Below are positions 1-64,000 of a DNA stretch of 64,000 nt, in pieces (positions within the stretch are counted from its first letter, which is position 1; the number at the start of each line of letters is the position of its first letter). Below the pieces are notes generated by a model. It was not told the origin of the DNA and searched no databases. It worked only from the letters and a program-made list of their open reading frames with translations. The stretch comes from a candidate division FCPU426 bacterium (GTDB lineage Bacteria > Oederibacteriota > Muellerivitia > Muellerivitales > Muellerivitaceae). Location: NCBI GenBank assembly GCA_963796105.1, contig CAWCKJ010000003.1, forward strand, positions 112,567 through 176,566, in the 5' to 3' direction. Made by a program: the position numbers and the translations under genes.

Positions 1-397
1 AAAGGGGTTCCCAAAGGATCGCCGTGATGAAGAGGAGATACAAAACCGCCGCGAGGAAAGAGGCGCTGTCCCTTATGGCGACCGGCTCATTTTCGGGATT
101 GAACGGTTTTGCGGGGACTACCCCTGCTTCTGAAAACTCAGGGGAGGTTTTATCAGGCATGCGGAGTCCGAGTAGGGTATACGCGCCCAAGACCAGGATC
201 GTAAGAGCCAATAGAAAATACAGGCGGTTGTGAAGGGGGGAAGCGATGAAATACATGTATTGGGCGGCCAGGAACAAGAAACAAACGCCCCAATAGGGAT
301 ATTGGACAAGGAGAGGGTTTTGGGATCGTGGATTTCCGTTCATTTTTCCGCGGCCCTTACGCTTCGGATGAGAACAACATTGAAAGGAAAATAAATG

Positions 398-826
398 TTA
401 ATTTGAGGGAGTATCTGGATCGCCCGTGTCACCGATATCCTTTCCGTTTTCGTCCAGCATTTTCTCGATTTGATTATATTGATCGATTGAAAAGTCCTGC
501 CTGCCGTTTTCTTTCATCCACTCATATTTTTGTTTCGTGATGCTTTTAATTGCTTCCCTTAGGGTTTGGGTCTGGGCGTCGGTGATCCTGCCGGCCCTCT
601 GGGCATCCGTGATTTTTTGGCGCTGGGCGTCTATCCGTAATGTGACCTTGTAAAGATTGGGCCTGGTGGAGGGGATAACGGGTATTTTCCCTTTTTTCCC
701 ATTGTGTTTAACCGGTGTCGGCGTTTTTTGGGGGGCTTGAGTGGGAACTGGGGTGGGATCGGCTTGAACGAGGCTGGCGCTGAATAGCAGAACTGCCCCG
801 AGTATTGTTATGTATATTGCCTTCAT
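398..826 (-). CDS. hypothetical secreted Pro/Thr-rich protein
   Basis: Listed ORF is 398..856(-). The likely true start is the internal Met (minus-strand ATG at 826), which has a GGAGGA RBS 5 nt upstream. Signal peptide MKAIYITILGAVLLFSASLVQA, then a PT-rich linker. No recognisable family. Confidence 0.5.
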   Translation of the reverse strand: MKAIYITILGAVLLFSASLVQADPTPVPTQAPQKTPTPVKHNGKKGKIPVIPSTRPNLYKVTLRIDAQRQKITDAQRAGRITDAQTQTLREAIKSITKQKYEWMKENGRQDFSIDQYNQIEKMLDENGKDIGDTGDPDTPSN

Positions 827-876
827 TTTTCCTCCAACGAGGTTCTTAAAAACCATTATGGCATATCATCCGGCTT

Positions 877-2994
877 TTGGGCTTTCAAGGGGAAAAAGCC
901 GGAAGCGGGCATGGCTGTTATAATGACATGCGGCTTATGGACAAGGCCACATCAATCGATTTTTCTAAAAGGGAAACTTTGGGAAATCCTTCCGAGAGCG
1001 GAATAAAAACGTCGCAAAGGGACCGGCGTTTGTTTTGGTTCCTGGCCCTCCTTCCGGTTTTCCTGACCTTTTTGGCTTACCTGCCTTCTTTAAGCAACGG
1101 TTTCGTCAATTGGGACGATCCGGACAACATCCAGAACAACCTCCATATCCGATCCCTGGACGCCTCCTCTTTGGGCTGGATGCTCAGTTCCTTCTACCAG
1201 GGCTTTTGGTTTCCCCTAACGCTCTTTTCCCTCGCCCTGGATTACGCCATCGGGAGTTTGAACCCTGGGATTTACCACCTTCACAGCCTTCTCTTGCATT
1301 GCCTGAACACCTTCCTATTCTTTCTTTTTTGCTCGCGGTTTTTGACCTTAGCTCGGAGAGCCTCGGGGCTGGAAAATAGGACCGATGCCGGCGGCTGGGT
1401 GGTGAAATCCTCTTTCCTGGCCGCGCTCTTTTTCGGACTGAGCCCGGTCCATGTGGAAACGGTGGCTTGGGCGACTGACCGAAAGGATGTCCTCTGCGGG
1501 TTTTTCTACTTGGGCTCCCTCCTGGTTTACGTGGATTACGCTTCAAGCTCGAAAAAGTGGAAACTATATGCCTGCCTCGGTCTTTTCCTGCTCGCGCTGA
1601 TGTCCAAACCCATGGCCGTGACCCTTCCCCTTGTTTTTCTTCTGCTGGACGCCTGGCCCTTCAAGAGATTTGGAATAAAGGCTCTCTTGGAGAAATTCCC
1701 ATTTTTGGCTGCTTCGGCGCTGGTCAGTTGGATGGCTCTCTTGGCTGAGAAACAGGTGGGTGCCATGCCGAGCGTCGAGGAAATTCCCTTTATTTACAGA
1801 ATCGCTAATTCGCTTCATTCGATATTTTTTCATTTGTGGAAAATGATCGTCCCAGTGGATTTGACCGCGCTTTATCCCTTGGCGATCCATACGGAAATCG
1901 CTTCATTGAGGAACTTGGGCTTGCTGATCCTGTTTTTGTCGATTTCCTGGCTTTGCTTTTATGGCCGAAAGAAATGGCCCTTTCTGAGTTTGGCATGGCT
2001 GGGCTATTTAGTCATTTTGGCGCCTGTCTCAGGACTTCTTCAAGTGGGCGGTTTAGCCGCCGCGGACCGTTACACTTATTTGACCTGCCTTGGGCCTTTT
2101 ATTCTTTTAGCCTCAGGGATCGGGGCACTTGTTTCAAATCGAAACAAAATCACCGTCGTTGGGACTGTGGTCCTTGTATTTTTGATGGGCATGGGGACGA
2201 TCAGGCAAGCCGGGACATGGAAGGACTCCGTCTCCCTTTGGGAAAATGTCCTGAAAATATATCCCGGCCTTTCCGGTGCGGCCTATTCCAACCTGGCACT
2301 GGCCTATGAAGGCGCGGGCAGGGGAGAAGAGGCCCTGCGCGCGAACGACCAGGCCTTAGCGCTTAATCCCCGCTCCGCCCATTTCCATGATCAAAAGGGT
2401 TTTCTTCTTTTCTACAAGGGGATGACCACTGAAGCCATTCAGGAGTTCAAGACGGCGATATTATTGGATCCCAAACAAGCCACGGCGCACAGGAACCTGG
2501 CGAACGCCGAATTGAAAACCGGGAATCCCCAGGACGCCGAAAAAGATTTTGAGACGGCTGTCGAGATTGATCCTGGATTGGCCGACGCCCATAACTCCTT
2601 GGGCGCCCTATACCTGAGCCGAAATCAAAAAGACCAGGCTCTCTCGGAGCTCAACCAAGCCCAAGCCTTGGAGCCTGAAAACATGAAATACTTGTTGGAC
2701 TTGGCTTATGTTTACCAAAAATACGGGAAGTACGACGAGGCCATTGACCTGTTCAAGCGCGGGATCGAGTTAAATCCGGGGCAGGGGGTTTATTATTTGG
2801 ACCTGGGGATCGCTTATTACTTGAAGGGAATGTACCAGGAGGCTTCCGAGCAATTGAAAAAGGCCTCCGAGCTGGAACCGAAGAACTCGGATATTCTCCG
2901 GAAACTGGGATTGGCCTACGCGCGGTTGGGGAAAAAAGACTTGGCGGTCGAGACCATCCGGAAGGCCATGGCTTTGGAAGCGGCAAAGCCTTAA
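877..2994 (+). CDS. polytopic membrane protein with C-terminal TPR repeats (TMTC / protein O-mannosyltransferase-like GT-C fold)
   Basis: The N-terminal roughly 450 aa have many predicted TM helices and the motif FVNWDDPDNIQNN typical of TMTC/PMT-like proteins. The C-terminal roughly 250 aa are TPR repeats. The start codon is uncertain; internal Mets near 940 are possible. Confidence 0.55.
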   Translation: MGFQGEKAGSGHGCYNDMRLMDKATSIDFSKRETLGNPSESGIKTSQRDRRLFWFLALLPVFLTFLAYLPSLSNGFVNWDDPDNIQNNLHIRSLDASSLGWMLSSFYQGFWFPLTLFSLALDYAIGSLNPGIYHLHSLLLHCLNTFLFFLFCSRFLTLARRASGLENRTDAGGWVVKSSFLAALFFGLSPVHVETVAWATDRKDVLCGFFYLGSLLVYVDYASSSKKWKLYACLGLFLLALMSKPMAVTLPLVFLLLDAWPFKRFGIKALLEKFPFLAASALVSWMALLAEKQVGAMPSVEEIPFIYRIANSLHSIFFHLWKMIVPVDLTALYPLAIHTEIASLRNLGLLILFLSISWLCFYGRKKWPFLSLAWLGYLVILAPVSGLLQVGGLAAADRYTYLTCLGPFILLASGIGALVSNRNKITVVGTVVLVFLMGMGTIRQAGTWKDSVSLWENVLKIYPGLSGAAYSNLALAYEGAGRGEEALRANDQALALNPRSAHFHDQKGFLLFYKGMTTEAIQEFKTAILLDPKQATAHRNLANAELKTGNPQDAEKDFETAVEIDPGLADAHNSLGALYLSRNQKDQALSELNQAQALEPENMKYLLDLAYVYQKYGKYDEAIDLFKRGIELNPGQGVYYLDLGIAYYLKGMYQEASEQLKKASELEPKNSDILRKLGLAYARLGKKDLAVETIRKAMALEAAKP

Positions 2995-3077
2995 GTATGG
3001 AAATTGTTTGCCTCTTTAAACAAACCCTTTAAAACCCTATAATTTCCAGCTCTATTTACATCAAAGACGAAGGAACT

Positions 3078-4193
3078 ATGGTTATCCCGGATAAGCCTAA
3101 AAAAAGAAAATTCTCCAAGATCGGCGGCATCCAATTGAGCCGCAGGACCCAGGATACCCACTTGGCCGGGTCCGAGGTCCTGATCACGCCCAAGCAGGTC
3201 CGGGCCCACCTTCCGGGATCACGCCTGGCCTATGAGACAGTCCTGAGGACCCGCAAAGAGGTGGAGGCCATCCTCGACCGCAGGGAGCGCCGCCTGATCG
3301 TGGTGGTCGGACCCTGTTCCATACACGACCCCCGAGCAGCCTATGAATACGCCTCGAAATTAAAAAGGCTTGCGGGAATGGTCCGCTCCACCCTGCTGGT
3401 GATCATGCGGGTTTATTTCGAGAAACCCCGCACCACCGTGGGCTGGAAGGGGCTCATCAACGACCCCGACATGAACGATTCCTTCCATATCGAGAAGGGG
3501 ATCCTCCTGGCCAGGCGGCTCCTGCTGAGGTTCGCCGACATGGGCCTTCCCACCTCCACCGAGGCTTTGGACCCCATCATTCCCCAGTACCTCGCGGATT
3601 TGATCAGCTGGTCCGCCATCGGGGCCCGCACGACCGAATCGCAGACCCACCGCGAGATGGCCAGCGGCCTTTCCATGGCGGTGGGATTCAAGAACGCCAC
3701 CGACGGGACCATCCAAATCGCGTTGAACGGGATCAAGGCGGCAAGGACATCCCACCATTTCCTGGGCATCAACCAGGACGGCCAGACGGCCGTCTTCAGG
3801 ACCACCGGCAACTCCTACGCCCATATCGTCCTGCGGGGAGGGGACAAACCCAACTACGACCCAGCTTCCATTGCCGCCTGCGAAAAGGCCCTGAGACAGG
3901 CTGGCCTGCCCGCCAATATCGTGGTGGATTGCAGCCATGGGAACTCCAACAAGGACTACAAGCTCCAACCCAAGGCTTTCGACCAGGTCATCCGCCAAAT
4001 CGAGAAGGGGAACGAATCGGTGGTGGGCTTGATGCTCGAGAGCAACCTGCATGAGGGCAGCCAGCCCCTCGTCAGGGACCGCTCCAAGCTGAAATACGGG
4101 GTTTCAATTACCGACGCCTGCATCAATTGGGTCACGACCGAGGAACTGCTCTTGTCGGCCCATAAACGCTTGAGGAAATTGTGGAACCGTTGA
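3078..4193 (+). CDS. aroG: 3-deoxy-7-phosphoheptulonate (DAHP) synthase, class I-alpha
   Basis: Aligns nearly end-to-end with E. coli AroG by eye. Shared motifs include VVGPCSIHD, RVYFEKPRTTVGWKGLINDP, GARTTESQ(T)HRE and FKN(A)TDGT. Which AroF/G/H paralog it is cannot be resolved. Confidence 0.9.
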   Translation: MVIPDKPKKRKFSKIGGIQLSRRTQDTHLAGSEVLITPKQVRAHLPGSRLAYETVLRTRKEVEAILDRRERRLIVVVGPCSIHDPRAAYEYASKLKRLAGMVRSTLLVIMRVYFEKPRTTVGWKGLINDPDMNDSFHIEKGILLARRLLLRFADMGLPTSTEALDPIIPQYLADLISWSAIGARTTESQTHREMASGLSMAVGFKNATDGTIQIALNGIKAARTSHHFLGINQDGQTAVFRTTGNSYAHIVLRGGDKPNYDPASIAACEKALRQAGLPANIVVDCSHGNSNKDYKLQPKAFDQVIRQIEKGNESVVGLMLESNLHEGSQPLVRDRSKLKYGVSITDACINWVTTEELLLSAHKRLRKLWNR

Positions 4194-4232
4194 GCTGAGG
4201 TTCCTGCTGTTATTTTAAACGTGAGGGAAAAA

Positions 4233-4853
4233 ATGGTTTCTTTCCCGTTTGTCCGATGCACCACCGGCTGGTTCGTCGAGCTTTACTTCCGGCCGGAGAC
4301 TCCCGGGGTCGAAAACATCCCGAAAACCGGACCCTGCATCATCGCCTCCAACCACGCCAGCAACCTCGACCCCTATATGCTTGGGTACACGATCAAGGAA
4401 AGGGAGCTGTATTTCATAGCCAAAGAGGAGCTTTTTCATAACCCGATCTTCGGCTGGATCATCCGGATGAACAACGCCTTCCCGGTGAAGAGGGGCCAAA
4501 GGGACCTGGAGGCCATCCGGAAATTCCATGATTTCATCCAAACCGGGAAACCCCTGGCAATTTTCATGGAGGGGACCCGCACCCATGACGGCAACCTCCA
4601 GCCCCCCAAGAAAGGCGCGGGAAGGCTGATTTACGACGCCAAGGCCCCCGTCATTCCCACCTATATCGAGGGGACCTACCAGTCCATGCCCCGGGGCGGT
4701 ATTTTCCCAAAAAGGGCGCGAATTAAAGTCCACTACGGTCCGCCGGTCCCCTTGGATGACCTTTTCGCGGCCCCATCCGAGAAGCCCACTTACATCCGGA
4801 TCGCGGAACGGGTGATGGAGCATATCGCGAAATTAAAACCCAAAACAGCCTGA
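4233..4853 (+). CDS. plsC: 1-acyl-sn-glycerol-3-phosphate acyltransferase
   Basis: Acyltransferase motifs NHASNLDP (HX4D), FPVKRG and FMEGTRT are present. Likely start is the ATG at 4233 with a GAGGGAAAAA RBS, inside the listed ORF 4221..4853. Confidence 0.8.
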   Translation: MVSFPFVRCTTGWFVELYFRPETPGVENIPKTGPCIIASNHASNLDPYMLGYTIKERELYFIAKEELFHNPIFGWIIRMNNAFPVKRGQRDLEAIRKFHDFIQTGKPLAIFMEGTRTHDGNLQPPKKGAGRLIYDAKAPVIPTYIEGTYQSMPRGGIFPKRARIKVHYGPPVPLDDLFAAPSEKPTYIRIAERVMEHIAKLKPKTA

Positions 4854-5174
4854 TTTCATCCTACAGCCGTCGATCCATTCATTCCAATGCCATCCCTATC
4901 ATGAACTCCTGGCGATTTCTTGACCTGATGTGGAGATTTTCCCTCGTGCCTCTAAAACGTTTTGAAAAAATCCCACCTATGCGTCTTTAAAATCAACGCG
5001 TGATTCTAGGAAAAAGCTGATCCTTTCCCTGCGCGAATAAACCCCTTTTGACCGGGAATTTAAAACGATTAAACCCTTTTTAAGGGCTGAAAAGGTACCA
5101 CCAGCCATTCTCCTGGTGTAGAATAACCGCTAAATTTCATCCCCCTGCCGGGGAGCAAGAACGTGAGGAAAACC

Positions 5175-6899
5175 ATGACGGATTCACCCATTCAAGAAAT
5201 GACAATGGAAGAACTTTTAAGCTCCGAACAGCGGGTCGCCCGGGGCCAGGTAGTCACGGGCCAAATCGTGAAAATCGGGGCGGACGATATCGTGGTGGAT
5301 ATCGGCTACAAGACCGAGGGAATCATTCCAAGGGCCGAGTTCCTGGATATCGCCGGGGAGCTCACGGTCAAGGAGGGCGACAAGGTCGAGGTTTCTGTGG
5401 AGCGCATGTCGGATTCCAACGGGAAGATGCGCCTCTCCAAACGCAACGTGGACCGAAGCAGGGTCTGGCAGAACCTGGAGGAGACCAGCCATTCCGGGGG
5501 CGTGATCAAGGGCAGGGTGGTCAAGAAAGTAAACGGCGGATGGCGCGTGGACATCGGTACGGTGGAAGCGTTCCTTCCGGCCAGCCAGGTTACCCTCCAA
5601 AAGGGGCCGGAGGAAGAGGACCACCTGGAGAAAATCTACGAGTTCAAAATCATCAAGCTGGACCGGGCCCGCACCAACGTGGTGCTTTCCCGCAGGCCTG
5701 TCCTGGAAATGGCCAGGGACGAGAACCGGATCAAGAGAATCTCCGAGATCAGTCCCGGGGACATCCTTGAAGGCAAGGTGAAAAACCTGGTCAGCTACGG
5801 CGCTTTCGTTGAGTTGAGCGGGGTGGACGGCCTCCTGCATATCGCGGACCTGGACTGGGGAAGGGTCAACAAGGTCGAGGATTTCGTGAAGCCCAATACC
5901 ACCATCAAGGTCATGGTGCTCCAGGTGGATAAGGAAAAAGGCAAAATTTCCTTGGGTATCAAGCAGATGACGCCTGATCCCTGGACCGACGCAGACAAGA
6001 AATACCGGGAAGGGCAGATCGTGGACGTGGAAGTGACCCACCTGGTGGATTACGGCGTTTTCCTGAAGACGGAGGACAACCTGGAAGGCTTCTGCCACAT
6101 GACGGAGCTGACCTGGTCGAAGAAACCGAAAAAACCCTCGGAGATCCTGAAGCAGGGGGAAAAGCGGCAGGCCCAGATCATCGAGATCGATTTCGAGAAG
6201 CGCAAGATCAACTTCAGCTTCAAACGCCTGGAAAAAAGCCCCTGGGAAAACGTCTCGGCCCATTATCCCATCGGCTCCAATGTCCAGGCCACCGTGACCA
6301 ACACAGCCGAGTTCGGGGTTTTCCTGGAAATCGGGGAGGGCCTGGAGGGCCTCCTGCACCAATCCGACATCACCTGGGACAAGAGGGTCAAGAACCCCCA
6401 AAAGGAATACAAGGCCGGGCAGGTCCTCACGGTTAAAGTCCTGGCCATTGATACCGAGAAAAAGAGGATATCCCTGGGGTTGAGGCAGGTGGAGGGGGAC
6501 CCTTGGGACAAGGTCGAGGAAAAATACCAGCCAGGCCAGGTGCTGACCGGGAAAATAGCCCGAGTCGTGGAGTTTGGGGCTTTTTTGGAGCTGGAAAAGA
6601 ACATCGAGGGGCTGATCCACAAGACCGAGATATCCAACCCGCCTCCCAAAAAGACCGAGGACGCCTTAAAACCGGGGGACGAGGTGACCTTCAAAGTCGT
6701 CTCAGTCGATACAGGAAAGCGGCGGATCGGATTGAGCATCAAGGCCTTGGCGAAAGCGGCCGGTCAAAAGGATGCTAAGGAAGGCGAGGCGCCGAGCGAG
6801 GAGCATGTGATTCACCACAAGACCAACGCCTTCCAGAAGATGCTCAAAAAATTCCTCAAGAAGGTCAAGACTGAGGAAGACGATGACGACGATTATTGA
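5175..6899 (+). CDS. rpsA: 30S ribosomal protein S1
   Basis: Six tandem S1 domains, with the repeated G..V.G.V..I..FGAFV pattern. Acidic C-terminal tail EEDDDDDY. ATG at 5175 is preceded by a GAGGAAAA RBS; the listed ORF starts at the GTG at 5163. Confidence 0.9.
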   Translation: MTDSPIQEMTMEELLSSEQRVARGQVVTGQIVKIGADDIVVDIGYKTEGIIPRAEFLDIAGELTVKEGDKVEVSVERMSDSNGKMRLSKRNVDRSRVWQNLEETSHSGGVIKGRVVKKVNGGWRVDIGTVEAFLPASQVTLQKGPEEEDHLEKIYEFKIIKLDRARTNVVLSRRPVLEMARDENRIKRISEISPGDILEGKVKNLVSYGAFVELSGVDGLLHIADLDWGRVNKVEDFVKPNTTIKVMVLQVDKEKGKISLGIKQMTPDPWTDADKKYREGQIVDVEVTHLVDYGVFLKTEDNLEGFCHMTELTWSKKPKKPSEILKQGEKRQAQIIEIDFEKRKINFSFKRLEKSPWENVSAHYPIGSNVQATVTNTAEFGVFLEIGEGLEGLLHQSDITWDKRVKNPQKEYKAGQVLTVKVLAIDTEKKRISLGLRQVEGDPWDKVEEKYQPGQVLTGKIARVVEFGAFLELEKNIEGLIHKTEISNPPPKKTEDALKPGDEVTFKVVSVDTGKRRIGLSIKALAKAAGQKDAKEGEAPSEEHVIHHKTNAFQKMLKKFLKKVKTEEDDDDDY

Positions 6900-7057
6900 A
6901 TTGGACGCTTGTTAAAAGCCGGCCGGCGCGGGTAACCAGGATGCTTGGTTCGCGAGTGAAAGATCGTTTCGGAGGCTCGTTCTCCGCGCGTCGGCTTGGG
7001 CCGGATGGTTTGACGATGACGGTAGCAGAAATTCCCGCGAAAAGTACCCACCGTTCC

Positions 7058-10000
7058 ATGAAAATGAACAATAGAAAGACTAACGTTGAAAAAAAACGGG
7101 CCGCGATACCGCGCGGGATTTTTTTCTGCGGACTGCTTCTTCCGATTTTAATCCTTTCCATTCCCGTCATCCTCTCGGCGGCCGGCATCGAGGCTCCGAA
7201 GCCATTGGAGGAGGGGAGGGCTCTCCTGAAAGCCAGGGCCTACCACCTAGCCATGGAGCGGTTTCTCCTGGTGGAGGAAAAAAGCGAGAGTTCCCTGGAA
7301 AGGGCCATGGCCCTGAGATTCATCGGGGAAACCGAGTTCCGCGAGAAGGATTACGCGGCCGCTTACCAGGCCTACCAACAGTCCCTCCGCCTGAACCCCC
7401 TTTTTACGGGGGCCTTGGCCCTGGAGTTCAAATCCGCCGTCGCCTTGGTTTACCTCAAGAACTATCCCACGGCCGTCTCGAAGTTCCAGGAACTGGAAAA
7501 GAAGGCCTATGAGCCAAACTCCCTCTCCGACTTGTACTTTTGGGAGGCGGAATGCCATTTTCAGCTGGAGAAATACGACCTGGCGGGCGAGAAATACGGA
7601 AAGATCCTGAAGGACAATCCAGGCTATCAGTATCGGGACCTCGTGCGTTACCTCCAATCCTGGTGTTTCTTCCAGCAGGAGGATTACGACAAGGCCCTGG
7701 AAGGATTCCACCAGACCCTGGGCTCCACGGGCGACAAGTCCCTCAAAAAACTGGCTTTGTTCCAGACCGGGGAAACCCAGTTCCGGATGGGCCGTTACTC
7801 GGACGCGGAGGGAACCTACCAGGAATTCCTGAAGAATTATCCCGATGACTTTCTAACCGTGGCGGCCCTTTACGGCCTGGGCTGGGTCTTCGGCAAGGAG
7901 GAGGACCATGAGCAAGCCGCCAAGAGTTTCGAGAAGGTCATTTCCGAATATCCCGACCACCCCCTGGCGCCCTGGGCCGCCGTAAGGGCGGGAACCGAGC
8001 AGAAGGCCCTGGGCCTTTTGGACAAGGCCCGGAAGGACTACAACTGGGGGCTGGATTCCTCCCCGGACCAATCACCGGCGGACCTGCTGGAATACGGCCT
8101 GGGATGGCTGGATTACGCGGACCAGAAATTCTCCGACGCCGGGAAACATTTTTCCGCGGTTGAGCATTTCCCCCAGGGAAGCGCCCTGAAGTGGGACGCG
8201 GCCTACCTGGAAGCGGGATGCCTTTACCAGGACGGCAAGTTCGACGAGGCCAGGGCGGATTACGGGAAGCTGAGGAGCCAGGCGCCCGCCAACCTCTCCG
8301 CAGACGCCGCCTATTGGGAAGGCTGGTGCGATTACGCCAACGGCAAGTTCGACCTGGCTTTCGAGCAGTTCCGGCGTCTTTCCAAAACGGCACAAGGCGA
8401 GCTCCAGTCCCGGTCCCTCTGGGCGTCCGCGGAAACGGCCTACCAGCTGCAGAAATACGATGAGGCCTCCAAGCTTTACGAGGCGGCCATGGAAAGCCAT
8501 CCCTCGGCCACCATCACCCAGCAGTGCTATTCCGGCGTGGGTTGGAGCCTGTTCCAGGAGGAAAAATTCGAGGAAGCCCTGGCCCAATTCAAGAAAGCCG
8601 CACAGAAAAACCCCGATTCCCCCCTGGCGCTGGAGGCCCAGATCCGCTGCGGGGATTGTTATTACAATCTCCACGATTACGAGAAGGCACGGGAGTCCTA
8701 CCAGAAGATCCTCGACGGGAAGGCCGGACCGCCCTACTCGCTCGACGCGGGGGAACAGCTGGGATGGTGCGATTACCGCCAGGAAAAATACCAGCAGGCC
8801 ATCTATGACTGGGCCCTCCTCCTGAAAAAGAACGGCACCGAGGACCGACAGGCCCGCCTCACCTATTGGACCGCCTGGGCCTACTTCCGGGAAAAGAGGT
8901 TCCAGGACGCCCAGGAGGAATTCCAGAAAGTCGAGGCGGATTTTCCCAAGGACCCCCTCGCCCCCGAGGCCCATCTCCGGTCCGCCGACTGCCTTTTCAA
9001 CCTCAAGAAGTTCAAGGAGGCTAAGGAAGCCTACAAAAGCTTCCTCGCGGCTTATCCGGACCACTCGCTCCTTCCCGACGCGCTCTACGGACTGCAATGG
9101 TCCGCGGATAAGCTGGGCGAAAAGGGAGAGGTCAACGCGGCCGCGGGGGAGTTCCTGGAAAAATTCCCCGCCAGCCGCTACGCCCCGGACGTTCAGTACC
9201 GCCTCGCGGACAGCCTGTTCCACGACCAGAAGTTCCCGCAGGCCGTCGAGGCCTTTAGGACACTCCTGAAAAAGTACCCGGACAGCACAGAGGCGCCCCG
9301 GGCCCTCTTCTGGCTGGGCGAGGCCCTCGTAAAGAACGACCAAAACGCGGAGGCTTTCCCGGTATTCCAGGAACTGCTGAAAAAGTACCCGGAGGACCCC
9401 CTGGCCCTGGAGGGGCAGTTCAGCCTGGGATCGCTGTATTTCGAGTCCAAGAACTACGCCAAGGCCCTGGAAACCTACACCCGTATTTTCCAGAACTACC
9501 CGGACCACCGCCTGGCCCCCCACTCCCTCTTCAACAGCGCGGTCTGCGAGAACAAGATCGGGCACCCGGACAAGGCGCTCCAGGATTTCAAAATGCTCAT
9601 GACGGACTATCCCCTGGATCCCCTGGCCCAGGAGGCCGGCATGAACGCCGGCATCCTGCTGGAGAACCTGGGCAAGCTGGACGAGGCCCTCAAGGCCTAC
9701 GAGCTTTGCATGAAATCGCCCGACGAGAAACTCGCGGTGGAGGCGACCTACTACCACGCCGGGATTTTAAAGAAGCAGAAAAAATACGCCGACGCGGTGC
9801 AGGAATTCAACAAGATCACCCTGGATTACCGCAAGGAGAGCCAGTGGGTGCTGGTTTCCTTCGCCGCCATGGCGGAGTGCTATGAGCAATTGAAGGAGTA
9901 TGACAAGGCCGCGTCCACCTACCGCCGAATCCTGAAATACACCAAGGTCAAGCAGTACACCACGGCAACCCTGAAACGCCTGAAGGCCCTGGAGCCTTTC

Positions 10001-10066
10001 TTGAAAAAGAAACCCAAGAAGGCCGTGAAACACCATGCCGCGGCCCCGGCGGGGGATGCCCCATGA
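7058..10066 (+). CDS. very large periplasmic TPR-repeat protein (YbgF/CpoB-like repeats)
   Basis: The listed ORF 6896.. overlaps rpsA. The plausible start is the Met at 7058 (MKMNNRK..), followed by a hydrophobic signal/anchor FFCGLLLPILILSIPVILSAAG. About 950 aa of TPR-like repeats follow (YbgF-type W..A.Y..G.. pattern). Confidence 0.6.
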   Translation: MKMNNRKTNVEKKRAAIPRGIFFCGLLLPILILSIPVILSAAGIEAPKPLEEGRALLKARAYHLAMERFLLVEEKSESSLERAMALRFIGETEFREKDYAAAYQAYQQSLRLNPLFTGALALEFKSAVALVYLKNYPTAVSKFQELEKKAYEPNSLSDLYFWEAECHFQLEKYDLAGEKYGKILKDNPGYQYRDLVRYLQSWCFFQQEDYDKALEGFHQTLGSTGDKSLKKLALFQTGETQFRMGRYSDAEGTYQEFLKNYPDDFLTVAALYGLGWVFGKEEDHEQAAKSFEKVISEYPDHPLAPWAAVRAGTEQKALGLLDKARKDYNWGLDSSPDQSPADLLEYGLGWLDYADQKFSDAGKHFSAVEHFPQGSALKWDAAYLEAGCLYQDGKFDEARADYGKLRSQAPANLSADAAYWEGWCDYANGKFDLAFEQFRRLSKTAQGELQSRSLWASAETAYQLQKYDEASKLYEAAMESHPSATITQQCYSGVGWSLFQEEKFEEALAQFKKAAQKNPDSPLALEAQIRCGDCYYNLHDYEKARESYQKILDGKAGPPYSLDAGEQLGWCDYRQEKYQQAIYDWALLLKKNGTEDRQARLTYWTAWAYFREKRFQDAQEEFQKVEADFPKDPLAPEAHLRSADCLFNLKKFKEAKEAYKSFLAAYPDHSLLPDALYGLQWSADKLGEKGEVNAAAGEFLEKFPASRYAPDVQYRLADSLFHDQKFPQAVEAFRTLLKKYPDSTEAPRALFWLGEALVKNDQNAEAFPVFQELLKKYPEDPLALEGQFSLGSLYFESKNYAKALETYTRIFQNYPDHRLAPHSLFNSAVCENKIGHPDKALQDFKMLMTDYPLDPLAQEAGMNAGILLENLGKLDEALKAYELCMKSPDEKLAVEATYYHAGILKKQKKYADAVQEFNKITLDYRKESQWVLVSFAAMAECYEQLKEYDKAASTYRRILKYTKVKQYTTATLKRLKALEPFLKKKPKKAVKHHAAAPAGDAP

Positions 10067-11898
10067 ACCATTCCCGTTTTTTCCTCCTTGAGAGTCTCCT
10101 GACCCTCGGGCTTTTACTGGCAGTTCCGTCTTTTTTAACGGCGCAGAAAACGGACGCGGCCGCCGCCCCCGAGACGGAAACCATTCCCGCTGAACCGGCC
10201 TCCCTCTCACAGCCCGTGACGGCGCCGGCGGAGGGGATCCCGGGAAGCCAGGCCCCCGGCCCCGGACAAAAACCCTCCCAAGGGGAGGGGGAAAAAGCCC
10301 CTGCGCAAAGCCGCCCCACGGCGGTTCCCGAGTTCGCGCTGCCGGAGGTGGTGATTACGGGAGAGAACGAGCTGACCATCGGGGCGAACCGTTTGGACCG
10401 GAAAGAAAACGACGTGACACTGGGAACCAGGGACTTGACCGGGTTCGAGCGGACTTTCAACGACCTTCCCGGCTTGAACAAGACCTTGACCGCCCTTTCC
10501 ACCGAGGAGGCCGGCCCCTCCAAGAACACCGCGCTGGTCCTTCACTTGGGCGGAGGAATTCCTGACACTTACGGGGGATGGGGTCTTTTCGGCCAAGAAT
10601 TCAAGGGACTGCAGTACCTGCTTTCGGGCTATTACTCCAACTGGGGAGGCCAGTCCGCGGGAACGGGCCTCGACGGGGACCAGAAAGCCGGAGGGGAATT
10701 GGGATTCCAGATTTCCCCGAGGGGCTCTCCCGCGATCAAATTGACCGCGGGATACGACAGGGTGGACGCGGAACTGCCTTATCAGAATTCCATCCGGGAA
10801 CTGCATGAGGGCTGGAACTTCGGGGGAAGCCTGGATTGGAGGCTCACCAGCCTGTTCATGGGCCAGGTGAAAATTACCTACCGGGACATATCCTTGAACT
10901 GCTTAGAACCTCGTCCACTTCCCCTTCTTCAACTCCAAACCAACAGCACCGGGGAGCTGGAAGGCGCTTTTAAGATGACAGCCGACGATATCGGCCCTTT
11001 CCTGAGCCGGTTTGTCCTGGACGCGGGGGGCCGCCACGCTTCCTCCGATTTCCCGACCGCCTGGGAGACCAGCTATGACTGGGGCTGGGCTGGTTTCCAG
11101 GCCGATTTCAAGGCGGGAGAAACCCTGGATCTCGTCGCGAAACTTCAGGCCCAGGGAGGCGGTGGATTGGACCTGCCGTTGAACCTATATCCGGTGGCGG
11201 ACCTGAATTGGAGGGTCTTTGAGAGCAGCAAACTCGACCTCTACTGGAAAAGGGACCGCTACATCGACGGAATGAGCAATAATTTCCTGGGGACCGAGCA
11301 CATCAGCCTATGGGGAGGTTTCCCTTCTCCCACGGAAATAACCGACGAGTGGGGCGGACGCCTGACCCAAAAGCTCAACGAGAGGTTCATCCTTTCATTG
11401 GCAGCCTCCACAGCCCTGATCAACGGATACCATGAGTGGTCGGATCTCAAACCTGGAAACCCGGATTACATCCAAACCTATTCCACGCTTAATCAGGTCC
11501 GGATTCAAAGGGCGGGGCTCGATATCCAATGGAATTTCGCCAAGGATTACCAGGCCGCGGCTGCCTTTCAATGGACCGGATCCGAAAACACCGGGGGGGA
11601 CGGGAAGAACCTGACGAACCTGCCGGCCGGCAAGGGGGTCCTCTCCATTTACCGCGGAAACGAGAAATTGGAGGCGAGGATGGAATTGGAACTTGCGTCC
11701 AGCCGCAACGCCTATGACACGGGGAGCGCGATCCTGCCGGCCTACGCGGCATTGAACCTGGACGCGGCCTACCATTGGACCAAGACCTTCTCCCTCTGGT
11801 TGAAAGGCGACAATTTAACGGGAACGGACTATGAGCTTCAGCCTGGATATTCCGAGCCCCAGTACCATCTCCGCGGAGGGGTGGAAATCATCTTCTGA
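10063..11898 (+). CDS. outer-membrane beta-barrel protein, TonB-dependent-receptor-like
   Basis: Signal peptide MNHSRFFLLESLLTLGLLLAVPSFLTAQ. Disordered Pro/Ala-rich N-terminal region. A plug-like LPEVVITGE segment. Body of alternating beta-strand character with C-terminal ..GGVEIIF (terminal Phe). Its first codons overlap the upstream TPR gene by 4 nt. Confidence 0.5.
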   Translation: MNHSRFFLLESLLTLGLLLAVPSFLTAQKTDAAAAPETETIPAEPASLSQPVTAPAEGIPGSQAPGPGQKPSQGEGEKAPAQSRPTAVPEFALPEVVITGENELTIGANRLDRKENDVTLGTRDLTGFERTFNDLPGLNKTLTALSTEEAGPSKNTALVLHLGGGIPDTYGGWGLFGQEFKGLQYLLSGYYSNWGGQSAGTGLDGDQKAGGELGFQISPRGSPAIKLTAGYDRVDAELPYQNSIRELHEGWNFGGSLDWRLTSLFMGQVKITYRDISLNCLEPRPLPLLQLQTNSTGELEGAFKMTADDIGPFLSRFVLDAGGRHASSDFPTAWETSYDWGWAGFQADFKAGETLDLVAKLQAQGGGGLDLPLNLYPVADLNWRVFESSKLDLYWKRDRYIDGMSNNFLGTEHISLWGGFPSPTEITDEWGGRLTQKLNERFILSLAASTALINGYHEWSDLKPGNPDYIQTYSTLNQVRIQRAGLDIQWNFAKDYQAAAAFQWTGSENTGGDGKNLTNLPAGKGVLSIYRGNEKLEARMELELASSRNAYDTGSAILPAYAALNLDAAYHWTKTFSLWLKGDNLTGTDYELQPGYSEPQYHLRGGVEIIF

Positions 11899-11952
11899 GT
11901 TTATCGAGCCTGATTTGAAAAAAAGAGAACGGCTGGGTGTAAGGTCCGACTT

Positions 11953-12312
11953 TTAAGGGACTGCCGTGACGGGGGATTTGGCCTCGGTACCTTCAGTGGG
12001 GAGTCCCGCTTCCGACCATTCCAGGATGCCTCCGGGATAGTTCTCCGCCTGCATGCCTTGCTCCTTCAATACCACGGCAGCGTTGTGGCTCGACAGGGAA
12101 TCCGACCGGCTGGCGCCGTAGGTGATGAAGAACCTTCCCTTGCCGTATTTTTTCTCAACGGCCAGCACGAAGCTCCGGACATTCTGCCCGAAGGCGATGA
12201 AGTCCGATCCCTTGATGTGGAGTTTCTCAAAATCGCTTTTGGGAAGGACGCCCAACAGCACCGTGTTGGCGTTTTTGAGTTTTTTTAAAACTGTTTCCTT
12301 CGACATGGCCAT
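11953..12312 (-). CDS. rhodanese-homology-domain protein lacking the catalytic cysteine
   Basis: Single rhodanese-like fold (..FFITYGASRSDS..AAVVLKEQG..NYPGGILEWSEAGLP). The position of the active-site Cys (CxxGxR loop) reads YGASRS, i.e. Cys is replaced by Gly. Confidence 0.55.
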   Translation of the reverse strand: MAMSKETVLKKLKNANTVLLGVLPKSDFEKLHIKGSDFIAFGQNVRSFVLAVEKKYGKGRFFITYGASRSDSLSSHNAAVVLKEQGMQAENYPGGILEWSEAGLPTEGTEAKSPVTAVP

Positions 12313-12560
12313 GCTCCGCCTCTTTCCCCAACCCTCACCCCAATGATTCTAGACCTTTGCGGGGAAATTAGCAGAAGAAAGAGAAAATAAATATGCGTGT
12401 CGGGCGGGCCAATAGGCCGGGTTTTCCCGATTTGAGCCGGAGGGATCCAACCCGGTCCAGGGTACGGAGGGGTCAGGTTTACCCTGGAGCGTTATGCGGT
12501 GGTTGTGCTACCCTTGACGGGTTGGTATAGGCCTTTCGTTTTAATTTCCGGGAGGGTTCA

Positions 12561-13175
12561 ATGGCGCAAGATTTTTCTCTTTTCGAGGTGATCTCAAAGG
12601 GCGGGTGGACCATCGGCTTTTTGTTCCTCATGTCGATCGTGGTGTTCGCCGTTCTTTTCGAGAGGCTGAGCTTTTACCGCAAAAACCTGAGGGGGCGCGA
12701 GGAGGTCCTGGCGGGCCTGGAATCCTTCCTCAACAAGGGCAACCTTCACGAGAGCCTCGAAGCCTGCGACCGGGACGGGACATTCCTGGCCAAGGTGGTC
12801 CAGGCGGGATTGAGGGCGAAACTGGAGAAGACAGGGCCCTCGGAATGCATGGAACGGGAGGCCAAGATACAGCTTTTAAGGCTGGAAAAACGCCTGCCCC
12901 TCCTGGCGACCATCGGAAGCACCGCCCCCTTCGTGGGATTGTTCGGGACCGTCCTGGGAATCATCAGGGCCTTCCGCGATTTGGCCGCCGCCAACAGCGG
13001 GGGAGCCGCGGTGGTGTCCCAAGGGATCGCCGAGGCCCTGGTGGCCACGGCCTCCGGACTCTTCGTGGCCATCACCGCCGTGTTCATCTATAACTGGTTC
13101 CAAAGCAAGATCAACGCCATGGCGCTGGAGGCGGAAATCGTGGTCTCGGAAATAGCCGAAAGGCTGGGGGCCTGA
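12561..13175 (+). CDS. MotA/TolQ/ExbB proton-channel family protein
   Basis: Three-TM topology with the conserved C-terminal block LATIGSTAPFVGLFGTVLGII..F typical of ExbB/TolQ. Confidence 0.8.
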   Translation: MAQDFSLFEVISKGGWTIGFLFLMSIVVFAVLFERLSFYRKNLRGREEVLAGLESFLNKGNLHESLEACDRDGTFLAKVVQAGLRAKLEKTGPSECMEREAKIQLLRLEKRLPLLATIGSTAPFVGLFGTVLGIIRAFRDLAAANSGGAAVVSQGIAEALVATASGLFVAITAVFIYNWFQSKINAMALEAEIVVSEIAERLGA

Positions 13176-13178
13176 GAC

Positions 13179-13655
13179 ATGGAATCCCGCCTCAGGCCCA
13201 AGGCCAAGCTGATGTCCGAGATCAACATGGTGCCTTTCACCGACGTGGTTCTGGTTTTGCTGGTGATCTTCATGGTCACCACCCCTTTCCTGTTCCAAGG
13301 CGCCTTCCAGGTGAAGCTTCCCAAAGTGGCGGCGCCTTCCCCGAATCTGCCTGAAACCTTCACCATCACGATCGCCCAGGGGGACAAGGTTTACGTCAAC
13401 GACAAGGAAACCAGCATGGACGACCTCCAGGGCAAGTTGAAGGATTTGATCGCCCGGAAACCCGGATCCCTGGTCATGATTAACGCCGACAAAAACGTGT
13501 CCCACGGGACGGTCATGGGCGTCATGTCGGAGGCTTACCAGGCTGGAATCACAAAGGTGGGGGTGGCTGTCGAGATCGCGAATAACCCGGGGGCGCCCGT
13601 TACCGCGGGTATTCCACCAGCCAATAGGGCCCAAGCCCCCGTATCCGTGAAGTAA
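13179..13655 (+). CDS. ExbD/TolR biopolymer transport protein
   Basis: N-terminal INMVPFTDVVLVLLVIFMVTTPF single TM helix followed by a periplasmic domain. Directly downstream of the exbB-like gene. Confidence 0.8.
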   Translation: MESRLRPKAKLMSEINMVPFTDVVLVLLVIFMVTTPFLFQGAFQVKLPKVAAPSPNLPETFTITIAQGDKVYVNDKETSMDDLQGKLKDLIARKPGSLVMINADKNVSHGTVMGVMSEAYQAGITKVGVAVEIANNPGAPVTAGIPPANRAQAPVSVK

Positions 13656-13704
13656 CAGCTGTTCAATCAGCCGGGAACCGGCTTGATTTCATGAGGAATG
13701 ACAG

Positions 13705-14481
13705 ATGGACCGTGAGTTTCAAAAATCCATTTTTTACTCGGCCCTGTTCCACGCGCTTCTCTTCCTGATTTTTTTCCTGTTGTACCGTTCCTTCATCCTG
13801 GTGCGCACGCCCCTGCTGATGGACCTGACCCTGATCGGGGAAATGTCGCAAGGCCAGGGCATGGGATCGCCGGCGCCCCACGCGGGAGCGGAACCAGGCC
13901 AAATGCCGCCGGCCCAAACCGCCGGTGAATTCTCGACCCCCCGGAAGGAAGCGGCGAAACCCCCGGTCCCGAATCACGAAAAACCCGAAGCCGCGGTTAA
14001 AAAGCCCTCGAAACCCAAGCTTCATTCCGGGAACGCCAGCTCCGAATCCTACCTTGAAAGTTTGGAAAAGAAAGCCCCCATCGGGTTCAACATCAAAAAA
14101 GACGTCACTGGCGATATCAAGACCACCGCCGGTTTGGGCCAGGCAGGCGTGGCGGGGACTCCCGAAGGGAACCCCCAAATCGAGGGGGAACTGGCGGCCA
14201 GGAGCATCAAGCGCAGGGTGAATCCGGCCTACCCGGATTGGGCCAAAAAGCAGGGGATTGAGGCCACTGTGCGGTTCCATTTGACGGTGATGCCCAACGG
14301 TTTGTTGAAGGATGAACTGGATCTCGAGCAGACCTCGGGTTACCGCGAACTCGACCGAGTGGTGTACGAGGCCCTGATCCAATGGGAATTCGAGCCCCTG
14401 CCGCCGGAATTGCCCCAGGTGGACCAGTCCGGAATCATCACCTTCACATTCAGCCTCAATAACGCCTCCTCCTTCCCATGA
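13705..14481 (+). CDS. TonB/TolA-like energy transducer
   Basis: N-terminal TM anchor, a long Pro/Lys/Glu-rich spacer, and a C-terminal TonB-type domain (..RRVNPAYPDWAKKQGIEATVRFHLTVMPNG..). Confidence 0.7.
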   Translation: MDREFQKSIFYSALFHALLFLIFFLLYRSFILVRTPLLMDLTLIGEMSQGQGMGSPAPHAGAEPGQMPPAQTAGEFSTPRKEAAKPPVPNHEKPEAAVKKPSKPKLHSGNASSESYLESLEKKAPIGFNIKKDVTGDIKTTAGLGQAGVAGTPEGNPQIEGELAARSIKRRVNPAYPDWAKKQGIEATVRFHLTVMPNGLLKDELDLEQTSGYRELDRVVYEALIQWEFEPLPPELPQVDQSGIITFTFSLNNASSFP

Positions 14482-16583
14482 TTTATTTTTTGCTCGCGGG
14501 CGGGGCCCTTTTTTGGACCGGGTTGGCCCTGACCGCCTCGGCCCCGGGCATCGTTGGCGGGGACGCCCCGGAGTTGACCAGCGCGGCCTTCCATTTGGGC
14601 TCGGCCCACGCGCCAGGCTACCCCCTCTACGTGGCCCTGGTGAGGATCTTCCTTCAGATGCCTCTCGGGACCCCCGCTTTTCGATCCACCTTTTTTTCCA
14701 TCTTGGTCCAGGGCGCAGCTTTCGTCATTCTAGCCCATGCCCTCAAGAACCTGCCAGGAAGCCGGCTGAGGGAAGGAGAAAGATGGGGCCTGGCGTTCCT
14801 GATATCCTGCCTGGTCATGTCAGGCCCACTGGTTTTCCACCAGTTCCTAAGTCCCGAGGTGTTCGCTCTCCACTTTTTTTTCATCGCCCTATTCCTGCTC
14901 CTGGTTTTCAAAAAGGATTCACTCGGTTTTCTGGCCACCGCTTTTGTTTCGGGCGCGGCCCTCACCCACCAGCATTTGGCCCTGCTGGTTCTCCCGGCCT
15001 TATTGTGGAATTACCGCTCCTTCCTTGGAAGACCCAAGACCCTTCTTTACGGGATTTCGTTATTCCTGTTGGGACTATCGGTTTACCTTCTTCTCCCCCT
15101 GCGGGCTGTCCAGCATCCATTGGCAAATTGGGGGCATCCGGATAATTTCCGACAATTTCTCTACCATCTGGGAAGGACCCAATACGGCGGAGACATTACC
15201 GGCGGAAAATTCATGAACGGCCTCCAGCTTCTTTGGCTCTATCTCAAGGATTATTTCCGTGAAATATTGGGATTGGGACTGCCCCTGGTTCTACTAGGTC
15301 TCTGGATAGGTTACCGTAGATTTAGTGTTGCCTATTGGATCGGGTTCTCAACCCAATTCCTGTTGCTTCCTTTCCTGATCCGGGCCCCGAATGATCCTGA
15401 GAATAATTTCGTCAACGGGGCTTTCCTCACCCCCGCCATTCTTTGGTTTTCCCCGCTCCTGTTCCTGGGATTGGAATGGGCCTATGAAAAGGCGGGGAAG
15501 TTCCGTTTTTGGGCGACAGCCCTTGTGGCCTTGCAGGTCCTCATCGGCGCCGGCATCACCTTCGGCGAGAAGGATTCCTCCAGGAATCTCGCGGTGGAGG
15601 ACGTCGGGAGGGATATTTTCAGGCAGATGCCGAGACGGTCTGTTCTCTACAGCGAGGGCGACGCCGTGACCTTTTCCCTGGCTTATTTAAACCTGGTCTT
15701 GGGCCTCAGGCCCGACCTGGATCTTTTCGACCGGACGGGGGGGCTTTTCAAGGATCTGTACCAGCTTCTGGATTACCGGGGGAGTCCAAGCGTCACTTTG
15801 GATTACCTGGTCGGCAAGGAAAGGGCTTACGAGTCGATTCGGCAACCCGTGGACATCTATTACAGCGAATCCACCTATTCACCAGGCAGGGCCCTGACGA
15901 TGACCGGTTTGCTTTTCAAGGTCACGGAGGGGAATATGGGTTTGGGCCCGATGGACCTTTGGAACGGCTTCCGGCCTCCCCGGATAGAAAGGCGCCATGA
16001 TTATTTCTCGAGGGAAACAGGGGCAAGGTACTTTCTTTTCAAAGCATCCTGGGACCTGGACCAGGCCAAGAACCAGGCTTATTATCAGGCGGACATGGAC
16101 CGGCTCGGGGAACTGACCTTCGATAATTACAGGCTTCTCGTGAACGAGGGATTAGTCGAGAGCGGCCACGGTAGGACGGACCAGGCGGTGCTGGACTATG
16201 AGAAGGCCATCGAGATCACGCCGGATGCCTCCCTGGCCTGGGTTGACCTGGGCATTGTCGCACACAAACAGGGGCGCGTCGCGGATGCGGTGAGGTACTA
16301 CCGAAAAGCCGTGGCCCTGGAGCCCTATAACGCTGTCTACCACATCCACTTGGGTTACGAGTATTACCAAAACGGACAAGCCCAGGAGGCCATCGGGGAA
16401 TGGGAAACAACCAGGAGGATTGATCCCTCGAACCCCGAGGCCTATCACAACCTGGGCCTCATTTACATGAAGACCAATCCGGAATACGCCGCCCAGATGA
16501 TCCGGCAATTCCTGGGTATATATCCGGGTGCGGGGGACCGACCTGCACTTGAGAAATGGCTCGCGGCTCAGCCCGCCCAGTAG
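14478..16583 (+). CDS. DUF2723-like polytopic membrane protein (putative GT-C glycosyltransferase) with C-terminal TPR repeats
   Basis: N-terminal motif GGDAPELTSAAFHLGSAHAPGYPLY matches the DUF2723 signature. About 10 TM helices, then TPR repeats. Overlaps the tonB-like gene by 4 nt. Confidence 0.6.
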   Translation: MIYFLLAGGALFWTGLALTASAPGIVGGDAPELTSAAFHLGSAHAPGYPLYVALVRIFLQMPLGTPAFRSTFFSILVQGAAFVILAHALKNLPGSRLREGERWGLAFLISCLVMSGPLVFHQFLSPEVFALHFFFIALFLLLVFKKDSLGFLATAFVSGAALTHQHLALLVLPALLWNYRSFLGRPKTLLYGISLFLLGLSVYLLLPLRAVQHPLANWGHPDNFRQFLYHLGRTQYGGDITGGKFMNGLQLLWLYLKDYFREILGLGLPLVLLGLWIGYRRFSVAYWIGFSTQFLLLPFLIRAPNDPENNFVNGAFLTPAILWFSPLLFLGLEWAYEKAGKFRFWATALVALQVLIGAGITFGEKDSSRNLAVEDVGRDIFRQMPRRSVLYSEGDAVTFSLAYLNLVLGLRPDLDLFDRTGGLFKDLYQLLDYRGSPSVTLDYLVGKERAYESIRQPVDIYYSESTYSPGRALTMTGLLFKVTEGNMGLGPMDLWNGFRPPRIERRHDYFSRETGARYFLFKASWDLDQAKNQAYYQADMDRLGELTFDNYRLLVNEGLVESGHGRTDQAVLDYEKAIEITPDASLAWVDLGIVAHKQGRVADAVRYYRKAVALEPYNAVYHIHLGYEYYQNGQAQEAIGEWETTRRIDPSNPEAYHNLGLIYMKTNPEYAAQMIRQFLGIYPGAGDRPALEKWLAAQPAQ

Positions 16584-16729
16584 CTCATCGACCCCGGCGG
16601 ATGCCGCGCTTAACCCCAGCGATTCCACCTGAATCCGCTTTTCATAAGGCGCCATTGATTTCCGGCAATGGCCGCTTTAATCCTTGTTCTGTGTTAAAAT
16701 AACCGCCTTCATCACAATTAAGGAACGAC

Positions 16730-17668
16730 ATGGCCCGGATCGCAGCGGTTTTCCCCAATGAAGGATCTCAATACGTGGGCATGGGCAAGGATTTTTACGC
16801 GAAATCCCTGACCGTGCGCAAATACTACGACGACACGGAGAAACTCCTGAGCTCGAAGATTGCGAAGGTTTGCTTCCTGGGGCCCAAGGAGGAACAGGAC
16901 AAGATCCTGAACGCCCACCTGGCCACCTTCGTGAATGAAGTGGCTTTTTTTGAGCCTATCGTGCAAAACCGCAGGAAACCCGAGCTTTTAACCGGTGTGG
17001 GCGTGGGGGAAGTGGCGGGCCTGGTTCTGGGGGAATGCCTGCCCTTCATTAATGCCCTTCAGTTTGTGGTCAAGAGGATCCCGCTTTTGGAGGTTTTCGC
17101 TGCGAAACACGGCGGCGGCTCCATTTCCATCATGGGAATCACCCTGGAACAGCTCCAACCTCTTTTGGCCCGGGAGGAGGGGGAAATCACCATCACGCAT
17201 TATCTCGCCCCGGATACTTTCATCGTATGGGGGCCCAAGGATGCCGTAGGCTCCCTCCAGGCTGAATTGCAGGGGGTAAAGGGTCTCAAGACCAATCCAC
17301 AGCCTTCCAGGGGTCCGCTCTTTACCCCTCTTGCCTCTGAGCTTGAAGCCGGCTTGGGGAAACTGCTGGAGGAGTGCCTGGGTGACGTGAAGCTGAAGAA
17401 TCCCAAAATCGCCTTCGTGTCCTGCGGGGACGGGGAAAGGATCGGAACCCCGGAAAACGTAAGGGATGTCCTGGTCAAGCAATATTCAAGGCCGGTCCAA
17501 TGGGTCCAAACGGTAAAAGCCGTCATTTTCCAAGGGTTTCGGAGCTGGGTGGAGGTGGGCCCGGGCCGGACCTATGTCTCCATGGTGAAGAAAATCGACG
17601 TGGATACCCGCATCACCAACGTGGAGGATATGAAGAGCCTATCCCTCATGGTGAAGTTGACGGGATAA
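16730..17668 (+). CDS. FabD-like (malonyl-CoA:ACP transacylase fold) protein with degenerate active site
   Basis: Collinear with E. coli FabD (AAVFPNEGSQYVGMG ~ AFVFPGQGSQTVGM; ..VQWVQTV..VEVGPG ~ ..VQWTKSV..YEVGPG). The GHSLGE nucleophile motif reads GVGVGE, so Ser92 and His91 are lost. The His201 position reads Thr. Gln11 reads Glu. Confidence 0.65.
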   Translation: MARIAAVFPNEGSQYVGMGKDFYAKSLTVRKYYDDTEKLLSSKIAKVCFLGPKEEQDKILNAHLATFVNEVAFFEPIVQNRRKPELLTGVGVGEVAGLVLGECLPFINALQFVVKRIPLLEVFAAKHGGGSISIMGITLEQLQPLLAREEGEITITHYLAPDTFIVWGPKDAVGSLQAELQGVKGLKTNPQPSRGPLFTPLASELEAGLGKLLEECLGDVKLKNPKIAFVSCGDGERIGTPENVRDVLVKQYSRPVQWVQTVKAVIFQGFRSWVEVGPGRTYVSMVKKIDVDTRITNVEDMKSLSLMVKLTG

Positions 17669-17673
17669 CGAAA

Positions 17674-18150
17674 ATGAAATTATTAGCGGGACTCATCCTA
17701 CTCTTCTCCTCCGCCCTCGCGGTTTACGGGAAAGACAACACTGACCTGGCCGCCCAGAACCAAATGGGAAACCAGATCAACCTTCCCTCGATGATTACCA
17801 GCCCGACGGAAACGCCCACTCCGGTGGTTCATAGGACTCCCGTGGTCACGAAACCCGGAATCAGCGTCATTCCTAACCCCGCCCGAGGAAAAAAATTGTC
17901 TTTCCGGATCATGGCCCCTTCCCTGAGCAAGGCCTATATCCGCGTTTACGACCGCAATTTCGACCCCGTGACTGTTTTGGTGCAGGAAGGGGAGCAGCTT
18001 TTCGACGTGATGTGGAACCTCCAAAAGGTGCCGGAAGGCCCCTACTATTACCAGGCCCAGCTGGATGAGAAGCGCGGCGGCAAGGTCACCAAATTCCAGA
18101 TGCAAAAATTCGCCGTGATCAAAGACGAGGATCCGGAGGAAAAACCATGA
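17674..18150 (+). CDS. small secreted protein with FlgD-Ig / T9SS-type C-terminal beta-sandwich domain
   Basis: Start taken at the internal Met (MKLLAGLILLFSSALAVYG signal peptide); the listed ORF 17500.. overlaps the fabD-like gene. C-terminal PNP..IRVYDRNFDPVTVL..W..VPEGPYYYQAQL..K..KFAVIK pattern. Confidence 0.55.
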   Translation: MKLLAGLILLFSSALAVYGKDNTDLAAQNQMGNQINLPSMITSPTETPTPVVHRTPVVTKPGISVIPNPARGKKLSFRIMAPSLSKAYIRVYDRNFDPVTVLVQEGEQLFDVMWNLQKVPEGPYYYQAQLDEKRGGKVTKFQMQKFAVIKDEDPEEKP

Positions 18151-19577
18151 CCCTTCCCGAGGTCCTGATCGTTGGACGGCCCAATGTTGGAAAATCCACC
18201 CTTTTCAACCGTTTGATCGGCAGAAACATCGCCCTGGTGGACGGACAGCCCGGGTCCACCCGCGACCTGAAGAGCATGGAGGCTGAGTGGAACGGTACGT
18301 CCTTCCTTTTGACCGATTCCGGAGGTTGGGTCCCGGGAGAGAAGGAATCCATCGCGGCGAAAGTGGGGGCCATGCTGGAGATTAAAATCCGCCAGGCCAC
18401 GGCCCTCTTGCTGGTGGTGGACGGCTCGGAGGGATTGACCCAGCCGGATGAAATCATCGTGCGGCACCTGAGAGAACTCAACCTTCCGACATGGCTGCTG
18501 GTCAATAAGGCCGACCAATTCGAGAAGTGGGACGAGACCCTTTCGGATTTCAGGCGTTTGGGATTCGAGAATTGTTTCCCCCTTTCCGCTTCCCATGGTA
18601 TTGGACTCGACGATTTCCTTGACAGCCTGGTGGATTTCCTGAAACGGGAAAATTTACCTGAAAAGGACGAAAAGGAAGAGAAAAAGCCCCTCAAACTCGC
18701 CTTCCTAGGGAAACCCAATGTCGGCAAATCCTCCCTGGTGAACGCACTCTTGGGTGAGAATAAACTGCTCGTGGACGACCTGCCAGGAACGACCCATGAC
18801 GCGATTCCCCTCATCCTGGAAGTCGGGAACGACCCCCTGGTCCTAGTGGATACCGCGGGAATCAGGGCCACCCAAAGGCAGGACAGCCGCATCGAGGAAC
18901 TCAGCGTCCAACAGACGCTTTATGAGCTTCAAACCTGCCAGGTGGCGCTGTTTCTCCTGGATGGGGAAAAGGGGATCACCCACCAGGACGTCTCCATCGC
19001 CCGGATCCTCCAGCAGGCTTTCCGCCCCGTGGTCATCCTGATCAACAAATGGGACATCCACCCCAAGGGAGCGGAACAGGCCAGGGCCGAGAGAATCACC
19101 CACAGGGAGCTGAGGACGATCCAATTCGCCCCCATCCTTTTCATCTCGGCGAAAAACGGACAAGGATTGGACAGGATCCTGCCCTTGGCCTCCGCCGTAT
19201 ATGAGGAAAGCCTCAAGAAAGTACCCACGGCCCAGGTCAACAACGCCTTCCAGGACGCGGTGGCCAAGCAACAGCCGCCCTTCAAGAAGGGAAACCAGGT
19301 GAGGTTCTTTTACGGGTACCAGCGCCAGGGACATCCCCCAGCTTTCGAGGTTTTCGTGAGCCATCCGGAGAGTATCACTCCCTCCTACCTCCGCTATCTG
19401 GAGGTGGAACTGCGCAAGTCGGTGGGAATGGAATCGACTCCCTTGCAGATCGTTTTGAAGGCGAAAAGCGACAAGCACGGTTTCAAGAAACCTTCCTACA
19501 AAAGGAATTTCGACCCGAATGTCTCCCGCAGGAAAAAAAGGCTCGCGGGAGAAAGGAAAAAAAAGGAAAAACGATGA
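18147..19577 (+). CDS. der: ribosome-biogenesis GTPase Der (EngA)
   Basis: Two tandem GTPase domains with P-loops GRPNVGKST and GKPNVGKSS, a KH-like C-terminal domain, and a Lys/Arg-rich tail. Confidence 0.9.
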   Translation: MTLPEVLIVGRPNVGKSTLFNRLIGRNIALVDGQPGSTRDLKSMEAEWNGTSFLLTDSGGWVPGEKESIAAKVGAMLEIKIRQATALLLVVDGSEGLTQPDEIIVRHLRELNLPTWLLVNKADQFEKWDETLSDFRRLGFENCFPLSASHGIGLDDFLDSLVDFLKRENLPEKDEKEEKKPLKLAFLGKPNVGKSSLVNALLGENKLLVDDLPGTTHDAIPLILEVGNDPLVLVDTAGIRATQRQDSRIEELSVQQTLYELQTCQVALFLLDGEKGITHQDVSIARILQQAFRPVVILINKWDIHPKGAEQARAERITHRELRTIQFAPILFISAKNGQGLDRILPLASAVYEESLKKVPTAQVNNAFQDAVAKQQPPFKKGNQVRFFYGYQRQGHPPAFEVFVSHPESITPSYLRYLEVELRKSVGMESTPLQIVLKAKSDKHGFKKPSYKRNFDPNVSRRKKRLAGERKKKEKR

Positions 19578-20182
19578 GTTTACTTCTTTCCTTATTTGGC
19601 TCCTATTTGTTGGGTTCCATTCCGTTCGGTTTCTTGGCGGTGAAACTCGCCAAGGGCATCGACGTCCGGACCCAGGGGAGCGGGAACATCGGAATGACCA
19701 ACGTATGGAGAGTGGCTGGCGCGCCTTGGGGAATCTTGACCCTGCTCCTGGACGCCTCCAAGGGAGTACTGGCAGTCTGGCTGGGGCGTCATTTCATCCC
19801 CCAAAGCGAAATGGGTGGCGTCCTTTGCGGCCTATTAGCGTTGGTTGGAAATGTTTTCAGCCTATTCATGAAATTTAAAGGCGGTAAAGGGGTCGGGGTG
19901 AGCGTCGGTGTTTTTTTCAGCCTACTGCCCCTGGAAAGCGCCTTCGGCACGGCTGTATTCCTGTTGGCGCTTTTAATCTGGAGGATGATTTCAGCCGGAA
20001 GCCTCCTGGGGTTCACCGCAATGACCCTTTTGACTTTTTATTTTCAAAGGGGTTTGACTTGGTTGTCCGGATTGGCTTTGACCGGAGCTTTGGTTGTTTG
20101 GTGGTCCCACCGCCAAAATATACGCCGCCTTTTAAACGGTACCGAGAGTAAAATAAGCGGAAAACATAAGGGGAGAACTTGA
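19574..20182 (+). CDS. plsY: glycerol-3-phosphate acyltransferase PlsY
   Basis: N-terminal LLGSIPFGFLAVKL..GSGNIGMTNVWR motif. Multi-TM. Sits in the conserved der-plsY-gpsA arrangement. Confidence 0.85.
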   Translation: MSLLLSLFGSYLLGSIPFGFLAVKLAKGIDVRTQGSGNIGMTNVWRVAGAPWGILTLLLDASKGVLAVWLGRHFIPQSEMGGVLCGLLALVGNVFSLFMKFKGGKGVGVSVGVFFSLLPLESAFGTAVFLLALLIWRMISAGSLLGFTAMTLLTFYFQRGLTWLSGLALTGALVVWWSHRQNIRRLLNGTESKISGKHKGRT

Positions 20183-20186
20183 CCCA

Positions 20187-21182
20187 ATGAGAATAGGCAT
20201 ATTAGGAAGCGGAAGCTGGGGAACGGCATTGGCTTCGCTCCTGCAAAAATCCGGTCATGAGGTGAACCTCTGGGCCTTCGATCCCCGGGAGTTCCAAACC
20301 CTCATTGATACAAGGGAAAATCCGCTCCTCCCTGGCGTGCTTTTGAGCCCGCGAATCAACATTACTCATCATCTCATGGATGCTTTAAAGGGCCGGGAGG
20401 GAATTGTCGTAGCAGTGCCTTCCCACGCCGTCCGGGCGACGGCTGTTCAGGCGGCCTTGAATTGGCCTCATTCGGGTTGGGCGGTTTGCGTGAGCAAAGG
20501 CCTCGAAATGGATTCCAGGTTGACGTTAAGCCAGGTTCTTCGCCAGTCCCTTCCGCCTGGAACGCCCATCGGAGTTTTATCCGGACCAAGCCACGCTGAG
20601 GAGGTTTCCGTTGAAATGCCGACGACCGTCGTGACAGCCTCACCTGACCCCCGGCTTGCCGAGAAGATACAACAAGCCTTCCACACGGATTATTTCCGGG
20701 TCTATACCTCCCAGGATATCCTCGGCGTGGAATTGGGCGGTTCCCTCAAGAACGTCATCGCGATCGCGGCCGGAGTCCTGGATGGGATGGGATTGGGAGA
20801 CAACACCAAGGCGGCCCTGATGACTAGGGGCCTTTATGAAATTACCAAGGTCGGGGTCGCGCTGGGCGCCAAGGCCCAGACTTTCGCGGGCCTCGCCGGT
20901 ATGGGGGATTTAATTGTCACCTGCATCAGTCGGCACAGCCGTAACCGATTCTTGGGAGAGAAAATCGGGAAGGGAATTCCCCCAACCCAGGCCATGCGGG
21001 AGATGACGATGGTCGCGGAGGGCGTCAATACCTCCAAGGCCGCCTTGGAAATCGCGCGGGAATTGGAAGTGGAAGTCCCCATTACTCGGGAGGTATACCA
21101 GGTCCTTTTCGAGGATAAACCGGTCCGCGAGGCCATCTCCAGCCTCCTGACGAGGTCGGCCAAGCCGGAGAGCCTGATTTAA
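20187..21182 (+). CDS. gpsA: NAD(P)H-dependent glycerol-3-phosphate dehydrogenase
   Basis: N-terminal Rossmann motif IGILGSGSWGTALA and the C-terminal GpsA-type domain. Confidence 0.85.
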   Translation: MRIGILGSGSWGTALASLLQKSGHEVNLWAFDPREFQTLIDTRENPLLPGVLLSPRINITHHLMDALKGREGIVVAVPSHAVRATAVQAALNWPHSGWAVCVSKGLEMDSRLTLSQVLRQSLPPGTPIGVLSGPSHAEEVSVEMPTTVVTASPDPRLAEKIQQAFHTDYFRVYTSQDILGVELGGSLKNVIAIAAGVLDGMGLGDNTKAALMTRGLYEITKVGVALGAKAQTFAGLAGMGDLIVTCISRHSRNRFLGEKIGKGIPPTQAMREMTMVAEGVNTSKAALEIARELEVEVPITREVYQVLFEDKPVREAISSLLTRSAKPESLI

Positions 21183-21190
21183 GGAAAAAC

Positions 21191-21481
21191 ATGAAACGCA
21201 AAGATATCCTGAAGCAGCTGACCCGCTTGGGTTTGACCAAACACCAAGCCCAAAAGGCCGTCGATGGTTTTTTCCGGTCCATCACGGACGCCTTGCGGGA
21301 GGGGAAAAAAGTTTCTATAGTGGGTTTAGGCAGCTGGGAATGGAAAAGACGGCCGGCCCGGCCGGCCCGAAATCCCAGGACTGGAAAGGTAGTCCAGCTC
21401 AAGGAACGTAAAACGCTTGTTTTCAAGCCCAGTCAATTGATCAAGAATAAGTTGAACGCCCGTCCAGAACCGCGAAAATAA
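21191..21481 (+). CDS. HU/IHF-family DNA-binding protein
   Basis: 96 aa. ..[40 protein letters not shown].. matches the HU/IHF fold, including the RNP(R/K)TG arm motif. Confidence 0.8.
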
Positions 21482-21497
21482 ACCCGGAGGATCCTGC

Positions 21498-21989
21498 TTG
21501 GACGAAAAGCTTTTTTATACCATCGGGGAAGTTTCCAAATACGTTGACGTCAAGCCCTATGTCCTCCGCTATTGGGAAACGGAATTCCGGAAGCTGAACC
21601 CCCAAAAATCGGTCACGGGCCAGAGGACCTATCGAAAAAAAGACATCCAGATGGCCCTGACTATCCGGCGGCTGCTTTACGAGGAAAAATACACCATTGC
21701 GGGAGCTATTCAAAAACTCGAGGAGCTTGAAAATGAGGGTTTGGATTCCTTTATCCCCCCCGTGGATGAAACGCGCCAAGTTGAAGAGGCTGGCTCCGAG
21801 GCGGCCGGGGTTTCAGTGGAAGAAAAAACCATTCCGGGGGAAGCCGAAAAAGCGGGAATAACACTTGAAGAAGCCAAAGGCGAAGCGGTAAAACCGCGTG
21901 GGTCCGCCCGGCCTCCGGAAAAAATAAGGGAACTATTCACGCTGATCGCCGAGACGAAAAGCATCCTGGAAAAATATCCGGCGCTCTGA
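21498..21989 (+). CDS. MerR-family transcriptional regulator
   Basis: N-terminal [27 protein letters not shown] is the MerR signature. The C-terminal part is acidic and low-complexity. Confidence 0.75.
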
Positions 21990-22016
21990 GTTTTCCTGCG
22001 AATAACACCCTTTTTC

Positions 22017-22045
22017 TTGAAGAAGGTTATTTTTGGGCCTATAGT
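22017..22045 (+). promoter_or_regulatory. sigma-70-like promoter candidate for the tRNA-Pro pair (TTGAAG-N17-TATAGT)
   Basis: TTGAAG at 22017-22022, an exact 17-nt spacer, and TATAGT at 22040-22045. About 100 nt upstream of the first tRNA. Confidence 0.4.
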
Positions 22046-22152
22046 ATGCATCCCATCGGGGGTAGTGGTTTCTTTTCCCTTTTTGGGCTAAAAATCCGCC
22101 GTTTTGGGGTTAGGGACCAAGAAGATGTGTTCGTCCCGGGGGTATCTTTGGG

Positions 22153-22229
<77 letters not shown>

Positions 22230-22273
22230 GGATATCGAGGTTAGTTCACTCTAAAAGATTTTTGGTCGGTTAT

Positions 22274-22350
22274 CGGGGCGTGGCGCAGCTCGGTAGCGCA
22301 GTTGCATGGGGTGCAAAAGGTCGCAGGTTCAAATCCTGCCGCCCCGACCA
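22274..22350 (+). tRNA. tRNA-Pro (anticodon GGG)
   Basis: Acceptor CGGGGCG/CGCCCCG, D-arm GCGC..GCGC, anticodon loop ATGGGGT (anticodon GGG), T-arm GCAGG-TTCAAAT-CCTGC, encoded CCA. There is one G-A mismatch at the top of the anticodon stem. Confidence 0.8.
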
Positions 22351-22515
22351 TTTTTTTCAAGTGAGTTTTATTCATTTTTTTAGTCGTCCCTAGTATTCAA
22401 TTCTTCTCCAAAACCGCAATTCCGGCCATTTATTCTTAATGAGTCAAAAATAATCCATCCCCGTTCAAAAAACTGACAAAACAAGCTCGCTTTTTGCATT
22501 CAAAGGAGTCGATTC

Positions 22516-22791
22516 ATGGTGAAAGGACTTTCGGCGATCGCCCATGGAAGGGTCCAGGGGGTTGGTTTCCGTTATTTCGTGAAAACAATGGCGGATAAGC
22601 TCGGTTTAATGGGATGGGTTCGTAATTCAGTGAATGGGACGGTTGAGGTCCTAGTGGTTGGAAACCCGCCTGATTTGGAACGTTTTTTGCATGAAATAGA
22701 AAGGGGGCCTGTGGGTAGTTGGGTGGAAAAGGTGGATTATCAATGGATTGTGGAACCCCCGATTTTAAGGAGTTTTAACATTAAGGATTGA
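22516..22791 (+). CDS. acyP: acylphosphatase
   Basis: 91 aa with [20 protein letters not shown], the acylphosphatase signature. Confidence 0.8.
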
Positions 22792-23765
22792 AAATGGCTA
22801 AAAAAAATAAATTAAAACTCAACCTCAAATCCAATTCCCGGAAAATTCGTAATTCCCCCCTAGTCCCAGCCGCTGAAAGATCCATCAAAAAACAAGCCCT
22901 GGTTTTCAAGAGCGAGAGAGTCACCACCGACAGCCTCAAACTCTATTTCCGGGAAATATCCAAAGTCCCCCTGTTGAATGCGAGCGAGGAAGTGTTTCTC
23001 GCCAAACGCATTGAAAAGGGCGACATGAAAGCCAAACAGAAACTTATCGCCTCGAATTTGCGCCTAGTTATCAACGTGGCCAAAAGGTACATGAACCAAG
23101 GGCTGGCTTTCCAGGATCTCATCGAGGAGGGAAACCTGGGCTTGATCAAGGCCAGCGAGAAATTTTCCTGGCGGCGGGGATTCAAGTTCAGCACCTACGC
23201 GACCTGGTGGATCCGTCAGGCTATCACCCGCGCCCTTTCCAACCACTCCAGGACCGTCCGGGTCCCGGTCCACGTATCCGAGGACATCAATCGTTTCAGC
23301 CGAATCTCAAGGGATCTCATCCGTAAATTGGGAAGGGACCCCAGCCTCCTGGAACTCTCCAAAGCCGCCAAGCTTAAATTCGACAAGATCCATAAACTGC
23401 AGACAATGGGTTTAAGGGACATATCACTTGATGTCCCGGTGGGGGATGAGTCCAATTCCAAGTCTGTCGGTGATTTCATTGAGGATCGGTCCAACAACAG
23501 TCCTGCCCAGAACGTCTTCGACCAGCTTCGGAGCGAGAAACTAAAGAGGCTGATCCAGACCCTCAATGAAAAGGAACAAATGGTTATCCTGATGCGTTTC
23601 GGCTTTGACCGGGACCAGCCGAAAACGCTGGAGGAAACCGGGAATATCCTTGGGGTCACCCGGGAACGCATCCGTCAAATAGAGGAAAAAGCCCTGCAAA
23701 AAATCCGTGTTCTGATGAAATCCCAAAACCAAGAATATCGTGAACTTTTGGACGAATTTGTGTAA
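22788..23765 (+). CDS. sigma-70-family RNA polymerase sigma factor (RpoD/RpoS-like, regions 1.2-4)
   Basis: Region 2 ([58 protein letters not shown]), region 3, and a region 4 HTH ([28 protein letters not shown]). Its ATG overlaps the acyP stop. Confidence 0.8.
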
Positions 23766-23835
23766 TATTGGTCCCCGGTTAGCCTTTCCCGCCTTAAAAT
23801 CATAAATAAATTAAAAACTTAGGAAAAGGTGTGTT

Positions 23836-24348
23836 ATGGAACTGAAGAATTTTATCCGGGATATCCCTGATTACCCCAAGAAGGGGATCGTGTTCAAGGA
23901 CATTACTCCCTTGCTGGGCGATCCCAAAGCGTTCCAATATTCCATCGAACAAATGGCAGAGCGTTATCAGGGAGCCGATATCAAGACAGTCGTAGCCATG
24001 GAATCGAGGGGATTCATTTTCGGAGGCGCCTTGGCGGACAAGCTGGGGGCGGGATTCGTGCCGGTCCGCAAGCCTAAGAAACTTCCCTGGAAGACCTACC
24101 AGGAAACCTATCAATTGGAATATGGGACGGACACCCTGGAAATGCACCAGGACGCCGTTTCCGCCGGGGACAGGGTCTTAATCACGGATGACGTCCTTGC
24201 GACCGGAGGGACCGCGGCCGCAGCCATTCGGCTTGTGGAAAAAGCCGGGGGAAAGGTGGTAGAGGCCTGTTTTCTCATCCACCTGGGTTTCCTAAACGGA
24301 CAGCAAAAATTGAAAAGCATACCCTTCTTTTCTATAATCCAGTACTGA
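23836..24348 (+). CDS. apt: adenine phosphoribosyltransferase
   Basis: 170 aa with DYPKKGIVFKDITPLL..VLITDDVLATGGTA (PRPP-binding motif). Confidence 0.85.
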   Translation: MELKNFIRDIPDYPKKGIVFKDITPLLGDPKAFQYSIEQMAERYQGADIKTVVAMESRGFIFGGALADKLGAGFVPVRKPKKLPWKTYQETYQLEYGTDTLEMHQDAVSAGDRVLITDDVLATGGTAAAAIRLVEKAGGKVVEACFLIHLGFLNGQQKLKSIPFFSIIQY

Positions 24349-24382
24349 TCCCGTTTTTCCTCCCCTAGGGGTAGAGGCGGAC

Positions 24383-24459
24383 GCCCTCGTAGCTCAGTTG
24401 GATAGAGCGACCCTTTCCTAAAGGGTAGGTCACGCGTTCGATTCGCGTCGAGGGTACCA
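24383..24459 (+). tRNA. tRNA-Arg (anticodon CCT)
   Basis: Acceptor GCCCTCG/CGAGGGT (G1-U72 wobble), D-arm GCTC-AGTTGGATA-GAGC, anticodon arm ACCCT-TTCCTAA-AGGGT, T-arm ACGCG-TTCGATT-CGCGT, encoded CCA. Confidence 0.8.
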
Positions 24460-24468
24460 TCGGATGAG

Positions 24469-24498
24469 GCCTTCCCGGAAGGGAAGGCTTCGTTTTTT
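24469..24498 (+). terminator. rho-independent terminator after tRNA-Arg
   Basis: Perfect 8-bp stem GCCTTCCC/GGGAAGGC with a GGAA tetraloop, followed by TTCGTTTTTT. Confidence 0.7.
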
Positions 24499-24524
24499 AC
24501 ATCATTTCATTTGAAAGGCGATTT

Positions 24525-25220
24525 ATGACAAGCCCGCTGCAATCCTTGCCCGATTTACCATCGGAAAAACCGTCTGCAAAATGGCTGACCTGGGCCAAAA
24601 ACCACCAGGAAATAGTCGCCGTCATCGGAATCCTGATTATCCTCCTGTGTGTGGGGATTCCCTATTACCTCCACAGCGTCGAGCAGGGAGAAAAAGACGC
24701 GATCTCTGCCTTGAATCTCGGCCAATACTATCTTCACTCACCCATTGATCCGAAAAACGGCCCATTCAAAACCAATCAGGAAAAGGACCAACAGGCCCTT
24801 CAGGCTTTCCAAAGAATCACGACGGATTATTCGGGGACAAGGGCCGCGAAGATTGCCCGGTTTTACGTGGCAAAGTGCCAATTCTTCCTTGGCCAATTCA
24901 ATCTAGCTTACGCCAGTTTCGACTTGGCGGCTCAGGAACTCAAGGACTCCCCCTTGGGAGAGGAATCCTATCTCGGTAAGGTCCTTTGCCTGGAATCTCA
25001 GAATCAATGGACGCAGGCCATCACCCTTCTGGAAACCCGCCTCAAGATCAAGCCCGACAGTTTTCTCGTTCCAGAGCTGCGGTTAAGCCTGGCCAGGTCC
25101 TACCTCAAGACCCAAAACAGGCAAAAAGCGGAAGAGATCCTCAGCCAAACAGCGGAGAACTTCAAGGACTCCGATTGGGGAAAAGAGGCCGCGAGGCAGT
25201 TGGAGGCCTTGAAATCTTGA
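24525..25220 (+). CDS. YfgM-like membrane-anchored TPR-like protein
   Basis: A single N-terminal TM (IVAVIGILIILLCVGIPYYL) followed by a helical TPR-like periplasmic domain. The architecture resembles YfgM; sequence identity was not tested. Confidence 0.4.
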   Translation: MTSPLQSLPDLPSEKPSAKWLTWAKNHQEIVAVIGILIILLCVGIPYYLHSVEQGEKDAISALNLGQYYLHSPIDPKNGPFKTNQEKDQQALQAFQRITTDYSGTRAAKIARFYVAKCQFFLGQFNLAYASFDLAAQELKDSPLGEESYLGKVLCLESQNQWTQAITLLETRLKIKPDSFLVPELRLSLARSYLKTQNRQKAEEILSQTAENFKDSDWGKEAARQLEALKS

Positions 25221-25243
25221 CGGGGATTTCGAGAATCGCTTCA

Positions 25244-26413
25244 TCACCCCTGGATGCTGGATAGAAAATGGATCAGCCTTTTGATTCCCTCCTCGAAAAT
25301 TTCCTTTTCGGGCAAGAGGCTGATGACCAGGAAAAATCCAGATGAGAAATCGTAAAAACCCCCAGGCTGAACCAGGACTCTTTCCTTCTCCAGCAATTGA
25401 ACGATGAAATCCTCTTCGCTGAGGGGACAATTTTTTAATTCCACCAGGGAGTACCATCCCCCTTCCGAAGGCCAAAGCGTAGATGTGGTTTCTTGGCCTT
25501 TTAGGCTACTCACCAAGTGGGATCGGTTTTTTAAAACACGGTCTAAAAGCTGTTTTTGAAACGAAGGGCCTATTTCCAATAGTTTTTTCAGCCCACATTG
25601 AACAGGCGTATTGACCGAAAGATATGTGTCCGCGATGAGTTCAAGCCTGTTCCGGCATTCCCGCAATAGGTCCTCGGGCCCCTGGAGGGTGATCCAGGAG
25701 AGTTTCAGTTGAGGCAGACCCAAACTTTTCGATAGGCCGCCAAGCCTAAAGATGAGCGTATCGGAATTGTCGGGTTTGAAGGGCGGAGCCAGGGTGTAGC
25801 CATATTCGGAAAAAACCTCGTCCAGAAGAAGGGGAATTCGTCTTCTTTGGCATAAACCGGATAAGAATTGATAATCACCGGGCTTGAGAAAACTTCCGGT
25901 GGGATTATGCGGGTTCACGAATGTGACCAACCTGGTATTGGTTTGAACAGCCGCTTCCAAGGCCCCTCGATCTAGGGGCCAGCCTGATTTCGGAAGGAGG
26001 GGATAGGGAACCGCCAGTAGCCCATCCATACGGGTCAAGTGTTCCATCAAGGGATAACCGGGGTGTGGGATTAGGATATTATCGCCCGGGTCAGCCAGAA
26101 GTTTAAAAAGGTAGGAATAAGCCTCGCTGGTGCAGGAAGTTAAAAGGATATTTTCTGGCTTAGCTTTTTCTCCGCGTGCATTGAGGTAGGCCGCTAAATC
26201 CTCCCGGGCCCTTAAAAGACCGAAGGGATGGGGCTCATAAACCATCCCGGACGGATCCTGAAGAGCTTTCAAAATGTCGTTCGGAAAACTCAATCCGCAT
26301 TGGGTGGGGTTGGATTGGGTCAAATCCAGGAAGCCCGTCAGGCTCATTTTTTCCGTATGAGCGGCGATTTTGTTTTTGGATAAATCCTCAGGCGTACGGT
26401 TTGAAAAAAACAT
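25244..26413 (-). CDS. PLP-dependent class I/II aminotransferase
   Basis: 389 aa. Aminotransferase fold motifs including the GLSKS.GLPQLK lysine region and an N..NPTG-type segment (NPHNPTG). Confidence 0.7.
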   Translation of the reverse strand: MFFSNRTPEDLSKNKIAAHTEKMSLTGFLDLTQSNPTQCGLSFPNDILKALQDPSGMVYEPHPFGLLRAREDLAAYLNARGEKAKPENILLTSCTSEAYSYLFKLLADPGDNILIPHPGYPLMEHLTRMDGLLAVPYPLLPKSGWPLDRGALEAAVQTNTRLVTFVNPHNPTGSFLKPGDYQFLSGLCQRRRIPLLLDEVFSEYGYTLAPPFKPDNSDTLIFRLGGLSKSLGLPQLKLSWITLQGPEDLLRECRNRLELIADTYLSVNTPVQCGLKKLLEIGPSFQKQLLDRVLKNRSHLVSSLKGQETTSTLWPSEGGWYSLVELKNCPLSEEDFIVQLLEKERVLVQPGGFYDFSSGFFLVISLLPEKEIFEEGIKRLIHFLSSIQG

Positions 26414-26560
26414 TCACCCACCCTGGAATTGTGGTTTAGGATGCTGGTTAAAGGTTCCTGAAAGCCGCTTCAAAAATGGATTGGGCACCGGGCATCGGCC
26501 CGCTTATGCATGAGTTTCCTGACAAAAAAAGATATTTCGGTGTTGAATCGGAATTATTTC

Positions 26561-27187
26561 TTAACGAGCCTTTGGATATATGGAATAAGTGTAATTCAAC
26601 TTGGCCTTGGCCAGGGTGATATTGTTGATGGCGTTAATCACGTCCTGCGCGATGAAATTTCCCTCTACCGGACATCGTTTTTCCTTGAGCGCGAAGAGTG
26701 TAATGGTGTAATGGTGCAGCCTCTCGTCATTCCATGCCGGTCCGGGTCCGTCATAGCCGAAGTAATTTCCCTCCATGTTCGCATTGCCTTTGAACCAGTT
26801 CGTGTAATCGTTCAATCCCTGGCGCGTTCCCCGGGGCCCCCCGGGTCCCGGCTTGCCTTTAACCGTCACTTCCTTGCTGAATTCCCCCGATTGGATAGGT
26901 GAGCCCTTAATGGGGATATCTACCAAAACCCAATGGAAAAAGTTGACGCGTGGAAAATCAAATGGGATGGTTTTATCGGTTTTATTCACAAATTCCTTAC
27001 TTGCTGGGGCGTCAAGATCCTGGACGATTAAAACCAGGGTTTTTGTCTCAGGGGGAAGATCTCCCCAGGCAAGGTGGGGGTTTCGGTTTTTCGACAAAGC
27101 GGCGTGCTGGGTGGAATGGGGCATCAAAAAAGTGAAATCCGGACGAATTTGGGAACCCTCGCTAAAACTATCGCTCCAAAGTTTCAT
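26561..27187 (-). CDS. YbhB/YbcL (PEBP/RKIP) family protein
   Basis: PHLAW.D.P..TK, DLDAP, HWVLVDIP and GYDGPGP..HHYTITLFAL all match bacterial PEBP-family proteins. Confidence 0.8.
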   Translation of the reverse strand: MKLWSDSFSEGSQIRPDFTFLMPHSTQHAALSKNRNPHLAWGDLPPETKTLVLIVQDLDAPASKEFVNKTDKTIPFDFPRVNFFHWVLVDIPIKGSPIQSGEFSKEVTVKGKPGPGGPRGTRQGLNDYTNWFKGNANMEGNYFGYDGPGPAWNDERLHHYTITLFALKEKRCPVEGNFIAQDVINAINNITLAKAKLNYTYSIYPKAR

Positions 27188-27360
27188 AAGTCCTCCAAGA
27201 CTTTACTCGATAAAATTAACAAGCTTTTTATAAATACAGCCTGAAAACAAAAGGCCGATGAAATGCGACGATGGATTTTAACATCAAAGGCCCTTCTTTC
27301 TCATAAATGAATTGAAGCGGAATTTGATTCTAAAGGCATTATTCGTGAAGGACTATCTAA

Positions 27361-27377
27361 TACCTGAATTTTGCGCC
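27361..27377. repeat. left terminal inverted repeat of IS element
   Basis: TACCTGAATTTTGCGCC. Its reverse complement is present at 28992-29008 with one mismatch. Confidence 0.6.
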
Positions 27378-27454
27378 TAATAAAAAAACCATCTAGGAAA
27401 CCATTATAGGATAAGGGTTGCGAAGCCAACTCATCCTAAAAGAGGGTCCCCCAG

Positions 27455-28885
27455 ATGGTGAAACGTCAAGATACGCCTCAGAAATCAAACCCGCAAGTCC
27501 AGAAAAAAGCCAATCGAAACGGGAGAATCGCGCCCAAGATTACGGCCAATACTCCCGTAGGTATTTGCGAAGACCGCCTAACAGCTTTTGGCGGATTGTT
27601 GGCATTGGCGAAGATGTTCGACCTTCTTGATTTTGAGCGGGAATTCAAAAAACACTATGCCGCACCTAAACGCCTTCCGAATTTGGGCCACTACCGGATG
27701 GTAAGCGGCATCCTAATGCTTCTTTTCATCGGGTTCCAAAGACTTGGCCATTTTGCCTACCTGCGGGGTGAGGTCATGCTGTGCGGTTTACTGCGGGTTC
27801 CCTTGTTGCCGGTAGTGACAACTTTTTGGAGATACCTGAGGTCGCTGGGGATCGGGCAGTCGGCATCGTTGCTGAATCTGAGTGGGGCGTTACGGGCCAA
27901 GGTTTGGGGACAGGTGAAATATGCCCCCAAGAAGGTGGAGATCAACATCGATACCACCACCGCAACGGTCTACGGAAATATCGAGGGAAGCCGAAAAGGA
28001 TACAACCCCAAGCACCGGGGCAAGAAGGGACTGAGGCCCATTCTGTGTTTTCTCCAGGAAACCCGGGAATATTTGTGCGGAACCCAAAGACGCGGAACCA
28101 CCCTTAGTTCTGAGGAAGTGGCCCGCCAAATTAGACAATTCCGGCGACTCTTGCCGTCCTGTGTCCGGACGATTCTGGTGCGCGGTGACGGTGAAATGAT
28201 CGGCTGGGAAAGCGTGAAAGCCTGTGAAAAAGAAGGGTTTTCTTTCATCTTCGGGAACAAGCGGCATGACCCGCCTTTCACGAAAAAGGGTTGGTACCGC
28301 CATGGAGAACACGAATACAACGAATGTGTCCATCAACCCATAGGCTGGCAACAACCAGTCCGGTTTGTGGCGATGAGGACGCTGGATGAAAAAGCGCGGG
28401 AGAAACAATTGAGCCTTCCTGAAATGGAAGGATATGTCTACCGAATCTTCGCGACCAACTGTCTGGGAGCACCCCATCGGGTGGTTGAGGAATACGACCT
28501 GCGCGCGGATGTGGAAAACCTGATTGGTGAGGCGCAACGGGAGGGGTTATTAGCAATTCCCTCTAAGAGTTTCCAAAGCCACCATGCTTTTTTCCAGATC
28601 GTGATGCTGGCTTACAACCTCTGGAGGTGGATGAAACTAATGGTGGGCCATTGTGGAAAAGAAAAGCGACCGGGAAAGAAGCCACAGGAGAAGGAACAGA
28701 TCACCATGCCGGACCATACCCTTCGGATCGCACGTTTGAAGATGCTCTTTGTAGCCGCCCGAATCCAGTATCACGGCCATCGGGATGTGGTGAGGTATTC
28801 AATCCATGATGATAGGACAGCGGGCCTATTGGGTTTCCTCAAATACCTTGATCGAAAACGATTGGAAAGACCCAGGGCGGCCTAG
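27455..28885 (+). CDS. IS1380-family DDE transposase
   Basis: 476 aa. Blocks ..FGGLLALAKMFDLLDF.., ..KGYNPKHRGKKGLRPILCFL.. and ..ENLIGEAQREGLL..SFQSHHAFFQIVMLAYNLWRWMK are collinear with ISEcp1/IS1380-type transposases as I recall them. Confidence 0.75.
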   Translation: MVKRQDTPQKSNPQVQKKANRNGRIAPKITANTPVGICEDRLTAFGGLLALAKMFDLLDFEREFKKHYAAPKRLPNLGHYRMVSGILMLLFIGFQRLGHFAYLRGEVMLCGLLRVPLLPVVTTFWRYLRSLGIGQSASLLNLSGALRAKVWGQVKYAPKKVEINIDTTTATVYGNIEGSRKGYNPKHRGKKGLRPILCFLQETREYLCGTQRRGTTLSSEEVARQIRQFRRLLPSCVRTILVRGDGEMIGWESVKACEKEGFSFIFGNKRHDPPFTKKGWYRHGEHEYNECVHQPIGWQQPVRFVAMRTLDEKAREKQLSLPEMEGYVYRIFATNCLGAPHRVVEEYDLRADVENLIGEAQREGLLAIPSKSFQSHHAFFQIVMLAYNLWRWMKLMVGHCGKEKRPGKKPQEKEQITMPDHTLRIARLKMLFVAARIQYHGHRDVVRYSIHDDRTAGLLGFLKYLDRKRLERPRAA

Positions 28886-28991
28886 AAGTGGCTTGGTGCA
28901 AAAAATTCTTTGCACATAAGTTCACTTCTGATGAAAATGGCCACTGTCGGGTCCCGATTCAGGCCGATCTGGCCACGGAATCGGTAAACTC

Positions 28992-29008
28992 GGTGCAAAA
29001 TTCAGGTA
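28992..29008. repeat. right terminal inverted repeat of IS element
   Basis: GGTGCAAAATTCAGGTA, the reverse complement of the left IR with one mismatch. Confidence 0.6.
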
Positions 29009-29224
29009 ATATAAAGGGAAAAAAGCTAGAGGCGGCTAAACCTCCAGAAGGGATTCAAAGTCAATTCGGCTTTTGGATAAGATGCGAGGGATTGATTATA
29101 CTTTCACCATGGGGTGGGTAGGTCATCCCGTTGTTTGCCATTGACCCGAACTTTATTTGAATCCGGCGGTACGGCTTGTCCCACTCCGGCCTCGAATCGG
29201 AGATACTTTGAAAAGAAGGCTTTA

Positions 29225-31135
29225 ATGCTTCGTGTAAAACTACTGCTGACTATTTTTACACTTATTGCCCTTGCCGCGTTAGGATTCGGCGCCATCCATG
29301 CCGAGGAAAATGGATCTCAAAAAAAATCCTACGCGAAGTCAGCGCCGGGCCATCCGAATTTCGCACCTGGGTTGGTGGTTTTGGAACTGAACAAGGGAGC
29401 GGATTTGATGGCGGCTCAACATGAAGTGGAATCCCTTGGCTACAAGGTCAAGCGCGCCTCCAAATGGAGCGGGACCCTGGTGGTTCAGGTTCAAGCCGGA
29501 GAGGAACTTCAATTTGTTGATTATTTCAAGAATCATTTCCTTTTTAGGAGGGTCTTGCCGGACTATCTCGGCGTTCCGGATGTGACAAATTACGTACCGT
29601 TCTCCTACCCGAATGATCCCGCCTATTCGGCGAATGCCAGCAGTTCTTCAGGTCAAAACGATTGGTATTTGAACCAAGTGGGAATAGACGAAGCATGGAA
29701 CGATCCTGATCCCTGGATGTCCAATGCGTCCAAGGGTCGATCTAGCGCCGTCATTGCCATTGTTGATACCGGTATCAATCTCGTCCATGAGGATGTAACT
29801 TCTCATTTATGGAGGGATCCCGGTAGCGGGAATCTCGGCCACAACTTTGTTGATGCATCAACGAGCATTTCAGATGTGTCTGGGCACGGCACTTATGTCA
29901 CGGGAGTGGCTTCTGCTAATACCGACAATGCCCTAGGAGGGGCCGGCTTTTGCGTCAACTGCACGGTGATGGTTTTAAGGGCCAGCTCGGACGAGACCGC
30001 AAGCGATTCAGTGCCGTTTGCCGACGCCATCAATTACGCTGTGCAAAACAAAGTCATGGCCATTAATCTGAGCTGGTCTTTTCCGCCCGGCACATTTCAA
30101 ACCTACTGCGCCGACGCTTGGAAGGCGGGAAGCCTTGTGGTGTCCAGCATGGGAAATTCGGGCGACAACACCCAATACAGTCCCGCTGGGGACACGAACG
30201 CGTTGGGGATCGGCGCTACCGAGCCCGCCGGGAACCTGTCTCCCTATTCTTCATTTGGGGCCTGGGTCGGAATGTGCGCGCCGGTAGGCCAAATCGCCAA
30301 TGGGGACGGGGTGTTTACGGATGGGGTCACCTGCGGTTCAAACCCATGCGGGGATCCTTGCACAAGTTGTTATGTGGTCGCGGACGGAACGAGTTTTGCC
30401 GCTGCGCAAGTCAGCGCCATGGTCGCCATCCTGGCGGATTTGGGTCTGTCCAACGACGACATCGTTAACCGCCTCTATAAGACAGCTGAACATCTGGGCG
30501 CTTCCTATCCCAATACCCTGACCGGCTGGGGAAATTTGAACGCCTACCGCTGCTTGGCTTCTTGCAGGCCGCCATCGTCCCTGACCGCTGTGGTTTCCTC
30601 AACCGGGGTGAGTCTTGCGTGGAATCCCCCCAGGACCATCGCTTTCGCGACCAGCGAATATATTATTCTGCGTTCAACTGTCCCGGGAGGGCCTTACATT
30701 CAAGTGGGTCAAACGTCCAATGGGAACACCACTTCCTTCATCGACCTGAGCGCGATGACAGGGAAGAGTTATTATTACGTTGTCAAAGCCGTGGATAGCC
30801 AGCAATTGCAGACTCTTCCCTCGAATGATGTGTTACTCATCGACGACGGGCCGTCTTATCCATTCTGCCCGGTTCTTTTTCCCAACCCACTCAAAGAAGC
30901 CTCTCCCTCGTGGATTTATCTGTCGGGCAAGAGTTCTGGGTCCATTCAGGTTCAAATATACACAACTGCATTTCGAAAAGTGAACGAGGTTTCTCTTTCA
31001 ATCGGGGAGTCGGGTAACTACGGGCCATTAGAGCCGAAGGATTGGTGGAACAAACCATTGGCTAATGGTCTTTATTATCTGCTTATTACAGGAGAGGGAA
31101 AACATTCGCTCCGGAAATGGCTTATCATTAAATAA
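29225..31135 (+). CDS. secreted subtilisin-like (S8) serine protease with T9SS-type C-terminal sorting/FlgD-Ig-like domain
   Basis: Start taken at the internal Met with signal peptide MLRVKLLLTIFTLIALAALGFGAIHA. Catalytic triad contexts IVDTGIN (Asp), HGTYVTGVASA (His) and GTSFAAAQVSAMVA (Ser). C-terminal roughly 85 aa: LFPNP..WIYLSG..IQVQIYT..NGLYYLLI..KWLIIK. Confidence 0.8.
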   Translation: MLRVKLLLTIFTLIALAALGFGAIHAEENGSQKKSYAKSAPGHPNFAPGLVVLELNKGADLMAAQHEVESLGYKVKRASKWSGTLVVQVQAGEELQFVDYFKNHFLFRRVLPDYLGVPDVTNYVPFSYPNDPAYSANASSSSGQNDWYLNQVGIDEAWNDPDPWMSNASKGRSSAVIAIVDTGINLVHEDVTSHLWRDPGSGNLGHNFVDASTSISDVSGHGTYVTGVASANTDNALGGAGFCVNCTVMVLRASSDETASDSVPFADAINYAVQNKVMAINLSWSFPPGTFQTYCADAWKAGSLVVSSMGNSGDNTQYSPAGDTNALGIGATEPAGNLSPYSSFGAWVGMCAPVGQIANGDGVFTDGVTCGSNPCGDPCTSCYVVADGTSFAAAQVSAMVAILADLGLSNDDIVNRLYKTAEHLGASYPNTLTGWGNLNAYRCLASCRPPSSLTAVVSSTGVSLAWNPPRTIAFATSEYIILRSTVPGGPYIQVGQTSNGNTTSFIDLSAMTGKSYYYVVKAVDSQQLQTLPSNDVLLIDDGPSYPFCPVLFPNPLKEASPSWIYLSGKSSGSIQVQIYTTAFRKVNEVSLSIGESGNYGPLEPKDWWNKPLANGLYYLLITGEGKHSLRKWLIIK

Positions 31136-31310
31136 AGACGTTTAAAGCTGTTTGCATTGAGATTCTCAAAGGAAAGTTTTAGAAAGGGAATAGAGAGGGA
31201 AATGGAGAGATTGGAAAAAAGCTTAAGCATTTGACACAAGTCGTTGAAACTCACCTGGAATTATCAAGGAATGAGAGAGAAAAAAACAAACTAGAAAGGA
31301 AAAAAACGAT

Positions 31311-31535
31311 TTAAATTCCTTCGAAAAGTTTGTTAATCGGGCAACCCAAGGCTTTGTGGATCTTGACAACGTTCTTGAGCGTAATGCTTCTTTCGCCGCG
31401 CTCCACAAAACCAATAAAGTTCGCCGCCAAACCAGCCTTGTCGCCCAAATTTTCCTGGGACCAACCATGCATTTTACGGTTTTTGCGGACGTTCTCCCCG
31501 AATTTAAGAATGATTTGCTTATCTGTTTTCTTCAT
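31311..31535 (-). CDS. XRE-family helix-turn-helix transcriptional regulator
   Basis: 74 aa. ..WSQENLGDKAGLAANFIGFVERGERSITLKNVVKIHKALG is a cI/Cro-type HTH_3 domain. It lies inside a very AT-rich segment. Confidence 0.7.
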   Translation of the reverse strand: MKKTDKQIILKFGENVRKNRKMHGWSQENLGDKAGLAANFIGFVERGERSITLKNVVKIHKALGCPINKLFEGI

Positions 31536-31846
31536 GTGTAAATGCTAAGACTTCCCACCGAGTGATATCAACTACCTAGAAGTATTATTTAAAAATTAAA
31601 CCCGCGAATTTTTACCTTATCTGAGTAATTTAAAAACCCATAGTCCGATGAATACTAGTTTCATAAACAAGTCGCTTTTTGTAACCTGTTAAACTAGATT
31701 CATTAAGAATATGAAAAAAACATTTTGGCTTCATTTGATTTTTTACCTTCCTAAAATCATTTTCCGGAGTTTTCCGCGCCTAGAGGTCTACTGGATTTTA
31801 GACCTCATCCTGTAGTGTTTTAAATCGTTGAAATAAGATGTTGCTT

Positions 31847-31862
31847 GATAGGTTGACCTATC
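31847..31862. promoter_or_regulatory. palindromic operator-like site (GATAGG-N4-CCTATC) in the XRE / zinc-ribbon divergent region
   Basis: GATAGGTTGACCTATC lies about 65 nt upstream of the 31927 ORF. A second inverted repeat, GAGGTCTA-N8-TAGACCTC, lies at 31783-31806. Confidence 0.35.
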
Positions 31863-31926
31863 AGGTGCAAGATACCTTTACCTGCCATTTCCTTTAACGG
31901 ACTGGCATGTGAAGGAGTAAAGCCAT

Positions 31927-32199
31927 ATGAAATCCGTTAGATATCCAGAAACTATTTTCTGCGAGGAGTGCAACGGGCATACTCGAATGGTGGACTGTCG
32001 GGTTTTGAGCCGGAAATCCAAGGGAAAAACACAAGTCGAATTTGATTGTGTTTGCGTGGATTGCGGCCACCGTGAATCAGTCGCTAGGGACGCTGAGTAT
32101 CTCCATTTCAGCGAAAGGGAATTTTGCGCCGCCAAGGGCCTGCCTGATTTCAAGAACAGGGCCAAGGGTGCTGGAGTTGTTTTTATCCTTCATAAATAA
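31927..32199 (+). CDS. small zinc-ribbon protein (CxxC..CxCxxC)
   Basis: 90 aa containing FCEECNGH and, about 25 residues later, CVCVDCGH. No assignable family. Confidence 0.45.
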   Translation: MKSVRYPETIFCEECNGHTRMVDCRVLSRKSKGKTQVEFDCVCVDCGHRESVARDAEYLHFSEREFCAAKGLPDFKNRAKGAGVVFILHK

Positions 32200-32306
32200 T
32201 ATTTTCTGCGTCACCTGAGAAAGACCCCTGCCTTCTTGTGAACACGTATCAAGAATCCCGGATGTAGAAACTTGTTCGCTATCACGCTCCCGATGGACAG
32301 TGGGAC

Positions 32307-33104
32307 ATGGGGAGGAGGGCAAACGAAGGCGCACTCCTCGGTGGAAGTCCTTGGGATAGTGCCATGAATTCCTACGGAGAAGCTTTTTCGGCGTTTTATG
32401 ACGACCAATTCGGGAATTACTCTGAAAAGGCCGCGCCGATTCTTCTGCGTTTTTTCTCAAACCTGATACTCTCTAAAACAATTCCCGAGATCTTGGACCT
32501 GGGCTGTGGAACCGGACGGATCGCTTTTCATTTCCTGGAGGCGGGTTATTCCTTCACGGGCCTTGATCTCTCCTCGGATATGCTTGACCTTGCGCGCGCG
32601 CGTTGCTCGCACTTGTTGGCGGGCCGGAACGCGACATTCCTTCAACAAGACATTTCGGGATTCTATCTAACAGACAGTTTCGGGTTAGTCCTTTCTACTT
32701 ATAACGCCGTCAACCATTTGGAGGGTGCGAGGAATCTTCAGGAGTGTTTCCAATCAGTTAGACCATGCCTGGTTAAAGGTGGTTGGTTTATTTTTGATTA
32801 TCACACGATAAAAGGGCTCGAGCAATGGAGCGTTTCTGAAACCTCCCATTTTGACAAAGGAGAGTTGAAAACATCAGGAATCTTCTACGCAGAAAAAGGG
32901 TTGGCGCTTTTGAACCTCAAGGGTTCCTACGGAGGTTCGAGCATTGATGAAACTTTCCAAAACTTTTCGATTCCCTTAATAGAGCTGAATGATCTTCTGA
33001 AAAGTGGGGGCTTTAACAGGATAGTTTATTCCAAGATGGATGACCTGGGCGCAGTTGTCGAGGAACCAGTCTGCGAAAACCGAATCGTAGTAATGGCCTC
33101 CTAG
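32307..33104 (+). CDS. class I SAM-dependent methyltransferase (small-molecule/generic type)
   Basis: Motif I ILDLGCGTGRIA plus an acidic post-I residue. No DNA-methyltransferase DPPY/NPPY motif. Confidence 0.7.
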   Translation: MGRRANEGALLGGSPWDSAMNSYGEAFSAFYDDQFGNYSEKAAPILLRFFSNLILSKTIPEILDLGCGTGRIAFHFLEAGYSFTGLDLSSDMLDLARARCSHLLAGRNATFLQQDISGFYLTDSFGLVLSTYNAVNHLEGARNLQECFQSVRPCLVKGGWFIFDYHTIKGLEQWSVSETSHFDKGELKTSGIFYAEKGLALLNLKGSYGGSSIDETFQNFSIPLIELNDLLKSGGFNRIVYSKMDDLGAVVEEPVCENRIVVMAS

Positions 33105-33189
33105 AATCGGAAATATTCCGGGAGTTAAATGAATTTTTCTCATTATTTTTCGATTAAAATAACATCTTCTCCATTTAGTCGGAAAGGAA

Positions 33190-34131
33190 ATGATTATTTA
33201 TCTGGGAAGCCAAAAAATGTCGAAACCCCTCTCGGGATTCGGCGGTTATATTCAACTCTTGACCCGCGCTGTTGGTTTGGCCTTAAGGCATTCTGCCGGC
33301 CGGCCCCGGGCCTATAAGAGGCTGATCGCGAGCTCGCTCGCGTTCAAATCGGTGCTCGCCCTAGTGCCAGTTCTCGCCATCCTCATGGCGGTTCTCGCGG
33401 GAGAGGCCTTCACCGAAAAACGAGAGGCTATCCTCGACCGGATCGTGGATGTGATTTATCCCGTCGATAACCTCGATAACGACAAGACCTTGGACCCGTC
33501 GGAAAAGCAAAACCTAAGGGAAATGAACCAGGTGGGGAAGAGGCAGATTCGACGCTCTATCAAGAAATTTGCTGAACATTCGAAAAAGGTCGGCTGGACC
33601 GGTTTGTTGGCTTTCGCGGTGGTGGTGTTTCTTTTGCTGCGAGACGTTGAAACGTCCTTTAATTTTCTTTGGGGGGTGAGCCGTGGAAGACCTCTTCCTT
33701 CTCAGTTCGTAAGGCATACCCTATTGTTTCTGGTTGGTCCGTTGATGCTGATCTCCGTCATGACAATGAAAGATTGGTTCCATGGCTGGGGGATCGTCAA
33801 GCCCTTCTGGAATGGGTGGTTCCTTTCTGTCGGAGTGCCATTCGTCTTTCTCTGGGCAGGATGCGCGGCCATGTACGCCTGGATTCCCAACGCCAAGGTC
33901 GGCCGAAAAGCGGCATTGTCCGCGGGGTTCCTAGCGGCTTTTCTCCTGGAGGTCGGACGGCGGGGGATGAACTATTACACGGTTCATGTGATGGATCATT
34001 CGAAGGCCTACGGGGCCCTTTGGACTTTTCCGGTCATTCTCCTATGGCTTTATGTTTCCTGGACACTGATTCTCTTCGGCGCCGAGGTGTCGTTTTACCT
34101 CCAAAATCCACCCTCGCCTGGGAATCATTAA
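33190..34131 (+). CDS. YihY/BrkB-family inner-membrane protein
   Basis: About 6 TM helices with family-typical spacing (..AFKSVLALVPVLAILMAV.., ..LLFLVGPLMLISV..). Confidence 0.55.
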   Translation: MIIYLGSQKMSKPLSGFGGYIQLLTRAVGLALRHSAGRPRAYKRLIASSLAFKSVLALVPVLAILMAVLAGEAFTEKREAILDRIVDVIYPVDNLDNDKTLDPSEKQNLREMNQVGKRQIRRSIKKFAEHSKKVGWTGLLAFAVVVFLLLRDVETSFNFLWGVSRGRPLPSQFVRHTLLFLVGPLMLISVMTMKDWFHGWGIVKPFWNGWFLSVGVPFVFLWAGCAAMYAWIPNAKVGRKAALSAGFLAAFLLEVGRRGMNYYTVHVMDHSKAYGALWTFPVILLWLYVSWTLILFGAEVSFYLQNPPSPGNH

Positions 34132-34163
34132 ATTGCAGGGTATCTATATTTCGGGGTAACCAT

Positions 34164-35063
34164 TTGCGGAAAATCACAATTTTTATCTTTTTTGCGGTGC
34201 TTTATGTACTTCAGTCTGCTGGGGCCGCCCAGGAGGAGGTACGATACCTTGTTTCATGCTCACTGAATGTATCAGCCGACAGTGTCTTAAATATTTACCT
34301 GAACAACCATCTTGTGGACCGGGTTTCCCATATGAGTGTTTTAACCGGACCTCAAACCATCATCAGCCGTCCCTCCAGCCTCTGCTTTTTCCAGCATGAG
34401 AATATCCTGGCGTTTGAACTGGCGGGCCCGGCTTTCCGACCGGCTCTGGCATATGAAACCTATGGGTTCGCCTATTCGATGGATTTGGTATTCTCTGACG
34501 GCAGCCGCAGGGTTCTCACCAGCAGTGAAAGGAACCAGCATTTAAGTCTGTATCTCCAGGACAAATTGATAGGAAATCCCCGCGACTGGGAAACCCTTGA
34601 ATTCAACGAATCTGGATGGCAGATTCCCTATACATCCGCTTCCATTCCGGGGCTGCCTGAAGTATGGAACCAGCAATCTGGCATTCCTGCAGGTTATCTT
34701 TCGGCATCCAAGAAAGTTCCCTTGGGAGAGGGCGGTGGTGACCGCCAACTTTTTCGCAGGAAATTCCTGCTGGAAATGGCCCCGGCGCCGCAATGCGGGG
34801 AATCCAAAACCGCCGCTAATCTTTTTATTTCTTTCGAGGAAGGGCCTGGAATTTACAAGGTTGAGATCCTGGACATGGAGGGCAGGCACATCAAGACGCC
34901 TTTTCAAAAGAAAGTGGTCAGAAAAACAAACGCTTGGGTTCCCTGGGATGGAAAAAACGAGAAGGGGGAACCGGCTTCCTCTGGAACCTACCAAGCCGTT
35001 TACACCAAGGACGGATCCCCCTTGAGAACCACCGATTTTACCATCGACATGACGAATCCCTGA
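34164..35063 (+). CDS. secreted protein with C-terminal FlgD-Ig-like domain
   Basis: The listed ORF 33669.. overlaps yihY in another frame. An in-frame TTG at 34164 gives MRKITIFIFFAVLYVLQSAGAAQ, a signal peptide. C-terminal ..YKVEILDMEGRHIKT..WDGKNEKGEPASSGTYQAVY.. is FlgD-Ig-like. Confidence 0.5.
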   Translation: MRKITIFIFFAVLYVLQSAGAAQEEVRYLVSCSLNVSADSVLNIYLNNHLVDRVSHMSVLTGPQTIISRPSSLCFFQHENILAFELAGPAFRPALAYETYGFAYSMDLVFSDGSRRVLTSSERNQHLSLYLQDKLIGNPRDWETLEFNESGWQIPYTSASIPGLPEVWNQQSGIPAGYLSASKKVPLGEGGGDRQLFRRKFLLEMAPAPQCGESKTAANLFISFEEGPGIYKVEILDMEGRHIKTPFQKKVVRKTNAWVPWDGKNEKGEPASSGTYQAVYTKDGSPLRTTDFTIDMTNP

Positions 35064-35100
35064 AGGATGAGTTGGCGGGAGAGGCCTCTGGGTGAACGAC

Positions 35101-36390
35101 TTATTGGGAATCTTTGCGCAGGGACAGCGCTAGAAAACCCGCGATAAGAAGTGTCAGGGCCAGGACTAGCATTCCGTTTTCGAAGCGGTGGGTGGCTTCC
35201 CTGACGATTCCAATGATGTTGGGCCCGACGAATCCGCCGATATTTCCCACGGAATTAATCAAGGCGATACCGCCCGCTGCCGCCCTGCCGCTTAAGAATA
35301 CCGTGGGCAGGCTCCAAAAGGGTCCCAATGTGCTCCAGATTCCCGTGGCTGTCAGGCAAAGGGTGAGGAAGGCCAGCAGGGGATGGTTTTGCTGGAATAG
35401 GGCGCCCAGCAGGAGCCCCAGGCAGGCGCTGAAGCATGAAACTGCCACGTGCCAACGGCGTTCCCCCGATTGATCCGAATGATAGGCGACCCAGACCATT
35501 CCCGCAGAGGCGCAAAGGTAAGGGATGGCGGACAAAAGGGCTGCGGTTGTGTTATCGAGCCCCGAGAAATTCTTCAAGATTTGGGGCAGCCAGAAGGCTA
35601 CTCCGTAAAAACTGATGATGATTGAAAAATAAAGAAGGCACAACTTCCAGACCCTAGGGTGCGCCAGGGCCTCTCCCAGTTTCAAAGGATGCCGGTTTTG
35701 AAGCTCCCGGCGCTCCCGATCCATGGTTTCCTCCAGCCATTTTCTTTCATTCTGGGACAACCATGAAGCGTTTTTCGGCCTGTCGGTCAGGTAAAAATAA
35801 GTCACGAAGCCCAAGATGAAAGAGGGAAGTCCTTCCAGAAGAAAAAGCCATTGCCAGCCCTGCAGGCTCCATGCACCCCTCAAGCTTAAAAGGAACGCGG
35901 AGAGAGGACCCCCAACAACACCTGCTAGGGCAGTGGAAGTCAGGAAAAGCACGAAGGCCCTGGCCCTTTCACGGGCCGGAATCCAGAAGGTAAGGTAGTA
36001 GAGGATACCTGGAAGGAAGCCGGCCTCCGCGGCTCCCAAAAGAAACCGGAGGGTATAAAAAACCGAGGGGTTTTTCACCCACAACATGCTACAGGAGAGA
36101 ATTCCCCAGGTCACCATAATGCGGGTGATCCAGAGACGGGCACCGACTTTTTCCAATATTAGGTTGCTGGGGATCTCGAAAATCACATAGCCAATAAAAA
36201 AAACACCGGCCCCGAATCCATAAACCGCGTCGCTGAACCCCAGGTCCGTCTTCATATCCAGCGCCGCGTAGCTGATGTTGAAACGGTCCAGGTAATTCAG
36301 GATATAACAGAGAAATAGAAAGGGAATAAAACGCCGCTGAACTTTCGACGGGATGTTTGATAATATATTCGATGGACTTTGGTTTTGCAC
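35101..36390 (-). CDS. MFS transporter
   Basis: 12 predicted TM helices with the MFS signature region ..LNYLDRFNISYAAL..G..G..F..Y. Confidence 0.75.
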   Translation of the reverse strand: MQNQSPSNILSNIPSKVQRRFIPFLFLCYILNYLDRFNISYAALDMKTDLGFSDAVYGFGAGVFFIGYVIFEIPSNLILEKVGARLWITRIMVTWGILSCSMLWVKNPSVFYTLRFLLGAAEAGFLPGILYYLTFWIPARERARAFVLFLTSTALAGVVGGPLSAFLLSLRGAWSLQGWQWLFLLEGLPSFILGFVTYFYLTDRPKNASWLSQNERKWLEETMDRERRELQNRHPLKLGEALAHPRVWKLCLLYFSIIISFYGVAFWLPQILKNFSGLDNTTAALLSAIPYLCASAGMVWVAYHSDQSGERRWHVAVSCFSACLGLLLGALFQQNHPLLAFLTLCLTATGIWSTLGPFWSLPTVFLSGRAAAGGIALINSVGNIGGFVGPNIIGIVREATHRFENGMLVLALTLLIAGFLALSLRKDSQ

Positions 36391-36490
36391 AATTCCCCGA
36401 AACCTTTGACTGACTAGAGGATAGCCCCCATTTTAGCAACCCCCGCCGCGAGGCGGTAATTCGGCAGGCGATGGAAAAACGATAACTTTC

Positions 36491-38005
36491 ATGAAGAAAC
36501 CATTATCTTATGTGTCACGAAACCCCAATTACAATCCAGATAAACTGTATCTTCTGTTTTGGCTCCTATTCGTGCTCGGGTGTTTGGCTTTAACATCCGT
36601 CGAATTCATTCCTCTCTTCCAACGCCTTATCTGCCCTTTCCAGGTGAATCAAGGAGAGGCCATTAATGTGGAGTTTTCCAGGGTATTATCCAGGGGGGAG
36701 GGCTTATATCATGACCCTAATATCAGCCCTTACTTGCACGCCGCCTATCCTCCGGTTTTTCCGATCCTTGAAGACTGGCTTTCCAAGGGTCTACCGGGTA
36801 CATGGTTTCCTGGAAGATTGCTGGCGTTTTCCGGCTATCTGGGCTGCGCCCTGGCGTTGCTGGTGTGGGGATGGAGCAAGGGACCCATCGCTCCAGCTGC
36901 GGGATTGGCGGTCTTGTTTCTTCTTTCCCCTACCTGGGCCGCTTGGGGAACTATGGTCCGGGTGGATTGTTTCGTAACCGCCATTGTTTTTATTTCATTC
37001 CTGCTTTTGAAAAAAGCGGATCGGTTAAAACTTGAAAACTGGAAAAAATTATTTCTTCTGATCACTGCGGGTTTTCTTACTGCGCTGGCTGTCTTTTGCA
37101 AACAACCCGCAATCACTCTTGTGATCGCCTTTGGTTTGACCTGCCTCCTTGAAAAAAAGTGGAAGGATTTTTTATGGTTTGGGGCAGCCTTCGGAATTCC
37201 TTCTCTCTCGTTGGTTTTCTATCTTCAGGACAGATCACAAGGATTTTTTTGGAAGCAAACTGTCCTTTGGGTTTCCAATTATGGCTTCCAGCCTGACCTT
37301 CTGGTTTATTACTTGAAAAACAGCTTCATGCCTGAATGCGGGTGGCTTCTGGCAGGTGTGATCCTGACTTTTTTGTTTAAAAAAACATCCCTCTTCACCG
37401 AACTACAAACGCTGATGGCCCTCTTGACTGTTTTAGGTTTAGCCCATAAAGCCAGCGCGGAAAATTATTACATGGGATTTATTTTGTTCGGTCTATTTTT
37501 CATAGGAGAAGGGTGGCTGGGTTGGGAAAAGGGTGTTCCTCGGGATTTGGAGGGGAAATTGCGGAAAGAGGATGAATCGCCGATTAGGATTTCTTTATAC
37601 ACAGGTTTTCTTTTCCCTATGATCCTCATTGCGGGACTTATTTCCTTCAATCTCGGTCCGTGGCCTCGTGTTCCATCTGCTTATGAAACTCAGTCCAAGG
37701 AAGAGGTTTTGACCCTCTACCGCCAACCTGGGGAGTATTTGGCCTTGGATTTGGACCTTTTGGTGATGGCGGGAAAGCGGATTTTGGTCCAGCCGGCTGA
37801 ATATACAGGTTTGGTGGAAAAAGGATTATGGAGTTCCGCTCCGCTGGTTCGGGATATCCGGGCTAAAAAATTTGCGACCATTGAATTGTACGACATCCCG
37901 AGGCAATACTTGCTTCCGAATGAAGTGACGGATGAAATCAATCTTTCCTATCGGGTGTTTTTAACTAAGTTCGGCCGTAAGTGGTATATCCCCAAAAAAG
38001 ATTAA
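36491..38005 (+). CDS. hypothetical polytopic membrane protein (possible GT-C-type glycosyltransferase)
   Basis: At least 10 predicted TM helices over 504 aa. AT-rich codon usage relative to the core genes. No confident family. Confidence 0.35.
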   Translation: MKKPLSYVSRNPNYNPDKLYLLFWLLFVLGCLALTSVEFIPLFQRLICPFQVNQGEAINVEFSRVLSRGEGLYHDPNISPYLHAAYPPVFPILEDWLSKGLPGTWFPGRLLAFSGYLGCALALLVWGWSKGPIAPAAGLAVLFLLSPTWAAWGTMVRVDCFVTAIVFISFLLLKKADRLKLENWKKLFLLITAGFLTALAVFCKQPAITLVIAFGLTCLLEKKWKDFLWFGAAFGIPSLSLVFYLQDRSQGFFWKQTVLWVSNYGFQPDLLVYYLKNSFMPECGWLLAGVILTFLFKKTSLFTELQTLMALLTVLGLAHKASAENYYMGFILFGLFFIGEGWLGWEKGVPRDLEGKLRKEDESPIRISLYTGFLFPMILIAGLISFNLGPWPRVPSAYETQSKEEVLTLYRQPGEYLALDLDLLVMAGKRILVQPAEYTGLVEKGLWSSAPLVRDIRAKKFATIELYDIPRQYLLPNEVTDEINLSYRVFLTKFGRKWYIPKKD

Positions 38006-38150
38006 GGGTATTTTCAACCTGACAAGTGAAGAGTTTGGATCGGTTTTTCTTATTTAGATTTTCATCTTTTCTTGGATACTACATTTCCAAATCATTTTGA
38101 ATGAGTTTGAAAAGAAAATTTATAACTTTAAAGCCCGTTTTCAATGGGAT

Positions 38151-38159
38151 TGTTATAAT
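38151..38159 (+). promoter_or_regulatory. extended -10 promoter element TGTTATAAT upstream of GH57 gene
   Basis: TGnTATAAT at 38151-38159, about 50 nt upstream of the ATG at 38211. An AAGGAG RBS sits at about 38193. Confidence 0.35.
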
Positions 38160-38210
38160 CTTGGCTCATCCTTTGGTTAACAACGACAAATAAAGGAGTT
38201 TTGAGGGATC

Positions 38211-40664
38211 ATGCCAACTGCGCTCGTTATTCATGGACATTTTTACCAGCCGCCCCGAGAAAACCCCTGGACAGGGGTGGTCGACGACCAGCCCAGCGCC
38301 CAACCCTTTCCCAATTGGAATGACCGTGTTTACTATGAATGCTATAGGCCCAACGCATTCGCCCGGGTATTTGACTCCAAGTCGAATCGAATCGAAAGCA
38401 TCGTCAATAGCTACGAGTCCCTCAATTTCAACATCGGGCCGACGCTCCTTTCATGGATGGAGAAATACCATCCCCAAACCTACCTGCGCATCCTTGAGGC
38501 GGACCGTAACAGCCTGAAGCGCAACGGGGGACACGGCAACGCCATCGCCCAGGCCTATAACCACGCCATCCTTCCCCTTTGCAACGAGGCGGACCGGGTA
38601 ACGCAAGTGAAATGGGGGATCGCTGATTTCAAATTCCGTTTCCGCAGGGAACCGGAGTCCTTGTGGCTATCCGAGACAGCCTGCGACGATGCCACCCTTT
38701 CAGTCCTGATTGATAACGGTCTTAAATACGTTATTCTTTCACCGGAACAAGCCCAAAGGGTCCGGCCACTGCCGGGCGGAGATTGGCACGACGTTTCCCG
38801 AAACGATTTCGATACGGGCGTGGCTTACCGCTACTTTCACAGGGATGGGTCCAGGCGTTTCATCGACCTATTCTTTTACGACCCGGAAATCTCCCGCGGA
38901 ATTGCTTTCGAGGGTGCTCTGGTAACCAGCCAGGCTCTTGTGGACCGCATCGCGCGGACGTCCAAAGGCGATGGAAGGATTGTCCACGCCGCCACCGATG
39001 GGGAATCCTACGGCCACCATACCAAATTCGGCGATTTAAGCCTAGCTTACGCCCTCAAGGTGGAAGCAGCAAACCGCGACTATTGGGTCACCAATTACGG
39101 AGCTTACCTGGAGAAATATCCGCCAGTTCAGGAGGTGGAGATTAAAAGAGGCGAGGATGGCCTAGGCACCTCCTGGAGCTGCGCCCATGGGGTGGGCCGA
39201 TGGTTCCGTGATTGTGGCTGCCAGACCGGGGGCAAGGAAGGCTGGAACCAGGTTTGGAGAGGCCCCTTAAGGAAAGCCTTCAACCATATCCGGGACAAAG
39301 TGAGCGGTTATTTCGAGGCGGAGCGCGGGAAGCTTTTCCTGGATCCCTGGGCGGCCCGCAACGATTACATCCAATTGGTCCTGAATCCCCTGGCATCCCG
39401 GGAGGAATTCCTGGAAAAACACGCGGGGAGGAGCCTTTCCTCCATGGAGCAGGTGAAGGCCTTGGCGCAATTGGAAATCCAGCGCAACTCCATGTTGATG
39501 TATACAAGTTGTGGGTGGTTTTTCTCAGAGATTTCCGGTATTGAGGGTGTCCAGGTCATGAAATACGCCGCCCGGATTTTCGACCTTATGAAGATCCTTG
39601 ACGAGATTTCCCCTGAAAACGAATTTTTGGCCATCCTGGGACAAGCCAAAAGCAATTTTCTGGAATTCGGTACAGGCGCTGACGTTTACCACCGCTTCGC
39701 CGAGTCTAGCCGCGTGACTCCCCAGGGCGTGGTTGCCCATTTGGCTCTTTCTTCGCTGGTCACTCCGGTGCCTGATGAGGGGGAAGCCGGGGGTTACTTA
39801 TACGAGATAACGAACCCGGTCCGGGAACAAAGGGGCAGGTATACGCTCATGGCGGGCCAGGTCCGCCTCAAGGAAGCCATGGTCCATCAAGAGTTCGGCT
39901 TCGCTTTCGCGGGAATCCACTTGGGGGGCATCGATTTTTACGGTGCAATCAAGCCTTTCTTGCCCCCAGATCTATTCCGGAAATCCTCCCGTAAATTGGT
40001 GGATATGTTCAATATCTTATCCCTCCCGAAACTTCTTCGCCTGCTTCAAGAAGAGTTCGGGCCAGAAGAATTTGGGGTTGAGCAGATCCTGCCGGAGGCC
40101 CGAAAGAAAGTCTTCCAGGAGGTGTTTGGAAGCCTGGTGGACCGGTTTTCCGAGCAATATGTCCGCTTGTATGAGGAAAACCGCCGGAACCTGGAAATGC
40201 TCCAATCCGTCGGGTTCGAGCTTCCCAAGGAAATCCAAGCGGCGGCAGAATTCACCTTTGGAAAGCTTTTTGAGGAGGAAATCCAGAAACGGGAATGGTT
40301 CAAGGACCCGGAGGCCTACCGAAGCCTGATCGAACTCGCGGACGAGGTCACCCAGCACGGTTACCGCATTGACCGGTTCGTACCCCAGCACACGTTCCGT
40401 AACCTTTTAACGGAAATCGTGGACAACGCTGTGACCGAGCCGAATGAGGATAACGTAAAAGCCGCCCTCGCGGTAGTGCAGATAACGAAAAAACTGGGAC
40501 TGGATTATAATCTTTACCTCGCCCAGGAGGCGGTATTTGAGGCAGCGGAAAAATCCCTGGAATTCGAGAAACTTATGGAGATTTCAGATTTATTGAATCT
40601 TCGAACAGATCTTCTTTTGGAAAAAAACACGAGGATCAAAGAAACACTTCGCCCCACGGCTTAA
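38211..40664 (+). CDS. glycoside hydrolase family 57-like protein with long C-terminal (DUF3536-like) extension
   Basis: N-terminal LVIHGHFYQPPRENPW and a DGE-containing block HAATDGESYGHH fit the GH57 conserved regions from memory. 817 aa. Confidence 0.55.
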   Translation: MPTALVIHGHFYQPPRENPWTGVVDDQPSAQPFPNWNDRVYYECYRPNAFARVFDSKSNRIESIVNSYESLNFNIGPTLLSWMEKYHPQTYLRILEADRNSLKRNGGHGNAIAQAYNHAILPLCNEADRVTQVKWGIADFKFRFRREPESLWLSETACDDATLSVLIDNGLKYVILSPEQAQRVRPLPGGDWHDVSRNDFDTGVAYRYFHRDGSRRFIDLFFYDPEISRGIAFEGALVTSQALVDRIARTSKGDGRIVHAATDGESYGHHTKFGDLSLAYALKVEAANRDYWVTNYGAYLEKYPPVQEVEIKRGEDGLGTSWSCAHGVGRWFRDCGCQTGGKEGWNQVWRGPLRKAFNHIRDKVSGYFEAERGKLFLDPWAARNDYIQLVLNPLASREEFLEKHAGRSLSSMEQVKALAQLEIQRNSMLMYTSCGWFFSEISGIEGVQVMKYAARIFDLMKILDEISPENEFLAILGQAKSNFLEFGTGADVYHRFAESSRVTPQGVVAHLALSSLVTPVPDEGEAGGYLYEITNPVREQRGRYTLMAGQVRLKEAMVHQEFGFAFAGIHLGGIDFYGAIKPFLPPDLFRKSSRKLVDMFNILSLPKLLRLLQEEFGPEEFGVEQILPEARKKVFQEVFGSLVDRFSEQYVRLYEENRRNLEMLQSVGFELPKEIQAAAEFTFGKLFEEEIQKREWFKDPEAYRSLIELADEVTQHGYRIDRFVPQHTFRNLLTEIVDNAVTEPNEDNVKAALAVVQITKKLGLDYNLYLAQEAVFEAAEKSLEFEKLMEISDLLNLRTDLLLEKNTRIKETLRPTA

Positions 40665-40679
40665 TAGAAAGAGGAAAAA

Positions 40680-42899
40680 TTGCCCCCGCGAAAAAAGAAA
40701 AACCAAATTGAAACAAAAAATACCAAATCTTCAAGTTCCGACTTGGAGCGTTTAGTCAACCTATCCCACCGCGACCCTCACTCCATTCTTGGCATTCATC
40801 CCGTTCCAGAAGGGGTTTTCATCCGGGTTTTCCGGCCTGAGGCCAAGTCCATTTCCGTTTTGCTGGGTAAGAGGGAAATCCAGCTCCAACCCATTGAACC
40901 CAAAGGATTGTTTGAGACGCTGTTGCCCGGGGAAAAAGAATTTCCTCCCTATCGTGTCAGGGCGGAATATCTTGGCGGAAATGTTTTCGAATATTGGGAC
41001 CCCTACGCTTTCTGGCCCACCTTGGGTGAATTGGATTTGTTCCTTTTGGGCGAGGGAAATCACGAGAGACTTTATGAAAAAATGGGAGCGCACCCCACAC
41101 GTTGGCAGGATGTCGAGGGGGTATCTTTCGCGGTCTGGGCGCCCGGCGGAAAAAGCGTCAGTGTGGTTGGGGATTTCAACGGCTGGGACGGTCGTCTGCA
41201 TATGATGCGGTGTCTGGGAGTGTCGGGCATTTGGGAAATTTTCATACCAGAACTTCCGGCAGGCACCATGTACAAATACGAGATCCGCACGCCTTCGGGC
41301 GACATCCGCATGAAAGCTGACCCTTACGCCTTCGCAACGGAAGTGCCGCCCAAGACGGCCTCGGTCGTGCACAAGACTGCCTTCCATTTTAATGATACTG
41401 TATGGATGGAGAAACGGAAGAAGAGCGACGCCCTCCGGGAACCTATGTCCATCTACGAGTTACACCCGGAATCCTGGAGGAAAGTTCCCGAGGAGGGCAA
41501 CCGTTCCCTGACCTATCGAGAAATGGCTTTCCAGTTGGCCGATTACATGAAGGAAATGGGTTTTACCCACGTTCAACTCATGCCGGTTATGGAGCATCCA
41601 TTTGGGGGGTCCTGGGGTTACCAGGTGACCTCCTATTTCGCGCCCACCTCACGGTTTGGAGATCCGGACGATTTCAAGTTTCTGGTGGACCACCTGCACC
41701 AAAACGGCATAGGGGTTCTCTTGGACTGGGTTCCAGCTCATTTCCCCAAGGACGATTTCGCCTTGGGCCGATTTGATGGCACCGCCCTTTATGAGCACAT
41801 TGACCCCCGCCAGGGGGAGCATCCGGATTGGGGTACTTATGTCTTCAATTTTGGGCGAAACGAGGTCCGCAACTTTTTGCTGTCCAGCGCTCTTTATTGG
41901 CTTTCCGAGTACCACGTGGACGGCTTGAGACTGGACGCCGTGGCCTCTATGCTTTACCTGGATTACAGCCGCCAGGATGGGGAGTGGGTCGCCAACAAGT
42001 ATGGAGGAAACGAAAATCTGGAAGCCATCTCCTTCCTCAAGCGCCTCAACGAATTGGCCCATGCCCAATTTCCGGGGGTGCTGATGATCGCCGAGGAATC
42101 CACGGCCTTTACGGGTGTGAGCAAGCCGACCTATACGGGCGGTCTGGGATTCGGATTCAAGTGGAACATGGGATGGATGCATGACACCCTTTTCTATTTC
42201 AGCCGGGACCCCATTTACCGCAGGTATAACCACAACAATCTCACCTTCGGTTTCCTCTACGCTTGGAGCGAGAATTTCATTCTGCCTCTGTCTCATGACG
42301 AAGTTGTTCATGGAAAATGTTCCCTCATCGACAAGATGCCGGGGGACCGATGGCAAAAATTTTCGGGTCTCAGGTCGCTTTTCGGTTATATGTGGGCGCA
42401 CCCAGGCAAGAAGCTCCTATTCATGGGGGGCGAGTTCGCCCAGTTCTATGAGTGGAACCATGAACAAAGCCTGGATTGGCATTTGACCCAATGGGCGGAC
42501 CATTGGCGTATGCAGGACTATATGAAGGATTTGAACCGCATCTACAAGGAAAACCCGGCCCTCTGGGAGGCGGATACGGACCCCTCCGGATTCCAATGGG
42601 TGGATGTCCACAACGCCAACGAAAATGTAGTGGCATTTTTAAGGAAATCCCCTAAAACCGGGAGACAGTTACTCTGCATCGGAAATTTCTCGCCGGTTCT
42701 CCGTCATGGTTACCGAGTGGGCTTGCCGAAGTGGGGGTATTACAAGGAAATCCTGAATTCTGATTCCGCTCACTATGGCGGAAGCAATTTCGGCAATGGG
42801 GGAGGGGTGCAATCCGAGGATATTTCCTACCAAGGGATGCCCCATTCCGCCATTGTGTTCCTCCCCCCCTTGTCGATCTTGTGGTTTGAGGCGCCCTGA
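40680..42899 (+). CDS. glgB: 1,4-alpha-glucan branching enzyme (GH13)
   Basis: N-terminal [10 protein letters not shown]. Catalytic-domain blocks [35 protein letters not shown] and MIAEEST. 739 aa. Confidence 0.9.
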
Positions 42900-42948
42900 T
42901 CAGGTGTTTGAATTTGACCTTAATTCAGTTCATCCATTGGAGCAAAAA

Positions 42949-43554
42949 ATGAAAAACAAAATATTAATTTGTTTATTGTTTTCAATTCTTTTCATTGCGA
43001 TCGCAGGACTATCCCCGTCAGAAAACGACTCGCGTATTATCGTCAAGCTTGGGCATAACTCGGCAAACGAGGAACAAAGAACAGCTTCCCTGTACCTGGT
43101 TTTCAAAGGGGACAAAAGCGACAGCATGATCGCTGTTGATTTAGAAAGAGAAACCCGTTTCTATGCCGAGGTTTGGGATGATTTGTATCTGCAAGTCACA
43201 ACCGAGTCAAGTGACGATGGCATTGAAGCCTACCATTTCGCTTTTTCAAAGGATGAGGCGGGCAATGAACCGGCAGCATTAAAAGACTCGAAGGATAAAG
43301 GGACATTGAGAGTGCTAGCTGCAGCGGATTTTAGGACGGTGGAAAATTCCTCAGCTCGCGTCTTGAAACCGGGTCCTGGAACCCCTGATGACCCCGGGGC
43401 CTTTCGATTGATTCATTATGGCGGTTTTGACGCCGAAATCAGAGTTCTTGAATTCAATATTGCCGGTGCGATTCCCAAAAAGAAACCCTATTTTAAATCA
43501 CTATCTTGCATAGTCGGGATTACCGAGAATAATCAAAAAACATTGGTTAAATGA
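42949..43554 (+). CDS. hypothetical secreted protein
   Basis: Start taken at the internal Met with signal peptide MKNKILICLLFSILFIAIAG; the listed ORF 42775.. overlaps glgB. No family assignable. Confidence 0.45.
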   Translation: MKNKILICLLFSILFIAIAGLSPSENDSRIIVKLGHNSANEEQRTASLYLVFKGDKSDSMIAVDLERETRFYAEVWDDLYLQVTTESSDDGIEAYHFAFSKDEAGNEPAALKDSKDKGTLRVLAAADFRTVENSSARVLKPGPGTPDDPGAFRLIHYGGFDAEIRVLEFNIAGAIPKKKPYFKSLSCIVGITENNQKTLVK

Positions 43555-43645
43555 TATTCCTTTATGTGTGTGGGTTATAAAGCCATTCCATTTGAATCTT
43601 ATATATAATGATCCGTTTTAAATCCGAATTAAGAAGGTTGACACT

Positions 43646-44755
43646 ATGAAACACAATTCCTCCATGAATTCTGAAAAACAAAAAAATACAAGCAATAAAG
43701 GAACCGCGGAAAAAACGATCCTTCAACGGGAATTGGACATGTTCCACAGGATCATCGAGGGCATGAGGGAGGAGCTTTCCTACGTGGATCTCCTGAAACT
43801 CACAGTCACCTGCGTCTGCAAGGGATTGGGCTATGACCGGGCCGGAATTTTCTTGGTGGAACCAGGTGGGAAGAGTATCGCGAGGGCCATCGGAGTTGAC
43901 GCCAAAGGCCGGTTCGAGGTCGGGCATGACCATGTGGATCCTCTTTTAAATAAAAAGGGTTTCAGCACTTTTTCGGATTTGGTTTACGGCTATAAAAAGT
44001 ATTTCTATACCGCCAACCTGCTCAAGCTTTATCCCGATGCCAAGGGTGTCGAGAAAGGCGTGACCTGCAACGCGAATGTTCCGATTTCGATGGGAAAGAA
44101 ACGAATCATAGGTGTTCTGGCCGTGGATAACCTATTCACCCAACGTCAACTGACCCTCAAGGATATCGGCTCCCTCATGAATTTCGCGACCCAGGCGGGG
44201 ATGGCCATTGAGACTATCCGACTTCATGAGCAGGTTCGCGAGCTTTCGGTTACCGACGGTTTGACAAGGATTCACAATCGGAGGTATTTCGAGAGGTTCC
44301 TGGAAGATGAGGCCGCGAGAAGCAAGCGGTATAACCGCGCCTTCAGTCTTCTTTACCTGGATGTGGACCATTTCAAAAAAATCAACGACCATTACGGCCA
44401 TCCAGCCGGCGATGAAGTGCTAAAATTCATCGCATTATTTTTGCGCGCTGACCTTCGAACCATTGATGTGGTAGCCAGATTAGGAGGGGACGAATTCGGC
44501 ATCATTCTTCCCGAAATACATCCGGAGGGGGCCATGACGGTAGCCCAGCGGCTTCATCGGAAGATTGCAGAAGTCCACCTGCCAGTGGAAGCGATGGTGA
44601 AAGACCGGAAAAAGATCACACTCAGTATTGGATTAGCCACTTTTCCGGAGAATGCCTCTAGCGCCGAGGAATTGGTCAAGATGGCGGATAAGAGCCTCTA
44701 CAAAGCCAAGACCTCCGGCCGAAATCGTGTTGGACCTTTTATTAGGAAATCCTGA
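43646..44755 (+). CDS. GAF-domain diguanylate cyclase (GGDEF)
   Basis: N-terminal GAF-like sensor. C-terminal GGDEF domain with RYNRAFSLLYLDVDHFKKINDHYGH..GD and the active-site GGDEF (LGGDEFGIIL). Confidence 0.85.
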   Translation: MKHNSSMNSEKQKNTSNKGTAEKTILQRELDMFHRIIEGMREELSYVDLLKLTVTCVCKGLGYDRAGIFLVEPGGKSIARAIGVDAKGRFEVGHDHVDPLLNKKGFSTFSDLVYGYKKYFYTANLLKLYPDAKGVEKGVTCNANVPISMGKKRIIGVLAVDNLFTQRQLTLKDIGSLMNFATQAGMAIETIRLHEQVRELSVTDGLTRIHNRRYFERFLEDEAARSKRYNRAFSLLYLDVDHFKKINDHYGHPAGDEVLKFIALFLRADLRTIDVVARLGGDEFGIILPEIHPEGAMTVAQRLHRKIAEVHLPVEAMVKDRKKITLSIGLATFPENASSAEELVKMADKSLYKAKTSGRNRVGPFIRKS

Positions 44756-44899
44756 GAACCCACTGATCCTTTTTGGCCGGCTTACTTGTCGGCAATTACC
44801 CGCTTTACTCGATGGCAGAGGTCCCTTGGCTTAGTAGCAGGTTGCGGGGTGGGTGGGTGGCCCCTATAATGATGCCGTTTATTAAAATTTCTAACCAAG

Positions 44900-45757
44900 G
44901 TGAATATGAAAGTTAAGCATCTGAAGAGTGTTAAGAAAACAATTTTAAAGAAGGAATCCAAATCGGCTTGGGAAAGGGTTCAATTGGCCCGGAATTCCCA
45001 ACGCCCCTTTACGGGAGACTATATTCCGCGTATTTTCACGGATTTTACCGCCATCCATGGGGATCGGGCCTTTGGGGATGATCTTGCTATCATCGGCGGT
45101 TTCGCTTACCTGGAAAGCCAACCGGTGGTGGTTTTGGGCCACCAAAAAGGCCATGACACAAAAGAAAATCTCCGCCGGAATTTCGGGATGCCTCATCCTG
45201 AAGGATACCGAAAGGCCCTCCGAATCATGAAATTGGGTGAGAAGTTCAAAAAGCCCATCATTTCATTCATTGATACGGCTGGGGCATACCCTGGCATTGG
45301 TGCTGAGGAACGTGGACAAGCCGAAGCTATCGCCCGTAATCTATTTGAAATGGCCAAACTCAAGGTTCCCGTGATCTCGGTCGTTCTGGGAGAAGGGGGA
45401 AGCGGGGGAGCCATCGGAATCGGGGTGGCTAACCGGGTTCTCATGATGGAAAACGCCTGGTATTCGGTCATCTCCCCGGAAGGTTGCGCGGCCATCCTTT
45501 GGGATGATCGGGAGAAAATTCAGCAAGCCGCCGAAGTGTTGAGGCTGACCGGAATGGATCTTCTTGATTTGAAAGTAATCGATGAGATCATTCCTGAACC
45601 CCATGGAGGAGCGCAGAACAATTTTGACGAAGCGGCGTACCAATTGAAAAAATCCCTTCTGAAGCACTTGTCAGTTCTCACGAAAATGTCACCGACGGAA
45701 CTAGAGGCTCAAAGGTACCAGAAATTCCGGGCAATCGGTGTTTTCAAGGAAAAATAG
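44900..45757 (+). CDS. accA: acetyl-CoA carboxylase carboxyltransferase subunit alpha
   Basis: Long collinear match to E. coli AccA (..[53 protein letters not shown]..) and ..[12 protein letters not shown]. Confidence 0.9.
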
Positions 45758-45797
45758 AAATTTAAAAAACTACCCACTTTAAAGGTTTCGGCGTTTC

Positions 45798-46523
45798 ATG
45801 ATCCCCAGCCTTAAATCATTTTTTGTGTTTTTTTTAATGTTCGCATTATTCTGCCTTAACCCATTAACCTCTTGGTCTAAACCCCGGATTGTCCTCTTCG
45901 CCGCGCACGGCGGGTCGGAAGCAGGTGTGAAATCCGGTTCGGAATTGGAAAAAGACTGGAACTTAAAGATGGCTCTAACCCTTCAAAAATCCTTCGAAAC
46001 AGCAGGGTTTGAGGTGGTGATGATCCGAAAAGGGGATCAAACTATTCCCCCTGAAAGATGGGTCAACCAAATTAATACTTCCCAGGCTTCCTTGGCCATC
46101 ATCATTCATGCCGAAAGGGAATGGACGGGTAAAATCACAGGCCCACTTCTGGTGGTGGAGCCGCCATCACGTTCTGATGCCGGCGAGGAGGGCGTCCAGA
46201 AATGGGGAGCGGTCAATATGACCCAATTCAGATCAAGCCTTAAACTAGCGAGGGCCATCGGACAAAAATTAGGTGTGAATTTGGCACTCAATAACCTTTC
46301 CGATACCAGGACCCTGGCTGGCGAAGCCGTCTCTCCGGAGGGAAGAATTTTCTGTGTGCCCCATCAAAGTTTGAGATGGCTGACTATTCCCTCGGTGGTA
46401 TTGACACCTTTATTTTTAACATCCTCCCAAGATATTAGAATGATGAGCCTTCAAAGTGGCGTGCAGTCTTTTGCAACGAATACGGTTTCTGGGACTATGG
46501 ATTTTCTCCGGATTAACCCGTGA
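45798..46523 (+). CDS. N-acetylmuramoyl-L-alanine amidase (Amidase_3 family)
   Basis: Signal peptide. RIVLFAAHGGSEAG..G..E.D.NL.. and ..IIIHAE.. match the AmiA/B/C-type zinc amidase core. Confidence 0.7.
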   Translation: MIPSLKSFFVFFLMFALFCLNPLTSWSKPRIVLFAAHGGSEAGVKSGSELEKDWNLKMALTLQKSFETAGFEVVMIRKGDQTIPPERWVNQINTSQASLAIIIHAEREWTGKITGPLLVVEPPSRSDAGEEGVQKWGAVNMTQFRSSLKLARAIGQKLGVNLALNNLSDTRTLAGEAVSPEGRIFCVPHQSLRWLTIPSVVLTPLFLTSSQDIRMMSLQSGVQSFATNTVSGTMDFLRINP

Positions 46524-47218
46524 CAAGACCCCCGAAATCAAAGGACCAGTTAAAACTATTCCGCAACGACACCGGCAATATGGGCGGCCTTAATCAAGAA
46601 AGACTTGGTATGGACGTTGAAAAAACCAACTCGAATTTTAAAATCATCTACTTCGCGTTTCTGTTTTTGGTTTTTATTCTCGGATCATGGATTATTGTTC
46701 ATTACGCAAAACGTTCGGACGTGAAAGAAACTATTGCCAGTCCGGCGCATGACAATAAACTCTATGAACCGCAGGATAAACTTTGGTCTATCTTGGTCAA
46801 GGAAGTGGATACGGAAAACGGAAAGGCCTCTAATTTGCCCGTGACCATCCGGCGGAGTAAAACCCGGTATAGCCAGATGAAACAGGCTGTGTTGGCTTTT
46901 ATCCATGGACCTAGGTCCGGAAAATTCCAGGTGCCGGTTCCGGAAGGCGTTGATATAAACGAGTTTTATGTAACCCGTGAGGAAATCGCGGTGGTGGATT
47001 TAACCTTGTCGAATGTTAAAAAGGAAGAATTCGGCTTTTACGAGGAGACCCTATTTGTCCGGGGCCTGATTGAGACTTTGAGCAGGAACTTTTACGAGAT
47101 CAAACAAGTGAAAATTTTAGTGGATGGTCAAGACGCCCCGACCCTTTGCGGGCATTATGCATTGGGAACCGCTGATAGCGCTTCGGCGTCTTTCACCGCC
47201 GGAAAAGCGGCTCGCTAA
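46520..47218 (+). CDS. GerMN-domain membrane-anchored protein
   Basis: N-terminal TM IIYFAFLFLVFILGSWIIV. C-terminal GerMN-like domain (..VTIRRSKTRYS..AVLAFIHGP.. F..E..VVDL..). The start is uncertain. Confidence 0.5.
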   Translation: MTRPPKSKDQLKLFRNDTGNMGGLNQERLGMDVEKTNSNFKIIYFAFLFLVFILGSWIIVHYAKRSDVKETIASPAHDNKLYEPQDKLWSILVKEVDTENGKASNLPVTIRRSKTRYSQMKQAVLAFIHGPRSGKFQVPVPEGVDINEFYVTREEIAVVDLTLSNVKKEEFGFYEETLFVRGLIETLSRNFYEIKQVKILVDGQDAPTLCGHYALGTADSASASFTAGKAAR

Positions 47219-47283
47219 AATATTGTTTCCGCCGTTATGTTACGGCGCTTTAATCTAAACCCGAGATCAGGTAATGAGGAAAA

Positions 47284-49956
47284 ATGGATATGGAACAGGA
47301 AAATGAAAATAATTTACCGTCGGCTTATAACCCCGCGGAGGTGGAAAACCGTTGGTACTCCCTGTGGGAAAGCTCCGGCGATTTCACGGCATCCACCACT
47401 TCCGAGAAACCAGCCTTTTGTTTGGTGATTCCTCCTCCCAACGTGACGGGAAGCCTTCACATGGGGCACGCTTTGAATGAAACCCTTCAGGACCTGATCG
47501 CGCGTTTCAAACGCATGAATGGTTTTAACGTTCTTTGGCTTCCTGGGTGCGACCACGCGGGAATTGCAACCCAGAATGTCGTGGAAAAGGAATTGAAAAA
47601 AGAGGGCAAGACTCGACACGACCTTGGCCGTGAGGCCTTCGTGAAACGTGTATGGGATTGGAAAGCGAAATACGGCGCGACCATCATGCGCCAATTAAGA
47701 AAACTCGGCTCATCCTGCGACTGGACCCGGGAGCGTTTTACGATGGATGAGGGCCTCTCAAAGGCCGTGCGAAAAGTATTCATATCCCTTTTTAACGAAA
47801 AGTTAATTTACCAGGACTATTACCTGATTAATTGGTGCCCCAGGTGCCAAACGGCTCTTTCCGATATCGAGGTGGAACACAAAACCACTCAAGGCAATTT
47901 TTACCATATCCGTTATCCCCTTGTTCAGAATCCTAGCGAGGGATTGGAAGTGGCCACCACCAGGCCCGAGACCCTTCTGGGCGATACGGCGGTGGCGGTT
48001 CATCCTGAGGATGAGCGTTACTTAGAATTGGCGGGTCAATTCGTCATTCTTCCGCTGGTCAAACGCCAGATACCCATTATCAAGGACGCCTATGTTGACA
48101 GGGAATTCGGAACCGGTGTGGTTAAAATCACTCCCGCGCACGACTTCAACGATTTTCAGGTAGGAAATCGCCATAAGCTCGAGCGGATCAATATCCTGAA
48201 TCCGGATGGAACTTTGAGCAAAGCCGCCGGCGCCTACCAGGGTTTGGATCGGTTTGAGGCCCGAAAAATGGTATTGAAGGATTTGGAAACTCAAGGCCTT
48301 CTTCTGAAAACCGTGCCCCATGAACATAACGTGGGCCATTGCTACCGATGCGGAACGGTGGTGGAACCCTATTACTCCAAGCAATGGTTTGTCCGGATGA
48401 AGCCATTGGCCGAGAAGGCGCTGGAGGCAGTGGCAGAGGGCAAAACCAAGTTTGTACCTGAGATATGGCGCGTCGAATATGAGCGATGGCTGGGACAGAT
48501 TCATGATTGGTGCATCAGCCGCCAGATCTGGTGGGGCCACCGAATCCCGGTTTATACCTGCAAGCAATGCAATACCCAGGTCGCCGCGGAAGAAACCCCA
48601 AATAACTGTCCAAGAGGTCATGCCGGGCCCATGGAACAGGATCCGGATGTCTTGGACACTTGGTTCTCATCCGGCCTTTGGCCCTTTTCCGCTTTGGGCT
48701 GGCCTGAAAAAACCAAGGATTTGGAAATTTTTTATCCCACTTCGGTTTTGGTGACTTCCTGGGACATCCTGACCTTCTGGGTGGCCAGAATGATGATGAT
48801 GGGCTTGAAATTTATGGGAGATGTGCCCTTCCGGGAGGTTTATATCTACTCCCTCGTGGCGGACGCTGAAGGCAAGAAGATGAGCAAATCCACGGGAAAC
48901 GTGGTGGACCCGCTTGGCTTGATCGAGCAGTACGGCACCGACGCCCTGCGTTTTACTTTGACCAGTATCGAGACGAAGCAGAGGTATGTTTCCTTGACCC
49001 CTCAAAAACTCGAATCATCCAGGAATTTCGCCAACAAACTTTACAACGCCGCTCGCTTTGTCCTGATGGGATTGGCGGACGGCACAGAAGTAAAATCTTT
49101 AACAAGAGAGGATTTTCAGAATTTGAAATTAGAGGACAAGTGGATTTTGACGCGCTTGGCCCAGGTCATTCGGGAAGTAAGCGGGGATTACGAAAAATAC
49201 CGGGTGGCCGAGCTTTCTCAGACACTTTACCGTTTTCTCTGGAACGAGGTTTGCGATTGGTACCTGGAAGCAGTGAAACCCAGGCTTTATCTTGATCCCA
49301 AGTCGGAGGAGAAGAAGTTAGCCGCCTCGGTGACGGTCACGGTTTTGGACGCGGTTCTCCGGCTTTTACATCCGATCATGCCTTTTGTGACCGAGGAATT
49401 GTGGCACAAGCTCCCAGGGAAGACCCGAAGTATCATGAAGGCATCCTGGCCCGTAGCCTCCGACTATCACGAGAACGAAACGGCCGTCAAGGATTTCGAA
49501 TTCCTTCAGGAAGTGATCACGGTAATCAGAACCAGCCGAAGCGAATTAAATATTCCTCCGGGGGCGATGGTGAAGGTGGATGTCCTGGGGAATAAAGAAA
49601 TCCAAGAAAAAATCATTTCCGGGTTATCACTCATTAAATTTTTAGCCCGGGTTGGGGAAATTGGCCCAACTTCAAACCGGCCGATTGTTCCCGCCGCGGT
49701 CGCCAAAATTAAAGATTGTGAAATTTTTGTCCTGCTTGAAAGTTATGTGGATTTGAACAAGGAGATTTCAAAGATAAAAAATGAGATTGAAAAACAATCG
49801 AACTACATCAAGTCTATTGAGGCTAAACTCTCCAACGAGCAGTTCGTTAAAAAAGCGCCAGCGGGGATGGTGGAGGCCGAAAAAAACAAGATCGACTTGG
49901 CCCGAACAAGGATTGAACATTTTGAGGTGAATCTGCGGCAGATAAACGGGGCATAA
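47284..49956 (+). CDS. valS: valine--tRNA ligase
   Basis: HIGH motif PPPNVTGSLHMGHA, KMSKS motif, editing domain, anticodon-binding domain and a C-terminal coiled coil. 890 aa. Confidence 0.95.
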   Translation: MDMEQENENNLPSAYNPAEVENRWYSLWESSGDFTASTTSEKPAFCLVIPPPNVTGSLHMGHALNETLQDLIARFKRMNGFNVLWLPGCDHAGIATQNVVEKELKKEGKTRHDLGREAFVKRVWDWKAKYGATIMRQLRKLGSSCDWTRERFTMDEGLSKAVRKVFISLFNEKLIYQDYYLINWCPRCQTALSDIEVEHKTTQGNFYHIRYPLVQNPSEGLEVATTRPETLLGDTAVAVHPEDERYLELAGQFVILPLVKRQIPIIKDAYVDREFGTGVVKITPAHDFNDFQVGNRHKLERINILNPDGTLSKAAGAYQGLDRFEARKMVLKDLETQGLLLKTVPHEHNVGHCYRCGTVVEPYYSKQWFVRMKPLAEKALEAVAEGKTKFVPEIWRVEYERWLGQIHDWCISRQIWWGHRIPVYTCKQCNTQVAAEETPNNCPRGHAGPMEQDPDVLDTWFSSGLWPFSALGWPEKTKDLEIFYPTSVLVTSWDILTFWVARMMMMGLKFMGDVPFREVYIYSLVADAEGKKMSKSTGNVVDPLGLIEQYGTDALRFTLTSIETKQRYVSLTPQKLESSRNFANKLYNAARFVLMGLADGTEVKSLTREDFQNLKLEDKWILTRLAQVIREVSGDYEKYRVAELSQTLYRFLWNEVCDWYLEAVKPRLYLDPKSEEKKLAASVTVTVLDAVLRLLHPIMPFVTEELWHKLPGKTRSIMKASWPVASDYHENETAVKDFEFLQEVITVIRTSRSELNIPPGAMVKVDVLGNKEIQEKIISGLSLIKFLARVGEIGPTSNRPIVPAAVAKIKDCEIFVLLESYVDLNKEISKIKNEIEKQSNYIKSIEAKLSNEQFVKKAPAGMVEAEKNKIDLARTRIEHFEVNLRQINGA

Positions 49957-49957
49957 T

Positions 49958-50821
49958 TTGATCAATGAAAAAATCAAAAAACCGATTGCCTTGGATTTGA
50001 AATCCGTTAGAAACCTCCTGCTGGACACCCTGCGTGAGGATGGGGCTTGGAATGATCGGACGACCAAAGCCGTTATTCCCCAGAGCCTCAGGGCTAAAGG
50101 AGAGGTCCTGGCCAAGGAATCAGGAATCCTAGCGGGACTTCCGATCATGGCGGAAATTTACAGGATCCTGGATAAAAGGTGCCGGTTGAAACCTCTTTGC
50201 CAGGAAGGGACAAGGTTCCGGCGAGGACAAAAGGTGGCCATTCTCAAGGGCCCGGCATGCTCCCTCCTTTCAGGGGAGAGGAGCGGGCTGAATCTTTTAA
50301 GCCGCTTATCGGGCGTGGCGACTTTGACCAGGAAGATGAGGGGAATCCTGGGCGTCGACAAGCTTTTTGATACCCGCAAAACCACGCCTCTTTGGAGAGT
50401 GCTGGAACGCTACGCCGTGAGTGTGGGTGGCGGAAACAACCACCGGTTCAACCTAGCGGGCCATGTTCTTTTGAAGGATAACCACTTGAGGCTTGGAGGG
50501 GGTGTTTACAACTGCGTCAAAAGCGCCCGGAAAAAGTACGGCCCCAAGGAATTCATCGAGGTGGAAGTGGAGGATTTTGAAGGCGCAGCGGAAGCCTTGA
50601 GGGCGGGAGCCGACATCATCCTAGTGGATAACTCTTCCCTGGCCCTTCTTAAAAAAATACAAGTGTTGGTCAAGGCAAAGATGGAAATCGAAGTGTCAGG
50701 CGGTTTGCGCAGGGACAATATCTTCCGATATAAATTTTTGAAAGTGGACCGGTTTTCCTCGGGAGCCTTGACCCATTCAGCAAAAGCGGTCGATTTTTCA
50801 ATCGAGCTTTATCCCCTTTGA
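49958..50821 (+). CDS. nadC: nicotinate-nucleotide pyrophosphorylase (quinolinate phosphoribosyltransferase)
   Basis: Typical NadC length and blocks (..RTT...RVLERYAV.VGGG.NHR..L...LLKDNH.., ..EVEV.....A..AGADIILVDN). Confidence 0.8.
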   Translation: MINEKIKKPIALDLKSVRNLLLDTLREDGAWNDRTTKAVIPQSLRAKGEVLAKESGILAGLPIMAEIYRILDKRCRLKPLCQEGTRFRRGQKVAILKGPACSLLSGERSGLNLLSRLSGVATLTRKMRGILGVDKLFDTRKTTPLWRVLERYAVSVGGGNNHRFNLAGHVLLKDNHLRLGGGVYNCVKSARKKYGPKEFIEVEVEDFEGAAEALRAGADIILVDNSSLALLKKIQVLVKAKMEIEVSGGLRRDNIFRYKFLKVDRFSSGALTHSAKAVDFSIELYPL

Positions 50822-51642
50822 GATCCCCGAAAGGAAAGCCTGCTTCATTGACCCCCGAAGCACTCCGGAGGGGCTTGAAGACCGCCTCTTTCGGCAAGAT
50901 CCTTTTCTGCTTTGACAAGCTGTCTTCTACGAACGATCTGGCGCTGGAATTGGCGCGGGGAGGCGCCGAGGAGGGAACCCTCATCGTCGCGGAGGCCCAG
51001 ACCAAGGGGAGGGGCCGCCAAGGCAGGAAGTGGGTTTCCACGCCGGGAAAGTCCATCACATTTTCCCTCATTTTGAGGCCGAACCTCCTGGCGGATGAGA
51101 TGCCTGAAATCACTCTGGCCGCGGCCGTGGCCGTCGCGAGAACCCTTGAGAAGTGGAATTTCAAACCAACCATCAAATGGCCTAATGATATTCAAATCGC
51201 GGGCCGGAAAGTCTGCGGCATTTTGACCGAAATGGGATCGAAAAAAGATAAAATGGGCCTTGCCGCGGTGCTTGGAATCGGTTTGAACCTGAATCAAACA
51301 CCCGATGATTTTCCCGAGGAGATCCGGCGGACCGGCGCAAGCCTCCTGGGCCTGAAGGGCAGGAACATTCCGAGAGTCCGATTTTTCCAGGACCTTCTTT
51401 TGCGGCTCGAGGAAGCCTATGCCTGGGTGAGGGAAAGAAGATTCACCAAAGTTCTTTTTGAATGGAGGAAAAGGGCGTCCACCCTCGGTAAACAGGTCAA
51501 AGTTCATCAAGCGCACCGTGTTTTCTACGGCCAGGTCCTTGATGTTGACGAAAAAGGCGCATTGCTGGTCAGGAACGATTTGGGAATGCTGGAAAGGGTC
51601 ACATCCGGCGACGTGGAAATCCTGTCGTTGAGGAAAAGATAG
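50818..51642 (+). CDS. birA: biotin--[acetyl-CoA-carboxylase] ligase
   Basis: BirA signature GRGRQGRKW and a C-terminal SH3-like domain. No N-terminal HTH is evident, so a group I ligase. Overlaps the nadC stop. Confidence 0.8.
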   Translation: MRSPKGKPASLTPEALRRGLKTASFGKILFCFDKLSSTNDLALELARGGAEEGTLIVAEAQTKGRGRQGRKWVSTPGKSITFSLILRPNLLADEMPEITLAAAVAVARTLEKWNFKPTIKWPNDIQIAGRKVCGILTEMGSKKDKMGLAAVLGIGLNLNQTPDDFPEEIRRTGASLLGLKGRNIPRVRFFQDLLLRLEEAYAWVRERRFTKVLFEWRKRASTLGKQVKVHQAHRVFYGQVLDVDEKGALLVRNDLGMLERVTSGDVEILSLRKR

Positions 51643-51650
51643 GAGATTTT

Positions 51651-52403
51651 ATGTTCTGGTCCGTGGACATCGGGAACAGCCGCGCCGTGTCCGGCTATAT
51701 GAGGGGCATTCATCCGGTCCGAAAAACCTTTGTCGAAACCAGCCGCCTTCGGACCCTTTCTGGAGCCCTCCGGTGGGCTAAAGGGCTTCAAAAAAAAGGG
51801 CCGGGAGAGGGCTTTATCATCGCGAGTGTGGTTCCGGCCGTTGATGGAATGGTCCGCATGGCCGTTGAAAAGGCATCGGGCCAAGCCCCGTTTTTCGTGA
51901 ATCCCCTTAGGAATCCCGGAATATCTATTCATTACCGGAAACCCAGGGAGGTTGGTGCCGATCGAATCGTCAACAGCATAGCCGCCAAGAAAATCTTCGG
52001 TGCGCCAGTGATTGTCGTGGATTACGGGACCGCTACGACTTTCGATGTCGTGGACGGCGGGGGAGCCTATCGGGGGGGCGTCATATGGCCAGGAATAGGC
52101 ATGTCATTGAAAGCTCTCCACCAGCAAACCGCGAAACTGCCCCTTGTGACCTTCGCCAAGACCCGAAGCGCGGTTGGGACGACAACTAAGGATGGAATCA
52201 GGTCCGGACTATATTTAGGGACTTTAGGAGCGACTCGGGAAATTTTATCCAGAATACGGAAACAACTCGGATCGACTGCTCCTGCAGTCGCCACAGGCGG
52301 TTTTTGCCGATTGTTCGAGGGAACCGGATTATATTCCAGGATTGAGCCGGATTTGACTTTGAAGGGTCTAGCCATGATTTGGAATGAAAGATTCGGGGTT
52401 TAG
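51651..52403 (+). CDS. coaX: type III pantothenate kinase
   Basis: MFWSVDIGNS (ASKHA fold N-terminus) and ..IVVDYGTATTFDVV..GG.I.PG... Sits in the conserved birA-coaX pair. Confidence 0.85.
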   Translation: MFWSVDIGNSRAVSGYMRGIHPVRKTFVETSRLRTLSGALRWAKGLQKKGPGEGFIIASVVPAVDGMVRMAVEKASGQAPFFVNPLRNPGISIHYRKPREVGADRIVNSIAAKKIFGAPVIVVDYGTATTFDVVDGGGAYRGGVIWPGIGMSLKALHQQTAKLPLVTFAKTRSAVGTTTKDGIRSGLYLGTLGATREILSRIRKQLGSTAPAVATGGFCRLFEGTGLYSRIEPDLTLKGLAMIWNERFGV

Positions 52404-52688
52404 AAGCCTGCATCCTTAATGAGAGAGAAGAACTTTAGGCATAAATTGTAAGCACTGAAAAAGTCTGCGATATACCGACTTTTTCAGAAATCATTGAAAA
52501 TAATCTCATGATTTTCTGTCCAACTTGGTTTGAAATCTGATAAAGATAACTGGGCGAGAAAATCCTGGGATCAAAACCTCTCTTGGAAGCTTTATTTTAG
52601 TTTTTCAGAGGTTTTAAGTTTATGTGTCGGCCGTCTAAAAAAAGAAAACTTAGGGGCATACAAGCCGTCCCCGAATCGAGCGTGATTC

Positions 52689-55049
52689 GTGCCAAGTATC
52701 GAGGAAGTCGCGGCGGAGGAAGAATTACGCCTGAGGGAGGAATCCCTCGAAAGACGGCGGAAATTTTCCATTTTCGCAGGAACGTTTTTATTGTTCGGCG
52801 GCTGGTTCTACTTCGCAAAAGGCTGGATGAACAGGGGAAGTTTTTTAATCCTAATTTCCTACCTTTTCTTGCTTCATGCGATGGGGCTAAAAAAATATTT
52901 CGAGAAATGGTCCCGTGGAAATTTGCTGTCCGCCGCTCCGGTTGCGGCTGGCCTGCTCGCACTCTATGAAACAACCCATATCTCACGTTTTTATTGGGGG
53001 AAAGACCCATCCTTTTGGCTCGCCGTCCACGCTGGCGCCGTGGGCGATCCCTTTTGGTCCCCTTTGCCGGTCCTTTTCGGCCAAGCCCTTTGTTTCCTGT
53101 TTCCGACCCGGACATTCACGCTTCTTCCCGTCGCGTCCGCCTTAGTTCTTTCTCTCGCCTCGATCATGGCCCTTGGGGAGTTATTCTGGCAATTGAAATC
53201 GCAAAGCATGATCAACAAGGTGATCGCAAGCCTCCTTTGCATGGCCGTCGGATTCAGCCGCCCATGGTGGGACGCGGGAACAATCGGATCTGGGATGGTC
53301 GCGTCCCTGGGGCTTGTTCTTTTCCTGACCCAAAGGAATCTTCTCAACACGGAGGAAAAACCATGGGACTGCCTTTGGATGATCCTGGGGTTACTTTTCA
53401 GCGTGCATCCCCTTTGGGGCTTGTTGGGTCTTTTCAACCACCTGATCCAGGTGGACCTTCAGGCGAAGGACTTTAAAGTCTCTTGGAGCCCCTTGGCCCT
53501 GGGACTCACTCCCTACCTTTGGGTGTATTTCCGCGCCGGAACCTTTTTCCCGTCCTGGGGCGGAAATCACCCGTTTTATTATTTCGTTAAGGAATGGCGG
53601 AGTCTTTGGGATTGGCACCGAGGCACGGATTGGGATCCCCTGAACGCGGCCGCGAGTTTCGGTGTAACCCTGGGCGTCTTATTCCTTTTTTTGGTCATTT
53701 TATGGATTTTAAACCTCCTGAAATGGAAAGTTGGCAACCCCAAAATGATCAGAGCCTCAGAGGTATGGATGTGTATTTTCGCCGCCATTTTGTCCTGGAT
53801 TTCCTCATCCTCCTCCTCGGCGCAAGCGGGGCCCACCGCCGTTTGGCTGCCAATGGGATTGGGATGCCTCCTGCTTTCATTCATCGAAAAAGGGATGGAG
53901 AGGAAACAAACGTCTTTTCTTTCCGGGACCCGCTTAGCCGCCGCGAGCGCTCTGATCCTGCTTTTATCCATCGGCCTAGCCTTTCTTCCCGGCCAGTATT
54001 TTTTTCGGTCGCAAATGACTTTTGCCGAGCAGCACGCGCTGAATCTCCTGAGGGCTTTGAATGAGAAATCCATCCTTGTTTTCCAGGATCCCTTTGAGGC
54101 GGCGGCCTGCCGGGAGACGCGCCTCATGGATCCTCTACAGACCAAGGCCGTTTTTTTGGATGAACGATACTTGGACCGGCGTTGGTACATGGCCCAATGC
54201 ATTAAAAGCCATCCGGAAGTGATTTTCTCCTCCATTCAAGGTTCCCCTGAGGAGGTCGTGAAAAACCTGGCGGAAAATAACCTTCCGGAATGGGACATCC
54301 AATGGTCCCGTTCCAGGATGCCGGATGGTTGGAAGGGCCCGGGAACTTTCCCCACAGTATTAACCCAGGAGTTCACCGGAACGGATCTTGGCACCCAACC
54401 CCCCGGGAATATCCAATTTCGCTATGACCTGACCTCGCTTCCGGACCTGGAAAACAGGTTTTCCGATCCCGCTAACCGGTACATTAGAAGATACTCGGAG
54501 GGTTTCAATGAGCTGGGCTTGGCAATGATGGTTTTGGGGCAGTACTCAGCCGCCATACGTTCCTTTGAAAGGTCGGCCCATTTGAACCCGGGCGACCCGG
54601 AACCCCGGAAATCCCTTTTCGGAATATTCGCCCAGCAAAACATCATGGAGGCTGCCCGCCTGGATTTCGAGAAAACCATCAAGGAGCATCCGGCCCGGAT
54701 CGAGGGTTTGATGCGCCAATTGGAACAAACGAAGAACAACCAGGATGAGGTTCAAACTGTCCTCTTGCTCGATCAAATGATCAAGCTGAACCAGGAACTA
54801 TCCGACGCGCAATTCCATTTGGCGATGATCTATGAAAAACAAGGCAACATATCCGAGTCGAAATCTCTCTTGGAATCCTCCGTGAAATTAAACCCACAAC
54901 GATTGGATGCCCAGTTGACTCTTGGACATTTAATGGCCAAGTTGGGGAACCGCATCAAGGCAGAGGAGGCTTTTAGGTCCGTTCTCGGCTTGGATCCACA
55001 GAATAAAGAGGCCCAAAAGGAACTTTGGAAACTCTTGAACCAACCGTAA
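52689..55049 (+). CDS. DUF2723-like polytopic membrane protein with C-terminal TPR repeats (paralog of 14478..16583)
   Basis: Multi-TM N-terminal half with ..LAVHAGAVGDPFWSPLP.., analogous to the DUF2723 HxxGYPLY region. C-terminal TPR repeats. The start is uncertain. Confidence 0.5.
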   Translation: MPSIEEVAAEEELRLREESLERRRKFSIFAGTFLLFGGWFYFAKGWMNRGSFLILISYLFLLHAMGLKKYFEKWSRGNLLSAAPVAAGLLALYETTHISRFYWGKDPSFWLAVHAGAVGDPFWSPLPVLFGQALCFLFPTRTFTLLPVASALVLSLASIMALGELFWQLKSQSMINKVIASLLCMAVGFSRPWWDAGTIGSGMVASLGLVLFLTQRNLLNTEEKPWDCLWMILGLLFSVHPLWGLLGLFNHLIQVDLQAKDFKVSWSPLALGLTPYLWVYFRAGTFFPSWGGNHPFYYFVKEWRSLWDWHRGTDWDPLNAAASFGVTLGVLFLFLVILWILNLLKWKVGNPKMIRASEVWMCIFAAILSWISSSSSSAQAGPTAVWLPMGLGCLLLSFIEKGMERKQTSFLSGTRLAAASALILLLSIGLAFLPGQYFFRSQMTFAEQHALNLLRALNEKSILVFQDPFEAAACRETRLMDPLQTKAVFLDERYLDRRWYMAQCIKSHPEVIFSSIQGSPEEVVKNLAENNLPEWDIQWSRSRMPDGWKGPGTFPTVLTQEFTGTDLGTQPPGNIQFRYDLTSLPDLENRFSDPANRYIRRYSEGFNELGLAMMVLGQYSAAIRSFERSAHLNPGDPEPRKSLFGIFAQQNIMEAARLDFEKTIKEHPARIEGLMRQLEQTKNNQDEVQTVLLLDQMIKLNQELSDAQFHLAMIYEKQGNISESKSLLESSVKLNPQRLDAQLTLGHLMAKLGNRIKAEEAFRSVLGLDPQNKEAQKELWKLLNQP

Positions 55050-55245
55050 CGCAAATTGAGTCCAAAGAACGCCCGAACAATGTACTTTTCCCCCCGCTTG
55101 AGTTGAACAGCCGCCTCGGCTGGTCATTGCCTTTTTCATGGATTTTTTACCGGGCCGGAAAAACGTTAAAATATTGGGCTTTTCCAATATGAGTATTGCT
55201 ATAATAGTTTCACTTAACGCTTGGTTGTTTTAAACGGGAGCTGGA

Positions 55246-57549
55246 ATGGATCTGCAAGAAATCCTTAATTCCATGGTGAATAAAAAGGCTTCAGACGTCC
55301 ATTTGAAGGCGGGCGCCCCCCCTCTTTTCCGCATTGACGGCGATTTAATCCCCCAAAGTGAAACCATTCTTTCCGCGCAGGAATTGGCGGAAGTCGCGTC
55401 TTATTTGATGGATGAGAAGCAGCAAAAACTGTTTTTCGAGGACCACCACGAGGTCGACCTGGCTTACGCCGTGGAGGGTTTGGCCCGTTTCAGGACGAAC
55501 GCCATGTGGCAGAGGGGTCTTCCGGAAATCATCATGCGGGTTATTCCCCAGATCGTCCCGCGGATTGAGGACATCAACATGCCGACCTCGGTGTTGAAGC
55601 AAATCGCCATGGAACCCCGAGGGTTGGTCCTGGTCACGGGAATAACGGGTTCAGGGAAATCAACCACCCTCGCGGCCCTCATCCACGAGATCAACGTGAA
55701 CCGCTCCGCCCATATCGTGACCGTTGAAGATCCCATCGAGTTTGTCCACCAGGACGCCAAATCCAGCATGACTCAAAGGGAGGTGGGACTAGACACTGAA
55801 AACTTTAAAACGGCCTTGAAATTCGTGTTGCGGCAGGACCCCGATGTCATACTTATCGGGGAAATGCGCGACGTGGAGACGGTCCAGGCCGCCATTACGG
55901 CCGCAGAAACCGGCCATTTGGTGTTTTCCACCCTGCATACTATGGATACCATTCAAACGATAGAGAGAATTTTGGACTTTTTCCCGCCCGATCAGCAAAA
56001 CCAAATGAGGATCCAGTTATCCAATACCTTGCGAGCCGTTATCTCTCAACGCTTGGTTTCTAAGGCCGACGGCGCCGGTGTCGTTCCAGCCTGTGAAATC
56101 ATGGTCGTGACACCCACCATCAAATCCCTTATCGCCGATGATAAAATCAGCTCGATTCGCGGTTATATCGCGGAGGGTCATAGCCAATATGGAATGCAGA
56201 CTTTCGACCAATCCTTGATCGAACTGGTTCGAAAGGGCTTCATTACCCGGGAAAGCGCCATGGAACAGGCCACGTCCCCCAGCGAAATTGATCTTGGGTT
56301 GAAGGGGATTTCATCCTCCAAGGCCTCCGCCCAGTCCTTGATTTCACAAATGGAGACTTCTCAACAAAAAGAGCGGGTTTCCGGCTGGCTAAAGCGGGCG
56401 CAGGATCTTTATGAAAGAAGGCGCAATGACGAGGCAAAAGCGGAGCTAAAACGCATTCTGCAGGAAATGCCGGAACATAAGGAGGCGAACGCGCTGATGG
56501 CCCGTTTGCGTGAAATGGAGGACAAAACCGACAAGAAAAAAGACGCCTCATCCTCGGTTAAAACCGCTCTTCAATTGTACCGGGAAGGCAAGTTCCAGGC
56601 CGCTATCCTGGAATTTCAAAAAGCCTTGGAAATAGACCCGGGAAACAAGCAGGCCGAAGCTTATATCCGCTCCATTCAAACCGAAATGGACAACCGCGTT
56701 CGCGCGAGGGAGTTTGTCCAGGCTGGGATGCAGAAACAACAGCAAAATGACATGGTGTCCGCCCTGAGCCAATTGGAACAAGCGCTCATTTTGGATCCTG
56801 ATAATGAGCAGGCGCAGGTGCTGCAAAAGGACATTAAAAACACTCTTCAAAAGGACCAAGCCAGGGAAAAAGCCAAGGAACAAAACCAAATCGCCATTGA
56901 TTTATACAAGGCGGGTGATTTACTGGGCGCTCTAGTCGCATGGAATAAGGCCTATGAGCTGAATTCCGAGCTGGAAGAAGTCTCGCGCTATTTGCAGCAG
57001 GGGATCGCCAAACTTCTGTCCTTCGGGGTGGAAGGGCTTGAGGGAAATCCGGAAACCCAGAACATCCTAGCGCTCTTTGAGCAGGGAGTTCGGAGTTACG
57101 TGCGAAGCGATTTCCAGACCGCGATTGAGTTTTTTAAAAAAGCCCTCGCCAAGGCCGACGGCAACGCCTATTTAAACGCCTACCTGCAAAAGTCCCTGCA
57201 GATGGAGGAACAGCAAGTCGAAGAATTGTTCCATGAGGGTTTAAAGGCCCAGGAGTCGGGCGACTTGGCCGCGGCGCTAAAAGAGTACAATAAGATCTTG
57301 AGGCTCTCGCCGGGGCACCCGGAAACCGTGAAACAACTCGGCGTCTTAAAAGCGACGATTCAGCAGAAAACCGAGGCTTTGTACACCGAGGGTAAAGTTT
57401 ATTTCGACCAGAATGACATGGATAAGGCCGTTCGTATTTGGGAAAAAATACTTTACCTCGATCCTTCCAATGAACGCGCTAAAAAGAAAATTGAAGAAGC
57501 AAAAATCAAAAAAAGCACCTTATCCGGTATCTTTTCAAAGATAAACTAG
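55246..57549 (+). CDS. pilT: type IV pilus retraction ATPase PilT fused to a C-terminal TPR-repeat domain
   Basis: Residues 1 to about 350 form a complete PilT: Walker A GITGSGKSTTLAAL, Asp box, Walker B DVILIGEMRD, His box TLHT, and PilT-specific AIRNLIRE-like region. These are followed by about 400 aa of TPR repeats. Confidence 0.8.
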   Translation: MDLQEILNSMVNKKASDVHLKAGAPPLFRIDGDLIPQSETILSAQELAEVASYLMDEKQQKLFFEDHHEVDLAYAVEGLARFRTNAMWQRGLPEIIMRVIPQIVPRIEDINMPTSVLKQIAMEPRGLVLVTGITGSGKSTTLAALIHEINVNRSAHIVTVEDPIEFVHQDAKSSMTQREVGLDTENFKTALKFVLRQDPDVILIGEMRDVETVQAAITAAETGHLVFSTLHTMDTIQTIERILDFFPPDQQNQMRIQLSNTLRAVISQRLVSKADGAGVVPACEIMVVTPTIKSLIADDKISSIRGYIAEGHSQYGMQTFDQSLIELVRKGFITRESAMEQATSPSEIDLGLKGISSSKASAQSLISQMETSQQKERVSGWLKRAQDLYERRRNDEAKAELKRILQEMPEHKEANALMARLREMEDKTDKKKDASSSVKTALQLYREGKFQAAILEFQKALEIDPGNKQAEAYIRSIQTEMDNRVRAREFVQAGMQKQQQNDMVSALSQLEQALILDPDNEQAQVLQKDIKNTLQKDQAREKAKEQNQIAIDLYKAGDLLGALVAWNKAYELNSELEEVSRYLQQGIAKLLSFGVEGLEGNPETQNILALFEQGVRSYVRSDFQTAIEFFKKALAKADGNAYLNAYLQKSLQMEEQQVEELFHEGLKAQESGDLAAALKEYNKILRLSPGHPETVKQLGVLKATIQQKTEALYTEGKVYFDQNDMDKAVRIWEKILYLDPSNERAKKKIEEAKIKKSTLSGIFSKIN

Positions 57550-57659
57550 ATTCCCTTTTTTGCTTGACGTTTTTGCCACAAACAGTTGTTTTCTTTTCAA
57601 GCGTCCATTAAGTTACTGGTGACGCGCAAGCTACAAGAGGGGAATTAAAAGGAATTAAA

Positions 57660-58058
57660 ATGAAAAAATTGATCATAGGCATCTTGATATTAATCGGCTT
57701 CTTTTTTATGGCCCTTAATACATCCATGCTCGCTGACCAGGCGTTGAAATGGGTGCAGGAAAATCCCAAGGATCCGCATGCTCCTAAAGTCCTATATGAA
57801 GCTGCCCGTTGGTGCGACATCATGGGCGACAATAAAAAAGCTTTGGAGGTTTATTGGGATCTTTACCAACAATATCCCGGCAGTTCCTCCCTCTGCGCCG
57901 CGTCTCTCTATTACAGCGCTCAAATCCAGGTGGATACGAGTGTTTCGAAAAAACTCGCGGATCCTTTTTTGAAGATTATATTAGACCAGTATTTTAGCGA
58001 GACTGAGTGGGTGGAAAAAGCCAGAAAGTTACAGGACGAGGTGAATTATGTTCGCTGA
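57660..58058 (+). CDS. small secreted protein with a single TPR-like repeat
   Basis: Signal peptide MKKLIIGILILIGFFFMALN. Helical TPR-like core. Confidence 0.4.
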   Translation: MKKLIIGILILIGFFFMALNTSMLADQALKWVQENPKDPHAPKVLYEAARWCDIMGDNKKALEVYWDLYQQYPGSSSLCAASLYYSAQIQVDTSVSKKLADPFLKIILDQYFSETEWVEKARKLQDEVNYVR

Positions 58059-59022
58059 AAAGAATAAATATATTGGTTTGGCCGGTTTGGTCTGCCTGAT
58101 AAGCATGGGTTTGGCTTCATCAGGGATTTGTAAAACCACCGAGGGGGAGGATGAAAATGACCACCTATCCCCGCCCCCTACCCCTATATCCGCTGATCGA
58201 TACCGAAAAATGAATCAGGCGGATCAAGAAAAATCCGTTAAAACGCTGAAAACCGCCAAGAAGGAAAAATCGGAAGTTTCATCCGCAACCTCCCCCGCCG
58301 CCCAGGTAAGGGCGGGGGATAATATAAGCGTCTATTATTTCACGAAAGCTGGTTTTGTAATAACACAGCCATCCCAATTACCTTCATTGGGTAAAGTGGT
58401 TGGGGACCTTAGCGAGACGAACGCCTCCGGCCCGGGCGTTTTAAGTTACAGCCAAGCGAAAAAACCTTATATTGAATATTCCTCCAAGGCTGAGTTAAAT
58501 ATAGACGATTTACTGGTTGTTTATTCGATTTCTCCGGAAAATATTAATGAACCCGAATCGAATTTTTCCGGTTTTCTGGTTGAAAACAGGGCTATCGTAA
58601 AGGTGATTTCTGTCCAAAAGAAGTATTGCCAAGTGGAGATCGTTAAATCCTTCGTTGCTTTTCACGCGGGAGACCGTGTCCGGCCATACAGCGATGAGCT
58701 TCAAAGATGGACAAAGGCTCAAACTAAAAAACCACTTCCCTCAAATGAAATCCATTGTTATGTATGCGGTGGAGAGGTTCAAAAAACAGCTTATTCCCAG
58801 TCGGATTTCATCATCTTGACCGCCGGCACGAACAAGGGTGTGGTTGAGGGACAAGTATTTCATCTAAAACAATTAGTTAAGAACGTGGAATTGAGGGAGG
58901 ATCTTCATGCCTTCCGGGGTTCGGCGCGCGTATTTTTCGCGGGATCCAATTACTCCATGGCCCAAATTCTTTCCAGCAACGAATCCATCCAAAAAGGGTT
59001 TGAGGCGGTTTACAATCCCTGA
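58048..59022 (+). CDS. hypothetical exported protein
   Basis: N-terminal hydrophobic segment IGLAGLVCLISMGLASSG. No family assignable. Confidence 0.4.
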   Translation: MFAEKNKYIGLAGLVCLISMGLASSGICKTTEGEDENDHLSPPPTPISADRYRKMNQADQEKSVKTLKTAKKEKSEVSSATSPAAQVRAGDNISVYYFTKAGFVITQPSQLPSLGKVVGDLSETNASGPGVLSYSQAKKPYIEYSSKAELNIDDLLVVYSISPENINEPESNFSGFLVENRAIVKVISVQKKYCQVEIVKSFVAFHAGDRVRPYSDELQRWTKAQTKKPLPSNEIHCYVCGGEVQKTAYSQSDFIILTAGTNKGVVEGQVFHLKQLVKNVELREDLHAFRGSARVFFAGSNYSMAQILSSNESIQKGFEAVYNP

Positions 59023-59045
59023 ATCGGAGCCGGATTAAGGTTTAA

Positions 59046-59903
59046 ATGGATTCCTTGAAAAACAAAACAGTTGAAGAAGACCCCTTTTTTTTAAAGATTC
59101 TTGAACATGTATTGGCCGAAAAAGGATTCGACGGCACGCATTACAAAATCAATTATATCAAGAGAAGGGTGGCAGTCCGAATGCGGGCATCCGGAACCCG
59201 CGATTACTTGGAATATTATCAGGCGTTAAAAAAAAACCGGGATGAAGTATCACTGCTGTTTGACCGTTTTACCATTCATGTGACGGATTTTTTCAGGGAT
59301 GCCGAAGTTTACAATTCCATGAAGTTAAAAGTACTTCCTGAAATTTTTCGGCAACCGGGATCCAGCCTTAAGATTTGGTGCGCCGGATGCAGCACGGGGC
59401 AAGAGCCTTATTCCATCGCCATCACTTTGAGGGAAAACAGCCCCAAGTACGCGGAGAAGAATATTAAAATCATCGCCACCGATATTGACGATGCCAGCAT
59501 TCGTTTTGCCGAGCGGGGGACCTATCCCATTGCTTCACTGAAAAAACTCTCGAGCCAACAAATGAGCAAGTGGTTTTTGAACGAGGGGGAAAAAGCGCGC
59601 ATATCCCAGGAATTGAGGGACTCGGTAAGGTTCAAAACGCATGATTTACTTGGACGTTGGGATTCGGATTTTTCGGATTTTAACCTTATATTATGTAGGA
59701 ATCTCCTTATTTACCTTTCGGCGGTCCGCCAGCAAAAACTTTATCAAGGGTTTCACAAAGCATTGCGTCCGGATGGGTATTTGATTCTTGGTTTGACGGA
59801 AACATTAATGGGCGGGGCTCGTGAATTATTCCGCTGCGTTGACGTGAAGAACCGAATCTACAAAGTTTGCGGTTCAAAAACGCCTTCTGACAGAGGGGCT
59901 TGA
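59046..59903 (+). CDS. cheR: CheR-type protein-glutamate O-methyltransferase
   Basis: Collinear with E. coli CheR: N-terminal helical domain; ..FFRD...F..L..... followed by IWCAGCSTGQEPYSIAI (AdoMet motif I); ..ATDID...L..A..G.Y; ..D.I.CRN.LIY.. Confidence 0.85.
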   Translation: MDSLKNKTVEEDPFFLKILEHVLAEKGFDGTHYKINYIKRRVAVRMRASGTRDYLEYYQALKKNRDEVSLLFDRFTIHVTDFFRDAEVYNSMKLKVLPEIFRQPGSSLKIWCAGCSTGQEPYSIAITLRENSPKYAEKNIKIIATDIDDASIRFAERGTYPIASLKKLSSQQMSKWFLNEGEKARISQELRDSVRFKTHDLLGRWDSDFSDFNLILCRNLLIYLSAVRQQKLYQGFHKALRPDGYLILGLTETLMGGARELFRCVDVKNRIYKVCGSKTPSDRGA

Positions 59904-59909
59904 GGGAAA

Positions 59910-61091
59910 ATGGATAAGGCACAGGATCATATTAATCTCGGAACCGCTTTCACTCTTTCTAAACGGTATGACGACGCGATTGTGGAGTTTAAAAAAGCGC
60001 TGGTCTTGAGCCCATCGGATGGTGAAATCCTTTTTCAATTGGGGGGATTATGCACCAATATCGGGAATTACGAGGAAGCTGAGAATTATTACCACGACGC
60101 GCTATCCATCAACCCGATGAATTTAAACGCGCATTGCAAATTGGGTTTGTTATTGGAAGTCCAGGGCAAGTACCAGGAATCCATACAAGAATTTCAAAAA
60201 GCCACTGAATTGAATCCGACTGACGCGGGCCTTTACAACAACCTGGGAAATGTCTATTCGAAAATGGGCAGGTATCAGGAAGCCATTGATCAGTTTAAAA
60301 AATACACTGGCATCAATCCGAGCAACGCGGAAATTTTCTTCAAAATGGGTTTTTCATTTGAACAGTTGGGCAGGCTTGATGAGGCCATCAACTCCTATGA
60401 ACGAGCTCTAGTCCTAAATCCCCGACACGCGGCTGTTTACTCCATCCTGGGAAACGCTTACGCGAAAAAAGGGGATTATCAGGAGGCCATATCGCTTTAT
60501 CAACAGGCCCTTCGATTAAATCCTCAAGAGCCGGAAGTCCATTTAAAATTGGGGGTGGCCTTCATGTCGCTCGGCCAATACGACAAGGCCTTGTCTGTTT
60601 TGGAGGAGGCGCGTCAAAAAAACCCGCAGAATGCCGAGGTTTATTTGAAGTTTGGGATGATTTACGCGGGCCGCGGCCAGCATGAGGAGGCCATTCAAAT
60701 GTACCGAAAGGTCATGGAGATTAATCCCCATGACGCAAGCGTCCATAATGTCTTGGGTTACATTTATGACCGGCAGGGAGACGCGGAAAAAGCCATGGAG
60801 GAATACCGCGCCGCCAAACTCATCAACCCCAATGACATATTAATCTTGGATAATCTCGGGAACTTGAATTATAAACAAGGCCATTTTGATGAGGCGGCCC
60901 AGGATTTCGAGAGCTTGCTTCAATTGAATCCGCTGCATAGTGATGCCCACGCGAAGCTGGGAAATGTTTATTTAAAGAAAGGCGAAAAGAACAAGGCCGT
61001 CACCCACTGGGAAAAAGCCTTGGAACTTGATCCGTCCAATGAGATCCTCAAGAACAATTTAAGAATTGTCAAAGGAAGTCCCACGGCATGA
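59910..61091 (+). CDS. TPR-repeat protein (about 11 repeats)
   Basis: Regular 34-aa repeats with the W-LG-Y / A-F-A-P signature across the whole 393 aa. Confidence 0.8.
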   Translation: MDKAQDHINLGTAFTLSKRYDDAIVEFKKALVLSPSDGEILFQLGGLCTNIGNYEEAENYYHDALSINPMNLNAHCKLGLLLEVQGKYQESIQEFQKATELNPTDAGLYNNLGNVYSKMGRYQEAIDQFKKYTGINPSNAEIFFKMGFSFEQLGRLDEAINSYERALVLNPRHAAVYSILGNAYAKKGDYQEAISLYQQALRLNPQEPEVHLKLGVAFMSLGQYDKALSVLEEARQKNPQNAEVYLKFGMIYAGRGQHEEAIQMYRKVMEINPHDASVHNVLGYIYDRQGDAEKAMEEYRAAKLINPNDILILDNLGNLNYKQGHFDEAAQDFESLLQLNPLHSDAHAKLGNVYLKKGEKNKAVTHWEKALELDPSNEILKNNLRIVKGSPTA

Positions 61092-61726
61092 TGAAGACCC
61101 AGGAAAAATCCCTCGGTGAATTATTGCGTCAGGCTGGGAAAATCACCTCCCGCCAAATTCAAGTGGCGTTATCGGAACAAAAAATAACCCATGAACCCAT
61201 TGGGAAAATTCTTGTTTCACTTGGTTTTGTGGAGGAGAGGGATATTTTGCAGGTCATGGAAGGCATGGTGGTATTGACGTTCCGCATGGATAAAGAGCTG
61301 TTCGGGGTGGAAACTTTCCGCGCGCGAGAGGTCTTGAAATACACTGTATTAAAACCATTTGAAAATAAAGTTGGAAATTGGGAAGGGCATCTTGCCCTTC
61401 GCGGTGAGGAAATCCCAGTTTTGTCATTCAGGAAATTCCTTGAGGTTCCCGCGACGGGTCCCGTGGAACGGAGCTGGTTCATTATCCTTGAGAAAAAGGG
61501 GAGGCCTTTCGCCCTTTGGGTGGACGAGGTCAGGGAAGTAACCCGCTTTAAAATCGATCAAATCGAGCCGGTTCCGCTTTATCTTTTGGGAAAAAAAACA
61601 GAATTGTATTATTGTTTAGGTAAAATAAAAGATGACCTTTACTCGATCATCAATCCGGATAATTTAGTGGAAGATGTTCCCGAAAAGCCGCCGTTAATTG
61701 GAAAAAACCATGCCAGCTCAACCTGA
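61088..61726 (+). CDS. CheW-like coupling protein with N-terminal MshEN/T2SSE_N-type putative c-di-GMP-binding motif
   Basis: The N-terminal 60 aa carry tandem motifs LGELLRQAGKITSRQIQVALSEQ and IGKILVSLGFVEERDILQVM, matching the MshEN consensus RLGxxLxxxGxIxxxxLxxALxxQ. The rest is a CheW-like domain (VLTFRMDKELFGVETFRAREVL..). Confidence 0.6.
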   Translation: MMKTQEKSLGELLRQAGKITSRQIQVALSEQKITHEPIGKILVSLGFVEERDILQVMEGMVVLTFRMDKELFGVETFRAREVLKYTVLKPFENKVGNWEGHLALRGEEIPVLSFRKFLEVPATGPVERSWFIILEKKGRPFALWVDEVREVTRFKIDQIEPVPLYLLGKKTELYYCLGKIKDDLYSIINPDNLVEDVPEKPPLIGKNHASST

Positions 61727-63920
61727 AACAAAAACCATCCGTGAATTAGCCCACGGAAGCGATCAAGGCGACGCGTCCACCCACAATAATTTGGGGGTTT
61801 TTTATTATTCCAAGGGCATGTACGCGGAAGCTATCAAGGAATTTAAAACTGCGCTTGAGATCGATCCCGAGAACACCCAAGCATTGGAGAATCTGAAGGC
61901 CGTCAACCGGCACACGGGCCTTTACGACCGTTCGATTGAAGCCTACAAAAAATCGACCCAAATGTTTCCATCGGATTCCGAGGCTAGTTATAACCTCGCC
62001 AATTCCTACCGGTATACGGGTCAATATGAAAAAGCAATCGTTGAATACCAGAAAACCATCGCCTTAAATCCAGAACATCCTTTCGCTAGAAACTACCTTG
62101 GTATCACTTACAAGTGCACGGGCCAGTTGGAGGAGGCCATTAAGGAATTCAAGAAAGCCATCGATGACAACCCCTATTACGCTGATCTTCATAACAATTT
62201 AGGCGAGGTTTATTACAAAAAAGCCATGTTGAATGAGGCTCTCGTTGAGTTTAAAAAGGCCATTTCTCTTAACCCTGACTATGCCATCGCGCACTACAAC
62301 TTGAGCTTCGTTTATGGCGATAAGAACATGCTGGAAGAGGCCGAGAGGGAGTTCAAGAAAGCGGTGGATTTGAACCCTAATTTCGGGCAGGGAGCGCAGG
62401 CGCTTTTGTCGATTGAGCGCGCGAAAAGCATGGAGGAGAAAGTCGCCGAGAAAATCGCTTCCGCCCCCCCCGCTCCCTCCGTGGAAACATACCTTAGTTT
62501 AGCGTCCGCTTACAGCGGGAAAGGACTCCTGGATGAGGCCATCAGGGAATATAAAAGAGCCATTGAGGCCATGCCGAATGAGGAAAAATCCTACCGGGCT
62601 TTGGGTGAAATCTACCTACAGAAGGGCCTGATCGAGGACGCGTTAATGTCGTTCCAGAAGGCTATCGATATTTCACCCACCGACATCGAGAACTATATAC
62701 AGCGGGGGATAGCCCTTCGGGAATTGAACCGTTGCGACGAATCGGTGAGCGAGTTTAAAAAAGCCATAGAATTAACGCAGAATTCCAGCAAGGCTCATTT
62801 TGAGATGGGAGTCACCTACTTCAAAATGGGTGAAACTGAAAATGCCACGAGGGAAATTAGAAAAGCCCTGGAAATAGACCCTGAGAACGCTGAGGCGCAT
62901 TATTATCTTGGCGTTTACTATTACAAAGTCAATCTTTACGACGAGGCCATCCGGGAGATCACCCAGGCCGTGGAGTTGGACGTCTCCATCGCCTCAAGCG
63001 CTGAGGCCCTTATTTATTTGGGATTGGCCCTGGCTGACAAAGGCCGTTTTGAGGAAGCCATCGCAGAGTATAAGAAGGCGATGGAATTGGACCCTAAAAA
63101 CCCGATTATCCATAATAGTTTGGGAGTGGCCTATAAAAACGCCGGAATGATCGATGATGCCATCCAGCATTATCAGAAGGCCATTTCCATCAACCCTCAA
63201 TACGCCAAGGCCTATAATAATTTGGGAGTTGTTTATTTTAAAATGAGCCAATATGAGAAAGCGATCGAAACATTCAAAAAAGCTGTCGAAATAGAGCCGG
63301 AATATAAAACGGCTCAAAATAACCTTTCAGTGGCCATGAAAAAGCGGATCGTTCTTTCCGAGGCATCGGAGGTTTTGATTAAGCAAATTATGGCTGACCC
63401 GGAAAATTATGCCTTGCATCAAAACCTCGGCATGCTTTACAAAAATACGGGGCAACACTCGGAAGCCGTACGCGAGTTCCAGGAAACCATACGCTTGAAT
63501 CCGAAAAACCGGGAAGCTTTAACCCAACTCGGCGACACTCATCTCCTGCTGGGGCATTTGGATGAAGCTGTCAAGGTGCTGGCTAAGGCAATTTCCTGCG
63601 ACCCTACCCATCCGGACGCGCATATGCAATTGGGCAAGGTTTATATCCAACGCCAATGGTGGGATGAGGCTTTGGTTGAGTTCAAAAAGAGCCTGGAAGG
63701 AAATAAGAATTCCCCGGAGGTATATTATTATCTCGGCCAAGTCTACCGGTTCAAAGGCTGGTGGGACGACGCCATCCAAAAAATGCAAATGTACCTGGAT
63801 TCAGCCAATACCGAGGAGGACAAGGTCATACAGGCCATCGATATCATCCAGCAAATCCAAGTTTGGCGAAAAGAACTCCAAGTTTCCCCGAGCGGGGACA
63901 AGGCGAAATATATAAAATAG
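61698..63920 (+). CDS. large TPR-repeat protein (about 20 repeats)
   Basis: 740 aa of back-to-back TPR repeats. Overlaps the upstream gene. Confidence 0.8.
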   Translation: MEKTMPAQPETKTIRELAHGSDQGDASTHNNLGVFYYSKGMYAEAIKEFKTALEIDPENTQALENLKAVNRHTGLYDRSIEAYKKSTQMFPSDSEASYNLANSYRYTGQYEKAIVEYQKTIALNPEHPFARNYLGITYKCTGQLEEAIKEFKKAIDDNPYYADLHNNLGEVYYKKAMLNEALVEFKKAISLNPDYAIAHYNLSFVYGDKNMLEEAEREFKKAVDLNPNFGQGAQALLSIERAKSMEEKVAEKIASAPPAPSVETYLSLASAYSGKGLLDEAIREYKRAIEAMPNEEKSYRALGEIYLQKGLIEDALMSFQKAIDISPTDIENYIQRGIALRELNRCDESVSEFKKAIELTQNSSKAHFEMGVTYFKMGETENATREIRKALEIDPENAEAHYYLGVYYYKVNLYDEAIREITQAVELDVSIASSAEALIYLGLALADKGRFEEAIAEYKKAMELDPKNPIIHNSLGVAYKNAGMIDDAIQHYQKAISINPQYAKAYNNLGVVYFKMSQYEKAIETFKKAVEIEPEYKTAQNNLSVAMKKRIVLSEASEVLIKQIMADPENYALHQNLGMLYKNTGQHSEAVREFQETIRLNPKNREALTQLGDTHLLLGHLDEAVKVLAKAISCDPTHPDAHMQLGKVYIQRQWWDEALVEFKKSLEGNKNSPEVYYYLGQVYRFKGWWDDAIQKMQMYLDSANTEEDKVIQAIDIIQQIQVWRKELQVSPSGDKAKYIK

Positions 63921-63927
63921 GGGCACA

Positions 63928-64000
63928 ATGAAACTACTTCTTTGCATCATTCCTCCCAAAAAGATCGAGCAAGTCAAAAAAGCATTGTGGGAAGCGGGAG
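63928..64000 (+). CDS. P-II family nitrogen regulatory protein (5' fragment, runs off window)
   Basis: MKLLLCIIPPKKIEQVKKALWEAG aligns with the GlnB/GlnK N-terminus ([24 protein letters not shown]). Confidence 0.45.
   Translation, partial: MKLLLCIIPPKKIEQVKKALWEAG

Follow-up and report, generated by a model that had tools for sequence, protein, structure and literature searches.

Within the 64,000-nucleotide stretch of candidate division FCPU426 DNA analysed here (the window), an open reading frame on the forward strand (61088..61726, +) raises the question of whether a chemotaxis coupling protein could itself serve as a receptor for c-di-GMP. According to the original prediction, its product carries two MshEN-type motifs in tandem, directly ahead of a CheW-like domain. 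The translation of the frame matches exactly the motif strings quoted there (residues 9–31 and 38–57).

A tandem MshEN motif joined directly to a complete CheW domain

The MshEN_N::CheW fusion gene encodes 212 amino acids plus a stop codon and has 295 homologous clusters. Its ATG at 61088 overlaps the stop codon (TGA) of the TPR gene upstream in the tetranucleotide ATGA and is preceded, at a distance of about 9 nt, by the ribosome-binding site AAAGGAAG, which together fix the start codon. The N-terminus that results is common to the homologues.

Residues 8–60 follow the 24+5+24 layout of MshEN_N and align without gaps to residues 7–59 of V. cholerae MshE. The match to the NCBIfam model NF053729 (‘c-di-GMP_motif, MshE-related’; E=7.4e-16, 57.7 bits, cutoff 38) and the alignment to MshE delineate motif I (S8–Q31, 24 amino acids, SLGELLRQAGKITSRQIQVALSEQ; 61109..61180, +) and motif II (P37–M60, 24 amino acids, PIGKILVSLGFVEERDILQVMEGM; 61196..61267, +), which are separated by a linker (K32–E36, 5 amino acids; 61181..61195, +) equal in length to that of MshE. 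With phmmer, the fusion protein matches PilF (6f8l, E=1.2e-9) and MshE (5htl, E=7e-5). A search with the PF05157 (T2SSE_N/MshEN) profile, by which the original prediction was to be checked, gave no match even at E<=10. We attribute this silence to the absence of MshEN_C: the fusion protein possesses the N-subdomain only, and the other half covered by the model is missing. Given the strong NF053729 and fold matches, we do not take the miss as a refutation. As a control, the non-binding GSPII-A domain of PilF was scored with NF053729 and reached 55.3 bits, which is also above the cutoff (the fusion protein scores 57.7–61.9 bits). The match to this model therefore demonstrates homology, not ligand binding, and we dropped its score as evidence for the latter.

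The AlphaFold2 model of the fusion protein (pLDDT 83.6) places helices at residues 9–15, 21–34, 38–44 and 50–58, after which strand 1 of the CheW domain begins at residue 60, so the two domains have no linker between them and the end of motif II overlaps this strand. The predicted N-terminal module is a four-helix bundle that superposes on ligand-bound MshE: in Foldseek comparisons, its 51 residues fit c-di-GMP-bound MshE (5htl_B) to 0.8 Å at 39% identity, and the holo form of PilF GSPII-B (8pdk) to 1.0–1.2 Å.

The CheW domain comprises residues 62–196 (61271..61675, +), as delimited by a PF01584 match, alignment and Foldseek. The PF01584 profile, the second check attached to the original prediction, scored these residues at 76.4 bits (cutoff 23.5; E=2.1e-21), and the match spans model positions 2–136 of 138. 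With the model covered from end to end, a truncated, FrzB-like CheW is ruled out. Structural matches to 2qdl, 6s1k_C, 8c5v_E and 2ch4, all with the two-subdomain β-barrel fold, extend over 135–138 alignment columns at 2.1–2.3 Å (E=1e-12 to 1e-11). Residues E81, R105 and G100, invariant in a broad family alignment, correspond to E38, R62 and G57 of E. coli CheW, which we take to be residues of the CheA and receptor interfaces. The domain is followed by a C-terminal tail (residues 197–212; 61676..61723, +) of weak conservation and low model confidence. In relatives, the fusion CheW is a divergent paralogue, about 26–27% identical to the canonical CheW of 171–180 amino acids encoded in the same operon. 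That a tandem MshEN-type motif is joined directly to a CheW-like domain is thus borne out by the NF053729 and PF01584 matches, the AlphaFold2 model and the Foldseek comparisons.

Both halves of the protein can be set against characterised structures. With MshE (5HTL) and T. thermophilus PilF GSPII-B (8PDK), the N-terminal module shares the 24+5+24 motif, the four-helix bundle, the Leu2/Gly3 pair and the hydrophobic triads (0.8–1.2 Å over 51–52 residues, 36–39% identity), but it carries a CheW domain in place of MshEN_C and the ATPase, has Ser or Pro instead of R/K/L at position 1 of its motifs, and closes motif II with Met rather than Gln. With the CheW proteins of E. coli (2HO9/6S1K), Thermoanaerobacter (2QDL) and T. 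maritima (1K0S), the fusion protein has in common the full fold, the Glu/Arg pair and its encoding in a che operon, to which it adds a 60-residue N-terminal module of the sensor type attached without a linker.

A chemosensory operon with pilus ATPase and TPR genes

All genes of the window described below are on the forward strand. In the main clade, the conserved block starts with a gene for a PilT/PilU-family ATPase (residues 3–347) followed by about 420 amino acids of TPR repeats (55246..57549, +), assigned by profile, homology and conserved loci and hereafter called PilT::TPR; it is 68–98% identical across loci, and 71–91% among complete copies from other genomes. Between it and the CheR gene are two conserved genes with no assigned function (57660..59022, +): u132, whose 132-residue product is hydrophobic at the N-terminus and gives a weak YbgF/TPR-like match, and u324, whose 324-residue product also has a hydrophobic N-terminus. 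The CheR methyltransferase (CheR_N plus the CheR SAM-binding domain; 59046..59903, +) belongs to the same operon as the fusion gene. An all-TPR protein of 393 amino acids (59910..61091, +) is always encoded directly upstream of the fusion gene, with an overlap of 4 nt, and displays 58–91% identity across main-clade loci and 35–38% in a deep subclade. Another all-TPR protein, of 736 amino acids (61710..63920, +), is always encoded directly downstream; its likely start, ATG 61710, makes it overlap the fusion gene by 17 nt, an arrangement that homologous loci share.

The conserved order, PilT::TPR, u132, u324, CheR, TPR, fusion, TPR, P-II, CheY, CheC, CheD, CheW, CheY, CheB, CheA, CheX, is the same in 24/24 genome loci and also in the further contigs from metagenomes that were read. 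The window, which ends at position 64,000, contains CheR and contains no CheA, canonical CheW or MCP. The che genes downstream of it are deduced from relatives, in the closest of which the fusion protein is 72% identical; CheY, CheC, CheD, CheW, CheY, CheB, CheA and CheX are present in every relative with enough sequence. The operon of the main clade contains no MCP gene; one locus of the deep subclade has an MCP of 437 amino acids encoded in its cluster.

Ten of the 12 distinct loci that have room for it carry a GGDEF gene after CheX. Among the genes of the organism is one for a cyclase whose GGDEF and RxxD motifs are intact. The GGDEF protein of the operon is not a WspR-like REC-GGDEF protein, as its N-terminal region of about 215 amino acids contains no REC domain and has no Pfam match. 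In the deep subclade, the core of the block is kept, with GAF-GGDEF and REC-GAF-HD-GYP genes nearby. This subclade does not represent another phylum: proteins named candidate division FCPU426 match its Rho at 95% identity. An Rfam scan for c-di-GMP riboswitches returned two tRNAs only, and a promoter and terminator scan of the 52–64 kb region produced counts at chance level, which are uninformative.

Family conservation and the c-di-GMP-binding determinants

The MshEN_N-CheW architecture occurs in at least 295 protein clusters, and all lineages that could be named are candidate division FCPU426. Conservation was counted in an alignment-based census of 122 full-length members. This census replaced a strict regular expression for the published consensus, which missed most family members because their position 7 is Arg. 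Relative to the query, the 122 members are 79% identical in the N-terminal region and 52% in the CheW domain; for the 30 most distant members these values are 56% and 31%, respectively. Outside the general consensus, the family has its own set of invariant polar residues (Q5, K/R7, Q23, E36, K40, D52).

The determinants of c-di-GMP binding fall into two groups with different fates. In MshE and PilF, the backbone amides of Gly3 and residue 4 recognise the bases by contacting guanine O6/N7, and the Leu2-Gly3 backbone amides contact the phosphate and guanine N7. The Leu2-Gly3 equivalents of the fusion protein are L9-G10 in motif I and I38-G39 in motif II. Both glycines, G10 and G39, are invariant (122/122), as is L28; the positions of L9, I24, I38, I53 and M57 are always hydrophobic, and positions 17 and 21 of both motifs (I24, L28, I53, M57) are always I, L, V or M. 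All eight Gly and hydrophobic positions on which affinity in MshE chiefly depends are thus retained in every one of the 122 members. In V. cholerae MshEN (VcMshEN), mutating such positions causes a more than 10-fold loss of affinity or no binding, and Ile is acceptable at the triad positions according to the PilF GSPII-A resurrection study. The inter-motif linker keeps its 5 residues in the main clade, and one distant homologue has 7 instead.

The second group comprises the residues that stack on or cap the guanine. In validated binders, position 1 is R, K, L, M or F and stacks on guanine. Position 1 of motif I in the family is Ser8 (S in 118 of the 122 members, T in 3, A in 1), and its counterpart in motif II, Pro37, is P in 111, K in 9 and L in 2, so the query has no R/K/L stacking residue in either motif. 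Ser and Pro cannot stack on guanine as the residues of the validated binders do, and none of the validated binders in the literature searched has Ser at position 1. Q31, at position 24 of motif I, is present in 121/122 members, and position 24 of motif II (residue 60) is Met or Leu. Of the consensus RLGxxLxxxGxIxxxxLxxALxxQ, on which the original prediction relied, the Gly and hydrophobic positions therefore hold in the fusion protein, but the R is replaced by Ser or Pro and the Gln of motif II by Met or Leu.

How damaging such replacements are varies among characterised domains. In VcMshEN, changes of R9, D12 and Q32 cost at most 5-fold in affinity, and MshEN_N alone (residues 1–65 of MshE) binds c-di-GMP with a KD of 0.35 µM. 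PilF GSPII-B binds it at 6 nM without any Arg, and PilF GSPII-C is a binder despite Pro at position 1 of motif II. The native PilF GSPII-A has Ala at the Gly position of motif II; in its resurrected form, binding was lost once Ser had been put back at position 1 of motif II, together with Ala at position 3, and both motifs needed Gln at position 24. Binding of c-di-GMP by the fusion protein thus appears plausible from its sequence. The claim that it is a coupling protein directly responsive to c-di-GMP is nevertheless weaker than first proposed, because of the Ser/Pro and Met/Leu substitutions, the PF05157 miss and the passing of a non-binder by NF053729.

A possible c-di-GMP input into the coupling protein

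We consider it somewhat probable, on balance, that this chemosensory-operon gene encodes a second, specialised coupling protein in which a minimal, 53-residue MshEN_N, the self-sufficient c-di-GMP-binding part of MshE/PilB-type ATPases, is mounted rigidly on the first strand of a complete CheW, and that c-di-GMP acts through it on the pathway in the way set out below. A further step, which we put forward only tentatively, is that c-di-GMP gates this protein: the array scaffold would itself be a second-messenger receptor that changes receptor-kinase coupling, with the Ser-x-x-Glu of motif I acting as a helix N-cap that pre-forms the site without an Arg lid.

From the observed architecture, fold, conservation and operon context we infer a most likely mechanism, in which uptake of the ligand, entry into the array and the way in which the output shifts are all predicted. 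The CheW domain would place the fusion protein in the receptor-CheA-CheW lattice beside the canonical CheW, which is encoded six genes downstream. One c-di-GMP would be held by the N-terminal module, in part via the amides of the L9/G10 and I38/G39 backbone and in part by two triads of hydrophobic residues (L9, I53 and M57; I38, I24 and L28). As helix 4 runs straight into strand 1 of the CheW domain, ordering of the bundle by the ligand could be felt there and alter receptor-CheA coupling; alternatively, partners such as the two flanking TPR proteins might be recruited. In either case, cellular c-di-GMP would tilt the output of a pathway whose operon also encodes the PilT::TPR pilus-retraction ATPase, and the GGDEF cyclase that ends the operon in most relatives is a possible local source of the ligand.

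A different explanation, unlikely in our estimate although it deserves serious weight, is that the module is degenerate: like PilF GSPII-A and XpsE, it would have lost nucleotide binding and would serve as a ligand-independent docking or oligomerisation module that could, for example, hold the CheW paralogue on PilT::TPR or on the TPR proteins encoded on either side of it. An interface with another protein would then account for its high conservation, and the invariant Q5, K/R7, Q23, E36, K40 and D52 could mark that interface; the TPR neighbours, whose genes overlap the fusion gene, are conserved even better (58–91%, main clade). Both stacking residues have become Ser and Pro and the motif II Gln has become Met, GSPII-A owes its inability to bind in part to Ser at position 1 and the loss of Gln24, and NF053729 passes non-binders. 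GSPII-A, however, differs in having Ala at the Gly of motif II, whereas in this family both Gly3 residues are invariant and all six positions of the triads remain hydrophobic even where overall identity is down to 30%. The small cost (at most 5-fold) of Arg and Gln substitutions in VcMshEN, the retention of the 5-residue linker in the main clade and the presence of a diguanylate cyclase as a conserved operon member also argue against decay.

The substitutions fall on guanine-capping residues, and the 97%-conserved Ser at position 1, together with the invariant K/R at position 0, looks like a fixed signature rather than random decay; both would suit an MshEN fold that has been retuned to 3′3′-cGAMP, c-di-AMP, pGpG or a linear dinucleotide. 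We regard such a change of ligand as improbable, as the amide geometry of Gly3 and residue 4 and both Gly are kept, the conserved neighbour is a GGDEF enzyme, and the literature examined reports no MshEN-type domain with a different ligand. An ordinary CheW with an extension that resembles MshEN by chance, or owing to a mis-called start, would fit the fact that Pfam reports CheW only and that the databases name the family proteins plain ‘CheW’ throughout. This explanation has a negligible probability and is effectively refuted by the E=7e-16 match to the motif model NF053729, the 0.8 Å superposition onto MshE, the finding that the N-terminal extension is the best-conserved part in 122 sequences, and the start codon, which is fixed by the ATGA overlap and the ribosome-binding site and yields the same N-terminus as in homologues.

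The combination had been called unusual. In the literature searched, the MshEN_N-CheW architecture is not described; the founding MshEN paper (Wang et al. 2016) does not list it in its table of architectures, nor is it one of the fusions named in a 2023 survey of CheW architectures. The comparison covers the named fusions of that survey, whose Fig. S10 holds 30 further, undescribed architectures. Within these bounds the combination is as unusual as predicted. Previously known are MshEN_N within CheA (Aeromonas veronii EKB11881), which binds c-di-GMP in vitro with a KD of 2.6 µM, and (MshEN_N)2-CheX of Geobacter lovleyi (Glov_2742), for neither of which a physiological role was reported (Wang et al. 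2016). These fusions likewise carry the receptor module in a core chemotaxis protein, but there the host is a kinase or phosphatase and here it is a coupling protein; MshEN_N on CheW is what is new relative to the literature searched. The roughly 300 clusters bear the plain name ‘CheW’ because the Pfam MshEN model misses modules made of the N-subdomain only. This is an annotation blind spot, in which Pfam overlooks the module and the NCBIfam motif model cannot separate binders from non-binders.

The same logic, in which an input domain for signals is anchored at the array by a CheW domain, is seen in CheV (CheW-REC), CheW-CZB and the Treponema denticola CheWS, a CheW-CheR-like protein in which the CheW domain anchors a small-molecule (SAM) sensor. 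The input domain of the fusion protein differs from theirs in being N-terminal, 53 amino acids long and of the MshEN type, and its presumed ligand is c-di-GMP instead of phosphoryl groups, zinc or SAM.

Chemotaxis arrays and c-di-GMP, both central to how bacteria make decisions, are known to meet at the receptors, CheR, the motor and, in vitro only, CheA. The routes include PilZ chemoreceptors (Azospirillum Tlp1), MapZ-CheR1 of P. aeruginosa, YcgR and the Caulobacter Cle proteins; they tune chemotactic signalling or motor output, use PilZ domains or Arg-rich CheY extensions, and target a receptor, CheR or the motor. To our knowledge, none of the PilZ-MCP, MapZ, YcgR and Cle routes has its receptor on the coupling protein. 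If the tentative c-di-GMP-gated reading is correct, a receptor module in the coupling protein would give the second messenger a new way in, with array connectivity itself as its point of action, and the operon cyclase could close a local feedback loop from array output via the cyclase and c-di-GMP to CheW. The conserved Ser variant would extend or delimit the MshEN consensus and, should it bind, a Ser-x-x-Glu start without the canonical Arg lid would represent a new sequence class of MshEN receptors. As the fusion protein is small (212 amino acids) and soluble and its set of partners is encoded in one operon, the idea is directly testable even though the phylum is uncultured.

Pilus-linked chemosensory systems with TPR components are exemplified by Frz of M. 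xanthus (where FrzF is a CheR-TPR protein) and Pil-Chp of P. aeruginosa. The locus described here resembles them in tying a che operon to type IV pilus ATPases and in having TPR modules near CheR; it differs in that separate TPR genes flank the CheW fusion, PilT itself carries TPRs and the operon includes P-II.

Architecture and predicted fold of the fusion protein

The fusion gene (61088-61726, + strand) is a real ORF of 212 residues, and its translation agrees with the sequence quoted in the original prediction. This ORF overlaps the preceding gene by the four bases ATGA, which contain its own ATG and that gene's stop codon, and AAAGGAAG is found about 9 nt upstream. For the downstream TPR gene the most probable start is ATG 61710, within the last 17 nt of the fusion ORF, as in homologous loci.

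The original prediction had proposed a tandem MshEN motif followed by a CheW-like domain, and both were recovered. Residues 62-196 match the Pfam CheW model PF01584 (E=2.1e-21; score 76.4 bits, cutoff 23.5), which is covered from end to end. Residues 9-58 match NF053729 ('c-di-GMP_motif, MshE-related'), a dedicated NCBIfam model of 53 positions (E=7.4e-16; score 57.7 bits, cutoff 38). A sequence search against solved structures returned PilF, an ATPase with three GSPII domains (E=1.2e-9), a number of CheW structures (E=1e-8 to 2e-7) and MshE (5HTL, E=7e-5). Because MshE residues 7-59 align to the N-terminus of the fusion without gaps, the register of the motifs is settled: motif I spans S8-Q31, the linker K32-E36 and motif II P37-M60, which is the same 24+5+24 layout as that described for MshEN_N, the N-subdomain of MshEN.

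The AlphaFold2 model (input of 26 homologues, mean pLDDT 83.6, pTM 0.74) has four N-terminal helices (residues 9-15, 21-34, 38-44 and 50-58), the last of which runs directly, with no linker, into strand 1 of CheW at residue 60. Foldseek comparison with the PDB superimposes the N-terminal 51-52 residues on c-di-GMP-bound MshE (5htl_B) at 0.8 Å with 39% identity and on holo GSPII-B, one of the three MshEN-type domains of Thermus thermophilus PilF, at 1.0-1.2 Å; the C-terminal part matches CheW structures at 2.1-2.3 Å over 135-138 alignment columns. As modelled, the protein holds only the N-subdomain of MshEN, and CheW stands where classical MshEN proteins have MshEN_C and their ATPase. Because MshEN_C is missing, PF05157 (T2SSE_N/MshEN), the Pfam model with which the motif was to be checked, gave no match in the fusion protein, even at E≤10.

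In the CheW domain, E81, R105 and G100 align with E38, R62 and G57 of E. coli CheW, which we take to be residues of the CheA/receptor interfaces, and are unchanged throughout a broad alignment; V148 and V151 align with V105 and V108. FrzB is a truncated CheW-like protein; the CheW domain of the fusion, by contrast, is complete.

Distribution and conservation of the family

A first database search found 105 clusters with at least 50% identity to the fusion, nearly all of them of 209-213 aa and annotated merely as 'CheW', and a search with a profile of distant members raised the number to 295 (E≤1e-10). An exhaustive HMM search of 1.84 billion representatives added, among its best 150 matches, no more than a handful of clusters (50% identity) in which the full-length architecture is present. 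Considering that (i) the carriers among species-representative genomes either bear the title 'candidate division FCPU426' or are soil and peat MAGs that have no classification or a wrong label, and (ii) the Rho protein of the deepest subclade, whose fusion copies are 33-38% identical, is 95% identical to NCBI proteins named FCPU426, the fusion appears, as far as the searches reach, to be an invention of a single candidate phylum and to be conserved across it.

In an alignment of 122 full-length members, mean identity to the query is 79% for the N-terminal module (residues 5-60) versus 52% for the CheW domain, and 56% versus 31% in the 30 most distant members. Within the protein, constraint is therefore strongest on this module, which is under selection; G10, G39, L28, Q5, D52 and G59 are invariant.

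The fusion joins two known domains in an undescribed yet conserved combination. The founding MshEN paper reports MshEN_N within CheA and fused to CheX, a CheW fusion not being among its architectures, and full-text literature searches returned no description of an MshEN-CheW fusion. A 2023 CheW-architecture survey names CheV, CheA, 2x and 3x CheW, CheW-CZB and CheWS and counts 30 undescribed Pfam architectures; in it the fusion would show as plain CheW because Pfam misses the 53-residue module. CheWS, a SAM sensor anchored through CheW, is the closest mechanistic analogue, and precedent for c-di-GMP binding by a core chemotaxis protein exists in vitro.

Determinants of c-di-GMP binding

In MshEN domains, the guanines stack on two hydrophobic triads, each composed of Leu2 of one motif and Leu17 and Leu21 of the other. 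The backbone amides of Leu2 and Gly3 contact the phosphate as well as guanine N7, the Arg at position 1 forms a cap over the base, and Gln24 makes a backbone contact. In the Vibrio cholerae MshE domain, mutation of any conserved hydrophobic residue causes a >10-fold loss and G11L or G40I abolishes the ligand effect; the cost of substitutions at R9, D12 and Q32 is at most 5-fold. PilF GSPII-B, whose position-1 residues are Lys and Leu, binds at 6 nM, GSPII-C binds with Pro at position 1 of motif II, the Aeromonas veronii CheA insert (Met/Lys at position 1) binds at 2.6 µM, and Bd2402 (Phe at position 1 of motif I) reportedly binds at 0.04 µM in the source table versus 0.4 µM in its footnote. 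MshEN_N 1-65 by itself binds at 0.35 µM. In resurrected PilF GSPII-A, any binding required that both motifs carry Gln24 and that position 1 be other than Ser, and high affinity required Gly3.

The NF053729 match bears on homology only, since GSPII-A, a non-binder, scores 55.3 bits against the cutoff of 38; in the same control, the fusion module scores 61.9 bits and MshE 84.1. This model is curated as a 'cyclic di-GMP-binding domain', and with it the non-binder GSPII-A outscores the binder GSPII-C (51.8 bits); annotations based on it are not to be taken as ligand-binding evidence.

All eight Gly/hydrophobic positions are present in the fusion (L9, G10, I24, L28, I38, G39, I53, M57) and kept in 122 of 122 members, and Q31, the Gln24 of motif I, is retained; with slightly better than even confidence, we predict that the module binds c-di-GMP. 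The main rival explanation, that the module is a degenerate, ligand-free docking device, is possible but rather doubtful. It draws on position 1, which is Ser in motif I of 97% and Pro in motif II of 91% of the members, and on the last residue of motif II, which is Met or Leu in this family; Ser at position 1 was not found in any validated MshEN binder of the literature compared. Helix 1 opens with S8-L9-G10-E11, a match to the Ser-x-x-Glu helix-capping box of the GSPII-A resurrection literature, and this putative box might fix the helix start, free the L9 and G10 amides and so compensate for the absent Arg lid. That a module with these conserved positions binds another nucleotide ligand is improbable, and chance resemblance to MshEN is excluded. 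The original reading of a coupling protein directly responsive to c-di-GMP is partly supported, namely in its architecture and fold, and its ligand binding is carried forward as a prediction.

Operon context and proposed role

The che-containing block is headed by a PilT/PilU-family ATPase fused to C-terminal TPRs of about 420 aa (55246-57549, +; TIGR01420, 457.8 bits, residues 3-347), as in every main-clade FCPU426 locus, where this protein is 68-98% identical; we know of no description of such a PilT::TPR fusion. Two conserved genes (57660-59022, +) separate it from CheR (59046-59903) in the main clade only; their products, of 132 aa (weak YbgF/TPR-like match) and 324 aa, are hydrophobic at the N-terminus and fall into no assigned family. 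A 393-aa TPR protein (59910-61091) lies directly upstream of the fusion gene and a 736-aa one (61710-63920) directly downstream, after which the window ends. The flanking TPR proteins are 58-91% identical in the main clade, versus 44-66% for CheR, and also exceed the fusion in conservation; because the reading frames of both overlap the fusion gene, their arrangement suggests that the three proteins may form a stoichiometric complex.

The downstream che genes are known from relatives, in which gene order was read in 24 genome loci and metagenome contigs. In every relative with enough sequence, the downstream TPR gene is followed by P-II, CheY, CheC, CheD, a canonical CheW of 171-180 aa, CheY, CheB, CheA and CheC/X. 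The deep subclade keeps the core from CheR, TPR, fusion and TPR through P-II, CheY, CheC, CheD, CheW and CheY to CheB; GAF-GGDEF genes lie upstream of it, and one lineage has a REC-GAF-HD-GYP gene on the downstream side. P-II (GlnB-like, 112 aa; locus L002 12849-13187, also L003, L005, L030, L032 and L033) is a fixed member in both deep clades, preceded by the 740-aa TPR protein and followed by the first CheY; a P-II gene within a che operon is unusual. A GGDEF gene comes next after CheX in 10 of 12 distinct loci extending far enough (L002 19606-20642, L005 20007-20639 and eight others), the N-terminal ~215 aa of its product giving no Pfam match and no REC domain; the L003/L024 subclade lacks it and has a different unannotated gene there. 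The main-clade operon has no MCP gene; an unclassified MAG whose fusion copy is 35% identical (L029) encodes, between CheD and CheW, a 437-aa MCP in which no sensor domain is recognised (14669-15982).

On the best-supported reading, the fusion serves a pilus-linked pathway as a specialised second coupling protein, by which a minimal c-di-GMP-receptor module is anchored in the chemosensory array. We infer that the CheW domain would hold the MshEN_N module in the chemosensory array, where ligand would order the helix bundle and, through the rigid helix-to-strand junction, could alter CheW coupling or partner recruitment in either direction.

Elsewhere in the window, 43646-44755 (+) encodes a stand-alone diguanylate cyclase whose GGDEF active site and RxxD I-site are intact. 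The gene is outside the conserved operon, some 16 kb upstream of the che genes' block; the N-terminal ~200 aa of the cyclase have no Pfam match and look GAF-like by eye only. An Rfam scan of the window found no c-di-GMP riboswitch, its sole matches being two adjacent tRNA genes (22153-22225 and 22274-22347, +), and promoter and terminator scans gave counts no better than chance. A DDE transposase (DDE_Tnp_1_4/DDE_Tnp_1) is encoded at 27455-28885 (+), and two proteins of glycogen metabolism, one with GH57 + DUF3536 and next to it the branching enzyme GlgB, at 38211-42899 (+). Large TPR proteins are unusually dense (877-2994, 6896-10066, 14478-16583 and 52689-55049); that at 14478-16583 is a TMEM260-like O-mannosyltransferase::TPR fusion, and relatives have genes of a similar kind (TMEM260/PMT_2::TPR) just upstream of PilT::TPR.
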